A DNA stretch of 64,000 nt from Blasia pusilla (lineage: Eukaryota): positions 40,548,001 to 40,612,000 of the forward strand of contig CM114271.1 of assembly GCA_050084515.1 (NCBI GenBank), in the 5' to 3' direction. The notes below the pieces were generated by a model. It ran no database searches and was not told the origin of the DNA. It saw only the letters and a list, made by a program, of their open reading frames with translations. Each line of letters starts with the position of its first letter. Positions within the stretch are counted from its first letter, which is position 1. Both the position numbers and the translations under genes were made by a program. Below are positions 1-64,000 of this stretch, piece after piece.

Positions 1-12
1 AGGGTGCCTTAC

Positions 13-1307
13 CAGTAATGGAGCCCAGGCCCACTGAGAAATAACCCGATGGCAACAAAAGAGAATACCCGCTTCCAATCCACCTTATCCAGCTTCTCAA
101 CAACGACCTAGACATCACCATCAAAAGGACGGTTCGAACAATCCAATCAAACAACATTCCATACTTACTACAAACAGATTGCATGCGAGATGCTCTTTGG
201 AGCAAAAATAACTAGGTTTTGTGACAACAGCGTATCATAACCAACTGGATCACCTTTCAAACAAAAAAAGTTTGGTATAGCAGCACCTGGCAAAAGATGT
301 CTGCAATAGCATTCAAGAGACCAGCCGTAATACTCTTGGCAACGAGTGGACGACTCTCCAGGAGACCATTATACCTGGCACAGTCCACTTCCAAGAGATA
401 AGAGTGGAGATGATCCGACAGGAATGTGGAACATGCAACGCGCGTTTGGGGACTTTGCATCGCCACACCATACCATGGCTGATAATTTTAACAGCTCCAA
501 TGTTGTACATGCTGGAAACTTGACCTTTACAAGAAGCAACCCGACAGGAGGATGGCAAGATCCAGAGACAGGACACTTTACCCAGGAGCACAGCTATATG
601 GGAGATACAGGCCAAAATTAGCAGCAGATATCCATTTCCACGATCATGTGCGAAAATGCAGCCCACCTTCGCTGCAATTCCAATATTTACCGATTTGCTG
701 CAAATTTAAGTTCGAAATCCGCGTCACATGACTGCTCTAGGTCATGGCAGGAGTGTGCAGAAGAAGCAAGTATAGTCAGGATAGATCAAAATATTGAACA
801 GCAGAAATTTGCGAGTGAAAACCTCACCATCGCAGGTTCTAGAGGTGGCACACGTGACATTAGACGTCTGAAGCTCAAAATCTGAAAATATGCAGGGTAG
901 GGCACGATCACTGACCAGATCCACAGTCCCGCTCCAAAAGTGAGACTCGCTTCATCTCCTGATCCGCCATTCAAGCCATCTCCTGGTCCCCCACCGCCGC
1001 CACCGCCACCACGTCCCGCAATGCCTCCACCTCTATCACCTCCCCCGTCGCCTAACGAAGCTTTCTCTGCATTTGCCCTGGCCCACGACATTCCCCTTTC
1101 TCCTAGCCCTAGTATTTTTCCATTTCCAAGCGACGACGTTAAACCCCCGAAATTCGACTGAATGATTCCATTCCGTCTCCCCGAACGCCCGACCGCCTCC
1201 TCTACCCTCCAATTCATCGCGTGGAACGACCATCGCCATACTCCCCCCGCACCCGTGGCAGTTACATTGCCGCAGCCGCATCTCGTTAGACTCATCGTCG
1301 TTGCCAT
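13..1307 (-). CDS. Mpv17/PMP22-family membrane protein with probable organellar transit peptide; 5' part only, continues off the left edge
   Basis: Exons 1307-916, 374-287 and 107-13 splice in frame at GT-AG sites. They give an N-terminal transit-like and Gly-rich region, then W-YNGLLESRPLVAKSITAGLLNAIADIFCQ-VVVEKLDKVDWKRVFSFVAIGLFLSGPGLHYW, which matches the Mpv17/PMP22 pattern (Y..LL...P...K..T....D...Q; D..R...F...G....GP..H.W). Confidence 0.85.
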
Positions 1308-1564
1308 GGAATGGCTCCCTCATGCGCTTCTCCGTCGCTTGCTCTGTGAGTGATCTTTCTTTCGTTATTTCTTTCTCCGTAGGGTTAGTTTGGAGACTTC
1401 CTCCCTCCCACCTCACCCCAACGACGAATCGCGACCGAAGCTCGGGTGGTCGCGACGTGTACCCTGCATGGACTCGGAGGTGGAAAACCACCGTAGAAGC
1501 AGATGGTGAAACCGAATGCTGCACAGGTGATCGAATTGCGCAGACGCGATGCTCCTGTTTCGTG

Positions 1565-1971
1565 TGACGTCGTGATTTCAGACTGCTTTATGGCAAAAAC
1601 ATTACAGAGGCTGTCGATACTGTGTCTATTGCCCAGCGTGACGTCGTGATGAAATTGTCGTGACCATCTCGGAGCGGCGGTCGTGGTCCTTGAGTCCTCC
1701 TGACCAGCTGAGTCCACGTGCTCTCTGAATTTCTGAAAAGCTAGCCACCGACTTCCACCGTGAGTCCGTGACTCATGCGATCGCAACTCAACGGAAGGTT
1801 TTCACCCATGGAGTATTCACCAATTACTTGCCACGTATACTCCGCCGCGTCACGATCGTACGTTCTGGACACCGATGACCGGAACAAGTCGTCAGGGACG
1901 CCACGTGCATCTCGCTCCTTTAGCGAAAACTGGAAGTGATACGTTTCATGAATCCAAAGCTTTCACGTGGC
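1565..1971. promoter_or_regulatory. Cluster of ACGT-core bZIP sites (C-box/G-box/ABRE-like) upstream of the Mpv17/PMP22 gene
   Basis: TGACGTC at 1565 and 1639 within a repeated GTGACGTCGTGAT; CACGTG at 1715; GCCACGT at 1830; GCCACGTG at 1900; CACGTGGC at 1964. Confidence 0.4.
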
Positions 1972-3129
1972 GCCTTCACCAGAGCTTTCTTGGGTCGTGA
2001 GAACCAAGAAAGTTGACTATTCTATGGATGAGATTGACTGCAAACTGTAGGGGCCAAGGACCGGACAAGATTCTTGCCCGGAATTGTGGATTCTATTCAT
2101 GACCGACAAGAGGAGTCTAAGCCAGGGGCACAACCAGTGAAAGCCGTGATGCTTTGATAGGAAACGAATACCTTTCAAGGTGCTCACTTCTTTTTGGGAG
2201 CAAGTCTAATCCAATCCAAATGCAACGCGATGATCCCCAGTCCTCCGGCGACTTCCACTAGGATCCGCTTTTTATATTTCGATGTGAGAAATTTGGCCTC
2301 CCACTTTCTTTTACTACCGGCGGAGTTTACGTGGCAAGTTAGGATGCATCTTAAAGACCTTTGCTCTCTAGGTCTGTGGGATGCATTCTAACTTGACGAA
2401 ACTCCAATCGAATACCGGCATGAAACGTTTTACACGTATGTGCCGTTCCCATTATATTTTTGTGCAACGTTTGACATATGTACTGTTCCCATCATCTTTT
2501 CCAATTTGTTCCTGATTGCTATAATACCTGTCATGAGTTCGATCCAGAGTATGTCTGTCAGAGAATGCGACTGCTCTGATCATCATCCCAGTTTGCAGGA
2601 GCAGAGCCATCATCCCCATCATCACACGTATCCAGGAATGAGTTTTGATATGGACGGCCTTATTTCTAATCGAACTGGGTACTCTTTATCAGACTCTCCC
2701 ATGTTCAGACGACCCAATATATTAAGGGCCCCAACCCACGGACCTCAGGTCGTGGCTACCCTAAGGTTGCTCGATTGTCTGTGCACAAAACTATGGGGCA
2801 CAGAAAAGATCATATCAGAGTTTGAGTCTCTGTTCAGTGCATTACCTCATCACAGCAAAATCTGCATACAATCTGTTGCTGTTGGAAAAAGAGTATACAG
2901 AAGGCAGGGTGTGCTCAATAGTGTGAATCACCTTACTGCATACTCGGTAAACTCGGGGCAGACTATGATCAAAGTATCTTTGGTATTCAGAGAGTATTCC
3001 CAATACACAGTAAAATACATAAAATCTCAGTGAGGTAGACACGATCCATTTTCCACTTTGAAAGACTGATATCGTTGCCTCAGATAATCAACAGAGTATG
3101 TTCTCTTTATACTCGGACGACAAAGCTAC

Positions 3130-3945
3130 ATAATCTCATTCAGAAGACTTAGACCTGACTGAACTCAGAACATAAGTTTCAGAGCAAGTACTCAGACCAG
3201 AATACTCTGAATACCATCAGAATATGTTATCTGTAAGAGCACCCATCAGAGAATTGAAATTAAGAAGCTGAGAGTGGAATTTGCATGTTCTGAGTGAACT
3301 CAGAACATGCTCACTGCAGAGAACATACTCAGGCCAGAAAGCTCTCAAGACCATCTCAGTATATTTCCTGTAAGAGCACTGGCATCAGAGTACTGAAGTT
3401 GTACTCTCTCAGTTGAGAGGCCTTTTACTTCTAAGTCTCTGAATGAGATTATTACATAATCTCATTCAGAGAAATCTGAATGAGTAAAAGTGAGAATTTG
3501 AATGAGTAAAAGTGAGAATCTGAATGAGTAAATGTGAGAATTTGAATGAGTAAGTGACTTCAAAGTACATACTGAGTGATATGAGAGTAAATACTCAGAC
3601 CATAGTACTCGGATCTGAATATCATCACAGTACTCAGAGTACCATCAGGGTATGTTCTTTGTATGATCACTCACTCCCGTGAGAGTACTTAAGTTGTATA
3701 CTCTCAACTAAGAGCTTTCGTCTGAGTGACTTCAAGGTACATACTCTAAGTTCGCTCAGAGTATTAACGCTACAGCTAGGAGAGTAAATACTCAGACCAG
3801 ATCTCTCTGATCCCAGTATGATCATGATGCTCTGGGTATTTTCTCTGTATGAGTATTCCCAGAGTTCTGAAGTTATATTCTCTCTGTTGAGAACTTTCAT
3901 CTGAGTGACTTCGAGGTACATACTCAGTTCACTCAGCCTACTCAG
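3130..3945. repeat. Degenerate tandem repeat array (~130-170 bp units) containing a 22-bp minisatellite
   Basis: Recurring ACTCAG(A/G)CCA...CTCT...ACCATC and GAGTGACTTC(A/G)AGGTACATACT blocks; 3.5 copies of TGAATGAGTAAAAGTGAGAAT(T/C) at 3477-3553. Confidence 0.7.
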
Positions 3946-4422
3946 GTCGCCATCGAACTCTATAGACGCACGAGAGTTTAGAGTATAGACCAATCTCCCT
4001 CTCAATCGCCTCCCTATCACAGAGTAAATTGATGCCAACGAACCAGCTGCCAATGCCTTGGAAATGTACCAGAATTTTCTTAAATATTTGTATTGCGTTG
4101 TTCTCCCTAGAAAACGAAAGGAATGGCTGGAGAATTGAAGTTATATCAAAACAGACCTTGAGGAAATTGAGTGCCACTCCAACTCTCTCAATCAAGTGTG
4201 CTGAGCTCAACCAGTGGATTCTCCGTCGAGCTCAATAAAATTTTATGCCGTCCGGCGTTCAGATTCATAAATGACATTCATGGATACCAACTCAGTCTCA
4301 ATAACGCCACTTCACTCGTAGATTTCAAGTTGCGATACAAAATTAGGTTACTCAGTCTCACTATCGCCCCTTCACCCGTGCATTCCCAGTTTAGGGTGCT
4401 ATACAAAATTTCCGCTTGTGCC

Positions 4423-5376
4423 TTAACGATAACGCCTAAGCGACAATGTGTTGTGACGCTTCCATGTAGCATGAACTGACGGCCGGGATTTGTTGTACAA
4501 ATGACCTCTGCCCCGCAGACCACGATGTTTCTTGCCCGTGGACGTCAACCCGCGCAGCTCACGATGCTTGTGGACAGGGTTCACTATCCAGTTGATCCTG
4601 GGATCGTTGCGGATTGCCTTGTGAGCGACATCCACTAGGATGACTTCGTAATACTTGTAGGTGGAATCCTGCGGAGAACACAGTTGTCATTTGGATCTCA
4701 GAGACCAGGCGACTTCCATGGCACATTCGCATATTGAGGGCGGACTTCAGAATTAGGTCCATCGATTAGAATACCTGGCAATGCAATATTAAGACACACC
4801 GAACCGGTGTTTAAACAGTGAGAAGTACCTGGTTGATCCAGTAAGAATTCAGAACTCTCAAACCACCCAACTTACGCCCCGCACGCTCCTCCGCCACAGA
4901 CCTCAAGTTGCGCTGAAACTTCAATTGGGTAATACCCTGATTCTTTGGCTTACCGTAAACAATACCCTTGGATACAGGTCTCTTCCTACCTCCCCTCCTC
5001 ACGCGGATCCGGTAGACAACGTATCCCTACAAGTCAAATCAGGAACCTCAGCGCTTGATACCGTCCACGAAGCTTGCTCGGGTGAATATCTGGGTCACGC
5101 CCCACGCCGATAGAAGGAAACAAATGCCACAAAACCGACGGCCAAGAGTAGAGACGAAGGCCCTCGTTACAGAACGCAGTCGTCGCAATGTGGCTAAAAT
5201 CATACCTGTTTGGCCTTATACCCAAGACGCCGAGCTTTGTCCGGGCGAGAGGGACGCGTGATGCGCACAATCCCGGGAAGTTGACGAAACTCCCAACATC
5301 GTACACGCAGCAAAAACCTCAACACGTCCGACTGCTTCTTGCGCCACAACTCTTCCACATATTTGTAAGCACCCAT
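4423..5376 (-). CDS. RPL15: 60S ribosomal protein L15 (eL15), copy 1, intact, 204 aa
   Basis: Exons 5376-5206, 5026-4829 and 4668-4423 with canonical GT-AG sites give [18 protein letters not shown]...[22 protein letters not shown]...[18 protein letters not shown]...LSLRRYR* (57+66+81 aa). Confidence 0.97.
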
Positions 5377-5542
5377 CCCTCCTGCCCCTGCTCCCGCTCC
5401 CGCTCCGCCTCCCGACGAGCGTCCCAGCACCGCACCTAGAATCTCAAAGCGCAAAAAGATACTTCAAACTGCTTTCCGGAGGAGGCCCCTGTAATGCTCA
5501 GGTTTCTCGCCCTCCCTTTAGCCGGCCCTTTGGAGTACGGGC

Positions 5543-5550
5543 TAGGGTTT
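5543..5550 (-). promoter_or_regulatory. Telo-box (AAACCCTA) upstream of RPL15 copy 1
   Basis: TAGGGTTT on the + strand, conserved in copy 2 (14697-14705). Telo-boxes are typical of plant ribosomal protein genes. Confidence 0.6.
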
Positions 5551-6260
5551 CCTCCGTGGCCCGACTGTAATCACCTCGTCTGCGGACAACTAAATTGCAA
5601 CTTGGATTTTGAGGTCTACTGGACAGTTCTTATGTCAAGTAGACTCTCAACTAGATTCGATTATTCATTATAAAAGAATTTAAAAGACGACCGGTTACCG
5701 TCCTTTGATTTTCCGTCCAACGATCGTTCTTAGTATTAGGTTTAGGTTTAGGACAAGGGACCCGCCTAAGGTATGTGGATTGATAGTCGTCGATTTAGCA
5801 TCGGAAGGATTCCGCGACCATGGAATTGCTCCATGAGGACCTGCTCTAAGGCTCTTTGTCGAAGGTGCCGGTTCCTAAACCTGCTTTACCGATCGGAAAA
5901 CTATTTTCACGGAAGGGTCACCGGCCAGCGAAAAGAGAGTGTCGAAAATCATCCAATAGTTTTGACGATTGAGAATAAAAGTAGTCAGAAATTTTTAGAG
6001 GGTAGAAGGGATTTAGGAGGAGTTCGAATGGGAGTTAGTAAAGGTTTTAGTAGAATTTAGGTTAATTTTGTGAGTAAACATAAGGAAAACTAACCCGGAA
6101 ACCTGTTATCCGTTGGACAAACATTTTGTTCACCGGAAGAAAATTGGACACGATGAATCCCTATCGGAATAGGAGTGGATCACATTTTTAAAAACCGAAT
6201 AGGCATATATGTATCCGGTAAAAAATGGACAGACAAAATGAAACTGTCCGAGCCTTGCTA

Positions 6261-6445
6261 CTAGTGGGCAGCATGTGCTATGCATGGGAGTGAATGGACT
6301 TATTCTGTTGCACAAAAAATCTCTTCTTGTTGCCTCTAGAGGGAGAAATGTTTATTTGCTACCCCAGAATAGAAAACATTTTCTTGCTGCTTGGTTGCCA
6401 CATGTCAAGCAAAGATGTGTTAGCAAATCAAGAACGCACTTTCCA
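6261..6445 (-). mobile_element. Helitron-type 3' terminus
   Basis: The minus strand reads ...CATGCATAGCACATGCTGCCCA-CTAG-T. It is homologous over most of 6261-6445 to 20360-20495 in inverted orientation. Confidence 0.55.
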
Positions 6446-7781
6446 ATAATAATTTACAATGGTATTAGTGGGAAAAGTTGGGCTAATGCAAAATTGAAAT
6501 ACCTATCATGTGACATGAATTTTCAAACCAGTGGGCGGCCTTGAGAGGGGGAAAGTATTATAAAATTACTAAACACATGTGTGGAGTACACGTGGATAGT
6601 CTAAACGACGAGAAAAAAAATTGCACATATCGGTAGAGGCCATAATCACCAATCTACTCTGGTTTGATTGTTTCTTTGATCCGTTCATATGTAGTAGCAC
6701 TAGTATCTATGCGTTGATTTCAAACTCAAACGATGTGAGATAGTCCGGATGGCAAGCATATCTTTAAGATGTAAGTTGGATATATATGCCTCACCCCCTC
6801 ATTTGAAACATAGCTAAAGTAAATATGGTCTTGCACACAATACATAATGAATTAGTGACAAGAAGCATTTTTATTCATAAAATAAAATGAAAATTTTTCA
6901 GAAAAAAAATAGGAAATGATTACTACCCCTCTAGGAAAGCATGGCATGCCTTTTGCATTTATATGGTCCACATCTATACTTCTTGATGTCAAAATAATCA
7001 TATCTCTCAAGAAATCGATGTCATGAAATTGGCAAAGTGTATTTCCATATACAATATGAATAAGATTGTTCATCTTATTTCTTTTAGTAACCATATCATA
7101 TGGAAATTGTATAAATTTAACTCCCCAATGAGGATAGAAGATATATGATCATCTCCCGCCTCCAATAACCAACCAACAAAAGCTTGTTGATGAGCATGTA
7201 TATGACCTTCTAACCTTTGAACTTTCATGTTTGTCGTAAATTTCATCATCTTGATAGAAGATCATGGAGATTATCTCTTTCTAGTGGCTTAGATGATTTT
7301 TAGACATACCCCTTCACAAACAACATGCAAGACTTAACAGGAATCACCATCAAATATCATGAGTTTTTTGGCCAAATGATATCTATCTTAGATAAGCAGA
7401 GACAACTCCCGCAATATCTTATAGAGTATGATTTATTACCTCGAATTCAAAAAAATGAATCATAGGTACCTCATCCAACAAGTCATCCCATGTAATAATC
7501 ATTGCATTATAGATTAAGCATGTTGCATCACAATTAATTATTAAACTACAAATCACACAATGAAGTAAATTAGAACTTGTAATATTTTAGGATATGAATA
7601 TAAATTTATTGAAATAAATGGAATACAAATGCATGAAATATTTACTTACAAGTAAAGCTCTCACGAGGATTGATGGGAATCTTGAAGCGTGAATGTGTCA
7701 TATGTTCTCTATCTAACGATAAAGCAATTATTCCAAATCATGCAACAACCAAAGCTATACCTCTTTCATTTTGCACACCCG

Positions 7782-7786
<5 letters not shown>

Positions 7787-7852
<66 letters not shown>
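7787..7852. repeat. (CT)n microsatellite
   Basis: Perfect dinucleotide run. Confidence 0.95.
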
Positions 7853-7854
<2 letters not shown>

Positions 7855-8225
7855 GTGTGTGACCATTATGGTCTAGAGGAAATGACATTATATATCTAGG
7901 CACAAACCAAGACCTCATATTTTTTGAAACACATGAACATGATTCCAACCGCATTCCCAATACAAAGAAGTTTCTAGTCCTAGCTATCCGCAACCCATTG
8001 ACAAACAAAAATACCGAAGAACACAGTGGTTTGGCATACTTGGTAGCACCAAGGTTACAACCTTTTGTCTCCATAGCCGACATTGATGACAAAAACACTT
8101 CTTTTGGATCAAGGTCACCAAAGAAGCGGGATTACCATTGTGAACTAGACATAACTCACAATGATAATATTCCAACTCTCAACTCATATAATAGTCCAAA
8201 TAGTGTAGTGACTAAGATCACAAGA

Positions 8226-9180
8226 CACTAAAAGAGGTCAGATTTGAGTCTCTTCATGATTCCATGAAGAGAATGAATGATAAAAAAATGTACTTATATG
8301 ACTACCACAATCATTGGACATAAAAATTGGTAGTTATGGATGAGTTATATGACTCATAAAATATCATTGCTATAGTCCTTGAATATAAGAACAGCCAGTC
8401 ATTAAGGAGTAACATGACTCATTATAGGAGTGTTACAAGCATTGGACATAAGAACATGCAGTCATTGAACTCTTAGATGACTCACATTGAATGACTGCCA
8501 CAATCATGGGATAAACTAATATGCATTCCATTAAGAATTAAATGACTCATGTGAATGACTTGGTTATCATCATTAAATATAATGTGATGACTTCATTCTT
8601 CAAACCATGCCTTGGAATGACTAGTCATGACTTATAATGACTGATATGAATGAAGTGGCTATCATGAATTAAATATAATACGATGACTTTATTACTCAAC
8701 TGATGACTTGACATGACTAGTTATGACTTATGATGACTGACTATGACTCGACTTTAACGATCTACCATCTAAAAATAATGGTTATTTTGTGATTCATGGA
8801 ATACCACTTATGACTCCCAACATGACTACAAAACAAAAAAATAATGACTCATCCTATGACTAGGCCCATGATTCTAACAAGTCATTATTTATGTATCAAA
8901 TATGATCATACTAAAAAAAAAGCGTATCATCCACGTCACTAATATGAAGTGGATTACAAGACGTGTTCATATGGACTAATTATAGCCTTCATCCCATGAC
9001 TCTACTAATTGAAATAAATGAAATCATGCACACAATGACTCAAATGATGTTTAGTCATGAAACAAAAATGACATGTCTTTCATGATTCATGTGTTCATCA
9101 ATCAACGTGAGTGATGTCATGTATAATATGACTCCTCTGAGTCATATAATGTAGTCATTAAACACCTTTCCCTCCTAGTG
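8226..9180. mobile_element. Non-autonomous CACTA-like DNA transposon
   Basis: Starts CACTAAAAGAGG and ends CCTCCTAGTG (reverse complement CACTAGGAGG). The interior carries many ATGACT/AGTCAT subterminal-type motifs. The 3-bp flanks do not match (aga/atg), so it is old or its ends are imprecise. Confidence 0.6.
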
Positions 9181-12100
9181 ATGATCGTTGCAATATAGGT
9201 GGTGTGATGAGGATATAGCAACATACCTCGTTTGTTACCTTATCAATGTCCTCTAAGTTTCTCTAGAGGATAACGTGAGAATGTAGGTTGCCCCTGTTCT
9301 ACAATTTATATCTTACTAGGTAGTTGGTTACACGATCGAGGATTTGCGGACCACTGAGTATGTGATTTCCAAAAAACATCATAAATCGTGTATGGAATAC
9401 CATAGCACCCTCCATTGGAGCATCTCTCCACAAGAAGCTAGGGTTAAGTTTCTGCATAAGCCTCTCAATGTTGCCGATTGCTAGCCACCTTGTCTCTGAA
9501 ACCTCATCTCAAGTAGGAGTTAAGAAAAAGTCAAACGTTCCCCATTTGTTCACCATTGTCTTGAGGTTTTGAAGGTGGCGTTGATGCCACAATGGGCTAC
9601 TAGGAATATGAGCACTAAAATTGTATTTACATATTTGAGAATACAACTGCTCATCGTGAAGGTTAGGCTTTTTTTTCTCAAACTTAAGTCCTCGGTTCAG
9701 AATACATGTGCGAAGAGATGACGCGAGAGCAATAGATTGTCACCGTTGGTGCATCACAAGGATGTACCATTTGTAAAGTGTGAAAACAAAAAAAAGGAAC
9801 CTACTTGATTTGAGCACGAATGTAATCAACAAATGTCATGCTACCATTGAAATATCCTCGGAAGTAAGGAGCGGAAATGGAATTTTAAGTCTGTATCAAG
9901 TGAGAGATCGTTTTCGTCACTAAGAAAGTGATCACTATAATGGGCATTGTCTCTAAGAGAAAACTCCCATTATGGAAGATATCATATCATGCCCTCCACT
10001 CAACCGGTAAGGAGTACTATGCATCCTGGAGGACATTCAGTTTTGCATTATATGGGTCGGCATCTATGCTAGGCATGAACTATCCCCTTTCCTGAGATGC
10101 CTTGATGTTATCATCTACACATGAGGCCCTAGGGCAGTACAACAAGACCACAATTTGGTTGTGGCATCTCTATTTGGGGTATATATTGTGAAAAAACTTG
10201 TTTACATACAAGTTAACCAAGAAAACCCTTCTTTCTTGTGTGGATATGTACTCGGTCTCCTCAACCTTTGAACAATGGGTATCCCATATGAGTAGTGGAC
10301 CTAACATGGAAAATTCCCCAATGGAATCCTTTTTCCTTTGCCTCAATGCTTAGTCGCGAGACAACAAGGGAGGGCAACTGCAACTAAAGTGGGCTTACCG
10401 CCAAGATATTGCGCATATAAGGGGGAGTCACATACATTGTAAGTTGCACTAGGGCCACTAGGTGAACGCTGCTGGCAATCATAAAATGTACCATGAGAGC
10501 GGATCTTATTCTCTAGCGTGTAGCTGTTGTAGAGACCATAGGGTGCATACACTTGTGTCCTGCTGGACGGTCATCTGTAGCTAGCCATTGTTGTATGATA
10601 ACGATTTGCAATAACCGCAATACATCATTTCCTTTGTAAATAATTAGCACTGATTGGTCCAAGTAGCCTCCCAGAGACACTTAGCGTCTTTGCTAAAACA
10701 TCCCTGTAACAATTTCTCCCTATCTATCACTCTGGTTCTTGCTTGCCTCCTGCGAGCTCTTCGTCTAGTTCAGTTTGGTATCTGGCTGCTATGTCTGTTC
10801 TAGGCTGTGTTATCGTTGTCATACTAGTGCAACTTGAGATTGTGTGGTGAAGGGTTATGATTTTGTGAATCCAGCTGCATCAATCCAGTCAATACCGCAG
10901 GATGGGCAATAATATACACATCACAATTACCAGCTGTTTTTTATGCTTGTTCTTAGTGCATGTTAACCTTCTCATATTAATGCAACTTGAGGCTATGTGC
11001 TATCAAATGGCACGGTCTAGAGAGTGCTGTAGGATGGGCAACATTACACACGCTACAACTACGGTCTACTTAGAGGTGTAGGACCTATGGTCCTTAGGAA
11101 CACATGAATGTTGTCTGTGGTGAAAAAACATCCAAGTTTTACACACAAGGAGAGTAAGATAGCATGGCAAGGCAGGTGAGTACAGTCGTGTCTGTTATGG
11201 AATGTGGATATCAAAAGTTGCAGAGGTTATCTTAGACTTGCAGGAGGGACAACAAGGGATATTAATAGGATGTAGCTGGATAGGACACATTCATCTTATT
11301 GCGTATAAAGCATGTACCACATAAGGTTGGGGATTAGCAAGACACAAGGAACTGGCGTTCGGTTCAACTTACCTTCCTTACGAGAGTGGCAGCGATATGG
11401 CTTGTATAGAGTGTACATGGTTGTCTTCACTTGCAGTGTAACAGCTATGTACCAAGCTAGTGAAGTATCTAGGCATTAGATGAAGTGATCCCATACCTGA
11501 ACTACCTCGTTTGCAAAATTTAATACCCTAAATTGACCACCACCTAAGCAGTAATTGGTATCAACTGTACTTCAATGCCTCATGAGAATCGTATACGAGC
11601 TTCATTCAGCTCTGGCCTGGCTTGTGGGTTGTGAGTGTCCTTAGTAGGGCTCACAGTAGTAATGGAATGTGGACACTAGGACTCGTGACTCATCTAGGAC
11701 TCGCAGCAGTTACAACAAACTACATTAGGCTATAGCTGAAAAGTACAAAAAGGCCGTGTTGGGTATACAAGTACCACTCATGGTCAAACAAGCCAGACAC
11801 CAGAGTTGGAGTTCAATTAAGTTTTTCTTACAGGGGACAACGACAGCAATTGCAGATGTGGCTAAGTCTTTATGTCGACACCTCTGACCATGCGATCTCC
11901 CTGCCCATGTGGATGTCGAGCTATCCAGTACAAGAAAACCGGAGCATGAGTGCTTTAAAAATACTTGCATCTTTAGCAGATACTAAAAAGGCTAAGCTAC
12001 ACCCTCTCTGAATTGCACGACCATAAATATGAGAGCTTGAGAGAACTTGGAAGGGTTGTTAAAGCTATTAAGCAAGATCCACTGAACTTGCACCTTGACT

Positions 12101-13181
12101 TGAACTGGGTCTCCCAGACTGATTTTGAGTCGTGCAGTCCAAAAAATAATACAAAGGAAACATGTGAATCAAGTAACCTTATTAAGGATAACAACAAGAC
12201 TTCTGTGTCTGCATGCCTCTATATTTTGAGGCTACTGCATCGCAATCTTGCAGTAAAGATGATTGAGCAGAGCATGTCGCAAGTTTCTTTGAGCTATGTC
12301 ACTAGAATGTGACGATGAACATCTGCCCGAGGAAGTCCCTTCAACAATTGAAGAAGGGGTCATGTTTGGTGAAGATAGTACACCAACAATTGATCAAGGA
12401 GTGGTCAAAACAGTTGGTGGTAACTTCGTAGACATGGAGGAAATGACATGTGTTGTATCCCTTGCTGGGATGTTAGTGAATGGCTAGTGTGGTGTCACAT
12501 GAATTGCTCGACGCCTGAGTTGTGTCATGATAAGACTTAAGTCATTGCTATTTCTTTGCAGTACCGTGAAGCTTAGTGCTATGGGGACAGACCGATGGAC
12601 AACTCAGGGACCATGGATAGACAACCTAGAAACAATGAGTAGTGAGCATGTAAACAGTGCAGAGAAGCAATAAAGGATAATAAGAATTGTAACTGAGCTC
12701 ACGACTGATAACTTGAGTACACTTAAGCAATCTTTGCAACAAACAAAGAGGAAATGCGACTCACACGTAACAGCAACAGTAGGATGAGATCCCGTCAATT
12801 TGTCACACTATACTTGATAACAACTAAAATTACTTAGCCAAAGCATGTGTAGAAAGACACCACAACTTACATACAGTAATTCAATACCGTCCTACCCAGA
12901 TGTAGGTACCCTAAACACTACCTAAAAATATCTCATGCTGGCTCAGGAATTCCACATGGCACTACAAACAGACCTGAATTGTTGACACACTCGTGTCATT
13001 GTTCACACTGACCAAACCAACCATTGGACTGAAACAGTGAAATGGTGGGAAAGCCCTAGTAGAGACAATGCATGCAACAATAGAGCACCACCCTCATTTA
13101 CGGGCGACCACTGGGTTGGGAGCGCCCTTGGTTGGCTGGGTAGCAAGCCCCAAGAACGTCACCTCTGTAACACATCAATAT

Positions 13182-14759
13182 CAGAGTAAATTGATGCCAA
13201 CGATCCAGCTACCAGTGTCTTGGAAACGTACAAGAATTTCTTCACATTCGTATTGCGTTATTCATTAGTTCTAGGGAAAGAAAACGACAGGAATAACTGG
13301 AGATTTGAAGTTCTTCCAATACAGACCTTCAGGAATGAGTGTGCCACTCCAACTCTCTCAATCAAGTGTGCTGAGCTCAGCCAGTCGATTCTCCGTCGAG
13401 CTCAATAAAATTTTATGCCGTCCGGCGTTCAGATTCATAAATGACATTCATGGATACCAACTCAGTCTCAATAACGCCACTTCACTCGTAGATTTCAAGT
13501 TGCGATACAAAATTAGGTTACTCAGTCTCACTATCGCCCCTTCACCCGTGCATTCCCAGTTTAGGGTGCTATACAAAAATTCCGCTTGTGCCTTAACGAT
13601 AACGCCTAAGCGACAATGTGTTGTGACGCTTCCATGTAGCATGAACTGACGGCCGGGATTTGTTGTACAAATGACCTCTGCCCCGCAGACCACGATGTTT
13701 CTTGCCCGTGGACGTCAACCCGCGCAGCTCACGATGCTTGTGGACAGGGTTCACTATCCAGTTGATCCTGGGATCGTTGCGGATTGCCTTGTGAGCGACA
13801 TCCACTAGGATGACTTCGTAATACTTGTAGGTGGAATCCTGCGGAGAACACAGTTGTCATTTGGATCTCAGAGACCAGGCGACTTCCATGGCACATTCGC
13901 ATATTGAGGGCGGACTTCAGAATGAGGTCCATCGATTTGAATGCCTGTCAATGCAAATCTTTAGACAAGCCGAACGGGTGTTTAAACAGTAAGACGTACC
14001 TGGTTGATCCAGTAAGAATTCAGAACTCTCAAACCACCCAACTTACGCCCCGCACGCTCCTCCGCCACAGACCTCAAGTTGCGCTGAAACTTCAATTGGG
14101 TAATACCCTGATTCTTTGGCTTACCGTAAACAATACCCTTGGATACAGGTCTCTTCCTGCCTCCCCTCCTCACGCGGATCCGGTAGACAACGTATCCCTA
14201 CAAGTCAAATCAAGAACCTCAGCGCTTGATACCGTCCACGAAGCTTGCTCGGGTGAATATCTGGGTCACGCCCCACGCCGATAGAAGGAAACAAATGCCA
14301 CAAAACCGACGGCCAAGAGTAGAGACGAAGGCCCTCGTTACAGAACGCAGTCGTCGCAATGTGGCTAAAATCATACCTGTTTGGCCTTATACCCAAGACG
14401 CCGAGCTTTGTCCGGGCGAGAGGGACGCGTGATGCGCACAATCCCGGGAAGTTGACGAAACTCCCAACATCGTACACGCAGCAAAAACCTCAACACATCC
14501 GACTGTTTCTTGCGCCACAACTCTTCCACATATTTGTAAGCACCCATCCCTCCTGCTCCCGCTCCGCCTCCCGACGAGCGCCCTGGCACCGCACCTGCAA
14601 TCTCAAAGCGCAGAAAGGAGTTTCACGCCGCTCCCCGGAGCCCTTGTAATGCTCAGGTTTCTCGCCCTCCCTTTAGCCGGCCCTTTCGAGTACAGGTTAG
14701 GGTTTCCTCCGTGCCCCAATAGTCATCACCTCGTCTGCGGACAAATAAATTGCAGCTTT
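13182..14759. repeat. ~1.58-kb direct segmental duplication of 4020-5602 (whole RPL15 gene with introns, UTRs and proximal promoter)
   Basis: Both copies begin CAGAGTAAATTGATGCCAACGA and end near GCGGACAA(C/A)TAAATTGCA. Introns are nearly identical. Confidence 0.95.
13593..14547 (-). CDS. RPL15: 60S ribosomal protein L15 (eL15), copy 2, intact, 204 aa
   Basis: Exons 14547-14377, 14197-14000 and 13838-13593. The coding differences I could see versus copy 1 are synonymous (GGT/GGC, GAC/GAT, AAG/AAA). Confidence 0.97.
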
Positions 14760-14799
14760 TTAGAAGAGTTTGATCGTGTGAGTTCTATTGATATTAGTA

Positions 14800-17700
14800 G
14801 GGAAAGTTGGACTAATGCAAACTTGAAGGAGTGAGGATGTTTTTAAATAAAACTATATAGTATGGTAGATAGTGTTAAAGACTATATATTGATGAGATTA
14901 TAAGAAATAATAAAATATCTGATGTTTAATGTGACCGTAATGAATTGGTAGAGAAGTGGAGTAAGTGGTGATTTGATTCAATCTTGTTGGAGAGCCCAGT
15001 GTGTGGTTCTTTTTAAGTAAATTTAATGCTACTCTATTATATGATGTATAATGCAAATTTAGATTGTACTTGTAAAAATTAATAGAGTGGCTGGTAATTA
15101 AATGTATTGTCAATGTTGTGTTTGTAATTTTTTTGAATTATGGTAAGTTTTGAATAGAATTGACACGAATTTGCAATGAAAGTTGCCAAATGATATCAAG
15201 AAAGTCACGTCTACTTTGGAGATACGTGAGGGATAATGATTGTCACAGGTAGTAGAATTGAATGTGACATTTCCAAGATGAAAATAGAATGTGAAGAGTA
15301 TAAGTGGGTGTACTAAAATGAAGTAACCATAGTTTGGTTACGTGCAAGCGGACTGTCGGGGAGTAAAAAGTTAAGAAGAGAAGCTCAATTGTGGGAAGTT
15401 GTAGCATTGTGTAAGTAGAAAGCAAATTGCAATGAGAGGATGTGTGGGGATTCGAGTAGGAGAGATAGAAGCAAGGCAAATGTAGGAGATTGTAGAAATT
15501 GGAAAGGATTGCATGTGCGGAAAAATATGTATTGATATAAGGAGTCTATCTAATGTGTATACATTGAAATATGGAAAGTTCAAAAATCAGAGCTGCATAT
15601 CTGGTTATAATTTAGAGCATAAAAGTCTATACAAAATAATCCTCAGAGTAACTGAAACTTCTGGTACGGACTGCTTATGAGTCGACTAGATGATAATGGA
15701 ATTATCATGTGAGTATGTGTCCAACAAAAGAGCATATGGCACTAACAGTATGTGGATGCTAATCTGGAATCACTTACGAGGAGTGACTCCATGATGTTTG
15801 CCTGAACTAGTAGTAAAGGATCTATTGCAATGAGCGGCCGAAGATGTTTGAAAAAGATCTTGAAATAGTATTGGCGTCCTTCAGCTTATCTTTATGAAAA
15901 TAAATCTAAGAGTTGAGAATGTCAGTCTCTTCATGAAGAGAGGACTCAAGGTCTTCATGTAAGTTCATTTGAATTCTCATAGAGGCAAGCTGCTCTTCAA
16001 CGTCTTGGAGTTGTGACAATGCCTGTTGGTAGATTGTTATAGGAACACTGTAGGAGTTCTCTTTGCACACATGTATCTATAGTCATGTTGACCTACATGA
16101 ATAGACAAAGTTGGTTAGAATTCAGTGGTGTGTTCGAATATTAAAGGCAGAGTGAACTAGAAAAATTGTATGTAGAGGATACAGATTTTAGGAGCAACAA
16201 TCCACCAGAGTATAAGATTAAAGCATCAAGGAAAACTTATGGAAGGGCTTAGAAATCTCTGACCTTGTAGTGTGAAGCTGAGAATATCAGATTGAAGGAT
16301 AGGAGAAAGAATATCATTACATTTAGAGAGTATCTCTGAGGTATGTAGTGTACTCCAAAGATTATTTGTTGCATGATTCTTAACTATAATATTGATGCAT
16401 TCAAAGTCTTTTATAAGCCCACGATGTATGCACTCATGGAGGTATGTCCATTCACTACATTCTGAAGATACAATTGCAAGGACCTGCTCTGATCTAAATG
16501 GTATATGTTGTAACAATAAGTTGTAAAAGAATTATTGCCATTGATGAAGTGGATGAAAGTCAATGAACCTTATTAAACGTGTGGTTGAACAAATATAATT
16601 TCCAAGATTGTCTATACCAACTACTAAAGAGGACAAGTGTGATTGAGATGGTTTCATAACCTGGTAATTACGCCAAAAATCTGTAAATATTAAGTTTTCA
16701 AGAAAATAAGGTCTGTATGAGTATAGTGCCACTGGATGGAAGCATGGGATTGAGGAGTTCTTATAAAGAGAAATGTGTTGATATGGTGGATTAGAGTCTA
16801 TGTATTTGATTGATTGAGATCTAAATATAATTGGTATTTGCATTGAAGTGAGTGAAGCTTCACTTGCAAAAACTAAGCGATTGAGGACTATACCTGATAT
16901 GAGTTTGAGATTTACTTCATCTAAGCTCTCTAATCCAAGACAACATGTTGTTTCCGTATCTATATGTAGGGAATGTGTAGGCTCTGATTTTAATGCATAC
17001 TTTAGTAAGTAGTAAGACCGATCCATGCTTATAACTCGTTGGATATTCATGTGAGCTCCCCATAAAAGTAATATCAATGGATGATAGGGAATTACGTTAC
17101 GATGGGTGGATGATGGTCTATAATATGTCCACTATAATGACTGTGGATGTATGTAAGCTTCTAACTTTAAATTAGTATGTGCAGAGAATCCTAGACGACA
17201 ATAGGGTCTTTGGTTTTTTTTTTTTTTCTAATGATAAAAAACATTCTTTGCAGCGATGTAACTATTTGGTAGTGACATACTCATTCAGGAATAGCAAGAT
17301 CTTATCAGAAGTTACAGTTGAGACAGACGTATTTGTAACTGGATTATCAAGAGAAGGTATATATGGACATATTTCATAAGTAATACGGTCTATATTTGAA
17401 TTATCAACCCATATATCATTTGGCAGTGGTGGCTTCCCCCTATCTTGTAATTCATACCTAAGAACATAGTTTGCCATTTTTCCTAGGAGTTGCGGACCGG
17501 AGAATATAAAGTTGGAAAGAAATGTGTGTAGCCTTGTATGGAAGAGTCGTGCACATTCTGCTGATGCATCTCTCCGAGTGAAAATTATATAGAAGGATTT
17601 GGGGAGGTTTTCAATGTGCTCAATCTCCATCCATGTTGTCGAAGAGATCTCATTAGAGATTAATGTGAGAAAAAAATGTGGCATGCCCCAAGCTTGGACC

Positions 17701-18100
17701 ATGGAATTTAAGTCTTTGAGGTGTTTCCTCTGTCTGCTTTGAGTCCCTGGAAGCTGTGGGATAATTGAGTGTTTTGACAAGTTTGTATACAACTCGTCTT
17801 CAGAGAGGTCAGACCTGTCCTTCCTCAATCTGTCAAGGTACCTATTAAGGAAGAAGGAGTTTGAGATGAGCAGAGGGAAATTGATTGTCTGAGCTGGTGC
17901 ATTACTAGTGGAAATGGTTTGTATAGTGAGAAGGAGCTAAAAAGCTGCCTAGATCTAAGTTTCATGTAGCCTGAAAATGACCCTATTCCTTTGAAAAATC
18001 CCTTCAAGTAAGAAAAGAGGAATGGAAATATTCCTTTCTCTATTGTTAACTTCTTATCGAGGGATGTGCATGTAGAATCCTGTTAGAAAATTCTCCTTTA
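14800..18100 (-). mobile_element. Degenerate Helitron RepHel remnant
   Basis: ORF 17262-17828 has LKDLNSMVQAWGMPHFFLTL and NYVLRYELQDRG (Rep HUH motif 1/2 region). ORF 16532-17077 has WGAHMNIQ...YYLLKYALKSEP (catalytic YxxKY motif). Homologous to 58150-60100. The outer limits are approximate. Confidence 0.75.
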
Positions 18101-20359
18101 TATGGGCTTCATGCCGAAAAAATATGGATCCTTTATTGAAAGTGTTAGAGGATTTTCTCCTACAAATTGGAAGTGTATAACTTACATCTTGTAGAAAATT
18201 TATTTCTGGATGGTATGGATTAAAGGACATGCTATGAGTAACTTGACACGCAAAGATGCAAGGAGATTGTTCAGCCTTGTGTTAGGCGGCATCAAAGTGG
18301 ACCAACTCCACCTGCTAAGACACCAAATGCACTTACTGTTCAACATGCTCATTGATTTGGCTTCAACTAAAGTTAGTCATCTTATAGATCGGATGAAAAC
18401 AACCCAATATAATGGCCAGATGCTAGAGTTTGAACCTGTGCCTATTGATATAGACAACCCTAGCCATGTCCCAATTTTGCCTCATTTTGATGAAGTTATC
18501 ATATTTCCTTCTGAGACAGCCATGCACTTCTCCACATCTACTCATAACAACGTTAACGCAAATGACATTCCCTCTAAAGTTTTCGCAACAAAAAATAATG
18601 ACTTTAACTCTACACTCTAATCTCACAAGAAGAGGAAGCGCACTTAGTTTTTGGTGCTCAACGGTGTGTGCCATATATCCTTATCTTGCCGCTCATTACA
18701 ATTTCAAGCATCAATTCCATGAAATTTGTACATACTTCCTCCAACCAACCCTACCTTGTGTTCATGTTCGCAGGTTAATTTCTCAACACACTAGCCAGTC
18801 ATCATGTTTTCATACCACTTGTCTATTGCTGTTACCAACTTTTGGAATCAAAATTTTTCTATACTTATGCAAGGCTTTGACTCTGATTTTTCTATTTCAT
18901 AAAAATCTTCGTGCATAATTTTTATTCTAGATGTACACTGCAACACTTTCCACTAGTTCTATTCACTCAACATGTCCACGTATTTTTTATTGCCACTTCT
19001 TTATAGTGCTTCTTGCTATATTCTCTCTATGTATGCAACTCTACTTCCTGGTTGGTGTTCAATTTTAGTTCATTTACAATTCTCTCTTATTCCACTTTCC
19101 TTGCAAGTCTGCTTTGTACCATTATCATTTTCATGTTTGGACATTTCAAAGTGCCATTCTTCATTCCTACTTTAGCTTATTGGGGTTGTCTATATATCTT
19201 TATTGTAGATCTGGAGTGGAGCTCACAATACAAATTTCTACACTGAAGGGTACACCGGAGATTTTGCAAATTGGGATTATCATTCTAGTGGACTATCATA
19301 TCACATTTACAATTCTATCTAGTCTGCTTTGGATGAGGTTGAAGAACCATTTGGCCGACTATCAAGTGAAGTCGTTGTTCTGACAGATGTTCTTCCACTT
19401 GAGCAGGAAGCCAAGAGGGAACACTTACTTAGACTCCATGATCTCAAGCATCAATTGGCAAAAGCTAGGGCTTAGTTCAAAAAGTTATTGACTAGTATCT
19501 AGGCCTACATTCAGAATGACTCCAAGCTTGCTTTCCAAACTTCTGTCATTGAATCTCTTCTTCGTTGCTATGACTTGTCAAAATCACTTGCAAATCTTCC
19601 ATATCCATGTGCTCAAATTTTGATTCCATTGCTCTCTGAGAAGTTGTTGATATTCATTTTACCAACTCTTGAGTTGGATTCCTTCTATGCTATACATCTA
19701 TGGAATTCTCGTTCATTGTTTTTCTCATTATAATCATTTTCCCGAGTATAACTTAACCTCTATTATCCCAATCAGATTTCATATTCTTCTCACACGCATT
19801 GGCTTCAAACATGAGCATTCCCATCCATTTAAGTTCAAACTACATATTCAAATGTATTGAATTCAACTCTCATGAACACTCTAGTTTATTTACACCAATT
19901 ATTTTTTCTCTTTAACTATTAAAAATTGCTTCAAAGTCACTGGGGTTGCCTTAAACATAAGCATTCCCATCAAACTTCATTCTTTTAAATATACTCGATT
20001 CATCTCTCATAATCACTCTATCTCCTTCAAGTCCATTAACTTTTGCTCTACCACTATACATTTACTTCAGATCTCACTTGGGCTTATTGCACATCCATTG
20101 CTTCCACATTCCCCTTGGGTACGCACATCCTCCTTATGACTTTTGTGAATCATAAATTCATTTTAGAGTTTTCGCATATGGTGACCTCATGACTTCATAC
20201 AATTACACAAATCCAACCTATCACGACTTCTACTTGCAATTACTCAAAATCATCTATCTTGACTAGCAATACGTCCCTATCGTCTTTAGTCGTCCACAAT
20301 TCTCTACTTCATTATTATTGATTATTCATTCCACACCTTACTCATCAATATTATTTGTT

Positions 20360-20495
20360 AAGAGTGCTTTCTTGATTTGCAAACACCTATTTGGTTGACA
20401 TGTGGCAACCGGGCAGCGAGAAAATGTTTCCCTCTCTACGGGCATCAAGAAACAATTTGCCTTCACTCTCGTGCATGGCACGGGCTGCCCACTAG
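20360..20495 (+). mobile_element. Helitron-type 3' terminus
   Basis: Hairpin CGTGC-ATG-GCACG (20470-20482) followed by CTAG at 20492-20495. Related subterminal sequence also occurs at 20515-20600, 6261-6445 and 51945-52125. Confidence 0.6.
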
Positions 20496-22099
20496 CATAT
20501 TATAAATGATGGGAAAGTGCTTTATTTTTGCTAACACGTCTCCGTTTGACACGTGGTAATTGGGCAGCAATAAGATATTTCACATCTTACTGGAAACAAG
20601 ATTTAAAAAAAAAGTTGTGTGAACATCATTATCCCTTCCCTTCACGGGTATACAATAACAAAAAAAAAATCTTCAAACATTTTTTTATTTCCTCACTAGT
20701 TACGGCCCTTACATGTAGACTTGCACATAAATCCCTCTTCCAAGCGGCTCTATTTTCCTTCTTTTTCAGAATTCGCAATACAGATGTGTAGGTGTCGAAT
20801 CCATGTTGGCTAGCGCTTTGGCTGTATCATCCAATCCTAACGTACCACTGAGACATTTATACTATCTCAGGGCACGAACGACTATACGCACTTAAGTTTG
20901 TAATAATCACCAATTACTCCTAAAACGCCATTTGCACTATCGTTTGTGCGATGTCTCAGTGTAATTAAGCTCTCACGCTATAGAGCTCTTTCTTGACTAC
21001 TGTCTATTCATGCCACTGACACATAGTATTCCTTTCATGCTCCATTCGTTTCTTTCCACTTCTCGGAGTACTTCTCGTTTCCCACTACGGTGACTCTTCG
21101 ACACCCGGTCTTCCACTCCACATTCTTCGCTCCAACGCACAAATAATAGATTTCTCGAATGCCTCATACGGAATGTCTAGTGTTTTTCTTGTACTTACGT
21201 ACATTTCATTTTGTTTCTTTCTCTCCAGGCTTTCTTTTCCATCTCCAATTCAGTTCCCAATTGTGCTTTGTTTCCTTCACGACCAAGAACAACTCAGTCA
21301 TATTGTCGAACGCGCCCGTAGCAGATCCAATTTCTGCTCGTCATACCAGCTCACGCACTTACTCTGTCACGAAACTTGCCTACCTCCGCACTTTCACATG
21401 ACACAGGCTCGGTGCTTCCAACTGATTACCAAGCATATTATGCGTTGTTCCTGGCTGGTTCCTTCATATTCTACACTAATTCACCACTTCATTATAGGTT
21501 CTCGCTCATTTCCACACATGGTCGGTGCGTCCACCTCGTGTTTGCACATTTTCACCATCGTTATTGGGCGCTTTCATGCAGTTCAACATTGTTTCACCAC
21601 TCCATCAGAACTTCACGCTCATTTCCGCACTCTACTCGCCTCTACAGTCTTCCTTATCTTTGGTCTATTCATAATCAACCGATGTGAAAGAGCTCTCATC
21701 TACACTCTACTTACACTTTCTAAAGTTCTTCCATCACTTACCATCACCAAATCCACATAGTTATGCTCAGATATTAGCTCAGAGTTATTCAGCAAGATAT
21801 TCTTTGTTTCTACACTTTTCGGTAATGGCGGCAAACTACATTGTGTGACTTCAATCTAGTTTCAGGTAATTGTTACTTGGGAAGTGATTTTCCATTATAA
21901 AAATAGATTCGGCTCCTCCACTCATTTTACAATTGAGTTCCTCGTTCTTTATGTTTAACAATATAAATATCTTCCTTGTATTTGTGCAAATGTTTATGCA
22001 AGACTAAGTGTAATAATGCATTAGGATATGCACATGGAGACTATAAACCTATCAATCAACAAACATAGTGTGATAGGTATGTCATGCCCACTCCTAAAG

Positions 22100-23026
<927 letters not shown>

Positions 23027-23449
23027 GTCCGCCATAATTTTATCATAATCTTGAAGATGGTAATGGACCTCCAATAACACTAAATTAATTGTCTGAATAT
23101 CCAATGAAAGATTGAGAATTCCAATTCTCTGTTAAGAAGAAAAAATAAATAAGTTCAAACATAAATAAGTACATAACAAAATAATCATAAAAGAAATAAG
23201 AAAATTATTGACTAAACAAAAGGCATGCATTTGATGTTTAAAGTCGATCTTATGTTAGTGGAACTAAGAAATTTTCTCACACCATAGCCGGAAGAGAAGT
23301 TGTGTTACATAAAAGAATGATTGCAAAGAGTGTATGTAATGAATAATCAGTACAAATGACAACCACCTCTTCAAAGCAAGAAAAGATCTCTCTATCATCC
23401 TCCAAAAGTCTCATTTGAATAGCAATGTCTTTGAAGGTAGGATAAACCA

Positions 23450-24326
23450 CACCATCAATAATGTTATCTTATTGGAGGGACCCGATGGTATGGTTTGGAA
23501 GCACCATGTGCATAACTACACACCATGTTACCTTTCTAACATCGAAGGTATATTTGATTCGAGCTTAGCATTAGTTTATGCATGCTTGCGATGTATGTTG
23601 TGTGGTTTTGCCCGTGGTACAACCACTATGCTAGTATGTGATGGATGTTCAAGATGATGGCATATGGCATGTATGACGCCACCTCTCACTAGGGTTCCTC
23701 GGGGGTGATGGATGTGCCCCATATGTACATAGAGTAGATGCAAGATAGGTATAGATTTTGACTTGTACTTTTTATATGGATGAAAGAAGACGATTAACAA
23801 TGGGGGCATATGAGCACCGTGCCTTTTTGGTCATAGCGTCTTAGAGATGTATGTCATTGTAGCTAGGTTGGGATAGTTGGCTATTTGGAGTTTGAGGGAG
23901 TTAACCACCAGGTGGGGGTGGGGGCATTTGGAGATATTTTTGTACTTATCGTCTTGATGTTTGGATGCCATGAGTTAGCATGGGATTGTGTGTGTGTTTG
24001 TGTATGCAATCGATGACAACGATGCATGTTGTGTAGTGATGTGTATATGCACGACAATTATCAGATATTTTAGGATAGATTGCATAGTTCTAGTACAACA
24101 TCTTTGAGGATACTAGAGGACAGCCTTAAGGGGTTGAGAATGATTTTCCGAGGCCACGGGTAACCTCAAAGAGCAAGTTTCGTCTTCATTTCGGCTCATT
24201 TCGAGCCATATATACAAACTTGCTCTAGCTTTTGAGTACATTATTATTTCGAGCATAGTTCCTTGTCCAAATTGGGAAGTAGCCCTTGACCTCCTATAAC
24301 AAGCCAAGAGCCAAGGAAGCAACTTG
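23450..24326 (+). mobile_element. 3' remnant of the DNMT-Gypsy family: integrase tail, PHD, R segment, junction, partial L
   Basis: LLEGPDGMVWKHHVHN...CMLCGFARGTTTMLVCDGCSR..HMACMTPP...WMCPIC; G-rich tract; R at about 23928-24056; GACA-AT-TATCA junction; L homology to about 24326. Confidence 0.85.
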
Positions 24327-24447
24327 CAAGTTTATGATTGAGGTCTTCTCAATTGATGGAGAAGTAATCGTTACCGTTGACGCTCCCCTTGAGCTAGGAT
24401 AAGCAAAAAAAATGTAAAAAAAAGAAAATACAAATGAGTCTACAACA

Positions 24448-24770
24448 TTAACTTAATTCTTTGCCTTCATAATTGTATCTTAACACAAAATATAAAGTTA
24501 ACATAGGTTGATTTGTCATGTACAAACGTACAATAGGATATCTACATCCTTTTCGTGCACGTGTACGTGGATGATATTGCTTCTTATTCCAAGAGTAGTG
24601 AGAAGGGAACTCCAAATAAAGATGTTGTGTCGTCGAATGAGAAACATTTTTTGCAAACCATTGAGTGAGAGCGTGGTCCTTAGTTTGATCCACAAGGTTA
24701 GCTAATGAATCTTGCCCATGAAAATATACCATTTGACTATCTAGAAGATGGGCAATTAATGTCACAATAC
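24448..24770 (-). mobile_element. Helitron RepHel fragment (canonical type)
   Basis: ALTQWFAKN...HLYLEFPSHYSWN...IVRLY resembles the LTAWF..N...LY..FP..Y.W...IGRLY segment between Rep and helicase of canonical Helitrons. Confidence 0.6.
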
Positions 24771-25167
24771 TTGATTGCTTTGCATATGGACTAAACTTGA
24801 AGATTCGCCAACATGTTTCTGAAGAAGAAACGTAGCTTTATACCATACAATATAAATATTGTTAGAATCCGAGATTATATCATAGGAAAAAATAGTGATC
24901 CATGGAAAAAAAAGATCAAAATACCTTGCATCAAGATATAATAACGGCTCATCAATAGTATCCTTGGCTGATGTAGTATTTGCCAAGATATATGACATGG
25001 AATATATCAGATCCATTGTACACATACTTATAATCTTGGATTCTCAACATCCACTCCTCTGAGCACCATTAATCTGATCGGCCTCCTTGTATGAGAAGAA
25101 GCATAGATTGATGGTTATGAATTAGACGTCGAAGGAATCATAGTAATATGACGTAGGTGGTTTTAGG

Positions 25168-25260
25168 AGTAGCGTTACTAGGTTTATCTAACCCTATATT
25201 GCATCATGGTGCAGGGCACCATGATGCAATATAGGGTTAGATAAACCTAGTAACGCTACT
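25168..25260. repeat. Perfect inverted repeat, 45-bp arms, 3-nt loop
   Basis: 25168-25212 is the exact reverse complement of 25216-25260. Confidence 0.95.
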
Positions 25261-26626
25261 TGAGGATCCTGGTTGCATGTGCGGGGTTGCCCAGATGGAG
25301 GCCGCCGCAGTTGTGACGCGTGGAGCAGCCGCAGAGTTGGTTCCACAACGAGGGGAAGCCAGAAAACAGACTAGGCTTCCTCACTCTTTCACGTTGTCCG
25401 AAGCAATGAGGACCCCATCGATGGGTCCTCATCAAAGTTCCTTGAGAGTTGGTGATGTTGTTGGTGTGCAGGCACGGAGGGCGATGGGAGAAGCGAGTGC
25501 GACGACTCCTATTATTGATGCTCAGGAGGGGCATGTGTCGAGCACATTGTTGGGGGCGGCCACTGTTGTGTACCGCACTCCTTTATTTTCTGCTTCCGAT
25601 GTTATGACGTTGGGGGGTACGCCCGCCGAGGCTTTTCGGCTGGCCGTGTCGCTATGTGAGCGCGGAGTTGGAGTTCCTGCATCACGTTCAGAGGTGATTG
25701 CAGAGGAGGTGATGGACCTGCCCTTGGAGCGGATGCTCGGACCATCCACGTCAGATTCATGGCAGGCTGCGGCTGCTAGAATGGCGGAGATGCCCGCTAG
25801 ACCCGCAATAGAGCGTGCCATGGCTTCTCCTGGTGTTGTGTTGTTGGATAACCGAGGAGAGGTCTTCCAGTTGGTGAGTCATGGAGGTAGAGCTTTTAGT
25901 CCGCAGCGCGTCTTGTTGGATTCAGCAGCGCAACCCCTGATGTTGGGGAAAGCGTCATTGAGGATTGGGCTTGACGAGAGCGATGTGGAGCGTTGTCCAT
26001 TCCGGATCTGAGACATCCTTGGGTGGAGCGAGTACCGCACAGTATATCACCCGACAAGAGGTCGTGGTGAGGATTCGCCCGAGACATCCTACAGATGAGT
26101 CCGTGGTGCGTGTCAAGGCGATAGTGACTGATGCAGAGTCCTACGACGTCTTGGTTGGTGGAGCAGTGTTATACCCAATGGGTTTTTCCCTGGATTACTG
26201 GGAGGAGTCAGCGTCCGACAGAGCAGGATGGCAGTCACGTGATGGGTGCCTTAGCTCATTACCCGTTCGATTCATAGGTGCAGTGATCGAGCAACGGCTA
26301 GGAGAGATGGCGACCTTAGCAGCATTTACCAGTGCCATCACTTGGCCTAGTGATTTGATTGAGGGACATGTCCATGCAGAGGATACTCCTGTTCTTGACA
26401 TTTCTATGGAGAGGAGTGTTATGGTAGGTGCATCATTCCGTGGAGGAGAGGTGCCGATGTGGGGCTCGAGTGAGGAGCTTCGACGATTGGGAGATGAGCA
26501 CGTGCAGACCGCGTGGAGCGAGGCGTTTGCATCAGAGCGTGACAGGTCTGAGGAACCCAAGGTAGCCGGAGTGCTACGATGACACCCTTGGATACCACAC
26601 CCATTGTGTGGTGTACCCCGGAGGAG

Positions 26627-27580
26627 GATATTCGAGTGTTAGATCTCTTTGGAGGGATTAGCACCGGGTTAGCTACTGTTTTGTAGGCAGGAGTGCGAGT
26701 ACAATAGTACCTGTATGTGGAGAGTGATGATGTTGCAAGGCGCGTCTCACTATGACATGTGGCGCAGTTACGCCTACGTTTTCCCGACTTATTGTGTGCG
26801 TCCGCAGTACAGGGGTATCAGAGTTCCCTACCGAGGGATATTTCGTTGTTGGGGGCATAGGACTTAGAGTGGGTAGGGACCATTGATTTGGTCATTTCCG
26901 ATTGGCCATGTCAGGGCCAATCGAGTGCTGGACGAGGCAGCGGGTTGGCTGACACTCGGTCCAAGTTATTTTGGGAGATGTTGAGGGTCTTACGGCAGTT
27001 GCAGGAGCACCAGTCTCATTCTCCAGCCTATATTCTAGAGAATGTGCCGATCTTAGGAGACTCCCGGTCACGGGTGGTGACGAGTGCTCATCAGGTGTGT
27101 GCCTGGATCGGCCCAGCAGTGTTCTTGGATGCGGCGAGTGTAGGTTCTAGAGCCCATCGCCCGCGTCTATGGTGGACCAACTTGGTGCCCCATGTGGTGT
27201 TACGGAGGGCGTATGCGAGAGTGGAGCGCCCCTCCCATTTGTTGGTGGATTCCATTCTGGATCCAGGTCGTCGATCATAGGCAGTGAGGTATGATGATCG
27301 ACCACCGTTGACTGTGGTCAACAGGGTAGGCAGGCCGCGGGCAGCCTTGCCCACGTTTGTGAGTTTTCCTGCTTCCTATGCATACAAGGAGGCCGGTCCT
27401 GGCTTGGTTTGGGATGACCAAGTTCAGCGGTTAGTGGAGCCCAACGCCGACAAGAGAGAGCGAGCGATGGGATTTCCCACAGGAGTGACGGCAGTATCGT
27501 CAATGTCAGAGGCATCACGACGCCATGTCTTGGGTCAAGCGATGGACCTGAAGTGCTTGACATGGATCCTTAGCTTGGGA
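26627..27580 (+). pseudogene. DNMT3-like C5 cytosine methyltransferase domain within the retroelement polyprotein (premature stops)
   Basis: In the same frame as pol: IRVLDLFGGISTG (I), YVESD (II), DISLL (III), DLVISDWPCQGQSSAG (IV, catalytic PC), DTRSKLF (V), YILENV (VI), DAASVGSRAHRPRLWWTN (VIII), ERAMGFPTGVT (IX), RRHVLGQAMD (X). Confidence 0.93.
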
Positions 27581-27922
27581 GTGACTGAGCAACGTCGTAT
27601 GAGATCGCGATAGATCACAGCGGTTGCGTTGGTGAGCCCCATGCCTACCGAGACGGTGGAGGTAGTGGTTGGGGGCGAGACCCGAGGAGATCGGGAGAGA
27701 CACCCTTGGACTTCTTGGAATGTTTTGCAGGTACGCAAGGAGATGATAACCACAACATCAAGCGTGGCTTCGGGCACTGCACATGGAGGAGATCAGAGTT
27801 TGCAGTTGGCTGTAGGAGAGCGGCCGAGTGTTGTTGTTCGAGACGGGGTTGCACCATAGCAACCACCGATACCCATGCAGGAGAGTCCTACCGTAGTCAC
27901 GATGGAGACTTAGGAGCCAGAT

Positions 27923-30841
27923 ATGGGCCCTAAGTTGACAGGAGGAGAGCGGCGCCAAATACATCAATTCCTCAGGAGTTATAGGAGCTGCTTTGCGTTT
28001 AGCATGGAGGATTTGGGTACGCTGAAGGGACCGGGGATCCACATTGAGTTGTCGAGTGATACGCCGATCTTCCGACGACCCTACAAGTTTAGTGATATGG
28101 AGAGGGCTCTGATTCAGAGTAGGAGCCAGGACTTGGTTAGAGCTGGACTAGTGGAGATGTCGCATGGGGAGTATGCATCTGCCACTGTCATGCCTGCCAA
28201 GAAGGATGTGCATGGCAACTGGATGGATAGGCGGATGTGTGAGGATTACCGACCTATCAATCGGCAGACAAAGTCCGATAGGTATGCCATGCCCACCCCT
28301 GAGGAGATCTTTGATGCGATTGGTCACGCAAAGGTCTTTAGTTCATTATATTTGCAAGCCGGATACCATCAACTGCCTATCAGATTGGAGGACAGGCAGA
28401 AGACGGCATTTTGGGGCATCAATCCTCACGGGAAGGATTGTTTGTACCAGTGGAGGTTCTTACCATTTGGGTTAAAGAACGCCCCGACTGAGTTTCAGAG
28501 GGTCATGGATAGGATCTTGGCTGGTTTGGACTTTGCTAGGTGTTATATTGATGACATCGTAGTCTTTAGCGCCACGGTTGAGGAGCATGAGCGACATCTA
28601 GAGGAGGTGTTTCGACGATTGCAATTACATGGGCTGAAGCTACATCCAGGCAAGTGCAAGTTCTTCTACAACCAGATTGAGTACTTGGGTCATACGATAT
28701 ACCCAGGGGGCCTTGGTGTTCAGCAAACGAAGGTAGAGGCTATCTCATGCATTCCAAGCCCTACAGATGTGAGCCGTGTTCGTGCATTCATGGGATTGGC
28801 GAACTTCTATCGGCGATACGTCAAGGGATTCAGTTCGATTGCGGAGCCACTGACCTTGCTGACCAAGGTGGATCACGAGTGGCACTGGGGGGATGAGCAG
28901 GAGCGAGCATTTCAGTTGCCCAAGGACATGTTGACGTCTGCGCCCATCTTGAGGAGACCGATCAGGGGGCGTCCTTTCCAATTGCACACAGATTGGAGCA
29001 TGTTGGGGCTTGGAGCGGTGCTCACCCGGCATGATGATGAAGGTAGAGAGTTCGTGGTGGCTTACGCTAGCCGCTCGAACAACGCTGCAGAGGCAAAATA
29101 CAGCTCGTATGAGGGTGAGTGCTTGGCTGCGGTGTGGGCTGTCGTGCATTTCATGTGTTACATACTTGATAACCCCTTTACCATCATCATTGATCATCAA
29201 CCACTGAAGTGGTTGATGGAGTCCGACAAGCTTACAGGGAAGCTTGCGAGATGGGCTCTGTTGTTGCAGGAGTATGATTTTCAAGTGGTTCATAGACTTG
29301 GGACGCTCAACCAAGATGCAGATGGGTTGAGTTGTAACCCATGCTCGAGTCAGCGAGATGCGACTGGAGCTCGATGGCATGGAGAGAGTGATGAGGAGTC
29401 GATGCTAGGATGGCACGCGTCAGCCTATTTAGGCATGTTGGCTATGGAGAGCCAGAGTGTGGAGACTTCGATGGCGAGGTCTAATGGAGAGTCCTTGGAT
29501 CCCAAGGCCAGTGAGGAGACAACAAGGGGCCGAGATATTCATGATGATGGAGTAGTCTTGGAGTACCTTCGTACTGGCAGCGTTGCGAGCACTGTGGGTA
29601 CTAGAGAGCGAGATCGGATCCTACAGCGGGCCAGACGGTTCCGTTGGGAGGGGACACATGTTTTGAGGGTTTGGGAGGATGGCAGAGTACGCATAGTGCC
29701 GCATCCTTTGCAGAGAGCACGACTAATGCAGCATGCCCACGAGGAGTTGGGTCACTTTGGGGTGAAGCGGACGTACAACTTGCTCCAGATTCAGTATTGG
29801 TGGCGAGGCATGGAGAGAGACGTTGAGCAGTTTGTTGCCAGGTGCATGGTGTGTGATTGGGTCCGAGCATCGTTCAATGCTCCGACTCCACAGTTGCATC
29901 CATTACCGATCATGGGCTTAGGGTATAGATGGAGTTTGGATTTTGCAGAACCTTTGCCTTTGACAGAGCGTCACAGTCGTTATGTGTTGGTGATGGTCGA
30001 GCACTTCTCGAAGTGGATCGAGTTGGTTGTATTGCTTGACAAAGTGAGTGAGGGAGTAGCTTCTGCCTTCCTTGACAGAGTGCTAAGTCATTACGACGCA
30101 CCGGCTGAGGTGTTGACAGACCAGGGTATCGAGTTTTGGGGTGAGTTCCAAGCCTTGTGTGATCAAGCGCTCATCGACCATCGCACGACTTCGCAAGATC
30201 ATCTCGAGGCGGATGGATTAGCACAGAGAGTTGTGCAGACGATGAAGAGGGGTTTACGCAAGTATGGCTTGCAGAGAGGTCACCTAGGAGATTGGGACCT
30301 CCAGTTGCCATGGTTGGTGATGGGATACAGATTCAGCAGGCAGGCATCCTTAGCGTCTTTTTCACCGTACTTGCTACTTTATGGCCGAGAGCCAGATTTA
30401 CCTGCGGCCATTCGTCGAGATGCTGGTGAGGTTATGGACCTTGATGACCTAGATGTATGGGTGCGAGCATGTTCTCAAAGGGCTGAGTTATTTCAGAGAG
30501 TGATGCCCATGGCGTTCGAGAACTTGGCGACTGCACAACATCGGGATACGTTGAGGTATGCGACTATTCGGGAGGGTGGTTATCGACCAACTATCGGGAG
30601 GTTTCATCAGGGAGATTATGTCTACCTGCAGCAAACGGCACCGACGACGTTGGATGTGACTGCAGGGCGCACTATCCTGAGAGTGCGTGACGTTTTGCCA
30701 TCCGATGTTCTCTTGCTAGAGGGACGCGATGGTATGGTATGGAAGGACCATGTGCATAATTGTGCACCATGTCACCTTCCTAACATTGATAGTACAGTGG
30801 ATCCAAGCTTAGTAGTAGTTCTGCAGGCTTGCGTTGTATGA
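27923..30841 (+). CDS. Gypsy pol ORF: reverse transcriptase, RNase H, DDE integrase (972 aa open)
   Basis: RMCEDYRPIN, LPFGLKNAP, CYIDDIVV, GKCKF...YLGH; RNaseH motifs; integrase HHCC, WSLDF, LTDQG, ADGLAQR (the expected E appears as Q). Confidence 0.92.
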   Translation: MGPKLTGGERRQIHQFLRSYRSCFAFSMEDLGTLKGPGIHIELSSDTPIFRRPYKFSDMERALIQSRSQDLVRAGLVEMSHGEYASATVMPAKKDVHGNWMDRRMCEDYRPINRQTKSDRYAMPTPEEIFDAIGHAKVFSSLYLQAGYHQLPIRLEDRQKTAFWGINPHGKDCLYQWRFLPFGLKNAPTEFQRVMDRILAGLDFARCYIDDIVVFSATVEEHERHLEEVFRRLQLHGLKLHPGKCKFFYNQIEYLGHTIYPGGLGVQQTKVEAISCIPSPTDVSRVRAFMGLANFYRRYVKGFSSIAEPLTLLTKVDHEWHWGDEQERAFQLPKDMLTSAPILRRPIRGRPFQLHTDWSMLGLGAVLTRHDDEGREFVVAYASRSNNAAEAKYSSYEGECLAAVWAVVHFMCYILDNPFTIIIDHQPLKWLMESDKLTGKLARWALLLQEYDFQVVHRLGTLNQDADGLSCNPCSSQRDATGARWHGESDEESMLGWHASAYLGMLAMESQSVETSMARSNGESLDPKASEETTRGRDIHDDGVVLEYLRTGSVASTVGTRERDRILQRARRFRWEGTHVLRVWEDGRVRIVPHPLQRARLMQHAHEELGHFGVKRTYNLLQIQYWWRGMERDVEQFVARCMVCDWVRASFNAPTPQLHPLPIMGLGYRWSLDFAEPLPLTERHSRYVLVMVEHFSKWIELVVLLDKVSEGVASAFLDRVLSHYDAPAEVLTDQGIEFWGEFQALCDQALIDHRTTSQDHLEADGLAQRVVQTMKRGLRKYGLQRGHLGDWDLQLPWLVMGYRFSRQASLASFSPYLLLYGREPDLPAAIRRDAGEVMDLDDLDVWVRACSQRAELFQRVMPMAFENLATAQHRDTLRYATIREGGYRPTIGRFHQGDYVYLQQTAPTTLDVTAGRTILRVRDVLPSDVLLLEGRDGMVWKDHVHNCAPCHLPNIDSTVDPSLVVVLQACVV

Positions 30842-30975
30842 TGTGTGGTTCTGCACGTGGTGCGGCCACGATGCTAGTATGTGATGGTTGTTCGAGAGGT
30901 TGGCATATGGCATGTCTGACGCCACCTCTCACTAGGGTTCCTCGGGGATGATGGATGTGTCCCAGATATACATAG
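30835..30975 (+). pseudogene. PHD finger at the integrase C-terminus (separated by a 1-bp frameshift, one internal stop)
   Basis: CMMCGSARGAATMLVCDGCSRGWHMACLTPPLTRVPRG*WMCPRY fits C4HC3. The last Cys is intact in the 23590-23730 copy (WMCPIC). Confidence 0.88.
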
Positions 30976-31161
30976 AGGAGATACTAGGTAGGTTTCGATC
31001 CCGAATTTTTCTCTGACATGGATGATAGGAAGGTGACTAACGATGGGACCACATGAGCACCCGGCCTTCTTGCTCTTAGCATCCGAGAGATGTATGTCAA
31101 GGTAGGTAGGGATAGATGGCTATCTAGAGTTAAAGGGACCTAACCACTTGCTAGGGGGGCG

Positions 31162-31934
31162 ATTGGAGATATTTTGGTACTTCTTGTCTCGTTGTTTGGA
31201 TGCCATGAGTTAGCATGGGATCGTGCGTGTTTGTGTGCGTGTTCGGTGATAGCGATGTATGTTGTGTAGCGATGTGTATGCGCACGACAACTGTCACGTC
31301 TTTTAGGATAGATAGGTGAGATCTAGTAGAGCGTCTTCAAGAGTAGTGGAGAACAGGCATAGGAGGTCGAAGATGACCTGCTGAGGCCCCAGGAAACCTG
31401 AGAGAGCAGGTTTCCCCTTCATTTTGGCTCATTTGGAGCCATATTGAGGAACTTACTGTTTTAGGTAAGTACCATTTTAAGTATACGATCGACTTTATAT
31501 TTTTGGTAAGTGGCCCTTGACCTCCTTCATCAGGTCAAGAGCCAAGGAGGTGACTTGGGAGAATAGGTTACCATGGAGAGAGCTTGGGAGAGGGGAGGGG
31601 TATATATCCCAAGGAGAGAGAGCTTGAGAGCTCATTCTCTCTTTGTTGAACCTCTTGGCATGAGGCGGCGGAGCTATGGTCCCTTGCCTTGTGAGTGTAA
31701 CCCAAGCCTCTCATTAGGTGAGTGGGTTTAGTTTGACATGAGAGAGAGTGCACACCTTTGAGAGCTATGGTGTGAGATTGTGTAGAGAGCGATTGGATCT
31801 TACTTTATTGGAGATATTTTGGTGCTTCTTGTCTCGTTGTTTGGATGCCATGAGTTAGCATGGGATCGTGCGTGTTTGTGTGTGTGTTCGGTGATAGCGA
31901 TGTATGTTGTGTAGCGATGTGTATGCGCACGACA
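31162..31934 (+). repeat. R-L-R terminal structure: 128-bp direct repeats R1 31162-31289 and R2 31807-31934 flanking L (31292-31806)
   Basis: R1 and R2 differ at 2 of 128 positions. R1 follows a G-rich tract (TAGGGGGGCG). The R1/L junction is GACA-AC-TGTC. Confidence 0.93.
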
Positions 31935-34900
31935 ATGCCAAACGGGCACCATCTCCTCATCACTCTCTCCGTGCCATCGAGCTCCAATGTCATCTCTCTG
32001 ACTCAGACATGGGTTACGACTCAACCCATCTGCATCCTGGTTCAGCCGGCCTAGCCTATGAACCACCTCAAACTCATACTCCTGTAGTAACAAAGCCCAC
32101 CTGGCAAGCTTTCCCGTAAGCTTGTCGGACTCCATCAACCACCTCAACGGCTGATGATCAGTGATAAGTGTGAAAGGGTTGCCGAATAAATAGCACCTGA
32201 AATGTGCCACGGCCCACACTGTAGCCAAGCACTCTCCCTTGTAGGAGCTGTACTTTGCCTCTGCAATGTTGTTCGATCGACTTGCGTAAGCCACAACGAA
32301 CTCCCTCTCCTCGTCATCCCTCTGAGTAAGCACTGCTCCTAGACCCAACATGCTCCAATCCGTATGTAACTGGAATGGGCAACCCCTAACCGGTCTCTGT
32401 AAAATGGGTGAGGACGTCAACCTGTCCTTAAGCTCTTGAAATGCTTGTCCTGATCATCTCCCCACAACCAAACCTGATCAAGTCTCATTAACAAGGTCAA
32501 AGACTTTACGATCACACTAAAACCCTTGACATACCGTCGATAGAAGTTCGCCAGTCCAAGAAATGCTCGGACTCGACTCACATCTATAGGGCGTGGAATA
32601 TGCCCAATAGCCTCTACCTTCGTCTATTGAACACCTAACCTACTCGGGTATATGGTGTGTCCCAAGTACTCAATCTGCTCCTGAAAGAATCTGCACTTGC
32701 CTGGATGTAACTTCAGTCCATGTAACTGCAATCGCCAAAACATCTCCTCCAAGTGTCGCTCATGCTCCTCAACCGTGGAACTGAAGATAAGAATATCATC
32801 TATGTAACATCTTACAAAATCCAAGCCAGCCAGAATCCTATCCATCACTCTCTGAAACTCTACAAGCGCGTTCTTCAACCCAAATGGTAAGAACCGCCAC
32901 TAATACAAGCAATCTCTCCCGAACCGATCTATCCCCTGAATCGTTGTCTTCTCCTCGCCCTCCAACTCCGATAGGAAGCTGATGATAGCCAACAGGGAGA
33001 TCTAAAGTACTAAAGATCTTTGCATGCCCTACTGCGTCAAAGATCTCCTCAGGAGTAGGCATGGCATATCGATCTGACCTCGTATGTCGATTGATAGGAC
33101 GGTAATCTCCACACATCCGCCTATCCGTCCAATTGCCATACATATCCTTCTTCGCCGGCATGACTGTGGCATATGCATACTCCCCATGTGATAACTCCAC
33201 AAGTCCTGCCTCCAACAAGTCCCGACTCCTGCTCTCAATCAAGGCTCGCTCCATATGAGAATACCTATAGGGTCGACGAAAGATCGTCGTCTCACTAGCC
33301 AACTCAATCCGTATCGCGGGACCCTTCAGCATACCCAAGTCTCTCATACTGAAGGCAAAACAACTGACATGCCCTCTCAGAAACCTATGAACTCGCCGTC
33401 GCTGTCCTCCTATCAACTTGAGACCTATCATAGGCTCCCAAGTCTCCATCGTGACCTCACTTGGAGAGGACGCAACCTCCGGCTTTGGTTGCTATGTAGC
33501 AACCCTAGCCAACTCCGCAACAACCACTCCACTCTGACCTCCTACACCATGCTCCACATCCAAAAAATAACATGTGCTACTCTAGCCGCCTTCGCACTCT
33601 CTTCTCGAACGACGTCCCAGGAAGTCTATGGGTGCCTATCTCTCCTCGTCTCGCCCCTAGCCAATGCCTGTACAAGCCCTGTAGGCAATGGTCCAACTTG
33701 TGGACGTGACGGCATGGATGACACTTGCATCCGTCTCTGCTCAACCATACCTAGGCTGACTATCCATGTGAGAGAGTTGAGGTCCATCGCCTGCCCCAAC
33801 ACCTATCTCCGGGATGCCTCAATCATCCCTGGCACCACCATGGTATGGGTAGCGAACCCCATGGCGCGCTCGCGCTCCTCTGCTGTAGGCTCCTTCAATG
33901 CTCCGGTCACCTCATCCCAAATCATGCCTGGCCCTCCCTAACGAAAGGCATGGGATGCTGGGAAGCTCACCAACGTAGGTAAGGCTGCCCTCAATTCCCC
34001 CACCCTATTGGCCATGGCCAACGATGGTCTATCATCCCGTGTCACCACTTGAGATCGACGCCCTGAGCCCAAAATAGCATCCATTGTGAGATGTGGTGCT
34101 CTCTAGACTCCATCGTATGCTTGACTCAATACCTCTGATGGTATCAGGTTCGTCCACCATAGTCGTGGACGATGGGCACATGATCCAACTCTCGCCGCAT
34201 CTAATAACACAGCAGGTCCCAACCAAGACCTCACCTGATACACACTCGTCATCACACGTGCACGAGTGTCTCCCAACAACGGCACGTTCTCCAAGATGTA
34301 CGTTGGAGAACATGTCTGATTCTCCTGCAAGTGTCGTACTACTCGCAACATCTCCCAAAACATCCCTGACCTCGGATCCTGCAATCCAAATCCTCGGCCT
34401 GCTGATGAATGACCCTGACATGGCCATCCAAAAATCACCAAATAAATGGTGCCAACTCTATCTAGATCCTACGTCCCCCCCAAAGAGATGTCGGCGGGTA
34501 GTGTATGTTGATATCCACGTACTGCATATACTGGCAACAACTCATGATTCCTCTGAACCAATCTCGCCACATGAGGTAATGATACTCGCCGCGTGGTCTC
34601 ATCTCTCTCCACATAAAGGTACTAATGCACCCGTATGCCCGCCTGCAATACTGCAGCCAATCCGGTGTTAATCCCTCCGAAGAGATCTAACACCCTAACA
34701 CCCTCTTCTGGGCACTGCCACACAGCGGGTGTGGTATCTAGTGGGGAAAACGTCTCCACTCCAAGAGCCTGATCGCCACGTGACTCTCGCTTCTCCGGGA
34801 TAAAAGCATGACTCCACGCCTGCCTCACGAGGTCGTCGGCACTCCTCTGTAGCTCTCGAGTCGTACCCCACAATGGTGAAGAGGTCTCGCCAACATGGGA

Positions 34901-37900
34901 AGAGACACCCGCCATGACCTGTCTCTCCGTGGGACTATCTGCTATTGGGACATGCTCCGCATGTGCGTTCCCCTCCAACAATTCTCCTGGCCAGCTAACA
35001 CTTCCTGTGAAAGCCGCCAACGTGGTCACACACTCGCCTCGTGATCGACCACCTTGTCCCGCAAACTGCACGGGTAACTGACTCATCCGGCCGTCACCTG
35101 ACCGCCACCCTGGCCGATAAGCAACGGTCTCCTCCTGGAAGTCAAGGATGAATCCTAGGGACACAACACTGTACTCCCCACCAACACATCGTAGGACTCA
35201 GTTGGTGTCGTAATCGCACGTGTGCGCACCATAGCACTATCAGTCTCATGCTCTGGCTGGACTCTGACAACTATCTCCTGTTGAGTCATATACTACGTGG
35301 GTGACACGCCCCCAATCAAGGTCTGTATCTGGAAGGGACAAGGCTCAATGTTGGCCTTCTGTAACCCCAACGCTAAACACGCCGCCTTCCCTAACATCAA
35401 GGGTTGCACTCCTGAATCAAGTAGGATGCGCTGCGGGTGGTATACTGTCCCTGTCAGACTAACCAAGCAAAATACTCAAGCTCGATTATCCAGTAACACT
35501 ACTCCAGGTGTCACCACTCCTCGTTCTATGGCCGGCCGAGTTGGCATATCTACCAACTTCGCCGCCGCCGCATGCCATGACTCTGTGGGGAACGTCCCGA
35601 GCACCGACTCTGAGGGCAAGTCCACCACCTCCTCAATTACCTCTGAACAAGAAGCAATCATCTCTCCACACTCACACAACGTGGCGGCCAGCCGGAACAC
35701 CTCAGCTGGTCCAACTCCCAACGTCGCCAACTCTATGGCGGAAAAAAGTGGAGTCTGACTCACTCTGGTGGCCACCTCCAACACTATGGTCGACACTGAC
35801 TCTACTCAAGCCGGCATAGGAGTTGTCACTCCAACTCCTTGTGATGTCGACGTAGGTGCTTGAGCTGTAGGCACCGCTGGTTGCCGAGGCACCATCGATG
35901 GTGTGTGTAGTGCCTCCGACAATGTGAAGGACTGTGGAACTCTGGCCTGCCGCCCATCGGTCCTCTCTCGTGGGTCAATCTCAACTCCACCTCTCGATGG
36001 CTCGGTGCCTCTTGCAGCACCCGGAGTCACCACTGCAGCTGCCTCAACCTGGGTTGCACTACACATAAACCCCATACTGGCGAGATCCTCACCCGAGTCA
36101 GGGTAAGAGGTAGAAGCTAGAGTCACACTAGCTGCTCGCAGCACCGTGCCCTCCCTAAGCTGCATCATCGTCATGGCAGCAATCCTCTGCTCCAACTGAT
36201 CGATGCGTGAGAGAAGTGCCGGCTCTGGTGCTCCTGCTCCATCTCCTCTGGCTAGTGGTGGTCCTCTACCACCACGTCCAGGAAGGACTCCCCGACCTCC
36301 TCTACGACGACCACCCCCAGGCCCTCGGCCTACTTTTGGACGTGCCCCTCGGCGAAGGTCAAAACATCTATCCCTAGTGTGACCATATCTGTGGCAATAG
36401 TCACACTGGTGTTGTGGTGGGGCCATCCTCTGTGGCTCCTGAGCAATGGTGGTCGTTGGTGGTCCTCTCCCATGCTGTGGGCAGTCTCTCTGCCTATGGG
36501 CCCCTCCACACATCCAACAAGACCACATCGGTCCCTGTTGGGCAACATATGTAGGTACGGGTCATTGCCTCATAAGCTCACGGTACCCGCCCTGCTCTCT
36601 GGGCACACCGGCCCGCTCTCGTGGTACTGGTGCTCGCTGTGGCACCTGTGGGGTCACCGTCGCTCTTGGACCCGTCGACTCTCGAGAAAATCTAGCGGTC
36701 ACTACCTGCTCCTCACTCATGTTGAGCTCAATACGATCAGACAACTCAAAGACCACCTTCAATGTGGGCTTCGCTGTGTGAATCAGCACAGCATGTCGGA
36801 CTCTCCTCCATAGTTCTCGGTCCGTAACCCACCAATCATCGGACTCGATCGCGCCTCGATCACTCCATACGTAGCAATGATCAGCCTCCTCATGCATGTG
36901 AATGCCTCTCTCAAACTCTCACCCGATCGTCGCTGAAAATCCTGTAGACTCTTCAGCTTGTCGGTGCGTACGCCCTGGTAGCTCTTCCCCAATGGTCGGA
37001 AGAACTCCATTGTGGGGCTGAAGCTGGGTGGCCCTCTACCACCAGAGGTCTCTGCCACATCACCTGTCTCACTGACCTCCTCTCCATCTAGTCGTAGGGC
37101 TGATGGTGTGGGTCTCTCTCCTCTCACAATTCCATCATATGCCTCGCGACCACTAGTGGACACATACCCTGGAGCCCAATACATCCTCCACGCATCGATC
37201 TCTACTCAATATAGTGATCGAAACTCCATGTAGTCATCCATCGGAGGACCCTCCAAGTGCTGGAACAACCCCTTCCATGCCATGAAAGGGTTGAACCGTG
37301 TCAGGGTCCGTATCTCCTAGAAGTCGCACCACGTTTCTAACTCCTAGATAAAATCATCTAAGTCGATGGTGCCCACTACACCCGAGAAATGACGCATGCC
37401 CCGATGGCCCATGTCGTCCATCTCCTGCCAAGTACTACTGTCTCTGTCTGCGATCTCGTCACCAGACCCAGTGTCTAGTGATGACGATACAACCACGGAT
37501 GGATGTCGAGGTAGCTCCTCACTGGTAACCCCTCGGTATCTCACTCCACTCCGTGTCACACCACTACTATTGCTCACACTACCCCGTTCTTCCGAACCTT
37601 AGAAGAACGCCGTGATGACAAACCCTTTCTCACCCGCTCAAGCACTCAAACTCACCGAGAGTCTCCCACACACCTCACTAGCTCACCTATGCTAACATCA
37701 ATCCCGTGATGACATACCCGGCCTCACGCACACTCAACACTCGGGCTCACCATGAGCCTCCCAACTGACTCACCTAACGTAGCGACACTCTCTCGGGTCA
37801 TACACGCGACCCCTACTCGGCAACCGCCGTATATCCACCAACATGCTACACATGAATAGAATCTACACTCGTCACCATCACTGCACCCACCTACCACCAA

Positions 37901-39881
37901 CTACTACCCGATACCCAGCACTCTCAATCACACACGACAAGTGCGGGAAAAGGGACTCGAATGGGTAACCTGATCACGCCCTCCAACCTGCTGCACCATC
38001 AACATGCACTCCTCCACGTGATATGACAACCTCCGCAACACGACACTCTCCTCGACCCACACGTTGATCCTCCCGTCAACAGATGCGGACAACATGTCGG
38101 CATCATGCGTACTGCCCCTCCATCGTCAACGCCCTGTTGCGCCCAAAACATCATGTCGCGCAAACCTCTCCGTCCATCCCCACACGCGGCATGTAACCTG
38201 ACTCACCCTGGTCGGATCCCAACCATGTCTTCCCTTCCGACTACGTCCGACTTTACCACGTCACTCCCGCCAATTGTGGTACCATGTCGGACTGCGCTAC
38301 CACGTTCAGCCCTTGCAACTCCACCACATCCACTCGCACTTGGTAGCCTTGTCACCATGTTGACCTTCCACCACGTCCGGTCCTACCACGTTACTAACTT
38401 CACTCCGTCCGGCTAAACTGCAACCACATACCTCGGTCCTACCTCAGCCGACTCCATCCCCAAACTTGGACACGCCGCCCTATGCGGAAACATCCCTCCC
38501 ACTTCTCTCGAACTCGCGCTCGTGTGGCCTGCTTCCCCATGCGTGGCCTTTACTCCCTTCCTAGCTCTGTACCTATATAGGTACATACTAGGTACCACCG
38601 TACCTGGTCTAGAGCCTTAATGGCTACTCCCGCTCTTCCAACTGCGTGGCCACGTCTCTCCTTCAAATCCCCCCATTATGCTCTCTCTCTCTCTTGCATG
38701 GCGGACCTCTGTACCTAACCGTGGCTTCCCTAACCTCCGTGGATGCCTTCAACCTAACTGCCTTTAATGAGGGAGTGCAGCTCCCTATGTGCTCACCTCC
38801 GGCTCCCCCAAAATCTCGAAGCTGTGCGTAGCCCCGCACAACTCTCCCCTTCCCCAGCTTTCGGCTTGTCCTTAGGAGCTCACATGGCACTATAGATCGA
38901 CCTTCCTGTTTTGTGTCCTACTCCAGGCAGGCACGCGTCCCTATGGATGGACCCTCTCATTCCTCCTACTTTGGAGTCATAATGACTCTCAAGACCCTCT
39001 CTATCCTTCCGGCCAGGCTTGCCTCCGCGTCATGTACCTGTGTGTAGCCCGACCCCTATCACCTGCACGACCTAACCCTAGGCGACCTAGCCGCCCTTTA
39101 CTTGAGAGCCCCCTGGCGGCTACAAGCCCTAACTCTCCTTCCTGCTAAATCCCGACATTCCCGCTATTAGACGTCGCTACACCTGCCGTCACAACCTGCG
39201 CTAAATCCTGTTGTTGTCCCCCATCAATCCACACCAGCAAAATGTGAGAAAAATGGATTGCGCTTCCGCCCACGGTCTTCTGAACAGAAAAATGACCAAC
39301 ACCTGCAACACACGTGTCTCCAGGGGCTCCCGACCAAGGCAACTCGCTTGCCTACCTGCATACAACGAATTTCCCACCAGCCCCATGACATCTTTCTCAT
39401 GTAAAAATAAAGAGTAGTAAAAATGGCACACCTGGCCTAAAACTCCACTCCTCAATCTACATCGGCATATCGAGCCTCGTCCACCCTGTGCTATCAAGGA
39501 ATCCGGACGCTAGCACCCTAGTCCTATCTCACACACATACAAGAGAGGTGCTCCAACGGCCCAACATGAGAAAGATGCTTAGGAAAGCCACCTTCCTCTC
39601 TTATATAGGGTTGGGAAGAGCCAAAAGGCTCTTCCCCTAAAAATAGCCCTCCCCTTGGTAACCTACGCGTACAGGTTACCAGGGGTGGGCGACCTGGTCA
39701 ACAAGTCACCCGGCTGTGAAAGACCTCAACATGAAAGATATCAGAAACGACGTTCCTGACACAATGGACCTATCCTCGACCTCATACGACACCGTGGGAC
39801 AAAGTTACACTCAAGATAGTCCGCTGGCTCCTACACCCTATCCACGATAGATCTCGGCCTATCGGCTACTCAGATGTGACA
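31935..39881 (-). mobile_element. Ty3/Gypsy-type retroelement copy 2, 3'-truncated after RNaseH: L-type 5' end, long leader, gag (2 CCHC), protease, C5 DNA methyltransferase, RT, RNaseH
   Basis: Starts TGTCAC at 39881. gag from about 37577 with CWMCGGAHRQRDC and CDYCHRYGHTRDRC; ILLDSG protease near 35420; DNMT; RT with YIDD; RNaseH cut at 31935 by copy 1. Many stops and frameshifts. Confidence 0.93.
33750..34700 (-). pseudogene. DNMT3-like C5 cytosine methyltransferase domain of copy 2
   Basis: VRVLDLFGGINTG; LVIFGWPCQGHSSAG; DPRSGMF; YILENV; DAARVGSCAHRPRLWWTN; ERERAMGF; VLGQAMD. Confidence 0.93.
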
Positions 39882-39968
39882 AAAGAATCAATCAATCCAG
39901 AGCACAGAGATATGTCCAAGTGGTGTAAAGTTTGAATGGGATGACCTTTTTTGGTCCAATAGTGGATT

Positions 39969-40074
<106 letters not shown>

Positions 40075-40867
40075 TTTGGTCTCCTTGCAAGATTGAATAA
40101 TATATTTACTTTGAAAACTTAATCAATTGTAGGCTCAAGAAAATTTGTATAATCATTTGCAATTAGTATAGTGGCATTTTGTGCCGGTAATACAAATCCA
40201 TAAGGTATGGAAGTCATGGGATCCACTCTAAGCGTTCTTCCGACCCCAATATTGTGAAGAGTTGAACCATTGTCAACAACTTCATGGTGAGGTACGTCTA
40301 GTTCATCCAAAAGAGCGGTAGTGGTAGGTAGCTCAAGTTACATAAGTTGTTGGCCCAGTTGTAAAAGCATTCTCGATGCCTTCATGGAGTAAAATGTTTG
40401 GTGACTAGACTCTTGATGACGCATGAGTGGAAACATGTATCACTTGAACTATGGAATCACCTTGAATAAGTTCATCTTGTCCAACTCCAAGACCAGCTCC
40501 ACAATTTTTGACTACCATCACTTCATTTTCGTTTAGGGATTTGAGATAGATGAGAAAGAATAGATCCCAAAAAAAATGTTGAAAAAGGCACTCAAGTAGG
40601 ATGTAATGAATGGACTTCTTCTCGTTGAAATACTATTTACTCTAATATTTATTGCTATGATCTTTGTCATGGGGTAGGGATTTTTGCTTTGTAGCGAAGA
40701 GCATCTCATACGTTTTCTTTCAACAAGAGTAGGTCTTGGGGACTTGTCTTTCAAAGTTTTGGAGTTGTTCAGGGTCAATTTGCTAAGTAAACAGTGTTTT
40801 GGATCAACGAAAGCTTCATGCTACACATAAAATAAAGATGCAATTGAAGATTTCCAGTTGCAAGACA

Positions 40868-41069
40868 CAAAGTTCAACCGATGTTGTGAATTGCTGACCT
40901 TAGCTAGTGTGTTAACTTTGACAAACATTGTAACACTCACAACAACCTATGTGTACAACAAAAGGAAATGCAAATATATTGCAACACTGGTCGTTGTGAG
41001 TGTTACAGTGTTTGTCAGAGTTAACACAACTAGCTAAGGGCAGCAATTCACAACATCAGTTGAACTTTG
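40868..41069. mobile_element. MITE-like long inverted repeat (~80-bp arms)
   Basis: CAAAGTTCAACCGATGTTGTGAATTGCTG...CACTCACAACAACC pairs with GGTCGTTGTGAGTG...CAGCAATTCACAACATCAGTTGAACTTTG with few mismatches and a ~40-nt spacer. Confidence 0.6.
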
Positions 41070-41240
41070 AGAAGGATGCGCCAACCATTTTATCATTTTC
41101 GAGGCTTCCTACTTCCTTTCGAGAGAAGCTTTCTAGCCACTATGTGCATAGTCAGGGATCTCTTCCAAGACGAGAAATAGTTCTCATGTTCTCTATTTTC
41201 CAGATACGTCCATTTTTTGGCAGATGCATTTCCGATGTTG

Positions 41241-41319
41241 TCGAATCCCAGTAATATGAACTGTAGAGAACCAACATCGGAAATGTTGGTTCTCTACAGT
41301 TCATATTACTGGGATTCGA
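41241..41319. repeat. Perfect inverted repeat, 37-bp arms, 5-nt loop
   Basis: 41241-41277 is the exact reverse complement of 41283-41319. Confidence 0.95.
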
Positions 41320-43922
41320 AAACTTCTTCAACATCCTTTGACATTTCTAAGGCCTCAATTAGATTTGGAAAGTATCCTTTGTTGATCCTTTTGGATCTCA
41401 TTTAGTAGGAAGGAAGTAGCCATAAGCGTCTCCAAAATCAGGAGTCTTCTTTGACACACTCTTTCCCTTGCCCTGTGTCGCCTTCATAGTTTTTCTTTGC
41501 GTCGATATGTTATTTCATTTTATATTATCACATGAACTTGTCATTTGCAAATGTGTGAAACTGTCAAAGAAGAATGTCTGACGAAAGACCCGGTCGGATC
41601 ATTTAGTGCGAAGGCCAAGGAGCACTTCGAGGCGCGCAATCCAACCTTGTTGAGGGCCGAGGAGAGCTTGGAGATGTTACATTAGGAGTAGACTGAGGAG
41701 GTGATGATGGTGGAGCCGCACTTGACTCGTTCCTCTCTAAACTCTCTCAAGTACCATGCAAACAATCCATGTGTTCAATTAGGTGTATAGATCTCTACTA
41801 GCACTTTTGCAATGAAGCACAATTTAGGGTAGAGTTGATTATAAATCTATCCAATCTACAATACCATCAAATACACTATGTATACTTGGTAGAATTTAGA
41901 GCTGATTAAAACTTGATCATTACACCTCAATGGCAAGATTACGTATGAAAAAAATCAATTTATACGTACATGTTCATGTGCACGAACGAATGTCTTTCTG
42001 CTGGATAGATTTGTCCATATAAACTCCATTTTGTCCTTCTTTCTCATCCCTAACTTGACTCCATGTTGTACATTTTTTCATTTCTTCTTCCCACTTTCGC
42101 TTCCTTGCCCATTCTTATTATATTTGCCTCTAACTCGCCTTCCACCTCGAATTACAAAAATGGCCCCTACCTCTTAAAATCCATACAAGTGAATATGAAC
42201 TTTGCATGCTCGTATGGAGACAAACATGTCCAATTTTTTCCATGCTCCATAATCTAAATAAAATGAGTCCAACTATGGAGGTACTTGAGTAACTTAAAGA
42301 AGCTTGTAGAGAGAATTCCCGTGACATGTCTGCATGCAATAAATACTAGACACTACTCAGTCCTCAAAGGTTGGGAAACCTTTAAAGGAAGGTCCACCTT
42401 AGGATCAAGGGCACTTCCATAAGAGGTTACATACTAGTCAACCTCGAGTGAGAACTTGGCTGCTTACTACGATAATTGTCCCATACATTAATGGATCCAA
42501 CCCTAAATAGATACCTCATTGAGCAACACTTGGCAAAATTGGGTTGGATTAGAATGCCAAGTATCAAGAGGAGGGCTGTTCGAATTGCAATCCAACACTT
42601 TCCAAAATCAGTATAAATTACTTCACCGTTGGCAAGCATGAATAAGATCAGTCTAAAATGTTTCAATCCAAACATATCCTCATTTGGTGAAGATTCCAAC
42701 ACAAGGAAGATTCTGTCCCTCGATCCCAAAAACAAAGTTTATCCATAAACATAAGATAACCAGAATTCACCCACCACCATCCTCTTCTTATTCCTTGCAT
42801 CTCTGATTCATCCTGTCGTCCAACTTTTGACCCACTTATTCTACTTCTCTATCCTTACATGATCTGCTGATGTCTCAAACAAGTGGATGCTCAATGTGAT
42901 CCAATCTTCTGAAGCAGTCGATTTCTACGAGTTAAGCACCTAAGTAACTAGGTCACCAACTTAATCAAGGCAACTCTGCAGTACATTTCCTCACAGGCAG
43001 ACTAGTCGCTCTCTTGCATCTCTCCCCATAGTGACACTCTGGGCTCCAGACAATCGGAAGAGTGATACACCTCTTTATTACAAAGCTCTTAACAATATCT
43101 TCTCTTGGTCCATCTGGACACTAGAAACATTCCAGCTAGAGGTCAGCTTTAGGGTCCTACAATTCCCTAAATAGCATCAATCAACCACCAAGCTGAATGT
43201 GTCCTGGTTGCTGACCCTCTTTACACCCAAAAATTTCTCAAATTCTCACTGTAGTCAAGACACAGCTATCCCATATTTGTGTAGCCAATAATGGGCCACC
43301 TGATCAGCACATCTTAAAATTAATGAACAGACTGGCTCATTTAGAAAGTGTGAGACGGGCAGGATGGTAGTATCATGAGAGCTGTGCCAGACCCAGAGAC
43401 CTTTCATGTCCCACGGACACCAACAAATATGAAAAAGTTAGCAAGGTGGTCTCCTGGTCCAAGGAAAACCAAATGACTCTTGTAAACGACTCCTGTTGTG
43501 GGCACAAGATCAGGTCTTCTGACAAATCAAAGAGGGGGGCGGAGTGGGGGTAGGTGTAGGGGAGTGGATGGGAGTTATTAACCTACAGAGCTTGCAAAAC
43601 TGGAGCATGGAGTAATTTACAACCAAATCATGGTCAAACAGCTTGCAAATGAAGGATTATACTCTGACAGAGAACAATTGAAACAAAGCTTATATCCTCG
43701 CCATATCATGAACTGGGCCATGTGTAGTGACTACCAAGTCCAATAAACCAAAGCTGAGGAAAGCCATGTCCATACAATCCCCATGCAAAGTTGCGAGACA
43801 TTATATAACCAATTGAAGCGGCATGTGTGGTGGACAAACATTCACAATCTCTCCATAAGTAAAGCCTGGTGTTCCATGGAGGGAGATCCTACAAGAAATA
43901 TGTACATTATCAAAGACAACCA

Positions 43923-46900
43923 TCATGAGGACTTTTTACCAAGATTTGGTGATGACATGCGCTGTATCATCTGCTTGGTTTGCTTCATTTTAGCCTTGAT
44001 TTTGGCCTTCGCAACCACAGTGGCAACAGTGTTTGAGAAATTCCCCACAGCCATTGTCAGTAAAAGTAGCCCACAGACAACCATCTGCCACATCGGGACA
44101 ACAGGACTTCAATTCCACATCTTAGACATGACAATGAAGTTTTCATGTTTTAAATAAAAACAGATTGACAACCAGGAGGAAGAATAACCATAGCTACCAA
44201 AAACCTTACTCTTGCACACAAACTGACCTGCCACTCTGCTTCATCATATGTAATGGATGTTCGTAGAAGAAGAGCTCCAATTGAGAACTGGAAGATCTGC
44301 ACAAATCCAAAGCAACTTTCATATTCTGTGACAGAATTCACCTGGGAATGTGCCCTGGTGAACCTTAACATTGGATAGAAAACCAATTCTAAACCAGATG
44401 TTTGCTTTGCTGGCGCTTGTAGACTCAAGATCTATAAAATAGACAGATTTTCGTTGAACAGCTTAATGAAATCTCCACCTGTAGAATAAACAAAAGAGGG
44501 TAGAGAACCCAGATCTGGCCCTTGACACCTGATGTTTCTCCCCACACCACATCCATCCTTCCAGCCTGTACAAATAACACGAAGTTCTTTAGATCAACAC
44601 ACTTACAATTGTAGTTCCTTGTTACCTTTCTGACCACAAGTACACTTTAGGAGGAGATTTAATGGTGCCAACCAACATTGTCGAGACATGGTTACTTCGA
44701 CATAGACATGCTGCTTGAAACACAACTTAAGCTCTAATGGAAAAGAGATTCCTCTTTCATCACAGATTTGACTCAATAAGGCAGGTCAGCAAACTTTAAT
44801 TACCACATCTAGTGATACCAGATCTGATATGCAGCTGGTATCAAGGAGTCATACCTTGCCAAGGGCAATTCGTGTATAAAGCCGTTGTCGCTGGTAGCGA
44901 TTTTGAAGAAGCATTGCTACACCCTGCATGACAGCCCATGCAAGAAAAAGGCGTACTCCTTGCTGTTCAAACCCCCACATCAATATTCAGGAGCTTGTTA
45001 GAACACGGGGACAAATTAAGAAGTAAAACACACACAAAACCATAATAAGACCATTTAGGCCAATCATACCTGAAATAGCAAAAAACCAGAACATTGAGCA
45101 TCTGTAAACATAAAGGAAGCAACCTACACACACACAATGTGACAGTTCTATTCACCTGTTTTCGAATGCAACTTGGATGACCTTGGAGGCCCCATGTCAG
45201 ACTTACTAGTGCCATGACCATGGCACAGTAGTGATGGTAAACCCACCTGCGAATATTTTCTGTTTGCATTAATTTTACAGCACTATCATGCGTGAACTGC
45301 ACTTTGCTAATGAATTCCAAGTTCTCTGATATGATGATTACAATATAGATGTGTATCATGGCTAAGACAGACCAGAGTGATAAGAACTCACTTCTTTGCA
45401 CATTGACATCAAAGGATTCGGGGGCATACACATTCTCCTGTACCATCTTCAGCTGATATTGAAGGATAATGGTTGCATGACCCCTAGAAGATACTTCCTC
45501 AGTACTAAGGTACCTTTGGAAATATAAGATTACACAAATAAAATGAAGGGCAGTGCATTGTACGGTCCAGCTCTAGGTTCTTGCTAAGGCTGACACTTTA
45601 CATGGGAGGCTAGAAGATTCCAACCCCAGCAAACAATGCATGATATAATGCTCTTCTACACTCACAGGTTGGATATTCATGAAAGGTTTCCATCGCTCTC
45701 AGAAAACCTTCCCCTCTATATACGTCTTGGATAAACCCTAAAAATACTTCAGACATACAGATTCACAGATACACAAGATGTAGGCCAAGAAAGCATGTCT
45801 CAACTTTCTCGTGTGCAGCAATAAGGTTGGGCGAGTACCTTTCCCTACCAATGGCATCAGTTAATTGAAAATAACCAGAGTGATGTGGTCATATCCGAGC
45901 ATAGCTAGCATAGGTCTTTCAGACTGACAGTAAAATCTGTCGTATCTTAAGCCCGGGATCTCAGGATGTCTACTTCAGTGTTTCCAGGTCTACGTGAACT
46001 ATCAATGACGGATAATGAACAAACTGGGAACTAAACAAATATGAAAAGGGGAAAGTGTCTGGGTCTTGAATTGGAGATTGAGCATGTATTCAGCTAGGTT
46101 ACAAGGCTGCACACATGAAGAAGGTCAAGAGACCTATGACAAAATTGTCAGGATTCTCACCCTATCCAAGAAAACTGAGATAATGATTTAGTATCCATCT
46201 GCGCCCACGGACTCGAATAAGCATCCCAAGGACGCGTGAGTCACATTTCAAATTGTCATGAACCCAAAGAAGAAATAGCCACGCACCATGGTCGTATGTC
46301 ACTTCCATTCACTCTCAGGATATTCTCCCGCAAAGCCAGGCTTGTGTAGAAGAACAGCAACCATGCCTGTGGAGAAGACACAACTCAATAACTCTCATAG
46401 TATGGTGGCACTCCTCCTCCACGAAGACAGAAGTGATCAAGTATTCTTGAGAAGGAAAGTTTACAACCCAACCAGAGCATCTCTAGGAAACTGACCTGGT
46501 ATAATTGGACTGGCAAGGCTGGAAAGCAGCCATTCCACCACCAATTCTTCATAAGTAGCAAGACACATGGAAATGCCAAAAACAGCAATGCTGTTCTGTC
46601 CTGATAGAGACAGCAAAGTCATTCGTGAGAACCAACTAACAAAAATCACCGACCATTTATATATGACCATTCTATCGTAAGCACAAGGACTCTGATCTTT
46701 GGATGAAATCCTAACCATAACAGGAATGAACTCAAGTGCACCTTCCAGAACGTAAAGGTGCAGTACCACGACCTCCCATAAACAACATAAGCATAGTGCA
46801 AAATGTACGAAACTAATAGACAATCTCATCAACTTCTCCCATTTCCCCGATTTACAGAAGACATCGTCTTCTAGTGTCCAATACAAGCAAGTTTAAGGCA

Positions 46901-48217
46901 TAAAAGCACCAAAAGGTTAGTAGACGAGAAAAAATAGTCATGTCGATTCCTTTGAGATGGTCAAAATCTCACCCGGTAAGAGTTGTACTCTTCTTTCACT
47001 TTGAGGCGCACATCATTCCTTGGAGCACGGACATTTACTGGCCCAAGCAAAGTACTGAGAAAATACCCTGTTCCCACAATCACATCAACAAAAATCGTCG
47101 ATCATAAACTCATGATTCATACCAACAAGAACTAGGGAGAAAGAGTGAAGAAGATGCGACAAGGGATTTACAATAAAAGGCACCAACTCCGGAGAAAGAC
47201 AGTCCCAACCTCGCCTTACAGAATTCATCCACACGATTATGATTACTATCGCCCAGGACCACTGAACATGCAGAAAACAAGCGCCATTGACAATCCTGTG
47301 CATCCGACGAACCTCCACAGACATCAGATCATTCCCGAATCGAATCCATGCATACTATACGAGTAAGATGAACCCGGCGGTGATCTCAATGAGGACAGGT
47401 GTCGGTATTGCATGTCAGACTCATTTGACACGACCTCATCGTCCGAAGACTGGGCTCAGCCAGATTTAGTGCCTGCTTGTCATGACAACACATAGCGAGG
47501 GGAAGGGAGGTTTCTTGAGTCAGATCCAGTACTAACCATTAGGTTTCGCAGGAAGAAGAGAGGCGGCATCACCCTCATAAATCATGTTGCGTGCTCTCAG
47601 GAGATCTTCCTCCAACTGATTGACCATCCAGCGAACCACGCGACAAAAGAATGATCAGCAACTATAAGCCTGGACAGGAGGACGAGCTGACATATCCACG
47701 TCGCCGAGAAACACCCGGACATATCCACGAATCGGCTTATAGCAGACTGGAGATCTGACAGGCCAGGGAATTGAACGCCGCGCAAAAGATGCAAAAAGAG
47801 ACACTCAAAGCACTATTAACAATGGAGAAGGTTTATGCCTTGTGCTAATTGTATCTAAGAAATCCCTGGTCGAAATGGTTATTCCCCGATTTCTTGGTAA
47901 CCTTTCCAAAAGGCGGATACCTTCTCAGAGAGCCTCATGTCGATCTCCGAACCATTAATGAAGGTGCGGACACTTTCGATCTCGGTATCCACGTTAGTCG
48001 CTTGCTGGCTAAGAGCCTGGGAATCATACTTGACTCGCGCCGAATGAGTAGACGCCGCGTCTTGCAAAGCCTTGCATCTTTCCAGCAAACTTGCCACCCT
48101 CTCAGCTGCCTCCTTAGCGGCATCCCCTGTAACCTCTTCACTCTCAGATTCCCGGTCTCGTTTCAAGTGAATGCTGCCATTATTCAGATATTCCGGATCC
48201 TTCATGATGCTCTGCAT
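43923..48217 (-). CDS. TMEM120: TMEM120/TMPIT-like membrane protein, 10 exons, ~390 aa
   Basis: Exons 48217-47921, 47615-47537, 47067-46973, 46600-46496, 46366-46287, 45246-45156, 44962-44855, 44565-44479, 44296-44228 and 44084-43923 splice in frame (1173 nt). Motifs: LGPVNV, KEEYN, LALRENILRVNGSDIRPWWVYHHY, LQNRYQRQRLYTRIALGK, MDV. Confidence 0.93.
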
Positions 48218-49230
48218 TAAGGCTCGCTGCTTCCAAACCTCGGTTCACTGATCGAATCGACCCAGACGAGGTGCCCGATCAAGAAGCCCTGGAGGTGTGT
48301 CATCCATGCTGAGATTCACTCATCGCCATGTACAGATCAAGCACGAACCTCCGCCCGTGATCACCTTCGCTCCCAGCTCTCCTCCGCCAAATCCTTCCGT
48401 TCGCGGAGCTACTGCTTCTTCGCCGCAACCACAGAGACCAATTCCTTCGATCGTAGCCTTCGAGGATGACGAGTCTTTCGCCCGCAACCCGCTCTTTCCC
48501 TCAGCAGGCCGAAACACCGTAAAACATATACCCCTCGAATTCCTACAGAAAACTTACACAACGGCAGCAAGCATCTTACAGAATCGAATCCCCCTCCTCC
48601 GCCTCCTGCGAAGCCTTCAACCACCACCGCGCGGTTCCCGTCTCGCCCTCTCTGCTCCCTCCCTCTCCCCTCGCGTTCTCCTCAATCGCAGACATCCCCT
48701 CACAATTGCACAAACAATCCAAATCTACCTGATCATCATACCTACCCTCGCGACGAGCGCATATGTTTATACGCTCCCGGGAAAGCATTCATGCATTCCT
48801 ACGCTCCAATTTCTTTGTCCTCCTCATCCACTGTGGGGCCATACCATACCATCCGATCCACTCCATACCATCCTACTCTACACTGCTCTCTGTGTATGCC
48901 TGCTGTGTCTACACTGGAAACCTACATCCCCTCCCGGCCCTTGCCTACGTGGTCACCTATCTGCTCCACCATTCGCCCACGTATACAAAAGAGCCCGGAC
49001 CCATGAGCTCCTCCGTGGCGGATGCCCATGCGCGCAGAAGCTGTCTGCAGAGTTAGAGCTCCGCCACAACGGAGGTACGCTAACCGCGACTGGAATGCAC
49101 CCCGCTACCAAGGGACAGCGGCTTTCCCCCGATGCGTATATCCTCCGGTATATAGGGTTATACTTCGGAGATTTTGGCAGGTCCGGATCTCGAGACTTGA
49201 GATGTTTTTCATTAGGGTATAAGCCCGAGA

Positions 49231-49286
49231 TTACGTGGTTGATAGGAGATACGTGGCGCCGCATGATGACCTGGATCACACGTGGT
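49231..49286. promoter_or_regulatory. Three closely spaced ACGTGG (ABRE/G-box-like) motifs upstream of TMEM120
   Basis: ACGTGG at 49233, ACGTGGC at 49251, CACGTGG at 49279. Confidence 0.35.
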
Positions 49287-51944
49287 GAAACGAGGGCTCG
49301 CGCAGTGTGTCGGCTGACTGAAGCTTACCCGGGTTTCTGGCGCCGCCGCTGTAAGTAGCCGGGCACTCCAGCCACTGCCGGGTTGCATATTCCATGCCTC
49401 CGTTCCGACTTCCGAGATTCCCGACTCCCGTCCGATGCGATCAATCGAACGGTGAAAGTTTGAACGATGCTCTAAGATTCACCGTCACATCGTGTCTTCG
49501 AACGGACGAGGCGCGCGTGCACGCTATTAGGGCTCGTCCGATGGCGATCGACGTTCTGTAATGTGTGGAGTTTTTCCCCTTCTTTTTTCATTTTCATTTA
49601 TAACTATAAAGTCAATAAAATAGGAGCGACTACATGAATGAACAGGATCGCCCGGAGGATCTCGATCCCAGATCGCACGGAGGGACTTGCACGCGGACAT
49701 AAATGGGTAGATATCTCTTCTTTCATGCTTTTTTGAGGAAAACACAGATTAATAATAAACATGGGCTTTCAACTTTGGTCAAAGTGAAGTCGTGGATCCG
49801 GCGATAAGACCTTTCATGCACTTCAAGAGTATGTACTAGTAACTATTTTCTTGAGAGGTTTGGGATTGTATTTACTAATTATTTTCTTGAGAGGTACTCT
49901 CAATTTTTTATTTTTGTTTCAACTATTTTCGGGTTGTATCACATTAGAACATCTGAAAGGTATATAATCCTTTATTGACTAATTGGATGAGTGGGCTAGA
50001 AAAAACCATGATTCCCTTAGCTCTTTCTAGCAAGTTGTGGGATGGGATCATAATATGTGTGGATTTCGTTGAGTTATATGCGGCCTGGTTTTGAGTTTTT
50101 TAATTTTAAACCGTAAGTTTAGTCAGACTCCGAAGGTTAGAGAAGATTAATACAATGATTGAAGCACACGACTAATCTGAATCCGATGTGGACACTATAA
50201 CAGGAATAATGAGAGCATTCACGCTAACATGGAATATATTCACATCCATTCGTTCAAAAATTCATATCCAAAGGTCAAAATTTCTGCAAAGTATCTTCCG
50301 TTCTGCGGCCTCGACGCTAAGAATCGAGTATTGTAGGGGCTGTAAAGAAACGACGAGGTTTGGTGTTGCTATTGTAATTGGGATTCATCACCATTCTTCT
50401 CGTAATGTTAGTGTCATATCTCATGGTATTAAAGCTCAATTGCGACTCGAAGTATGGATTCCAAATATGTGTCATAAGATTAATCTAATATGCATTCACA
50501 TTACAACATATTATCAAATAACAACGTTCCATCAAGAGTAACATGGTCTAATAGTCTCACAATGATCATTATACAAATTTGAGAAAACATACTCATGCTT
50601 GATGCATGCATGCACTTTGGTCCATATCTTTAATTCCTCTCTTATCCAATTCTCTCTCTCCTCTTTTTGTTCTTTATTTATTCAATTTATTGGAATGATT
50701 TATATCCTCTAACGAACAATGGATTAAGTGGATGACCATATCAACTTGCATCTTAGATTTACATATAGATTTATTTGTGCTTGAAATAAATTCATATGCA
50801 ACCCAAAGAAACAATTCTATCATGTCTCATGAATGAAATGCCCAAAACTTCAAGAAGACACAAGTTATGAAAAGGATATAGATCTAAATATGGGAGGAGT
50901 CAATAAACTCTTATTATGAGTCTTAGAGAATTTATCGATCTATGTTAACTCTATAGTGTCAAAGAAAACAACACAAATTCTAAATCTACTATGATGAAAG
51001 GAGGATGTTTATCATTTTGTGAGTCTTTTTTCGCATTTGTGACTACTTTGCAAACCATCTACAAATCCACTTCATACAAGCTATTTACAAGTCCAATATG
51101 AGTCGGATTTATTTTAGGATCATTCCGAACTTTGAAGTTTAATTGCAAGTAATTTGCAAATATCTTGTATTTGCTAGTCAAACAATATGTTAAAGACTCA
51201 TAAACACCTCACATTGAGATTTGTGAGTGTGCCTCGTAAATTACTCATAAAGTGTTAATTTCACACATCATAGCTTGTAACTTCTCAAATACAAAATTAT
51301 TGGAATAATACTATGGTTTTTGGGACTCGATGGTAAATTAATTATGTGTAAAATAACTCAAACTATGACTTGGTTGGGTAAATTTTGTATGACTTATGAA
51401 ACTAATGTAGTCATATTCTCATTATCTGATGAGTAATTATAGTCATATATATATATATATAAAGATCATTCTTAAAGTGATATAAATATCATCAAATGCT
51501 ATAGAAAATGAGATTTAAGGGGAATAGGTTTGTAATTCACATTGATCTCTTCCAAAAAGTATCAAAAATCAGTTGTAATGAACTTTAGTGAGAATGAGAT
51601 TTCATTATGGATACTACAATTGATCTCATATTTGCGATTGACTGGAGGTTGAATGTTCTTGAGAACTTTAAGAATTATTGCTTATTTTTTACTTCAAGAT
51701 CACCTTTAAACTTTGGACTTTTCATGAAAGATATTTCTTGATTTAAAATTTGTAAAGCTTAAATATTAATTAAAAACTTTTGAATCCTATTTTTATCATA
51801 CTTTAAAATTTTGGAGTTTGGATATCAGATTTCATTTCCTCAAAAGATAATTCCACATACTCCTAATCCGTCCACAAAGGACTTCGTGTATTTTTAAAAA
51901 ATACTACTATAAATTTGAGTTAAACAAATCTATATTATTATTGG

Positions 51945-52125
51945 AGAGTGCCTTCTTGATTTGCTAACACCTCTCTGTTTGACACTTGGCAAAAGGGCAA
52001 CAAGAAAATATTTCACATGCTACATGCAACAAGAAAATTTAAAATTGTGTGCCGCATCATTAGTATCTCATGGGTATTCAAACCCTTTTTTATTTCCCGT
52101 GCATCGCACGAGCACCTTACAAGTA
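51945..52125 (+). mobile_element. Helitron-type 3' terminal remnant
   Basis: Homologous to 20360-20600; hairpin CGTGC-ATC-GCACG near 52098-52110 followed by a degenerate end. Confidence 0.45.
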
Positions 52126-53222
52126 TTCATCAAGACGAATGCAATAAATTTTGATATCCATTTGGTTAGAGTCCATTTTTTGATACATTTTGAAATAAAA
52201 TATAATTGTATCCATTGGAGAAAAAATGTAGTTATAAGAAGTAATTTCCAATAAGATTTTTACCATAAAATATTTTCCATGTATGTAGATTATTACTTAT
52301 AGACTTGGAATTCTTTTTTCTTTAAAAAAAACCTACTTTTATTTTCCTTGTAGAGTCATGTCTATTTAAAATACTTTATTCCTAAATATGAGTTTAGAAA
52401 GAACAAATATTCACCAACACTATTCTAACAAAACTCACTATACCAATTTGGTGTAAATTGCATATATTTTCATTGGCTTTAAGTTAAGTTTTTTTTCAAT
52501 AGTTAGATCACTTTCTTCAAACTTTCACAAACCAAAAAACATCTAAATTGTTCCTATATTTCCATAAAATTTTCCTTATTATTAAAATAATAAAAATCTT
52601 AATATTATTTTATAAGGATACAAAGGTTCATTATTTTTAAAAAAACTATAGAGGCTTTGTCATGTGAATAAGTCATCACTTATATCATAAAAAATATTTT
52701 AATCATCAATATGAACTTTACAAAAAAGAAATATCCACCAAATATGCATGTGTAAATATTATATGTGGAAGGACATGGGATTGTGGTTCAGTGTGGGTAG
52801 TTTAGGTTTGAATCTCAGACCCTTCATGTTTTGATGGAAGAACGAACATATAGATGGAGAATAGAAGAATGGAAGTAAACCCGAACCATGGGTCGAGGAA
52901 GGATGAAATATAGGATAAATCCATGGGTAGAGCAAAGGATGGATATAAGATGGAAAATGGAGAATGGACATACACATTGATATCACTAATCAAACACACA
53001 AAACATTACACTAAGTATTCATCTACAAAATCTAAACACAATGGCAACTATCTATCAAATTATCTCCAACTAAATAGAATGTTACATAGAAATAAAATTT
53101 TATTTCTTTCTTTCTAAACCAAACCCATTCTCGTGATGAAAGCATAGGGCTACTCACAAGTCAAGAAGTACCATAACTCTCCCACCTTACAGAAGGGAGG
53201 TTTAACAAAGATATAACAAGAT

Positions 53223-53260
<38 letters not shown>

Positions 53261-53441
53261 ACAATAATTTCCTCAAATATGTTCCAAATGAATCCAAACC
53301 AAGGGAAAACCAACACTTACAAATATTCCTACTTCTGCAAGTTAATCTACTTCTCAATAGACCATCTTTGACTTATAGGGCTCGAACTTTGGTCTCTCTT
53401 GAAGTGTCGTGCAAATAATATTCCTTCCACTAAAAAAGAAA

Positions 53442-54590
53442 TGACAATTGTTATGCGTATGCATATTGCTATATAACATACATCACTGTCACTTATAAAA
53501 AAAAGTACGCATTTATCCACGAAATCCAAACATAGAGTCAAGGAGTTACCAAAATATCTCCAATCACCCCCATAGTTGGTGATTAGGTCCCTCTAACTCC
53601 ATATTGTCATTTATCTCTACCTACTTATGGCATACACCTCTAAGATGCTAAGTCTTGTAGTGTTACGGTAGCCCCATATTTAGTCGCCTTCATGTCATTC
53701 ATGTATGTCACTTGAGCAAGTCTAAGCATCTAGCTACCTATCATATGTAAATATGGGGCATATTCATTATCCCCAAGGAACTCTAATGAGAGGTGGTGTC
53801 AAATATGTCATGTGCCATCCTCTCGAACATCCATTATATACTAGCACTATGGTTGATCCTCCGGCAAGTACACACAAAATCCACCATAACCAACTAGATG
53901 TGACTTTTAAGCTTGGATCATCTATATAATCAACTATGGGAATGTGACATGATGCACAATTCTACACATGGTCCTTCCAAATCTTACCATCACCTCCCTA
54001 TAGTAGGAAAACAATAAATGGAAGAACCTCACATACTCTCAAAATGATATGCCATATTGTTACCTCTAAAGTTGTTGATATTATATACTACTAGTAGATA
54101 TATTCCCTCTAATTGAATCCCCATATCACTAGTTGATAGCCTCCTCCCTAAATGGTCTCATACTTCAAAGTGTCAAGATGTTGTGCAATCACAAAGTTCT
54201 CTAACATTATGGGCATCACTCTAGAATTTCTCCATCCTTAAGAAACATGCTTGCATTCACATATTATGGTCATCAAAATTCAACACCTCAATACCATTAT
54301 GATGAATAATTGAAGATAAACGACTCTTGTCCATAAAGCAAAGAATAAGGTGAAAAGGATGTTTGTTTGCTAAATATGTATCCTATTGGTACCTATGGCA
54401 ATTGTAAGTCCCAATATCCTAAGTGATCTCTATGCATATCATAATTGCGCATATCTCTCTTTGTTGTTTAGTCAACGCCCTTGGCTAAATCATCCATGTT
54501 AGGATGATCTTGCAATGTCGTTCTCCGGTTGATTTCTGCATGATCACACAAGGCCTAAAACTTCCTACGAAACTTGATGCCTTGGTTTTT
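53442..54590 (-). mobile_element. Old 3' remnant of the DNMT-Gypsy family (integrase tail, PHD, R segment, junction)
   Basis: The minus strand matches about 30130-31296, including GGGGGTGATTGGAGATATTTTGG and the ...ATAACA-AT-TGTCA junction at 53442-53454. Confidence 0.8.
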
Positions 54591-54644
54591 CAAAGCTTTT
54601 GTTGGTACGACAAACTAACTTAGAAATATGTCGAGGAAGGCATG

Positions 54645-54851
54645 TGTCGTGCGCATACACATCACTGCACAAGAAACATCGTTATCAATGCACATACAAA
54701 AAAAATACAAGCTCCCATAGTAATTCATGGCATTCACACGTGAAGATCAAGTACCAAAATATCTCCAATAAATCAAGGATCACTCTCAACACAATGACAA
54801 AAGCTCCACCGCCTCATGCCAAAAGGTTTAACAAAGAGAGAATGAGCTCTA

Positions 54852-54907
<56 letters not shown>

Positions 54908-54910
54908 ACA
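54645..54910 (-). mobile_element. L-tail plus R terminal fragment of the DNMT-Gypsy family with (GA)n
   Basis: The minus strand reads TGTCAC-(AG)n-GCTTTAGAGCTCATTCTCTCTTTG...GATCCTTGATTT-ATTGGAGATATTTTGG...GCGCACGACA. Confidence 0.75.
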
Positions 54911-56630
54911 TGTAATTGCACCACATGTCGAAGGGAGATGCCTCTCACAACCTCATCAATCTCCACACATAAATATTGAAGCACACGCACTCTTGTCTGC
55001 AACACAACAACCAACCCAATGTTGATCCCTCCAAAGAGATCCAATATCCGAATACCCTTCTTTGAGATGCGTCACACAATGGGCGTGGTGTCCAAGGGTG
55101 TGATTGTAGCATCCCCTACTACCTCGGGTTTATTTGAATCATCACGCTCTAGTGCAAACGTCTCATGCCACACCATCTGCAAGTGCTCATCGGCCAAGTG
55201 TCGGAGCTCCTTGATGACTAGAGCCTCACAACAACACCTCTCCTCCACACACTAATGCAACTACCATAACACTCCTCTCCGTAGAAGTGTTAGGCACGAG
55301 TGCTACCACGGGTATGTTCCCTACATGGACACGCCCCTCAATCAAATCATCACGCCAAGTGATGCTATAGAACGTTGCTAACATCGCCATCTCTCCTGGC
55401 CGTCGCTCAATCACTCCATCCTTGAATCAAACAGGTAACGAGCTAAGTCACCCATCACCTAACTGCCATCCTAGTCTATAGGACGTTGTCTCCTCTATAT
55501 AATCGAGGGAAAAACTCATCGAGTACAACACTGCTCCTCCAACCATTACCTCATTGGATTCGGTATCGGTTACTATGGTCTTGGCTCGCACCACAGACTC
55601 ATGTAATGAATGTTTAGGTCCAATCCTTACCACGACCTCATGTCCACTGATGAATTTTTTGTACTCGCTCCACCCAAGGATGTCTATATCTTGAATGGAA
55701 AACGCTCCACATCGGCCCTCATTAGGCCCAATCATGTAAATATCGCTTTCCCCAACATCATGGGTTGCGCTCCTGAATCCAAAAAGAGGCGTTCCAGACA
55801 AAATACTCTAACTTCTAGACTCACCAAATGCAATATCTCTCCTTGGTTATCCACCAAAACAACACTTGGCAAAACCAGGGCATGCTCTGTCACAGGTCTA
55901 GTGGGCATCTCTGCTATCTTAGCAATCACAACTTGCCAAGAATCTAGGGTGGAAGAAAAGGCTCCAAATGTCGCGACCCTCATAACCAAAGGAGCATCAA
56001 GCGGAACACACAAACTCTAGCGGGTTTACGCTAGGATGGTTTTCTCTTTGGAGTTTAGAAAACACCAATGCGAGATGCAAGCAAGGCAAGCGTTTCAAGT
56101 GTTTCATGCGTTTACGATTGCGACTAAGGAACTCTCACTTAAGAGAATTTGAGTCTCGAAAGGAGACGTGGCAAAGGGGTGAGAATCGGACCTTAGATGC
56201 GGCTAGCGTTTGGAGTTTTTTATTGTAATTTTGACCATAATTTTTAGTCCAAAGATGCGTTTGGGACAAATAAGGTAATTTTGGAAAGCTTATGCGGAGC
56301 CGTTTTCAACGCACCAAAGATGTTTGCAAATGCTTAAGCAGAAGCCGAGATATGGACTAAGGTTTGGGTGGTTGTTGGCGATGAGAGTGTGTCCTACTGA
56401 ACGTAGGCTTCTGCAACAATAAGATTGACGTTCAAGGGGAGTATGCACACGACATCAAGGGAAGTTCCACCACCTCTTTTGCAACCACCTTTGAACGTGA
56501 GGTAGTAACACCAACTCCACGATCATATAACGTAGCAGTTAACCGAAAAACCTCGGAGGGCATATCTCCCAACATTATAAGATAGGAAGCGAAAAACCAT
56601 GGGGCATTGTACATTGTAGTAGCCAACCCT
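54911..56630 (-). mobile_element. Third protease-DNMT remnant of the same Gypsy family (interrupted at about 55960-56430)
   Basis: LGDMPSEVFRL...EVVELPL; WQVVIAKIAEMPTRP...FLDSGAQPMMLGK; VGGAVLYSMSFSLDY; DLFGGINIGLVVVLQTRVRVLQYLCVEID (DNMT motifs I-II). Confidence 0.85.
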
Positions 56631-56632
56631 AA

Positions 56633-58085
56633 TGTGGAAAACTGCTAAATAAGCATAACTGGTGGAAAACGGCTTTCACACACACACACCACCATGGAGA
56701 ACAAAATTTGCAATGAGAGAAATGAGTGCAGGTTGGTCCTCTTCTCAATTATATAGGGTATGTACTAGCAACCCTAACCCTATCCTTAACCATAGTCTCG
56801 AGTTAGTCTAATTGTGATTAACTAACCCTAGTTAAGATAATCGTGCTTAACTGACTAACCAAGATTAAGCTTCCCTACTTCGTGTGAGTGCCAAATGTAG
56901 CAGTTCAGGTGTCTCATAAGCTTGATTATAACTCAATCTTCAATACTCCCCCTCAAGCTCATATCGATATCTCTAACATCTAAATCCTTTCTAAACATTT
57001 CAAACTTATCTCTAGACAATACCTTTGTAAAGATGTCAGCAATTTGCTGATCTGTACCTATATACACAAGATCAATTTCTCCTGCAAGCACTTTCTCTCT
57101 GATAAAATGATAGTGCACCTCGACATGCTTTGTACAAGCATGAAACACAGGGTTATTAGCAAGCTTGATGCTACTAATATTGTCTGCATATATTACACTA
57201 AGTTCTAGGTTACTAACACCAATTTCAATAAATAATCGATGAAGCCTCACCGCCTCACATGTTGCATTGGTAGCTCTTCAGTACTCAGCTTTTGTTGAAG
57301 ATAAAGCAACTGTAGGTTGCTTTTTTGAAGCCCAACTTATAGCTGCGCTTCCCAAAGTAAATGAATAACCAGATGTGGAGTGTCGATCAGACACGCTTCT
57401 TGCCCAATCAACATCTATGAATCCCTGTAATTGAAAACTTGGAAAATGTTCAAATTGAAGCGCGAATTGAATAGAGAATTTGACACCTCATAATCCTCCT
57501 CACATCATCAAGATGAGGTTTTCGAGGTGCTTGTATAAATTGGCTCTCTAGGCCAACAGCATAGCTCAAATCTGGTCTGGTTATAGTTAGATAGATCAAA
57601 CTTCCAACCATGCGCCTATACATATTAGAATTTGCAAGCAGCTCTTCTTCATCCACTCTTAGCTTTATGTTTTGGTCCAACGGTGTAGAGATTGGCTTAC
57701 AAGCCGTCATACCATATTTTGAAAGCATATGAAGAGCATATTTTTGTTGTAGTAACCATATGCTCTCTCCAACCTTGATAAACTCAATACCAAGGAAGTA
57801 CTTGAGTTTTCCCAAGTTCTTCATATTAAATTCTGCTTGTAACTTAAGCTTAATTTGTTGTATCATTTCTTCAGTACTCCCAGTAATCAAGAGATCGTCA
57901 ACATACAACACAATGAGAACTATATGATCTTGTCCTTTGAAGACATATAACGAGGAGTCAAAATTACATACCCTAAAACCCAACTCTTGTAGGACGTATG
58001 TAATATTGCCATACCAAACTCTTGGAGCTTATTTGAGCCCGTATAGAGCTTTCTTCAACCTACATATGCGAAATGGAAACTTGGA
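56633..58085 (-). mobile_element. Ty1/copia retrotransposon 3' fragment (RT, RNaseH, PPT, 3' LTR 56942-56633)
   Basis: LKKALYGLK; VLYVDDLLI; YRRMVGSLIYLTITRPDLSYAV; ADNISSIKLANNPVFH..TKHVEVHYHFIRE; QIADIFTK. PPT GAGGGGGAG, then a TG...CA LTR of 310 bp with TATATAA. Confidence 0.9.
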
Positions 58086-58149
58086 ATGCTCTAGTAGAAT
58101 TACTTAATGATAGGGTATGACATTTATGTGTTCTAGTGATGGTCAAGAA

Positions 58150-60100
58150 TATGGATGCTCATACGAACATTCAAAGAAGGACTAACATTGATTGGTCATT
58201 CTACTTACTAATATATACCCTTAAGTCTTGGCCTACGCTCTTGGTATAGACATAGAGCCTGTGCGGTGCCTTGGACTCGAGGGCTTTGATGAAGTTAGGT
58301 TAAAACTTGTATATTGTATGGTGCTTAACCATTACATCTCCGCTACTGCGATTTCTCTTAGTTCCATGCAATTTCCAATCATCTACCGGTCTCAAGCTAT
58401 GAAATACATAGATTCTAATCCACCTACTTGAAGGACTTACTCGTATAAAAAAATGCATCTCTATCTTGTATATACCCAATTGTACTATAATATAATAGAC
58501 TTTTTATTCTTGAGGAAATAACCATTGTGCAATATTGGACTAATCATGAGTTGTTTAAGACATGCTCAAACCAACACATGAATAAATTAGTTGCCTTTAC
58601 TCAGTGGGAAATTTTGTATGCCATTCTACTAGACTTGTTAGATTTATAGATTTATGCCTACTTCATCAATGGAACGAAATTCTTTTATATTGTTTTATTA
58701 CATAATACCCCATTTAGATCTGACTGCTTGGTGCTATCCTCTAACTCATGCGAGTGGACATACTTTCATAAATACCTCTACCACGGCATTACCAAAGATA
58801 TTAGTGACATTAACACTCTTATTATTCCACATGCAATACATAACTTATGAAGTAAAGTATGTATATCAAAGATTATGGCTAAAATAATAGAGATACTAAC
58901 ACCACAATTAGATCTAAATCTAGGTGATATTCTTGTTGCTTCTGTCGTATCACCTACTCATCATACAAATATAGATAATACATTCTATGATTTTTTTAGG
59001 ATTAAATGCATGAAAATTTGCTCTACACCAAAAACTTAAAGATATATCGTCTAGATTAGTTATTTTGAAGGGTGTACAAGATAGTGGAAAAACATTCTTC
59101 GTGAATTTCCTTTTGTAATTATGGGAAATCGGAGAATGTTTCAATCTTACTAACTACTACTACATGTATTGTTATAACACATTTAATCCCAATCCAACAA
59201 CTGTTCATTCTACTTTTTGCATTCCCATTAGAGGAGAAATACCTCAATTACACGTAGCTCCAAATAGTTTACAAGATTACGTACATCATCCATATCCATA
59301 ATTATATTATATGAATTTTCTATGCTAACTCCATGCATATTGATGATTATGGTAATGAGAATTAATGAGTGTACATCATGCTCTAGCCAAAATCCATTCA
59401 ATAGTAAATTAGTAACTCTATGATTTGTGCCAATTACCTCTAGTTTGCAATCATAAATCATATCAATTTTTTCAACTTTGCCACTTATCATCAACGCCAT
59501 TTTTTACCAATGCTACAACTTATGAATTGGCCATATCCATGAGAAACTTTGCTAATCCCCACCTCTTTATTTTCTTGAATTCTCAAAGAACAACACCACC
59601 ATTAGGCTCATTAAAGGACATGTTCTTAGCAAGTGCTTTTTCAATGAAGACAATGAAGTTGATTGTATTAACGTTAATATCAATGTTTTTTGTTCACACA
59701 GATCAAATATTCAACACTTTAATAATATATATATCTACAATAGTAATTTGGAGAAGCGTTTATGGTAAAAAATAGTTCTCAAACAGATGCTCAAACAACA
59801 CACGAGGTCATATTTTAGATAGAAGATGATTTTCATTAGTTGCCTTATGCTGTAGTGGTATGTAAGATTATGTTAAATGGATCTCATGGACTTGTAGATG
59901 CATTTGAGTGCATCAATGATATTATAACATCAACTTTAGTCATAATATGTTCATAAGCTCAATTAAGTAATGTTAGTAGAACAAATTTGGCTATTCTTAG
60001 ACATAAATCTCAGTAGACGTACTACAAAAAGCATTCCCACTTTCACTTGGGTATGCAATAATAACTCACAAAAGTCATGGTTCAACTAAACATGAAAGAT
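58150..60100 (+). mobile_element. Degenerate Helitron RepHel remnant, same family as 14800-18100
   Basis: DAHTNIQ...FYLLIYTLKS and CLGLEGFDEVRLKL...PIIYRSQAMKYIDSNPP parallel ORF 16532-17077. PIF1-like helicase motifs DLCQLPLVC (~59422) and FPLSLGYAIITHKSHGST (~60034). Confidence 0.75.
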
Positions 60101-63100
60101 TTCTATTGGTAATCAATTTTGCATTTGCACATGATATGACTTATATTATGTTATGAACAATTAGTATAGCGCTAGCCCAACTTATGATACAAGGTATTTT
60201 AGAGTCTACTAATTTATAACATATGGACATAACACTTCCCAATATGTTTTGGATATGGTCATTTAACTTTATGATCTATGCAAAATGATTTTTAATGATA
60301 ATTCCACTAGGTTTAGGGGTAACAAATTTGGTGCAAGTTCAAGCCAAGGTATTTCATACACGTAGCAAGTACAAGAAAATCTTCTAATATATTGCCTTTC
60401 TACAAATATGACACAAATCCAACTACAACTCAATAAGACAACAAAACGCTTTTCTCCAATCAAGTAACTATTATATCTTACATCAGCGCTTCCTGTCTCG
60501 TATGAAAGTATCATCTTAGTCCAACATTTCAGGAGAAGGTTTTTCCAATATGATCTTCATTGACATCCAAAGCCTACCAGCAGTCTAGATATATTCAACT
60601 CATCCATAACCAAATGAGATTTTGCGATTATCTTGGACTATCACGAATTACGTGCATTATGGGAGTATAGAGTTATTACTAAGCATATCCAAACAATTAT
60701 TGCTCAAGGTAAGGATTGGAATGACAAATTTAGAGTCTTCAACAAAGATTTTTTCACAACAGGTATGTCTACTATCTTTCATATAATACCCGATTGCCTT
60801 ATAGTAGTATACAGGTTCTCCCTTTGTTGAATTATATTCTAGTAAGTATGACTTCTCAAAATTTGTATTGAAAATAAAGTTATGTATTGTTCTGGGTCTT
60901 AAAAAAAGAAGCACTCACTCTCAAGGGTACTAACTTCAAAGAAACTAGCCTAACTAGAAACTAGATGAATAGGCTCTTCACTCTTGTATCGAGCCGGATA
61001 AGATTTGATCAATTGTGAGTTACGCGACGTGAGTTACATCTACCGCTGCAAATGATAATTGATTTGATTCCAATAAATACACCCCATATGATAACTCTAG
61101 TGAAGTTACCAAACTATAATAACTATTTACCAAAATTTATATCGCTAAAATCAGATTTAGCAATGCCTCATGCACCACCCGTTCCACCAAAGTTTATAAC
61201 ACCTAACCGTGCTACTCCAATTGCTATAATAAACCTTGATCTATATACATGTAACGACAAGGATTTGATTAATTCATATGAAAAATGGAAATGTATATAA
61301 TTTTGTACTATAGGTATATTTTATGATGATTTGCATATTTTACTAAATTTGTTACTCTTAACAACATATTCTCGTGCACACACCTATTACACATCATATT
61401 TATGATCATATGCCTATTGTGTTTGTATATTGAAGTGTGCCTATACTAAATTTTAGATATTTCACAACTTCTATTGTATTAGAGCCATTAGCTCCAATGC
61501 ACTTTTACACTTCTATTAGAATCTTCATTGAATAGTTTTCAATATGTCATCAATGGAGTTTTGGAATTCAAGGATAATCTAAATATTATATTATATATCA
61601 AAACCTGCATCAAATGTGTTTTATGTACCATCCTATTATTTTAATCCATATTCATAATTTTAAGCAAAATCTCTTACCATTGAACTACTTTGCATTATAT
61701 CTCTCTAGTGAATGAAATGTGGAGACACAATTTCAATGTATGTAATCTAAGTTACCATTATTTTTTTTGGAATGCATACATATATTTGGAGGATTGCTAT
61801 AGAATTCTACTATCAAGTCTCAAAAATATTGTTTCAAATTTTCTCCTAAGTGCAAATAATTACGTCTGGATTGTCTCAACGTATCAAGAAAAGGAGACAC
61901 TCAAGGTATCCACCATATGCATATTTTACTCCTCAATCAATTGCACCAATTCAATGGATTATAGCTCTAGTATTAAGTGCACATATGAATAAAAACTGTG
62001 TTGTTATTCTAGTTGATGTTTATCAAGGAGTTATATCCCAAGTAGCAACTCTCATGATCAAATTGAAATCCTCAATGGGATCATTGATATGCCTTTCTCA
62101 CTCAATGAACATAATTATATATACATGGAGCACATTTCTTATCTACATGATAGATTGAAAAATGTACATTCTTTGTCGAAAATTTTCCAGAGCACATATA
62201 TAATTTAATTGCATCTAATCCAAAATAAAAATCTAGGCAAGAGTTTTTAAGTCATTGCTTCATTTTTGAAAGTTTTGCTTAGGTTTTAGATAAACTTAGT
62301 GACTAACATTTCCCATACTAGCATTTCGAGCTAGTAAAGTTTTGGGTCATTTTGGAGTGTTTTGTTTATATTAGTAAGGACTCGTAAGGGATTATACGAT
62401 GCACAGATCCTTGTTTAATGTCATATTTCAATGTGATATCCAATTAACATAATATAACCCCCAATTAGCGTAACCAAAAGTAATTTTGAGGGATATCTAA
62501 TGTCACATATCAAACAAAGGAACAACTAAAAAAATTGCATCCTCCAATTAGTATATATATTAGCACTCAACCCTATAGTTTAGGAGTATCTTATAACTTT
62601 GGGTTGTTCTATATTTTTTCAATATTTTTCATTTGAAAACGTATTTTCCTACATTTTAATGTTCTTGAGATGACCGAAATTCCATAAGCATCTATTTTGA
62701 CTATAATGCATATATGATTGTAAACTTCCACCAAATACTTCTTTCCAATTTGTACTTTTTTGGTCATATAACAATTAAGGTATATATTTTCATAATTCAC
62801 TATTATTTTTCTTATATTTTATCTACACATATATAGACAAATGATAAATCTATTGTTATGTTTAAACATCGAACTATTTTTTTTCAATAATATAGACATT
62901 GATCCTAGCAGCTTTCCGCTTAATTAAATGGAACTTCTATCATTCAACATTGCACTTGTGATAAACTTCTCAACAAACTAATTTTCTGAAATTTTCTCAT
63001 GTCTAATTTAGATTTTTCTAAACTCCGTGTTTTTTTTGGACAAACGAGTCAGTACATTGTAATTGCTACTACACTCATCCGCTTAGCCACTTCTACTTTT

Positions 63101-64000
63101 TGTTTCCATCTCATGGATTTAAATTTTCTTCAACATTAAATCAATTACACACCTAATCATTTTAATGGATACTTCAACTCATATAACTCCACGCCTAACA
63201 ATTCAATACCAAAATTTTGCTCATTTCCAAATTAAGCTACATCCAAGTAATAATGGTATCCGCTAGATCCACTACAATGAATATATCACATGCAATTCAC
63301 CTCGACACCTTCAAAGTTTACTTCATGTGCATCTCGATCTTCTACATTGTATTATGTACACTCAAATTTTTGCAACCGACATCTAAACTATCACTCACAC
63401 CACTCATGTACTTTACATTACCTCAACCCATGTTAACTAAATCATTGCTTGTGGAGCCTAAGCTTAGTAATATTCAACCTCGCAAAATATCAACTCCATA
63501 ATTGCAATTCTTTATTTAGTATAGTATCATGGTCGCATTCTTGTTTTATTAATTAGAGACAAGTGAAAGTGAAGCCTCAATAAACAACCGATGATGGAAA
63601 ACCCATCGAGTGTACAAAAATGGGGATTCAAAGAGTCGAGTACATGAAGGCCACAACCGGTCCGGAAAAAGAAAAGCGGGCACCCTCTACCGGCTAAACT
63701 CACCAATGACAGAGACAATATCAACAACATCTAGAGAGCTATGACTACCGCTAAGTGGGCGTCTAGCGCCGGCGTCTTCGATAGCTTCAACCCGTCGCAA
63801 AGCCCATTAGCCTCAACACGTTCCAAAATTATGGAGACATGTTGTCTACAATAAAGAATTGTAGTAGCAAAGGACAACCCATTTCTCGATTGGCGATGAT
63901 GAACATAATGTGTACGAAACAAGGCAAACCTCCCTCCATAACCCCATATATCTTAATGGTAGGGGGAAGAATCGATATCCATCACTATAGAGGCGGGTTT

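Follow-up and report, generated by a model that had tools for sequence, protein, structure and literature searches.

We found a DNMT3-like C5-methyltransferase (C5-MTase; hereafter DNMT) in retrotransposon copies within a window of 64,000 nucleotides, the whole stretch of DNA that was analysed. The copies are dead, and we consider it probable, at roughly 80%, that they belong to a bryophyte-type Ty3/Gypsy-order family whose intact first open reading frame (ORF1) encoded Gag, protease (PR) and DNMT3, with Pol and a PHD finger added by read-through of a UAG codon. According to this model, ORF1 would comprise Gag with two CCHC knuckles, an aspartic protease and a DNMT3-type methyltransferase and would end with UAG followed by CAA CCA or CAA CCC, and in-frame read-through of the UAG would add reverse transcriptase (RT), RNase H (RH), a DDE integrase (IN) and a C-terminal PHD finger.

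Arrangement of the element, its repeats and its relatives

Copy 1 (25261 to 31935, + strand) has the order gag-protease, DNMT3-like C5-MTase, RT-RNase H-integrase and PHD finger. It is truncated at the 5' end within gag; the remaining C-terminal part of gag, together with the aspartic protease region (25261 to 26011, +, frame 2), can be aligned to copy 2 from 25535 onward. The active-site motif of the protease, DSA, was read by eye at 25919 to 25927, and the equivalent place in the Marchantia relatives has LLDSGAQP; no protease model was detected in the window copy by Pfam. The stretch from the protease to the DNMT (25962 to 26582, +) is now open in frame 0, by way of two frame changes near 25960 to 26010 and 26550 to 26580, but it runs uninterrupted into the DNMT in copy 2 and in the Marchantia relative P0006. 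The DNMT itself (26552 to 27601, +) contains five premature stops (four TAG, one TGA). Altogether, eight in-frame stops were counted across 26552 to 27913, one of which (27857 to 27859) is conserved in the family, and these stops together with the two frame changes contradict the continuous frame that the sequence-only reading had assumed for copy 1. Downstream, an ORF of 975 codons without a stop (27914 to 30841, +) matched the Pfam models RVT_1, RT_RNaseH, Integrase_H2C2 and rve, with the RT at 28232 to 28699, RNase H at 28970 to 29275, the integrase zinc domain at 29711 to 29854 and the integrase core at 29924 to 30193 (all +). A PHD finger (30835 to 30966, +; PF00628, E = 6.3e-11) follows 3' of the integrase. 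In copy 1 it has moved to frame 1, which is not the integrase frame, and contains stops, but the C-terminal PHD finger is in frame in the relatives P0022 and P0028; P0022 is a single ORF of 2,358 amino acids with the order PR-DNMT-RT-RH-IN-PHD. The Ty3/Gypsy order PR-RT-RNase H-IN with a DDE integrase is thus present, and the element is a Gypsy-order element with a DNMT between protease and RT. This position is as originally proposed.

Two identical long terminal repeats were not found. Instead, the copies in the window and at the related loci L043 and L024 are bounded by direct repeats that are split. At the 3' end, copy 1 has repeat B1 (31162 to 31290, +; 129 nucleotides, 98% identical to B2), repeat A2 (31291 to 31806, +), which has a TATA-like stretch near 31600 as judged by eye, and repeat B2 (31807 to 31935, +), with which copy 1 ends; the sequence of copy 2 picks up at 31936. 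The full arrangement A-coding-B-A-B was seen in L043 and L024, whose 5' ends are without B. Ordinary long terminal repeats were rejected because the 3' end of copy 1 gave no blastn match to the 5' region of copy 2 and because the related loci have split repeats.

Copy 2 (31936 to about 39880, - strand; the 5' end is approximate) is truncated at the 3' end within RNase H. It has a gag with two CCHC knuckles (35809 to 36561, -), a protease, a DNMT (33728 to 34750, -) with five TAG stops and a frameshifted RT. Copy 3 (53434 to 55953, -) retains gag-PR and the first DNMT motifs (to 54913), is AT-enriched and strongly decayed and, past a (GA)n run, is accompanied by pieces resembling the A-B repeats and the integrase-PHD end. 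A fourth copy (22047 to 24326, +) is present as fragments, namely, an RT piece, the tail of A, B, the integrase C terminus with the PHD finger, B and the head of A. All copies in the window are dead, as is evident from premature stops, frameshifts and truncations.

Could a host DNMT3 gene or pseudogene have come to lie beside or inside a Gypsy element by chance? A single locus would allow this reading, but the probability is negligible when further copies are considered. With the intact Marchantia domain as the query, tblastn gave matches at 26579 to 27601 (+) and 34750 to 33728 (-), and the first 64 residues only matched copy 3 at 55104 to 54913 (-), which agrees with the initial observation of three copies with the domain at an equal position. 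Moreover, the same arrangement was found in 71 related loci in metagenome contigs and in more than 20 named bryophyte proteins from eight bryophyte species, so that it is not due to chance but a family trait, as the sequence-only reading had held; the domain occurs throughout the family and is not missing from most members. The domain is also without introns and without PWWP or ADD domains. The named relatives are from liverworts and peat mosses (Marchantia, Riccia, Calypogeia and Sphagnum), and no Klebsormidium protein was among the named matches listed in the protein searches. Related copies are transcribed in the sense direction in the host: 5,549 to 6,059 reads per run of host RNA matched with 85 to 99% likeness, and most first mates mapped to the - strand.

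Identity of and constraint on the methyltransferase domain

All of the C5-MTase motifs I to X that had been claimed for copy 1 were found in the stated, unpermuted order when frame 2 was translated with stops read as X: motif I LDLFGG at 26639 to 26656, motif IV WPCQG at 26903 to 26917, motif VI ENV at 27038 to 27046, motif VIII AHRPRLWWTN at 27152 to 27181, motif IX ERAMGFP at 27458 to 27478 and motif X LGQAMD at 27530 to 27547. Pfam model PF00145 was significant in both larger copies, with an E value of 1.1e-9 and 38.6 bits (cut-off, 22) for the copy 1 domain (P0001) and an E value of 2.9e-9, above the curated cut-off, for copy 2 (33599 to 34798, -). Matches in the Atlas were confined to generic DNA_methylase clusters. 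Motifs I (FxGxG), IV (PC), VI (ENV) and VIII (RxR) were found in copies 1 and 2. In a search of the PDB at E ≤ 1e-3, 29 of 29 sequences were DNMT3A/B/C, and a family profile scored DNMT3 with 96 to 75 bits, DRM with 60 to 51, M.HhaI with 39 and DNMT2 with 35, while no DNMT1 or CMT was found with this profile at E ≤ 1. DNMT3A aligned colinearly; in DRM, it was the C-terminal end of the chain that matched. When an intact relative was modeled with AlphaFold (pLDDT 80.6), all of the Foldseek matches listed (ranks 1 to 49; top E value of about 2e-18) were DNMT3A/B/C, with a TM score by target of 0.76 to 0.83 against isolated DNMT3 catalytic-domain chains. The domain is therefore DNMT3-like and unpermuted, not a permuted DRM enzyme, which upholds the original assignment; closeness to DNMT3 here means the ranking of sequence and fold matches, the tree being of transposon-type domains only. 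A PWWP or ADD domain was not detected by Pfam in P0001, P0006, P0022 or P0030, and some eukaryotic DNMT3s are likewise described as lacking companion domains (PMC12344493).

Between copies 1 and 2, pN was 0.214 and pS 0.711 in the DNMT, compared to 0.125 and 0.62 in the RT, and between L001 and nine loci of other subfamilies the DNMT had a pN of 0.24 to 0.26 and a pS of 0.67 to 0.72; since synonymous sites are saturated between subfamilies, the omega values are rough. Thus, pN/pS is far below 1 between subfamilies, with PC, ENV and RxR kept, and the sequences indicate that the DNMT is under purifying selection between subfamilies and as constrained as the RT. Within a single subfamily, omega was 0.45 to 0.77, as expected of decaying copies, which adds no support for constraint.

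A stop-free full-length DNMT match was present in 3 of the 71 related loci (L001, L002 and L005), and the in-frame stops over all 71 loci were TAG (174), TGA (118) and TAA (113), at Q, R and W positions. A use of TAG as a sense codon, or a program behind every TAG, was rejected because TGA and TAA stops are common too across the 71 loci; TAG as a sense codon is also at odds with the Gln in copy 3 at a position that is a stop in both copies 1 and 2. Inheritance of the two stops common to copies 1 and 2 from a dead ancestor was rejected: between the copies, pN is far below pS, and 10 further loci carry a stop at DNMT position 94, so that the shared stops are parallel hits at mutable Gln codons.

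Alternatively, the enzyme might methylate RNA (element RNA or primer tRNA) in the manner of DNMT2, not DNA. We regard this as highly improbable, since DNMT3 enzymes are DNA methyltransferases and the family profile favored DNMT3 over DNMT2 by 96 to 35 bits, even though a position in the Gag frame would set the enzyme beside packaged RNA. RNA methylation has been suggested for a LINE-borne DNMT (de Mendoza 2018, PMC5890265). It is also improbable, to a lesser degree, that the domain is a pseudo-enzyme or a nucleic-acid-binding module for particle assembly or chromatin tethering that does not methylate DNA. Motif X (LGQAMD) is without the usual asparagine, and in the one published test of a Gypsy-DNMT3 domain, that of Klebsormidium (KnitGypsy-Dnmt3) is reported to give no methylation in yeast, a result from which the authors drew no firm conclusion; human DNMT3B was also inactive in that assay (PMC5890265). 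Moreover, C120, Q121, E163, R203, R205, N210, E303 and G328, which include the catalytic Cys-Gln, ENV, RxR and the motif IX Glu, were invariant in 16 of 16 diverse members, and the predicted fold matches that of active DNMT3 domains. A DNA methyltransferase thus remains our preferred reading of the domain.

The stop codon between methyltransferase and RT

Copies 1 (27857 to 27865, +) and 2 (33494 to 33486, -) have the identical sequence TAG CAA CCA in frame at the end of ORF1 (Gag-PR-DNMT). Of 49 related matches, 43 have a stop followed by CAA and YYN at the DNMT/RT boundary, with 35 distinct contexts; the exact CAR YYA occurs in the window copies and in the L001 group, and most loci have CAA CCC. 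L001 has three ORFs in the same frame around the boundary (957, 438 and 766+ codons), and its extra TAG AGT stop 5' of the DNMT is not conserved. Gene models of Marchantia and Calypogeia terminate at the conserved stop, and more distant relatives, e.g., P0022, have a boundary without a stop. The sequence-only reading had placed the methyltransferase in frame with pol in a gag-pol polyprotein. Indeed, ORF2 is in the same frame, but the conserved UAG divides Gag-PR-DNMT from RT-RH-IN. Because this UAG is conserved and in a leaky context, the enzyme belongs to the Gag-protease frame and would be made at the Gag level, not at the Pol level. As judged from the context of the codon, the stop is probably leaky, with Gag-PR-DNMT as the main product and Gag-PR-DNMT-Pol as the minor one.

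In murine leukaemia virus, an in-frame UAG lies between gag and pol, and its read-through determines how much downstream product is made relative to the upstream one. There, the boundary follows Gag, whereas here it follows protease and DNMT and read-through is predicted from the sequence. The leaky-stop motif of plant viruses is given as UAG_CAR_YYA (PMC3542737), and the tobamovirus type I stop shares with the window copies the in-frame UAG and the exact CAR YYA; unlike the stop described here, it lies within the replicase and not after protease and DNMT, and most relatives of the window copies have CCC as the second codon.

If the conserved stop were a true terminator, RT-RH-IN would be made from a spliced or subgenomic RNA, by reinitiation or in trans, without read-through. 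An ATG at 27923, three codons inside the copy 1 ORF, would fit such a route, as would the CAA CCC in place of the exact CAR YYA in most loci and an RNA depth over RT-IN of about twice that over gag-PR-DNMT. However, the excess in depth may arise because conserved RT reads from other copies map more readily, ORF2 always shares the frame of ORF1, CAA comes next after the stop in those 43 of 49 matches and the exact CAR YYA is shared by the two window copies and the L001 group. We therefore think a true terminator unlikely and retain read-through as the model.

Relation to known elements and significance

The precedent named in the sequence-only reading, DNMT-carrying retrotransposons of dinoflagellates and charophyte algae, exists (PMC5890265). 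KnitGypsy-Dnmt3 from Klebsormidium nitens is described as a Gypsy-DNMT3 element with A-coding-B-A-B repeats (de Mendoza 2018, PMC5890265). The elements found here resemble it in the Gypsy domains, the DDE integrase, the intronless and unpermuted DNMT3-related domain in the coding region and the DIRS-style A-coding-B-A-B repeats; the DNMT is under purifying selection in both, with a Ka/Ks of <0.2 in KnitGypsy-Dnmt3 and a pN/pS of about 0.3 between subfamilies here. They differ in the host, a charophyte alga there and a bryophyte-type host here, the comparison being with the published description only. The UAG-CAA-YYN stop and the C-terminal PHD finger are absent from the main text of PMC5890265, in which the words "PHD" and "protease" occur 0 times, but both may be shared. 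SymbioDIRS-Dnmt3 from Symbiodinium also has a DNMT3-type domain in a retrotransposon and A-coding-B-A-B repeats, and its domains are reported to catalyze de novo CG methylation in yeast (PMC5890265). Unlike the elements found here, it has a tyrosine recombinase instead of a DDE integrase and belongs to a dinoflagellate, and its acquisition of the domain was judged independent by the authors. Host DNMT3s of animals and non-seed plants (PpDNMT3b; Yaari 2019, PMC6453930) share the type of catalytic domain, the motif order and the fold, whereas here the domain is without adjacent PWWP/ADD, without introns and within the Gag-PR frame. Chromoviruses (PMC6317226) likewise carry a chromatin reader on the integrase C terminus, a chromodomain there and a PHD finger here, and PHD fingers are described as frequent accessory domains in the transposons of green algae (PMC8557442).

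The radiation suspected to be undescribed is thus of a published kind, the Gypsy-DNMT3 elements of Klebsormidium, whereas its presence in land plants was not found in print. A DNMT-carrying retrotransposon of land plants was not found named in the literature covered (PMC12344493, bioRxiv 10.64898/2026.05.21.726589, PMC6453930, PMC11982613, PMC9985172, PMC6317226 and PMC11244446); later literature uses "streptophytes (Gypsy-DNMT3)," and bryophyte sequences or the domain map may be included in Supplementary Figs 13-14 of de Mendoza 2018 and in Fig. S3 of PMC12344493.

With regard to function, the DNMT made with Gag might enter the particle or the nucleus and methylate new cDNA or the insertion site; it might also, as the sequence-only reading supposed, be released by the protease, and the PHD finger might link the integrase to the state of histone tails. 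We propose only tentatively that the lineage is still active in bryophytes, with a working DNMT3 in an abundant Gag-PR product, a leaky UAG that yields little Pol and PHD-guided deposition of 5mC on its own DNA or landing site.

Cytosine methylation is the chief means by which plants silence transposons, and a transposon with its own de novo methyltransferase is therefore paradoxical. Descriptions of such enzymes have come only from one dinoflagellate and one charophyte alga, both hard to manipulate, and to our knowledge, activity of the Gypsy-type enzyme has never been demonstrated. Elements of this kind are present in Sphagnum and in liverworts, among them the model species Marchantia polymorpha. 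Many bryophyte gene models annotated as "hypothetical protein" or "DNA (cytosine-5)-methyltransferase" are ORF1 of a DNMT3-Gypsy element and hence should not be counted as host DNMTs. The position of the enzyme in the Gag-PR frame and the probable leaky stop lead to testable hypotheses on dosage, packaging and target. If the lineage is indeed active and its DNMT3 works, land plants would have a first example of a de novo methyltransferase system encoded by a transposon, and with Marchantia as a genetically tractable host, the role of transposon-borne DNMTs would become directly testable.

Layout of the retrotransposon copies

When the window was compared with itself, one retrotransposon family was found, with four copies or fragments at 22-40 kb and 53-56 kb. 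Copy 1 (25261-31935, + strand) starts within gag and is read in frame 2; a protease region with a DSA motif (25919-25927, frame 2) is followed by a C5-methyltransferase domain (26552-27601), a short linker and an open reading frame (ORF) of 975 codons without a stop for reverse transcriptase (RT), RNase H, the integrase zinc domain and the integrase core (27914-30838). A PHD finger (Pfam, E = 6.3e-11) lies 3' of the integrase (30835-30966); it is in a different frame and is interrupted by stops. Repeat B1 (31162-31290, 129 nt), stretch A (31291-31806, 516 nt) and repeat B2 (31807-31935, 98% identical to B1) form the 3' end of the copy, all on the + strand. Copy 2 (31936 to ~39880, - strand) adjoins this B2 and contains gag with two CCHC knuckles, protease, DNMT and a frameshifted RT, but is broken off within RNase H. 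Copy 3 (53434-55953, - strand) has only gag-protease and the first DNMT motifs, and a fourth copy is present as fragments (22047-24326).

Repeats in related loci of metagenome contigs were arranged as A1 1676-1975, B1 10238-10350, A2 10350-10649 and B2 10693-10805 in L043 and as A1 1768-2074, B1 10378-10494, A2 10499-10837 and B2 10855-10971 in L024; pairs of B 379 to 477 nt apart were found in L051, L010, L047 and L033. By this comparison, B1-A-B2 in the window reads as the 3' end of an A-coding-B-A-B layout, which de Mendoza (2018, PMC5890265) described for KnitGypsy-Dnmt3 of Klebsormidium. In copy 2, ~2.4 kb separates the presumed A repeat from the gag start (near 37470), compared with an estimated ~1 kb in L043; the surplus (38000-39400, - strand) is rich in G+C, lacks a long ORF and matches nothing else in the window. 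A perfect inverted repeat of 45 nt (25168-25260; 3-nt spacer, 100% complementary) adjoins copy 1 where its 5' end is broken off, and three copies have long (GA)n/(CT)n runs at their edges or close by (22729-22909, 39939-40129 and ~54850-54900). The window also holds Helitron remains (16535-17936 and 24448-25043, both - strand), with a Helitron_like_N match at 17265-17936 (- strand, E = 5.8e-15); the ORFs 16535-17131 and 24451-24837 gave no Pfam match and are Helitron-like by eye only. A Copia-type RT (56936-58028, - strand; RVT_2, E = 3.9e-28) belongs to a separate retrotransposon.

A methyltransferase of the DNMT3 type

The sequence-only reading had named a DNMT3-like enzyme with motifs I to X in unpermuted order, and indeed all of these motifs are there in that order. 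PF00145 was passed by copy 1 (E = 1.1e-9, 38.6 bits with a cutoff of 22) and copy 2 (E = 2.9e-9), and tblastn with an intact Marchantia domain found the domain at 26579-27601, 34750-33728 and 55104-54913 (first 64 residues only). In the PDB sequence search, 29 of 29 matches at E ≤ 1e-3 were DNMT3A, 3B or 3C. A profile of 16 family members ranked DNMT3 (96 to 75 bits) above DRM (60 to 51), M.HhaI (39) and DNMT2 (35), and no DNMT1 or CMT was found among the PDB sequences at E ≤ 1. The domain must be unpermuted because it aligns colinearly with DNMT3A, while in DRM chains it is the C-terminal end that matches its N-terminal half. For a relative that is intact in nature (L001:3195-4508), AlphaFold gave a model with a mean pLDDT of 80.6, in which residues 8 to 353 are well ordered and the last ~85 disordered. 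Among the Foldseek matches listed (ranks 1 to 49), all were DNMT3A/B/C chains (top E ~2e-18; TM by target of 0.76 to 0.83 against isolated catalytic-domain chains). Ranking by sequence and by predicted fold thus agrees in assigning the domain to the DNMT3 type, not to the permuted DRM type.

When proteins were searched exhaustively, 3537 representatives matched at E ≤ 1e-3 and 234 did so at E ≤ 1e-30; polyproteins of 1000 to 3400 residues are common among them. Named relatives with 46 to 69% identity came from eight bryophyte species, the liverworts Marchantia polymorpha, M. paleacea, Riccia sorocarpa and Calypogeia fissa and the mosses Sphagnum fallax, S. troendelagicum, S. tenellum and S. 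jensenii; together with the related loci, they bear out the claim that the methyltransferase is a family trait. A Scenedesmus "pol" protein is a more distant relative. In a FastTree phylogeny of 72 rows (every named row and one in three of the rest, from 184 domain sequences covering at least 280 profile positions, a cut that the Sphagnum rows did not reach, hence their absence), both window copies fell into a 19-row clade (support, 100) with seven Marchantia rows, two Calypogeia rows, L001, L002 and L005, outside the Marchantia-Calypogeia subclade, which places the host as bryophyte-type. The metagenome protein P0028 has the DNMT between RNase H and integrase, not upstream of RT, again with a PHD finger after the integrase; from these positions, the module seems to have moved within Pol. 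P0026 and P0312 to P0317, also from metagenomes, have the same domain set, its order not being given in the precomputed lists, and in the tree the larger radiation with P0028-type proteins includes the Scenedesmus protein.

Between copies 1 and 2, pN and pS were 0.214 and 0.711 for the DNMT and 0.125 and 0.62 for RT; when L001 was compared with nine loci from other subfamilies, DNMT values were 0.24 to 0.26 and 0.67 to 0.72. The resulting omega (~0.1 to 0.2) is only rough because synonymous sites are saturated, but it is not near 1, and the domain is clearly under constraint between subfamilies. Eight residues are the same in all 16 diverse members compared (C120, Q121, E163, R203, R205, N210, E303 and G328), the catalytic residues thus being kept. 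Within one subfamily, DNMT omega was 0.45 to 0.77, as expected for decay after insertion.

A conserved stop between DNMT and RT

Copy 1 has eight in-frame stops within 26552-27913, of which one (27857-27859) is of a different kind: it reads TAG CAA CCA, and the identical nine bases are found in copy 2 (33494-33486). In the related loci, a stop followed by CAA and YYN was present at the DNMT-RT boundary in 43 of 49 tblastn matches (35 distinct 120-nt contexts), as TAG CAA CCC (20 matches), TAA CAA CCC (9), TAA CAA TCA (5), TAG CAA CCA (3), TAA CAA CCA (3), TAG CAA CTA (2) and TAG CAA CTC (1). Six matches had no such pattern; in four of them, by eye, CAA has turned into TAA. L001 (6810 bases) is a nearly intact element whose contig stops within the integrase; its ORFs of 957, 438 and at least 766 codons share one frame and are separated only by two TAG codons, the boundary stop and a non-conserved one upstream of the DNMT (TAG AGT). 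Predicted genes in Marchantia (P0006, P0007, P0009, P0010 and P0014) and Calypogeia (P0198) end at the conserved stop, 95 to 100 residues past motif X, and two others span it via a predicted intron.

UAG_CAR_YYA is described by Firth and Brierley (2012, PMC3542737) as the type I leaky-stop motif of tobamoviruses, and the conserved stop in the window has this same context. From the stop, its context and the ends of the gene models, we read the element as an ORF1 (Gag-PR-DNMT), a predicted leaky UAG and an ORF2 (RT-RH-IN-PHD). The enzyme had been placed in frame inside gag-pol; a single continuous frame, with no stop at the boundary, is found in remoter relatives such as P0022 (2358 amino acids), whereas in the window copies the conserved stop parts Gag-PR-DNMT from RT-RH-IN.

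Decay, transcription and precedent

All copies in the window are dead. Copy 1 lacks its 5' end, changes frame twice, has its PHD finger in a shifted frame and carries seven premature stops 5' of RT; copy 2 lacks its 3' part, its RT is frameshifted, and the 400 codons around its DNMT hold six premature stops. Among the related loci, a stop-free full-length DNMT match was found only in L001, L002 and L005. Premature stops lie where relatives carry Gln, Trp or Arg, which fits C-to-T and G-to-A decay. In the DNMT regions (26552-27913, + strand, and 33599-34798, - strand), 12 of 13 premature stops are TAG, compared with ~48% expected at equal transition rates from CAG/CAA/CGA/TGG counts in the intact RT-IN ORF (P ~1e-3), and CGA codons (CpG) were rarely struck; related loci of other origin have mixed stops (174 TAG, 118 TGA and 113 TAA). 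A possible cause of the excess is that mutation in this genome is CAG/CTG-biased. In copy 1, the 975 codons of the RT-RNase H-integrase ORF are free of stops, and the preceding 454 codons have seven premature ones (P ~7e-4 with stop-prone codons, 48 versus 88, allowed for). Copy 1 is possibly a recombinant of an old, dead copy with a live one. The likeness of B1 and B2 (98%) suggests a young insertion.

Reads of three RNA runs, with the same organism label as the best-matching DNA runs, were aligned to copy 1. Each run gave 5549 to 6059 aligned reads, nearly all 85 to 99% alike (only 1 to 5 per run reached 99%), and the first mate lay mostly on the - strand (~6- to 50-fold across most bins), which in the usual stranded libraries means sense RNA. 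Relatives of copy 1 are therefore transcribed, in sense if the libraries are of the usual type; for copy 1 itself, transcription is minimal if there is any. In all three runs, reads skipped 1071 nt at 28027-29099 (9 to 23 per run; the ends, GG..AA, do not resemble those of an intron) and 504 nt at 31098-31603 (4 to 8 per run); the probable source is transcribed family members that carry deletions.

The element seen from sequence alone is thus real and was correctly named, and the window copies are wrecks. Its possible novelty holds in part: Gypsy-DNMT3 elements have been published for the charophyte Klebsormidium nitens (de Mendoza 2018, PMC5890265) and are cited in 2025 and 2026 papers as "streptophytes (Gypsy-DNMT3)," but a full-text literature search, covering main texts, found no report of them in land plants. 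The Klebsormidium domain gave no methylation in yeast, in a test in which human DNMT3B was inactive too (PMC5890265), so the texts covered hold no demonstration of activity for a Gypsy-borne DNMT3. What is added to print is the spread in bryophytes, the PHD finger and the conserved leaky-stop context, by which the enzyme would belong to the Gag-protease frame, and all three can be tested in Marchantia.

Follow-up and report, generated by a model that had tools for sequence, protein, structure and literature searches.

The 64,000-nt stretch of Blasia pusilla DNA analysed here (the window) contains a plus-strand element in which gag, protease (PR), a C5 methyltransferase (DNMT), reverse transcriptase (RT), RNase H (RH), a DDE integrase (IN) and a PHD finger follow in this order, and which ends in a split repeat, R1-L-R2. 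For the family as a whole the portion corresponding to L is called A and that corresponding to R is called B, numbered from the 5' end. The focal copy comprises the following features.

25168 to 25260, no strand: fold-back truncating the element at its 5' side, with gag start, 5' L and primer site gone (self-BLAST, 96.8% inverted match)
25261 to 26580, plus: gag tail and protease region, with stops and frameshifts (translation; tblastn to the minus-strand relative)
26588 to 27592, plus: DNMT3-like C5 cytosine methyltransferase domain, broken by stops (PF00145, E 1e-9, stops read as X)
27857 to 27865, plus: in-frame TAG then CAACCA, likely read-through stop between DNMT and RT (motif recurrence)
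27914 to 30841, plus: RT, RNase H and DDE integrase in one frame of 975 aa (Pfam RVT_1, RT_RNaseH, Integrase_H2C2, rve)
30835 to 30966, plus: PHD finger, out of frame with the integrase in this copy (PF00628, E 1e-11)
31153 to 31161, plus: polypurine tract adjoining R1, putative plus-strand primer (a G run lies directly before B1 in relatives too)
31162 to 31289, plus: R1 = B1, ending GACA, predicted left portion of the reverse-transcribed LTR (sequence)
31286 to 31295, no strand: candidate internal attachment site, GACAGCTGTC with one G-to-A (junction census)
31292 to 31806, plus: L = A2, starting TGTC, predicted remainder of the LTR with promoter and the equivalents of R and U5 (sequence; loose read ends at both edges)
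31601 to 31606, plus: TATA box (TATA-to-self-primer spacing equal in relatives)
31631 to 31646, plus: self-primer sequence beginning 30 nt after the TATA start (16-nt reverse complement of the sequence after the 5' L of other copies)
31806/31807, no strand: L-to-R2 joint, putative point where the two cDNA ends meet (both ends, as set by the primers, fall here)
31807 to 31934, plus: R2 = B2, with the GACA that ends the element (sequence)

The focal copy and its kin in the window

The sequence-only reading had described the end of the element as two 128-bp copies of R around L, behind the PHD finger and a G-rich tract, and the description held in detail. R1 and R2 are each 128 bp long, end in GACA and differ at 2 of 128 positions; the 2-nt spacer between R1 and L reads AC; L, claimed at ~516 bp, measures 515 bp and has its TATATA from 31601; and the G tract lies at 31153-31161. 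The GACA of R2 is indeed the end of the element, because from 31935 the sequence lies within the RH-IN linker of another family member on the opposite strand. The R-to-L joint recurs, as claimed, in two diverged copies (GACA-AT-TATC at 24053-24062; AACA-AT-TGTC at 53452-53443, minus strand), and L-to-R joints were found again at ~22896 and ~54770. The R-L-R end is genuine and common to the whole family.

The focal copy itself is dead: gag, PR and DNMT carry stops and frameshifts, a frameshift lies ahead of the PHD finger, the catalytic E position of the integrase reads Q, and the 5' end is lost. Among solved structures its methyltransferase is closest to DNMT3A (E 4e-13), with DNMT3A, 3B and 3C on top of the PDB matches, and the best PDB match of RT-RH is Ty3 Gag-Pol (E 4e-88). 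The Pfam rve match and the Ty3-like PDB match bear out the earlier claim of a DDE integrase; a tyrosine recombinase was found in none of the 10 frames of at least 120 aa of L081, an intact relative, nor in the Pfam lists of the clade proteins. L081 has the same domain set as the focal element, with the PHD finger fused to the integrase, and gives a weak match to Asp_protease_2. The PR-RT-RH-IN order, the Ty3-like RT and the DDE integrase are those of Ty3/Gypsy elements (Metaviridae). Between DNMT and RT, an in-frame TAG-CAR-YYA occurs in the focal copy (27857-27865, plus), in the second element (33494, minus) and in 6 of 42 loci, as against 4 of 313 control windows; the loci are L001 and L009 (one and the same locus), L010, L011, L012 and L081, and in L081 it is the sole stop of the polyprotein frame. 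CARYYA is a read-through motif; if the TAG is read through, the main product would be gag-PR-DNMT, with RT-IN-PHD made via read-through.

Further members and fragments of the family lie in the window as follows.

22615 to 23020, plus: L-to-R fragment (3' end or solo A-B)
23461 to 24326, plus: old copy with IN end, PHD, G tract, R, GACA-AT-TATC and the start of L
31935 to 39881, minus: second family member with 5' A, gag, PR, DNMT, RT and RH, at 69% DNA identity, interrupted by the focal element
39389 to 39402, minus: putative primer-binding site adjoining the 5' A of the second element on its 3' side (complementarity; duplex in the predicted fold)
39403 to 39881, minus: 5' A of the second element, 479 bp, starting TGTC, TATA at 39607 (read depth falls after it)
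39564 to 39577, minus: self-primer of the second element, 30 nt past the TATA start (14/14 complementary to 39402-39389)
52957 to 54642, minus: old copy with IN, PHD, G tract, R, AACA-AT-TGTC, internally deleted L and a decayed second R
54645 to 54863, minus: L-to-R fragment ending GACA, within the integrase of another copy

In the copy at 53.0-53.6 kb, the score of the decayed second R against its own first R is reached in 0 of 500 shuffles, and a second R-L-R is therefore present in the window. The 5' A of the second element aligns weakly to L (21 of 500 shuffles), and no R-like sequence was found after it (429 of 500 shuffles score equally; this is weak alone, as the R of that element is not in view). 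The second element has the knuckles CX2CX3HX4C and CX2CX4HX4C. At two places, 31934/31935 and 54645/54642, family members are nested in members of the same family, in the RH-IN linker and in the integrase, respectively; such nesting would fit a PHD finger that steers insertion into repeat-rich chromatin.

Fold-back hairpins were noted at 22550-22618, 25168-25260, 40868-41069 and 41234-41326, the first two at joins of unrelated element pieces, and (GA)n runs at 7787-7852, 22765-22859, 39972-40072, 53226-53268 and 54855-54904, of which three mark deletion breakpoints within L fragments and several come after TCACA or a similar word. The window further contains a 1.6-kb duplication (4020-5603 and 13182-14758, 93.8%), each copy with a three-exon gene that we take to resemble ribosomal protein L15, a TMEM120 host gene at 44000-48205 (minus), a piece of a Copia element (RT-RH, short LTR-like end) at 56950-58430 (minus) and a decayed Copia-like piece upstream of the fold-back at 24500-25160 (plus). 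Among named organisms, the first exon of a host gene matches liverworts only (4 of 5 hits, with Marchantia the best at 61%), which makes a liverwort the probable host. No tRNA gene was found within the window.

Layout in host reads and in relatives

As the focal copy is truncated, the 5' repeat is known from reads of the host species, mapped on 22870-39960, and the target duplications from relatives. In the reads, L is followed by one conserved sequence other than R (53 contigs, agreement 0.83; 38 RNA reads, 0.81) and is preceded by mixed flanks (35 contigs, agreement 0.47; 76 RNA reads, 0.49). The host contains the family in abundance and transcribes it: RNA depth over the element is 40-217x in sense versus 0.4-14x in antisense, with the strand assigned by the usual library convention and its flip over the minus-strand element. 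Sense RNA runs at 120-217x throughout the R-L-R stretch, where reads of R1 and R2 are indistinguishable. Nearly all mapped reads are 85-99% alike to the focal copy, and therefore copies other than this one are expressed. RNA starts do not pile up at 31631, and the tables of read starts and ends show no accumulation at the predicted start or in A2. RNA reads that join 28027 to 29099 (14 and 23) skip 1071 nt in frame and drop RT and part of RNase H; the ends of the skipped stretch are not GT..AG in the focal copy, and it may be a splice or an expressed deleted copy.

Relatives were collected by a metagenome scan, of which the best 80 of 268 were examined; they come from short-read assemblies and belong mostly to two families. 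A scan of genomes added four loci (L081-L084), plant or algal retroelements that lie in prokaryote genome bins (two cyanobacterial, one Mollicutes) as contamination, and a scan of viral contigs yielded no relative. The complete order A-internal-B-nn-A-B is present in eight distinct loci of the best 80 of 268 (L004, L027, L040, L043, L048, L056, L066 and L079). All eight of these full-length double-form relatives carry A alone at the 5' end and B-nn-A-B at the 3' end, as had been expected from the R-L-R end of the focal copy. Thus, for the focal family, the order A-coding-B-A-B combines a 3' half from the window with a 5' half from the reads and the eight relatives. With the loci from both scans taken together, B-nn-A-B is seen in 15 distinct loci, always after a G tract, besides two copies in the window. 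In the best 80 of 268, B stands before or after A at 0 of 17 distinct 5' ends, 5' ends of the order A-B-nn-A were not found, and none of the 12 elements visible at both ends has two identical complete LTRs; an identical block at both ends together with a tRNA primer site, the arrangement that would have spoken against the proposed layout, was seen at 0 of the 17 5' ends. The relatives begin with TGTC and finish with GACA, as predicted. A short target duplication of fixed length had likewise been anticipated, and the 12 elements with both ends in the best 80 of 268 have one of 4 bp, exact in eight, with one mismatch in three and atypical in one; TG...CA ends with a duplication of 4-6 bp are those of Ty3/Gypsy elements.

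Besides this double form, the relatives occur in a single form, A-internal-B: 11 distinct 3' ends among the best 80 of 268 stop at the CA of B1 and continue into flanking DNA. The 5' A is visible for four of the 11, with an exact duplication in L008 and L073, one mismatch in L078 and an atypical one in L049. Three loci with a short or interrupted B (L005, L029 and L030), as well as L011 and a copy nested in L022, recognised by pattern only, were excluded from the 11. Single and double forms are intermixed in the tree and do not differ in divergence (0.066 versus 0.068, p 0.65), a test of low power because all 20 copies are similar in age. The single form could come from a 1-LTR circle or from linear DNA cut twice, or could equally have arisen by later recombination between B1 and B2. 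L010, L033, L081, L083 and L084 read polypurine tract-B-nn-A-internal; these are probably collapsed assemblies and were not taken as circles. In L049 (4141-4152 and 13210-13221; the same locus as L051), both ends seem to retain the 2-nt spacer beside the 4-bp duplication, as if 5' overhangs had been filled in; the arrangement would also fit a duplication of 6 bp plus an insert of 2 nt.

Internal palindrome, primer sites and the route to integration

The 18 B-to-A junctions from the best 80 of 268 relatives centre on a perfect 10-bp palindrome, GACAGCTGTC, to which four conform exactly, 13 with only C-to-T or G-to-A changes and one with a transversion. The three joints in the window likewise depart from it by such transitions only, and it is exact in 4/4 of L081-L084, including L084, a member of the other subclade with DNMT after RH. 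In 858,749 nt of loci, the exact palindrome occurs nine times, each time at the B-to-A position, with ~0.45 copies expected. These data point to CA-nn-TG as the decayed form of a perfect palindrome inside the LTR.

Putative primer sites agree with this placement. A site starting with TGG, as for a tRNA primer, is absent after A in 17 of 17 5' ends of the best 80 of 268; instead, a word located about 30 nt past the TATA start recurs as its reverse complement directly after A1. The pairing spans 16 nt in the focal family and in L010, 14 in the minus-strand element of the window (14/14, equalled by none of 43 control windows), 13 in L081, and 12 and 12-15 in the families of L004 and L048, respectively. 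The words differ wholly among these six families while the pairing is kept, and they begin 26-33 nt past the TATA start. In the best 80 of 268, at least 10 of 12 positions match at the expected spot in 10 of 17 5' ends, and the other seven have no good match there, four by deletions and three by decay. L073 shows a compensating change in the pairing, and in the two leaders whose folding was predicted, the structure is closed by this duplex. In L033 the match lies 55 nt away from the nearest TATA-like word, and in L083 and L084 a self-primer was looked for and not found. The self-priming mechanism of Tf1, the spacing of starts from a TATA box and decay at CHG positions are general background here; the complementarity observed suggests priming of the Tf1 type. 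In four 5' A copies (L004, L007, L008 and L025), different deletions of 12-29 nt cover a hairpin at the predicted start site, amounting to 4/6 5' A copies versus 0/4 3' A copies.

The G tract adjoins B1 in every family seen. With one putative primer site right after A1 and the other directly before B1, the reverse-transcribed LTR would therefore be B-nn-A, and the linear cDNA would therefore end without TG...CA; only if the LTR is read in this way do primer site and polypurine tract follow the Ty3/Gypsy order. The sequence-only reading had taken CA-nn-TG itself for the end-to-end junction of the cDNA, which does not fit, since, by the primer sites, the cDNA would begin with R and finish with L. 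The true joint would rather be that between L and R2 (31806/31807). Its companion idea, that the internal CA-nn-TG supplies both termini of the element, gains support.

In accordance with such a joint, A2 stops at the start of the primer site, and for 11 of the 15 A-to-B joints of the best 80 of 268 the base that follows the G tract is also the first base of B2, although in the L048 family a shared AT leaves the precise joint ambiguous. The other four are aberrant, with a 17-nt insert, a large deletion and two losses of 2 nt, versus 0 of 17 boundaries between A and the primer site, a difference that rests on four events (Fisher p 0.038; best 80 of 268); the joint of L082, the sole member of its family with a B2, was left out of this indel count. 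B1 and B2 of one element share more rare states than expected (5.0 versus 2.1, permutation p 5e-5), and a 15-nt unit is missing from both B1 and B2 in L056 and from B1 only in L040; sharing of this kind is also expected from subfamily kinship. L021 (3361-3878) contains A2, a copy of the primer site and an inverted A ending GACA that differs at ~10/180 positions, which we read as a plus strand that may have copied the primer and folded back at the self-primer.

From these observations, and with a probability that we put at about 0.6, it is suggested that the cDNA ends are joined, giving a 2-LTR or 1-LTR circle, and that the integrase opens the internal palindrome with a 2-nt stagger. The element would then be of Ty3/Gypsy type with its integrase attachment sites in the middle of the LTR, head to head, as GACA-GC-TGTC. 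Judging from the spacing, the transcript would start in the 5' A, about 30 nt past its TATA box; by pairing of its first 12-16 nt with the site behind A1 it would prime minus-strand synthesis in the manner of Tf1, and the G tract in its observed position before B1 would prime the plus strand. The product would be an ordinary LTR-internal-LTR DNA with B-GC-A as LTR and physical ends that lack TG...CA. Joining of these ends, in a 2-LTR circle or as a head-to-tail joint, would create the A-to-B joint, and in one of the palindromes the integrase would cut each strand 3' of CA, yielding at a single stroke two processed ends with 2-nt 5' overhangs, which would be inserted to give the 4-bp duplication observed in relatives. 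If the upstream palindrome is opened, A-internal-B-GC-A-B would result, the sole form equipped with the repeat for another round, while a 1-LTR circle, or linear DNA cut at both sites, would give a dead-end A-internal-B. B2 would be remade from B1 in each cycle and need not be present in the RNA. The element thus probably works like Ty3 as far as the linear cDNA and thereafter like a circle-opening transposon. Counting against a closed circle is a bias in the site opened: among the 12 elements with both ends in the best 80 of 268, it is the upstream one in eight and the downstream one in none. A closed 2-LTR circle has two equal palindromes and should therefore give both double forms equally often, whereas A-B-GC-A-internal-B and the observed form stand at 0 versus 8 (binomial p 0.008; best 80 of 268). 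The bias could stem from nearness of the upstream site to the left DNA end or from joining after the cut, and one may speculate that the co-encoded DNMT3 marks the palindrome to be cut.

This bias is accommodated more easily if the same LTR geometry operates with no free circle, the linear cDNA being cut at the left palindrome, only 106-176 bp from the DNA end, and the free ends of A and B being joined later by host repair or by an RT jump before integration. Products, duplications and joint indels would be equal, and for an RT jump the primer site and B begin with the same base in most families, a possible microhomology; for chromosomal repair of long free ends, 11 precise joints of 15 (best 80 of 268) probably exceed what would be expected. 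We consider this route a possible but clearly less probable one than joining into a circle. Still less likely, in our view, is a scheme like that of PAT or Ngaro, in which the RNA runs through B2, terminal redundancy and the internal junction template both ends, and an integrase replaces the tyrosine recombinase. The repeat layout is identical, most joints are uniform inside a family, and the sense RNA over the full R-L-R stretch, where R1 and R2 cannot be told apart, would be in keeping with it. The primer site after A1, however, would lead minus-strand synthesis onto the repeat within A2, which lies 5' of B2, and the RNA of B2 would therefore not be copied; the start of B2 at the G-tract boundary, the fold-back in L021, the single form and the indels specific to the joint are likewise unaccounted for. 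Of the replication scheme favoured in the sequence-only reading, the split-repeat layout thus stands, while reading of R2 from the RNA is difficult to reconcile with the primer site that follows the 5' L. That the element is an ordinary Gypsy element with L+R as LTR, its additional R being due to misassembly or to insertion in tandem or nested fashion, is a very remote prospect, even in a window crowded with nested and truncated copies and fold-backs: B follows A at none of the 17 5' ends, B-nn-A-B recurs in the 15 loci and two window copies (best 80 of 268 plus the genome scan), and in the host reads L leads into internal DNA. The reads and relatives already refute this explanation.

Known systems and the clade

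The A...B-A-B layout is shared with the DIRS split-direct-repeat groups (PAT, Ngaro, SymbioDIRS-Dnmt3), for which a circular intermediate has been proposed; these groups carry a tyrosine recombinase, whereas the present family has a DDE integrase, a protease, TG...CA ends and 4-bp duplications. In IS3, IS30 and IS21, a DDE enzyme opens abutted ends with a 2-3 bp spacer in a circle, but these elements copy out as DNA only, with no reverse transcription.

The closest counterpart is KnitGypsy-Dnmt3 of Klebsormidium nitens, which the legend of Fig. 4c in de Mendoza et al. 2018 (PMC5890265) describes as having Gypsy domains and repeats as in a DIRS retrotransposon, the latter being defined there as A-coding-B-A-B. 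The A...B-A-B arrangement on a Gypsy element is thus already on record, in a figure legend. Both elements have Gypsy domains, a Dnmt3-like domain in Pol and the A-coding-B-A-B order, as far as that source describes them (PMC5890265); in the focal element there are also an in-frame stop between DNMT and RT and a PHD finger, and its host is a land plant. By layout and cargo, it is a land-plant member of the KnitGypsy-Dnmt3 kind. On the primer site, polypurine tract, termini and target duplication of KnitGypsy-Dnmt3, on a palindrome, PHD finger or single form in it and on its mechanism, the main text of PMC5890265 is silent, and in the literature searched the name appears in that paper only. An internal attachment palindrome, self-priming or a single form in this clade were found in no published account in the literature searched, with subscription journals and Repbase Reports lying outside the search.

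Self-priming has also been described for plant Tcn1 chromoviruses (Neumann et al. 2019, PMC6317226). As described in the accessible text of that source, Tf1/sushi and Tcn1 elements resemble the present family in self-priming instead of using a tRNA, seen here as complementarity, and in a Ty3-like RT-RH-IN; theirs are two ordinary terminal LTRs and a chromodomain, in contrast to the PHD finger, DNMT3 and permuted LTR here. Tcn1 was compared by description, as the RT tree contains no Tcn1 sequences. In the available portions of PMC1180852 and PMC4372172, foamy virus and HIV-1 integrases cut palindromic 2-LTR junctions. There, too, a CA...TG palindrome in circular DNA gives processed ends, as we propose here, but the retroviral reaction is a disputed side route and its palindrome arises from the joining of cDNA ends, whereas here it would be hard-coded inside the LTR and the ends would have no attachment site. 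A resemblance to Troyka elements, raised in the sequence-only reading, did not survive comparison. As far as the consulted text of Kojima 2025 (PMC12440569) describes them, Troyka elements are restricted to animals and have CG...CG ends, a 3-bp duplication, a CX2CX8-10HX4C knuckle and ordinary LTRs; they share with the present family an LTR retroelement nature and the PR-RT-RH-IN order, whereas this family has TGTC...GACA ends, a 4-bp duplication, other knuckles (in the minus-strand element) and a plant host. Membership in Troyka was rejected, as none of its termini, duplication, knuckle and host was found here. The accessible text of PMC6890710 merely lists the Troyka label, and that of PMC8557442, PMC12344493 and PMC9985172 contributes nothing further on such ends.

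It has been debated for decades whether circular retroelement DNA can truly act as an integration precursor, with evidence from side routes of foamy virus and HIV-1 only. The present family appears to use this debated route routinely, and its clade appears to place the attachment sites where processing at the ends is impossible, which makes it a natural test system and offers an explanation for a layout recorded without a mechanism in the Klebsormidium element. If such use of circular cDNA is the rule in the clade, it would be a reverse-transcribing counterpart of copy-out-paste-in transposition of the IS3 type, one that arrived convergently at the split-repeat layout of DIRS elements. As a tool, too, an integrase able to open one defined site of 10 bp in a DNA circle could be of use. 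LTR finders are predicted to miss such elements because they have no paired full LTRs.

Long RT-IN-PHD relatives were found in Haematococcus, Klebsormidium, Closterium and environmental contigs. With this clade the range of DNMT3-carrying retrotransposons comes to include land plants and, on protein evidence, chlorophytes. We regard the chances as about evenly split that an entire Gypsy clade of the green lineage, from chlorophytes to land plants, uses end-joined circular cDNA as its obligate substrate. The integrase would then recognise an invariant palindrome within the LTR and would integrate 2-LTR circles as well as 1-LTR ones, only the 2-LTR product being mobile again. In a quick RT tree of 133 rows, in which automatic DNMT tags mislabel a few rows, the relatives of the focal element fall into a clade of 70 rows (SH-aLRT 91). 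A K. nitens polyprotein, P0042, in which no Pfam DNMT was found, groups in the RT subclade of the focal element (SH-aLRT 93; long branch, published KnitGypsy-Dnmt3 sequences not in the tree). In this 29-row subclade DNMT precedes RT; in the other, of 41 rows, it lies mostly between RH and IN. The latter position was observed in P0005, P0006 and P0023 (Haematococcus lacustris), about 25 environmental proteins and L084 (6875-7858). The sister subclade would thus represent DNMT-bearing Gypsy elements in chlorophytes, the domain having either moved or been gained twice.
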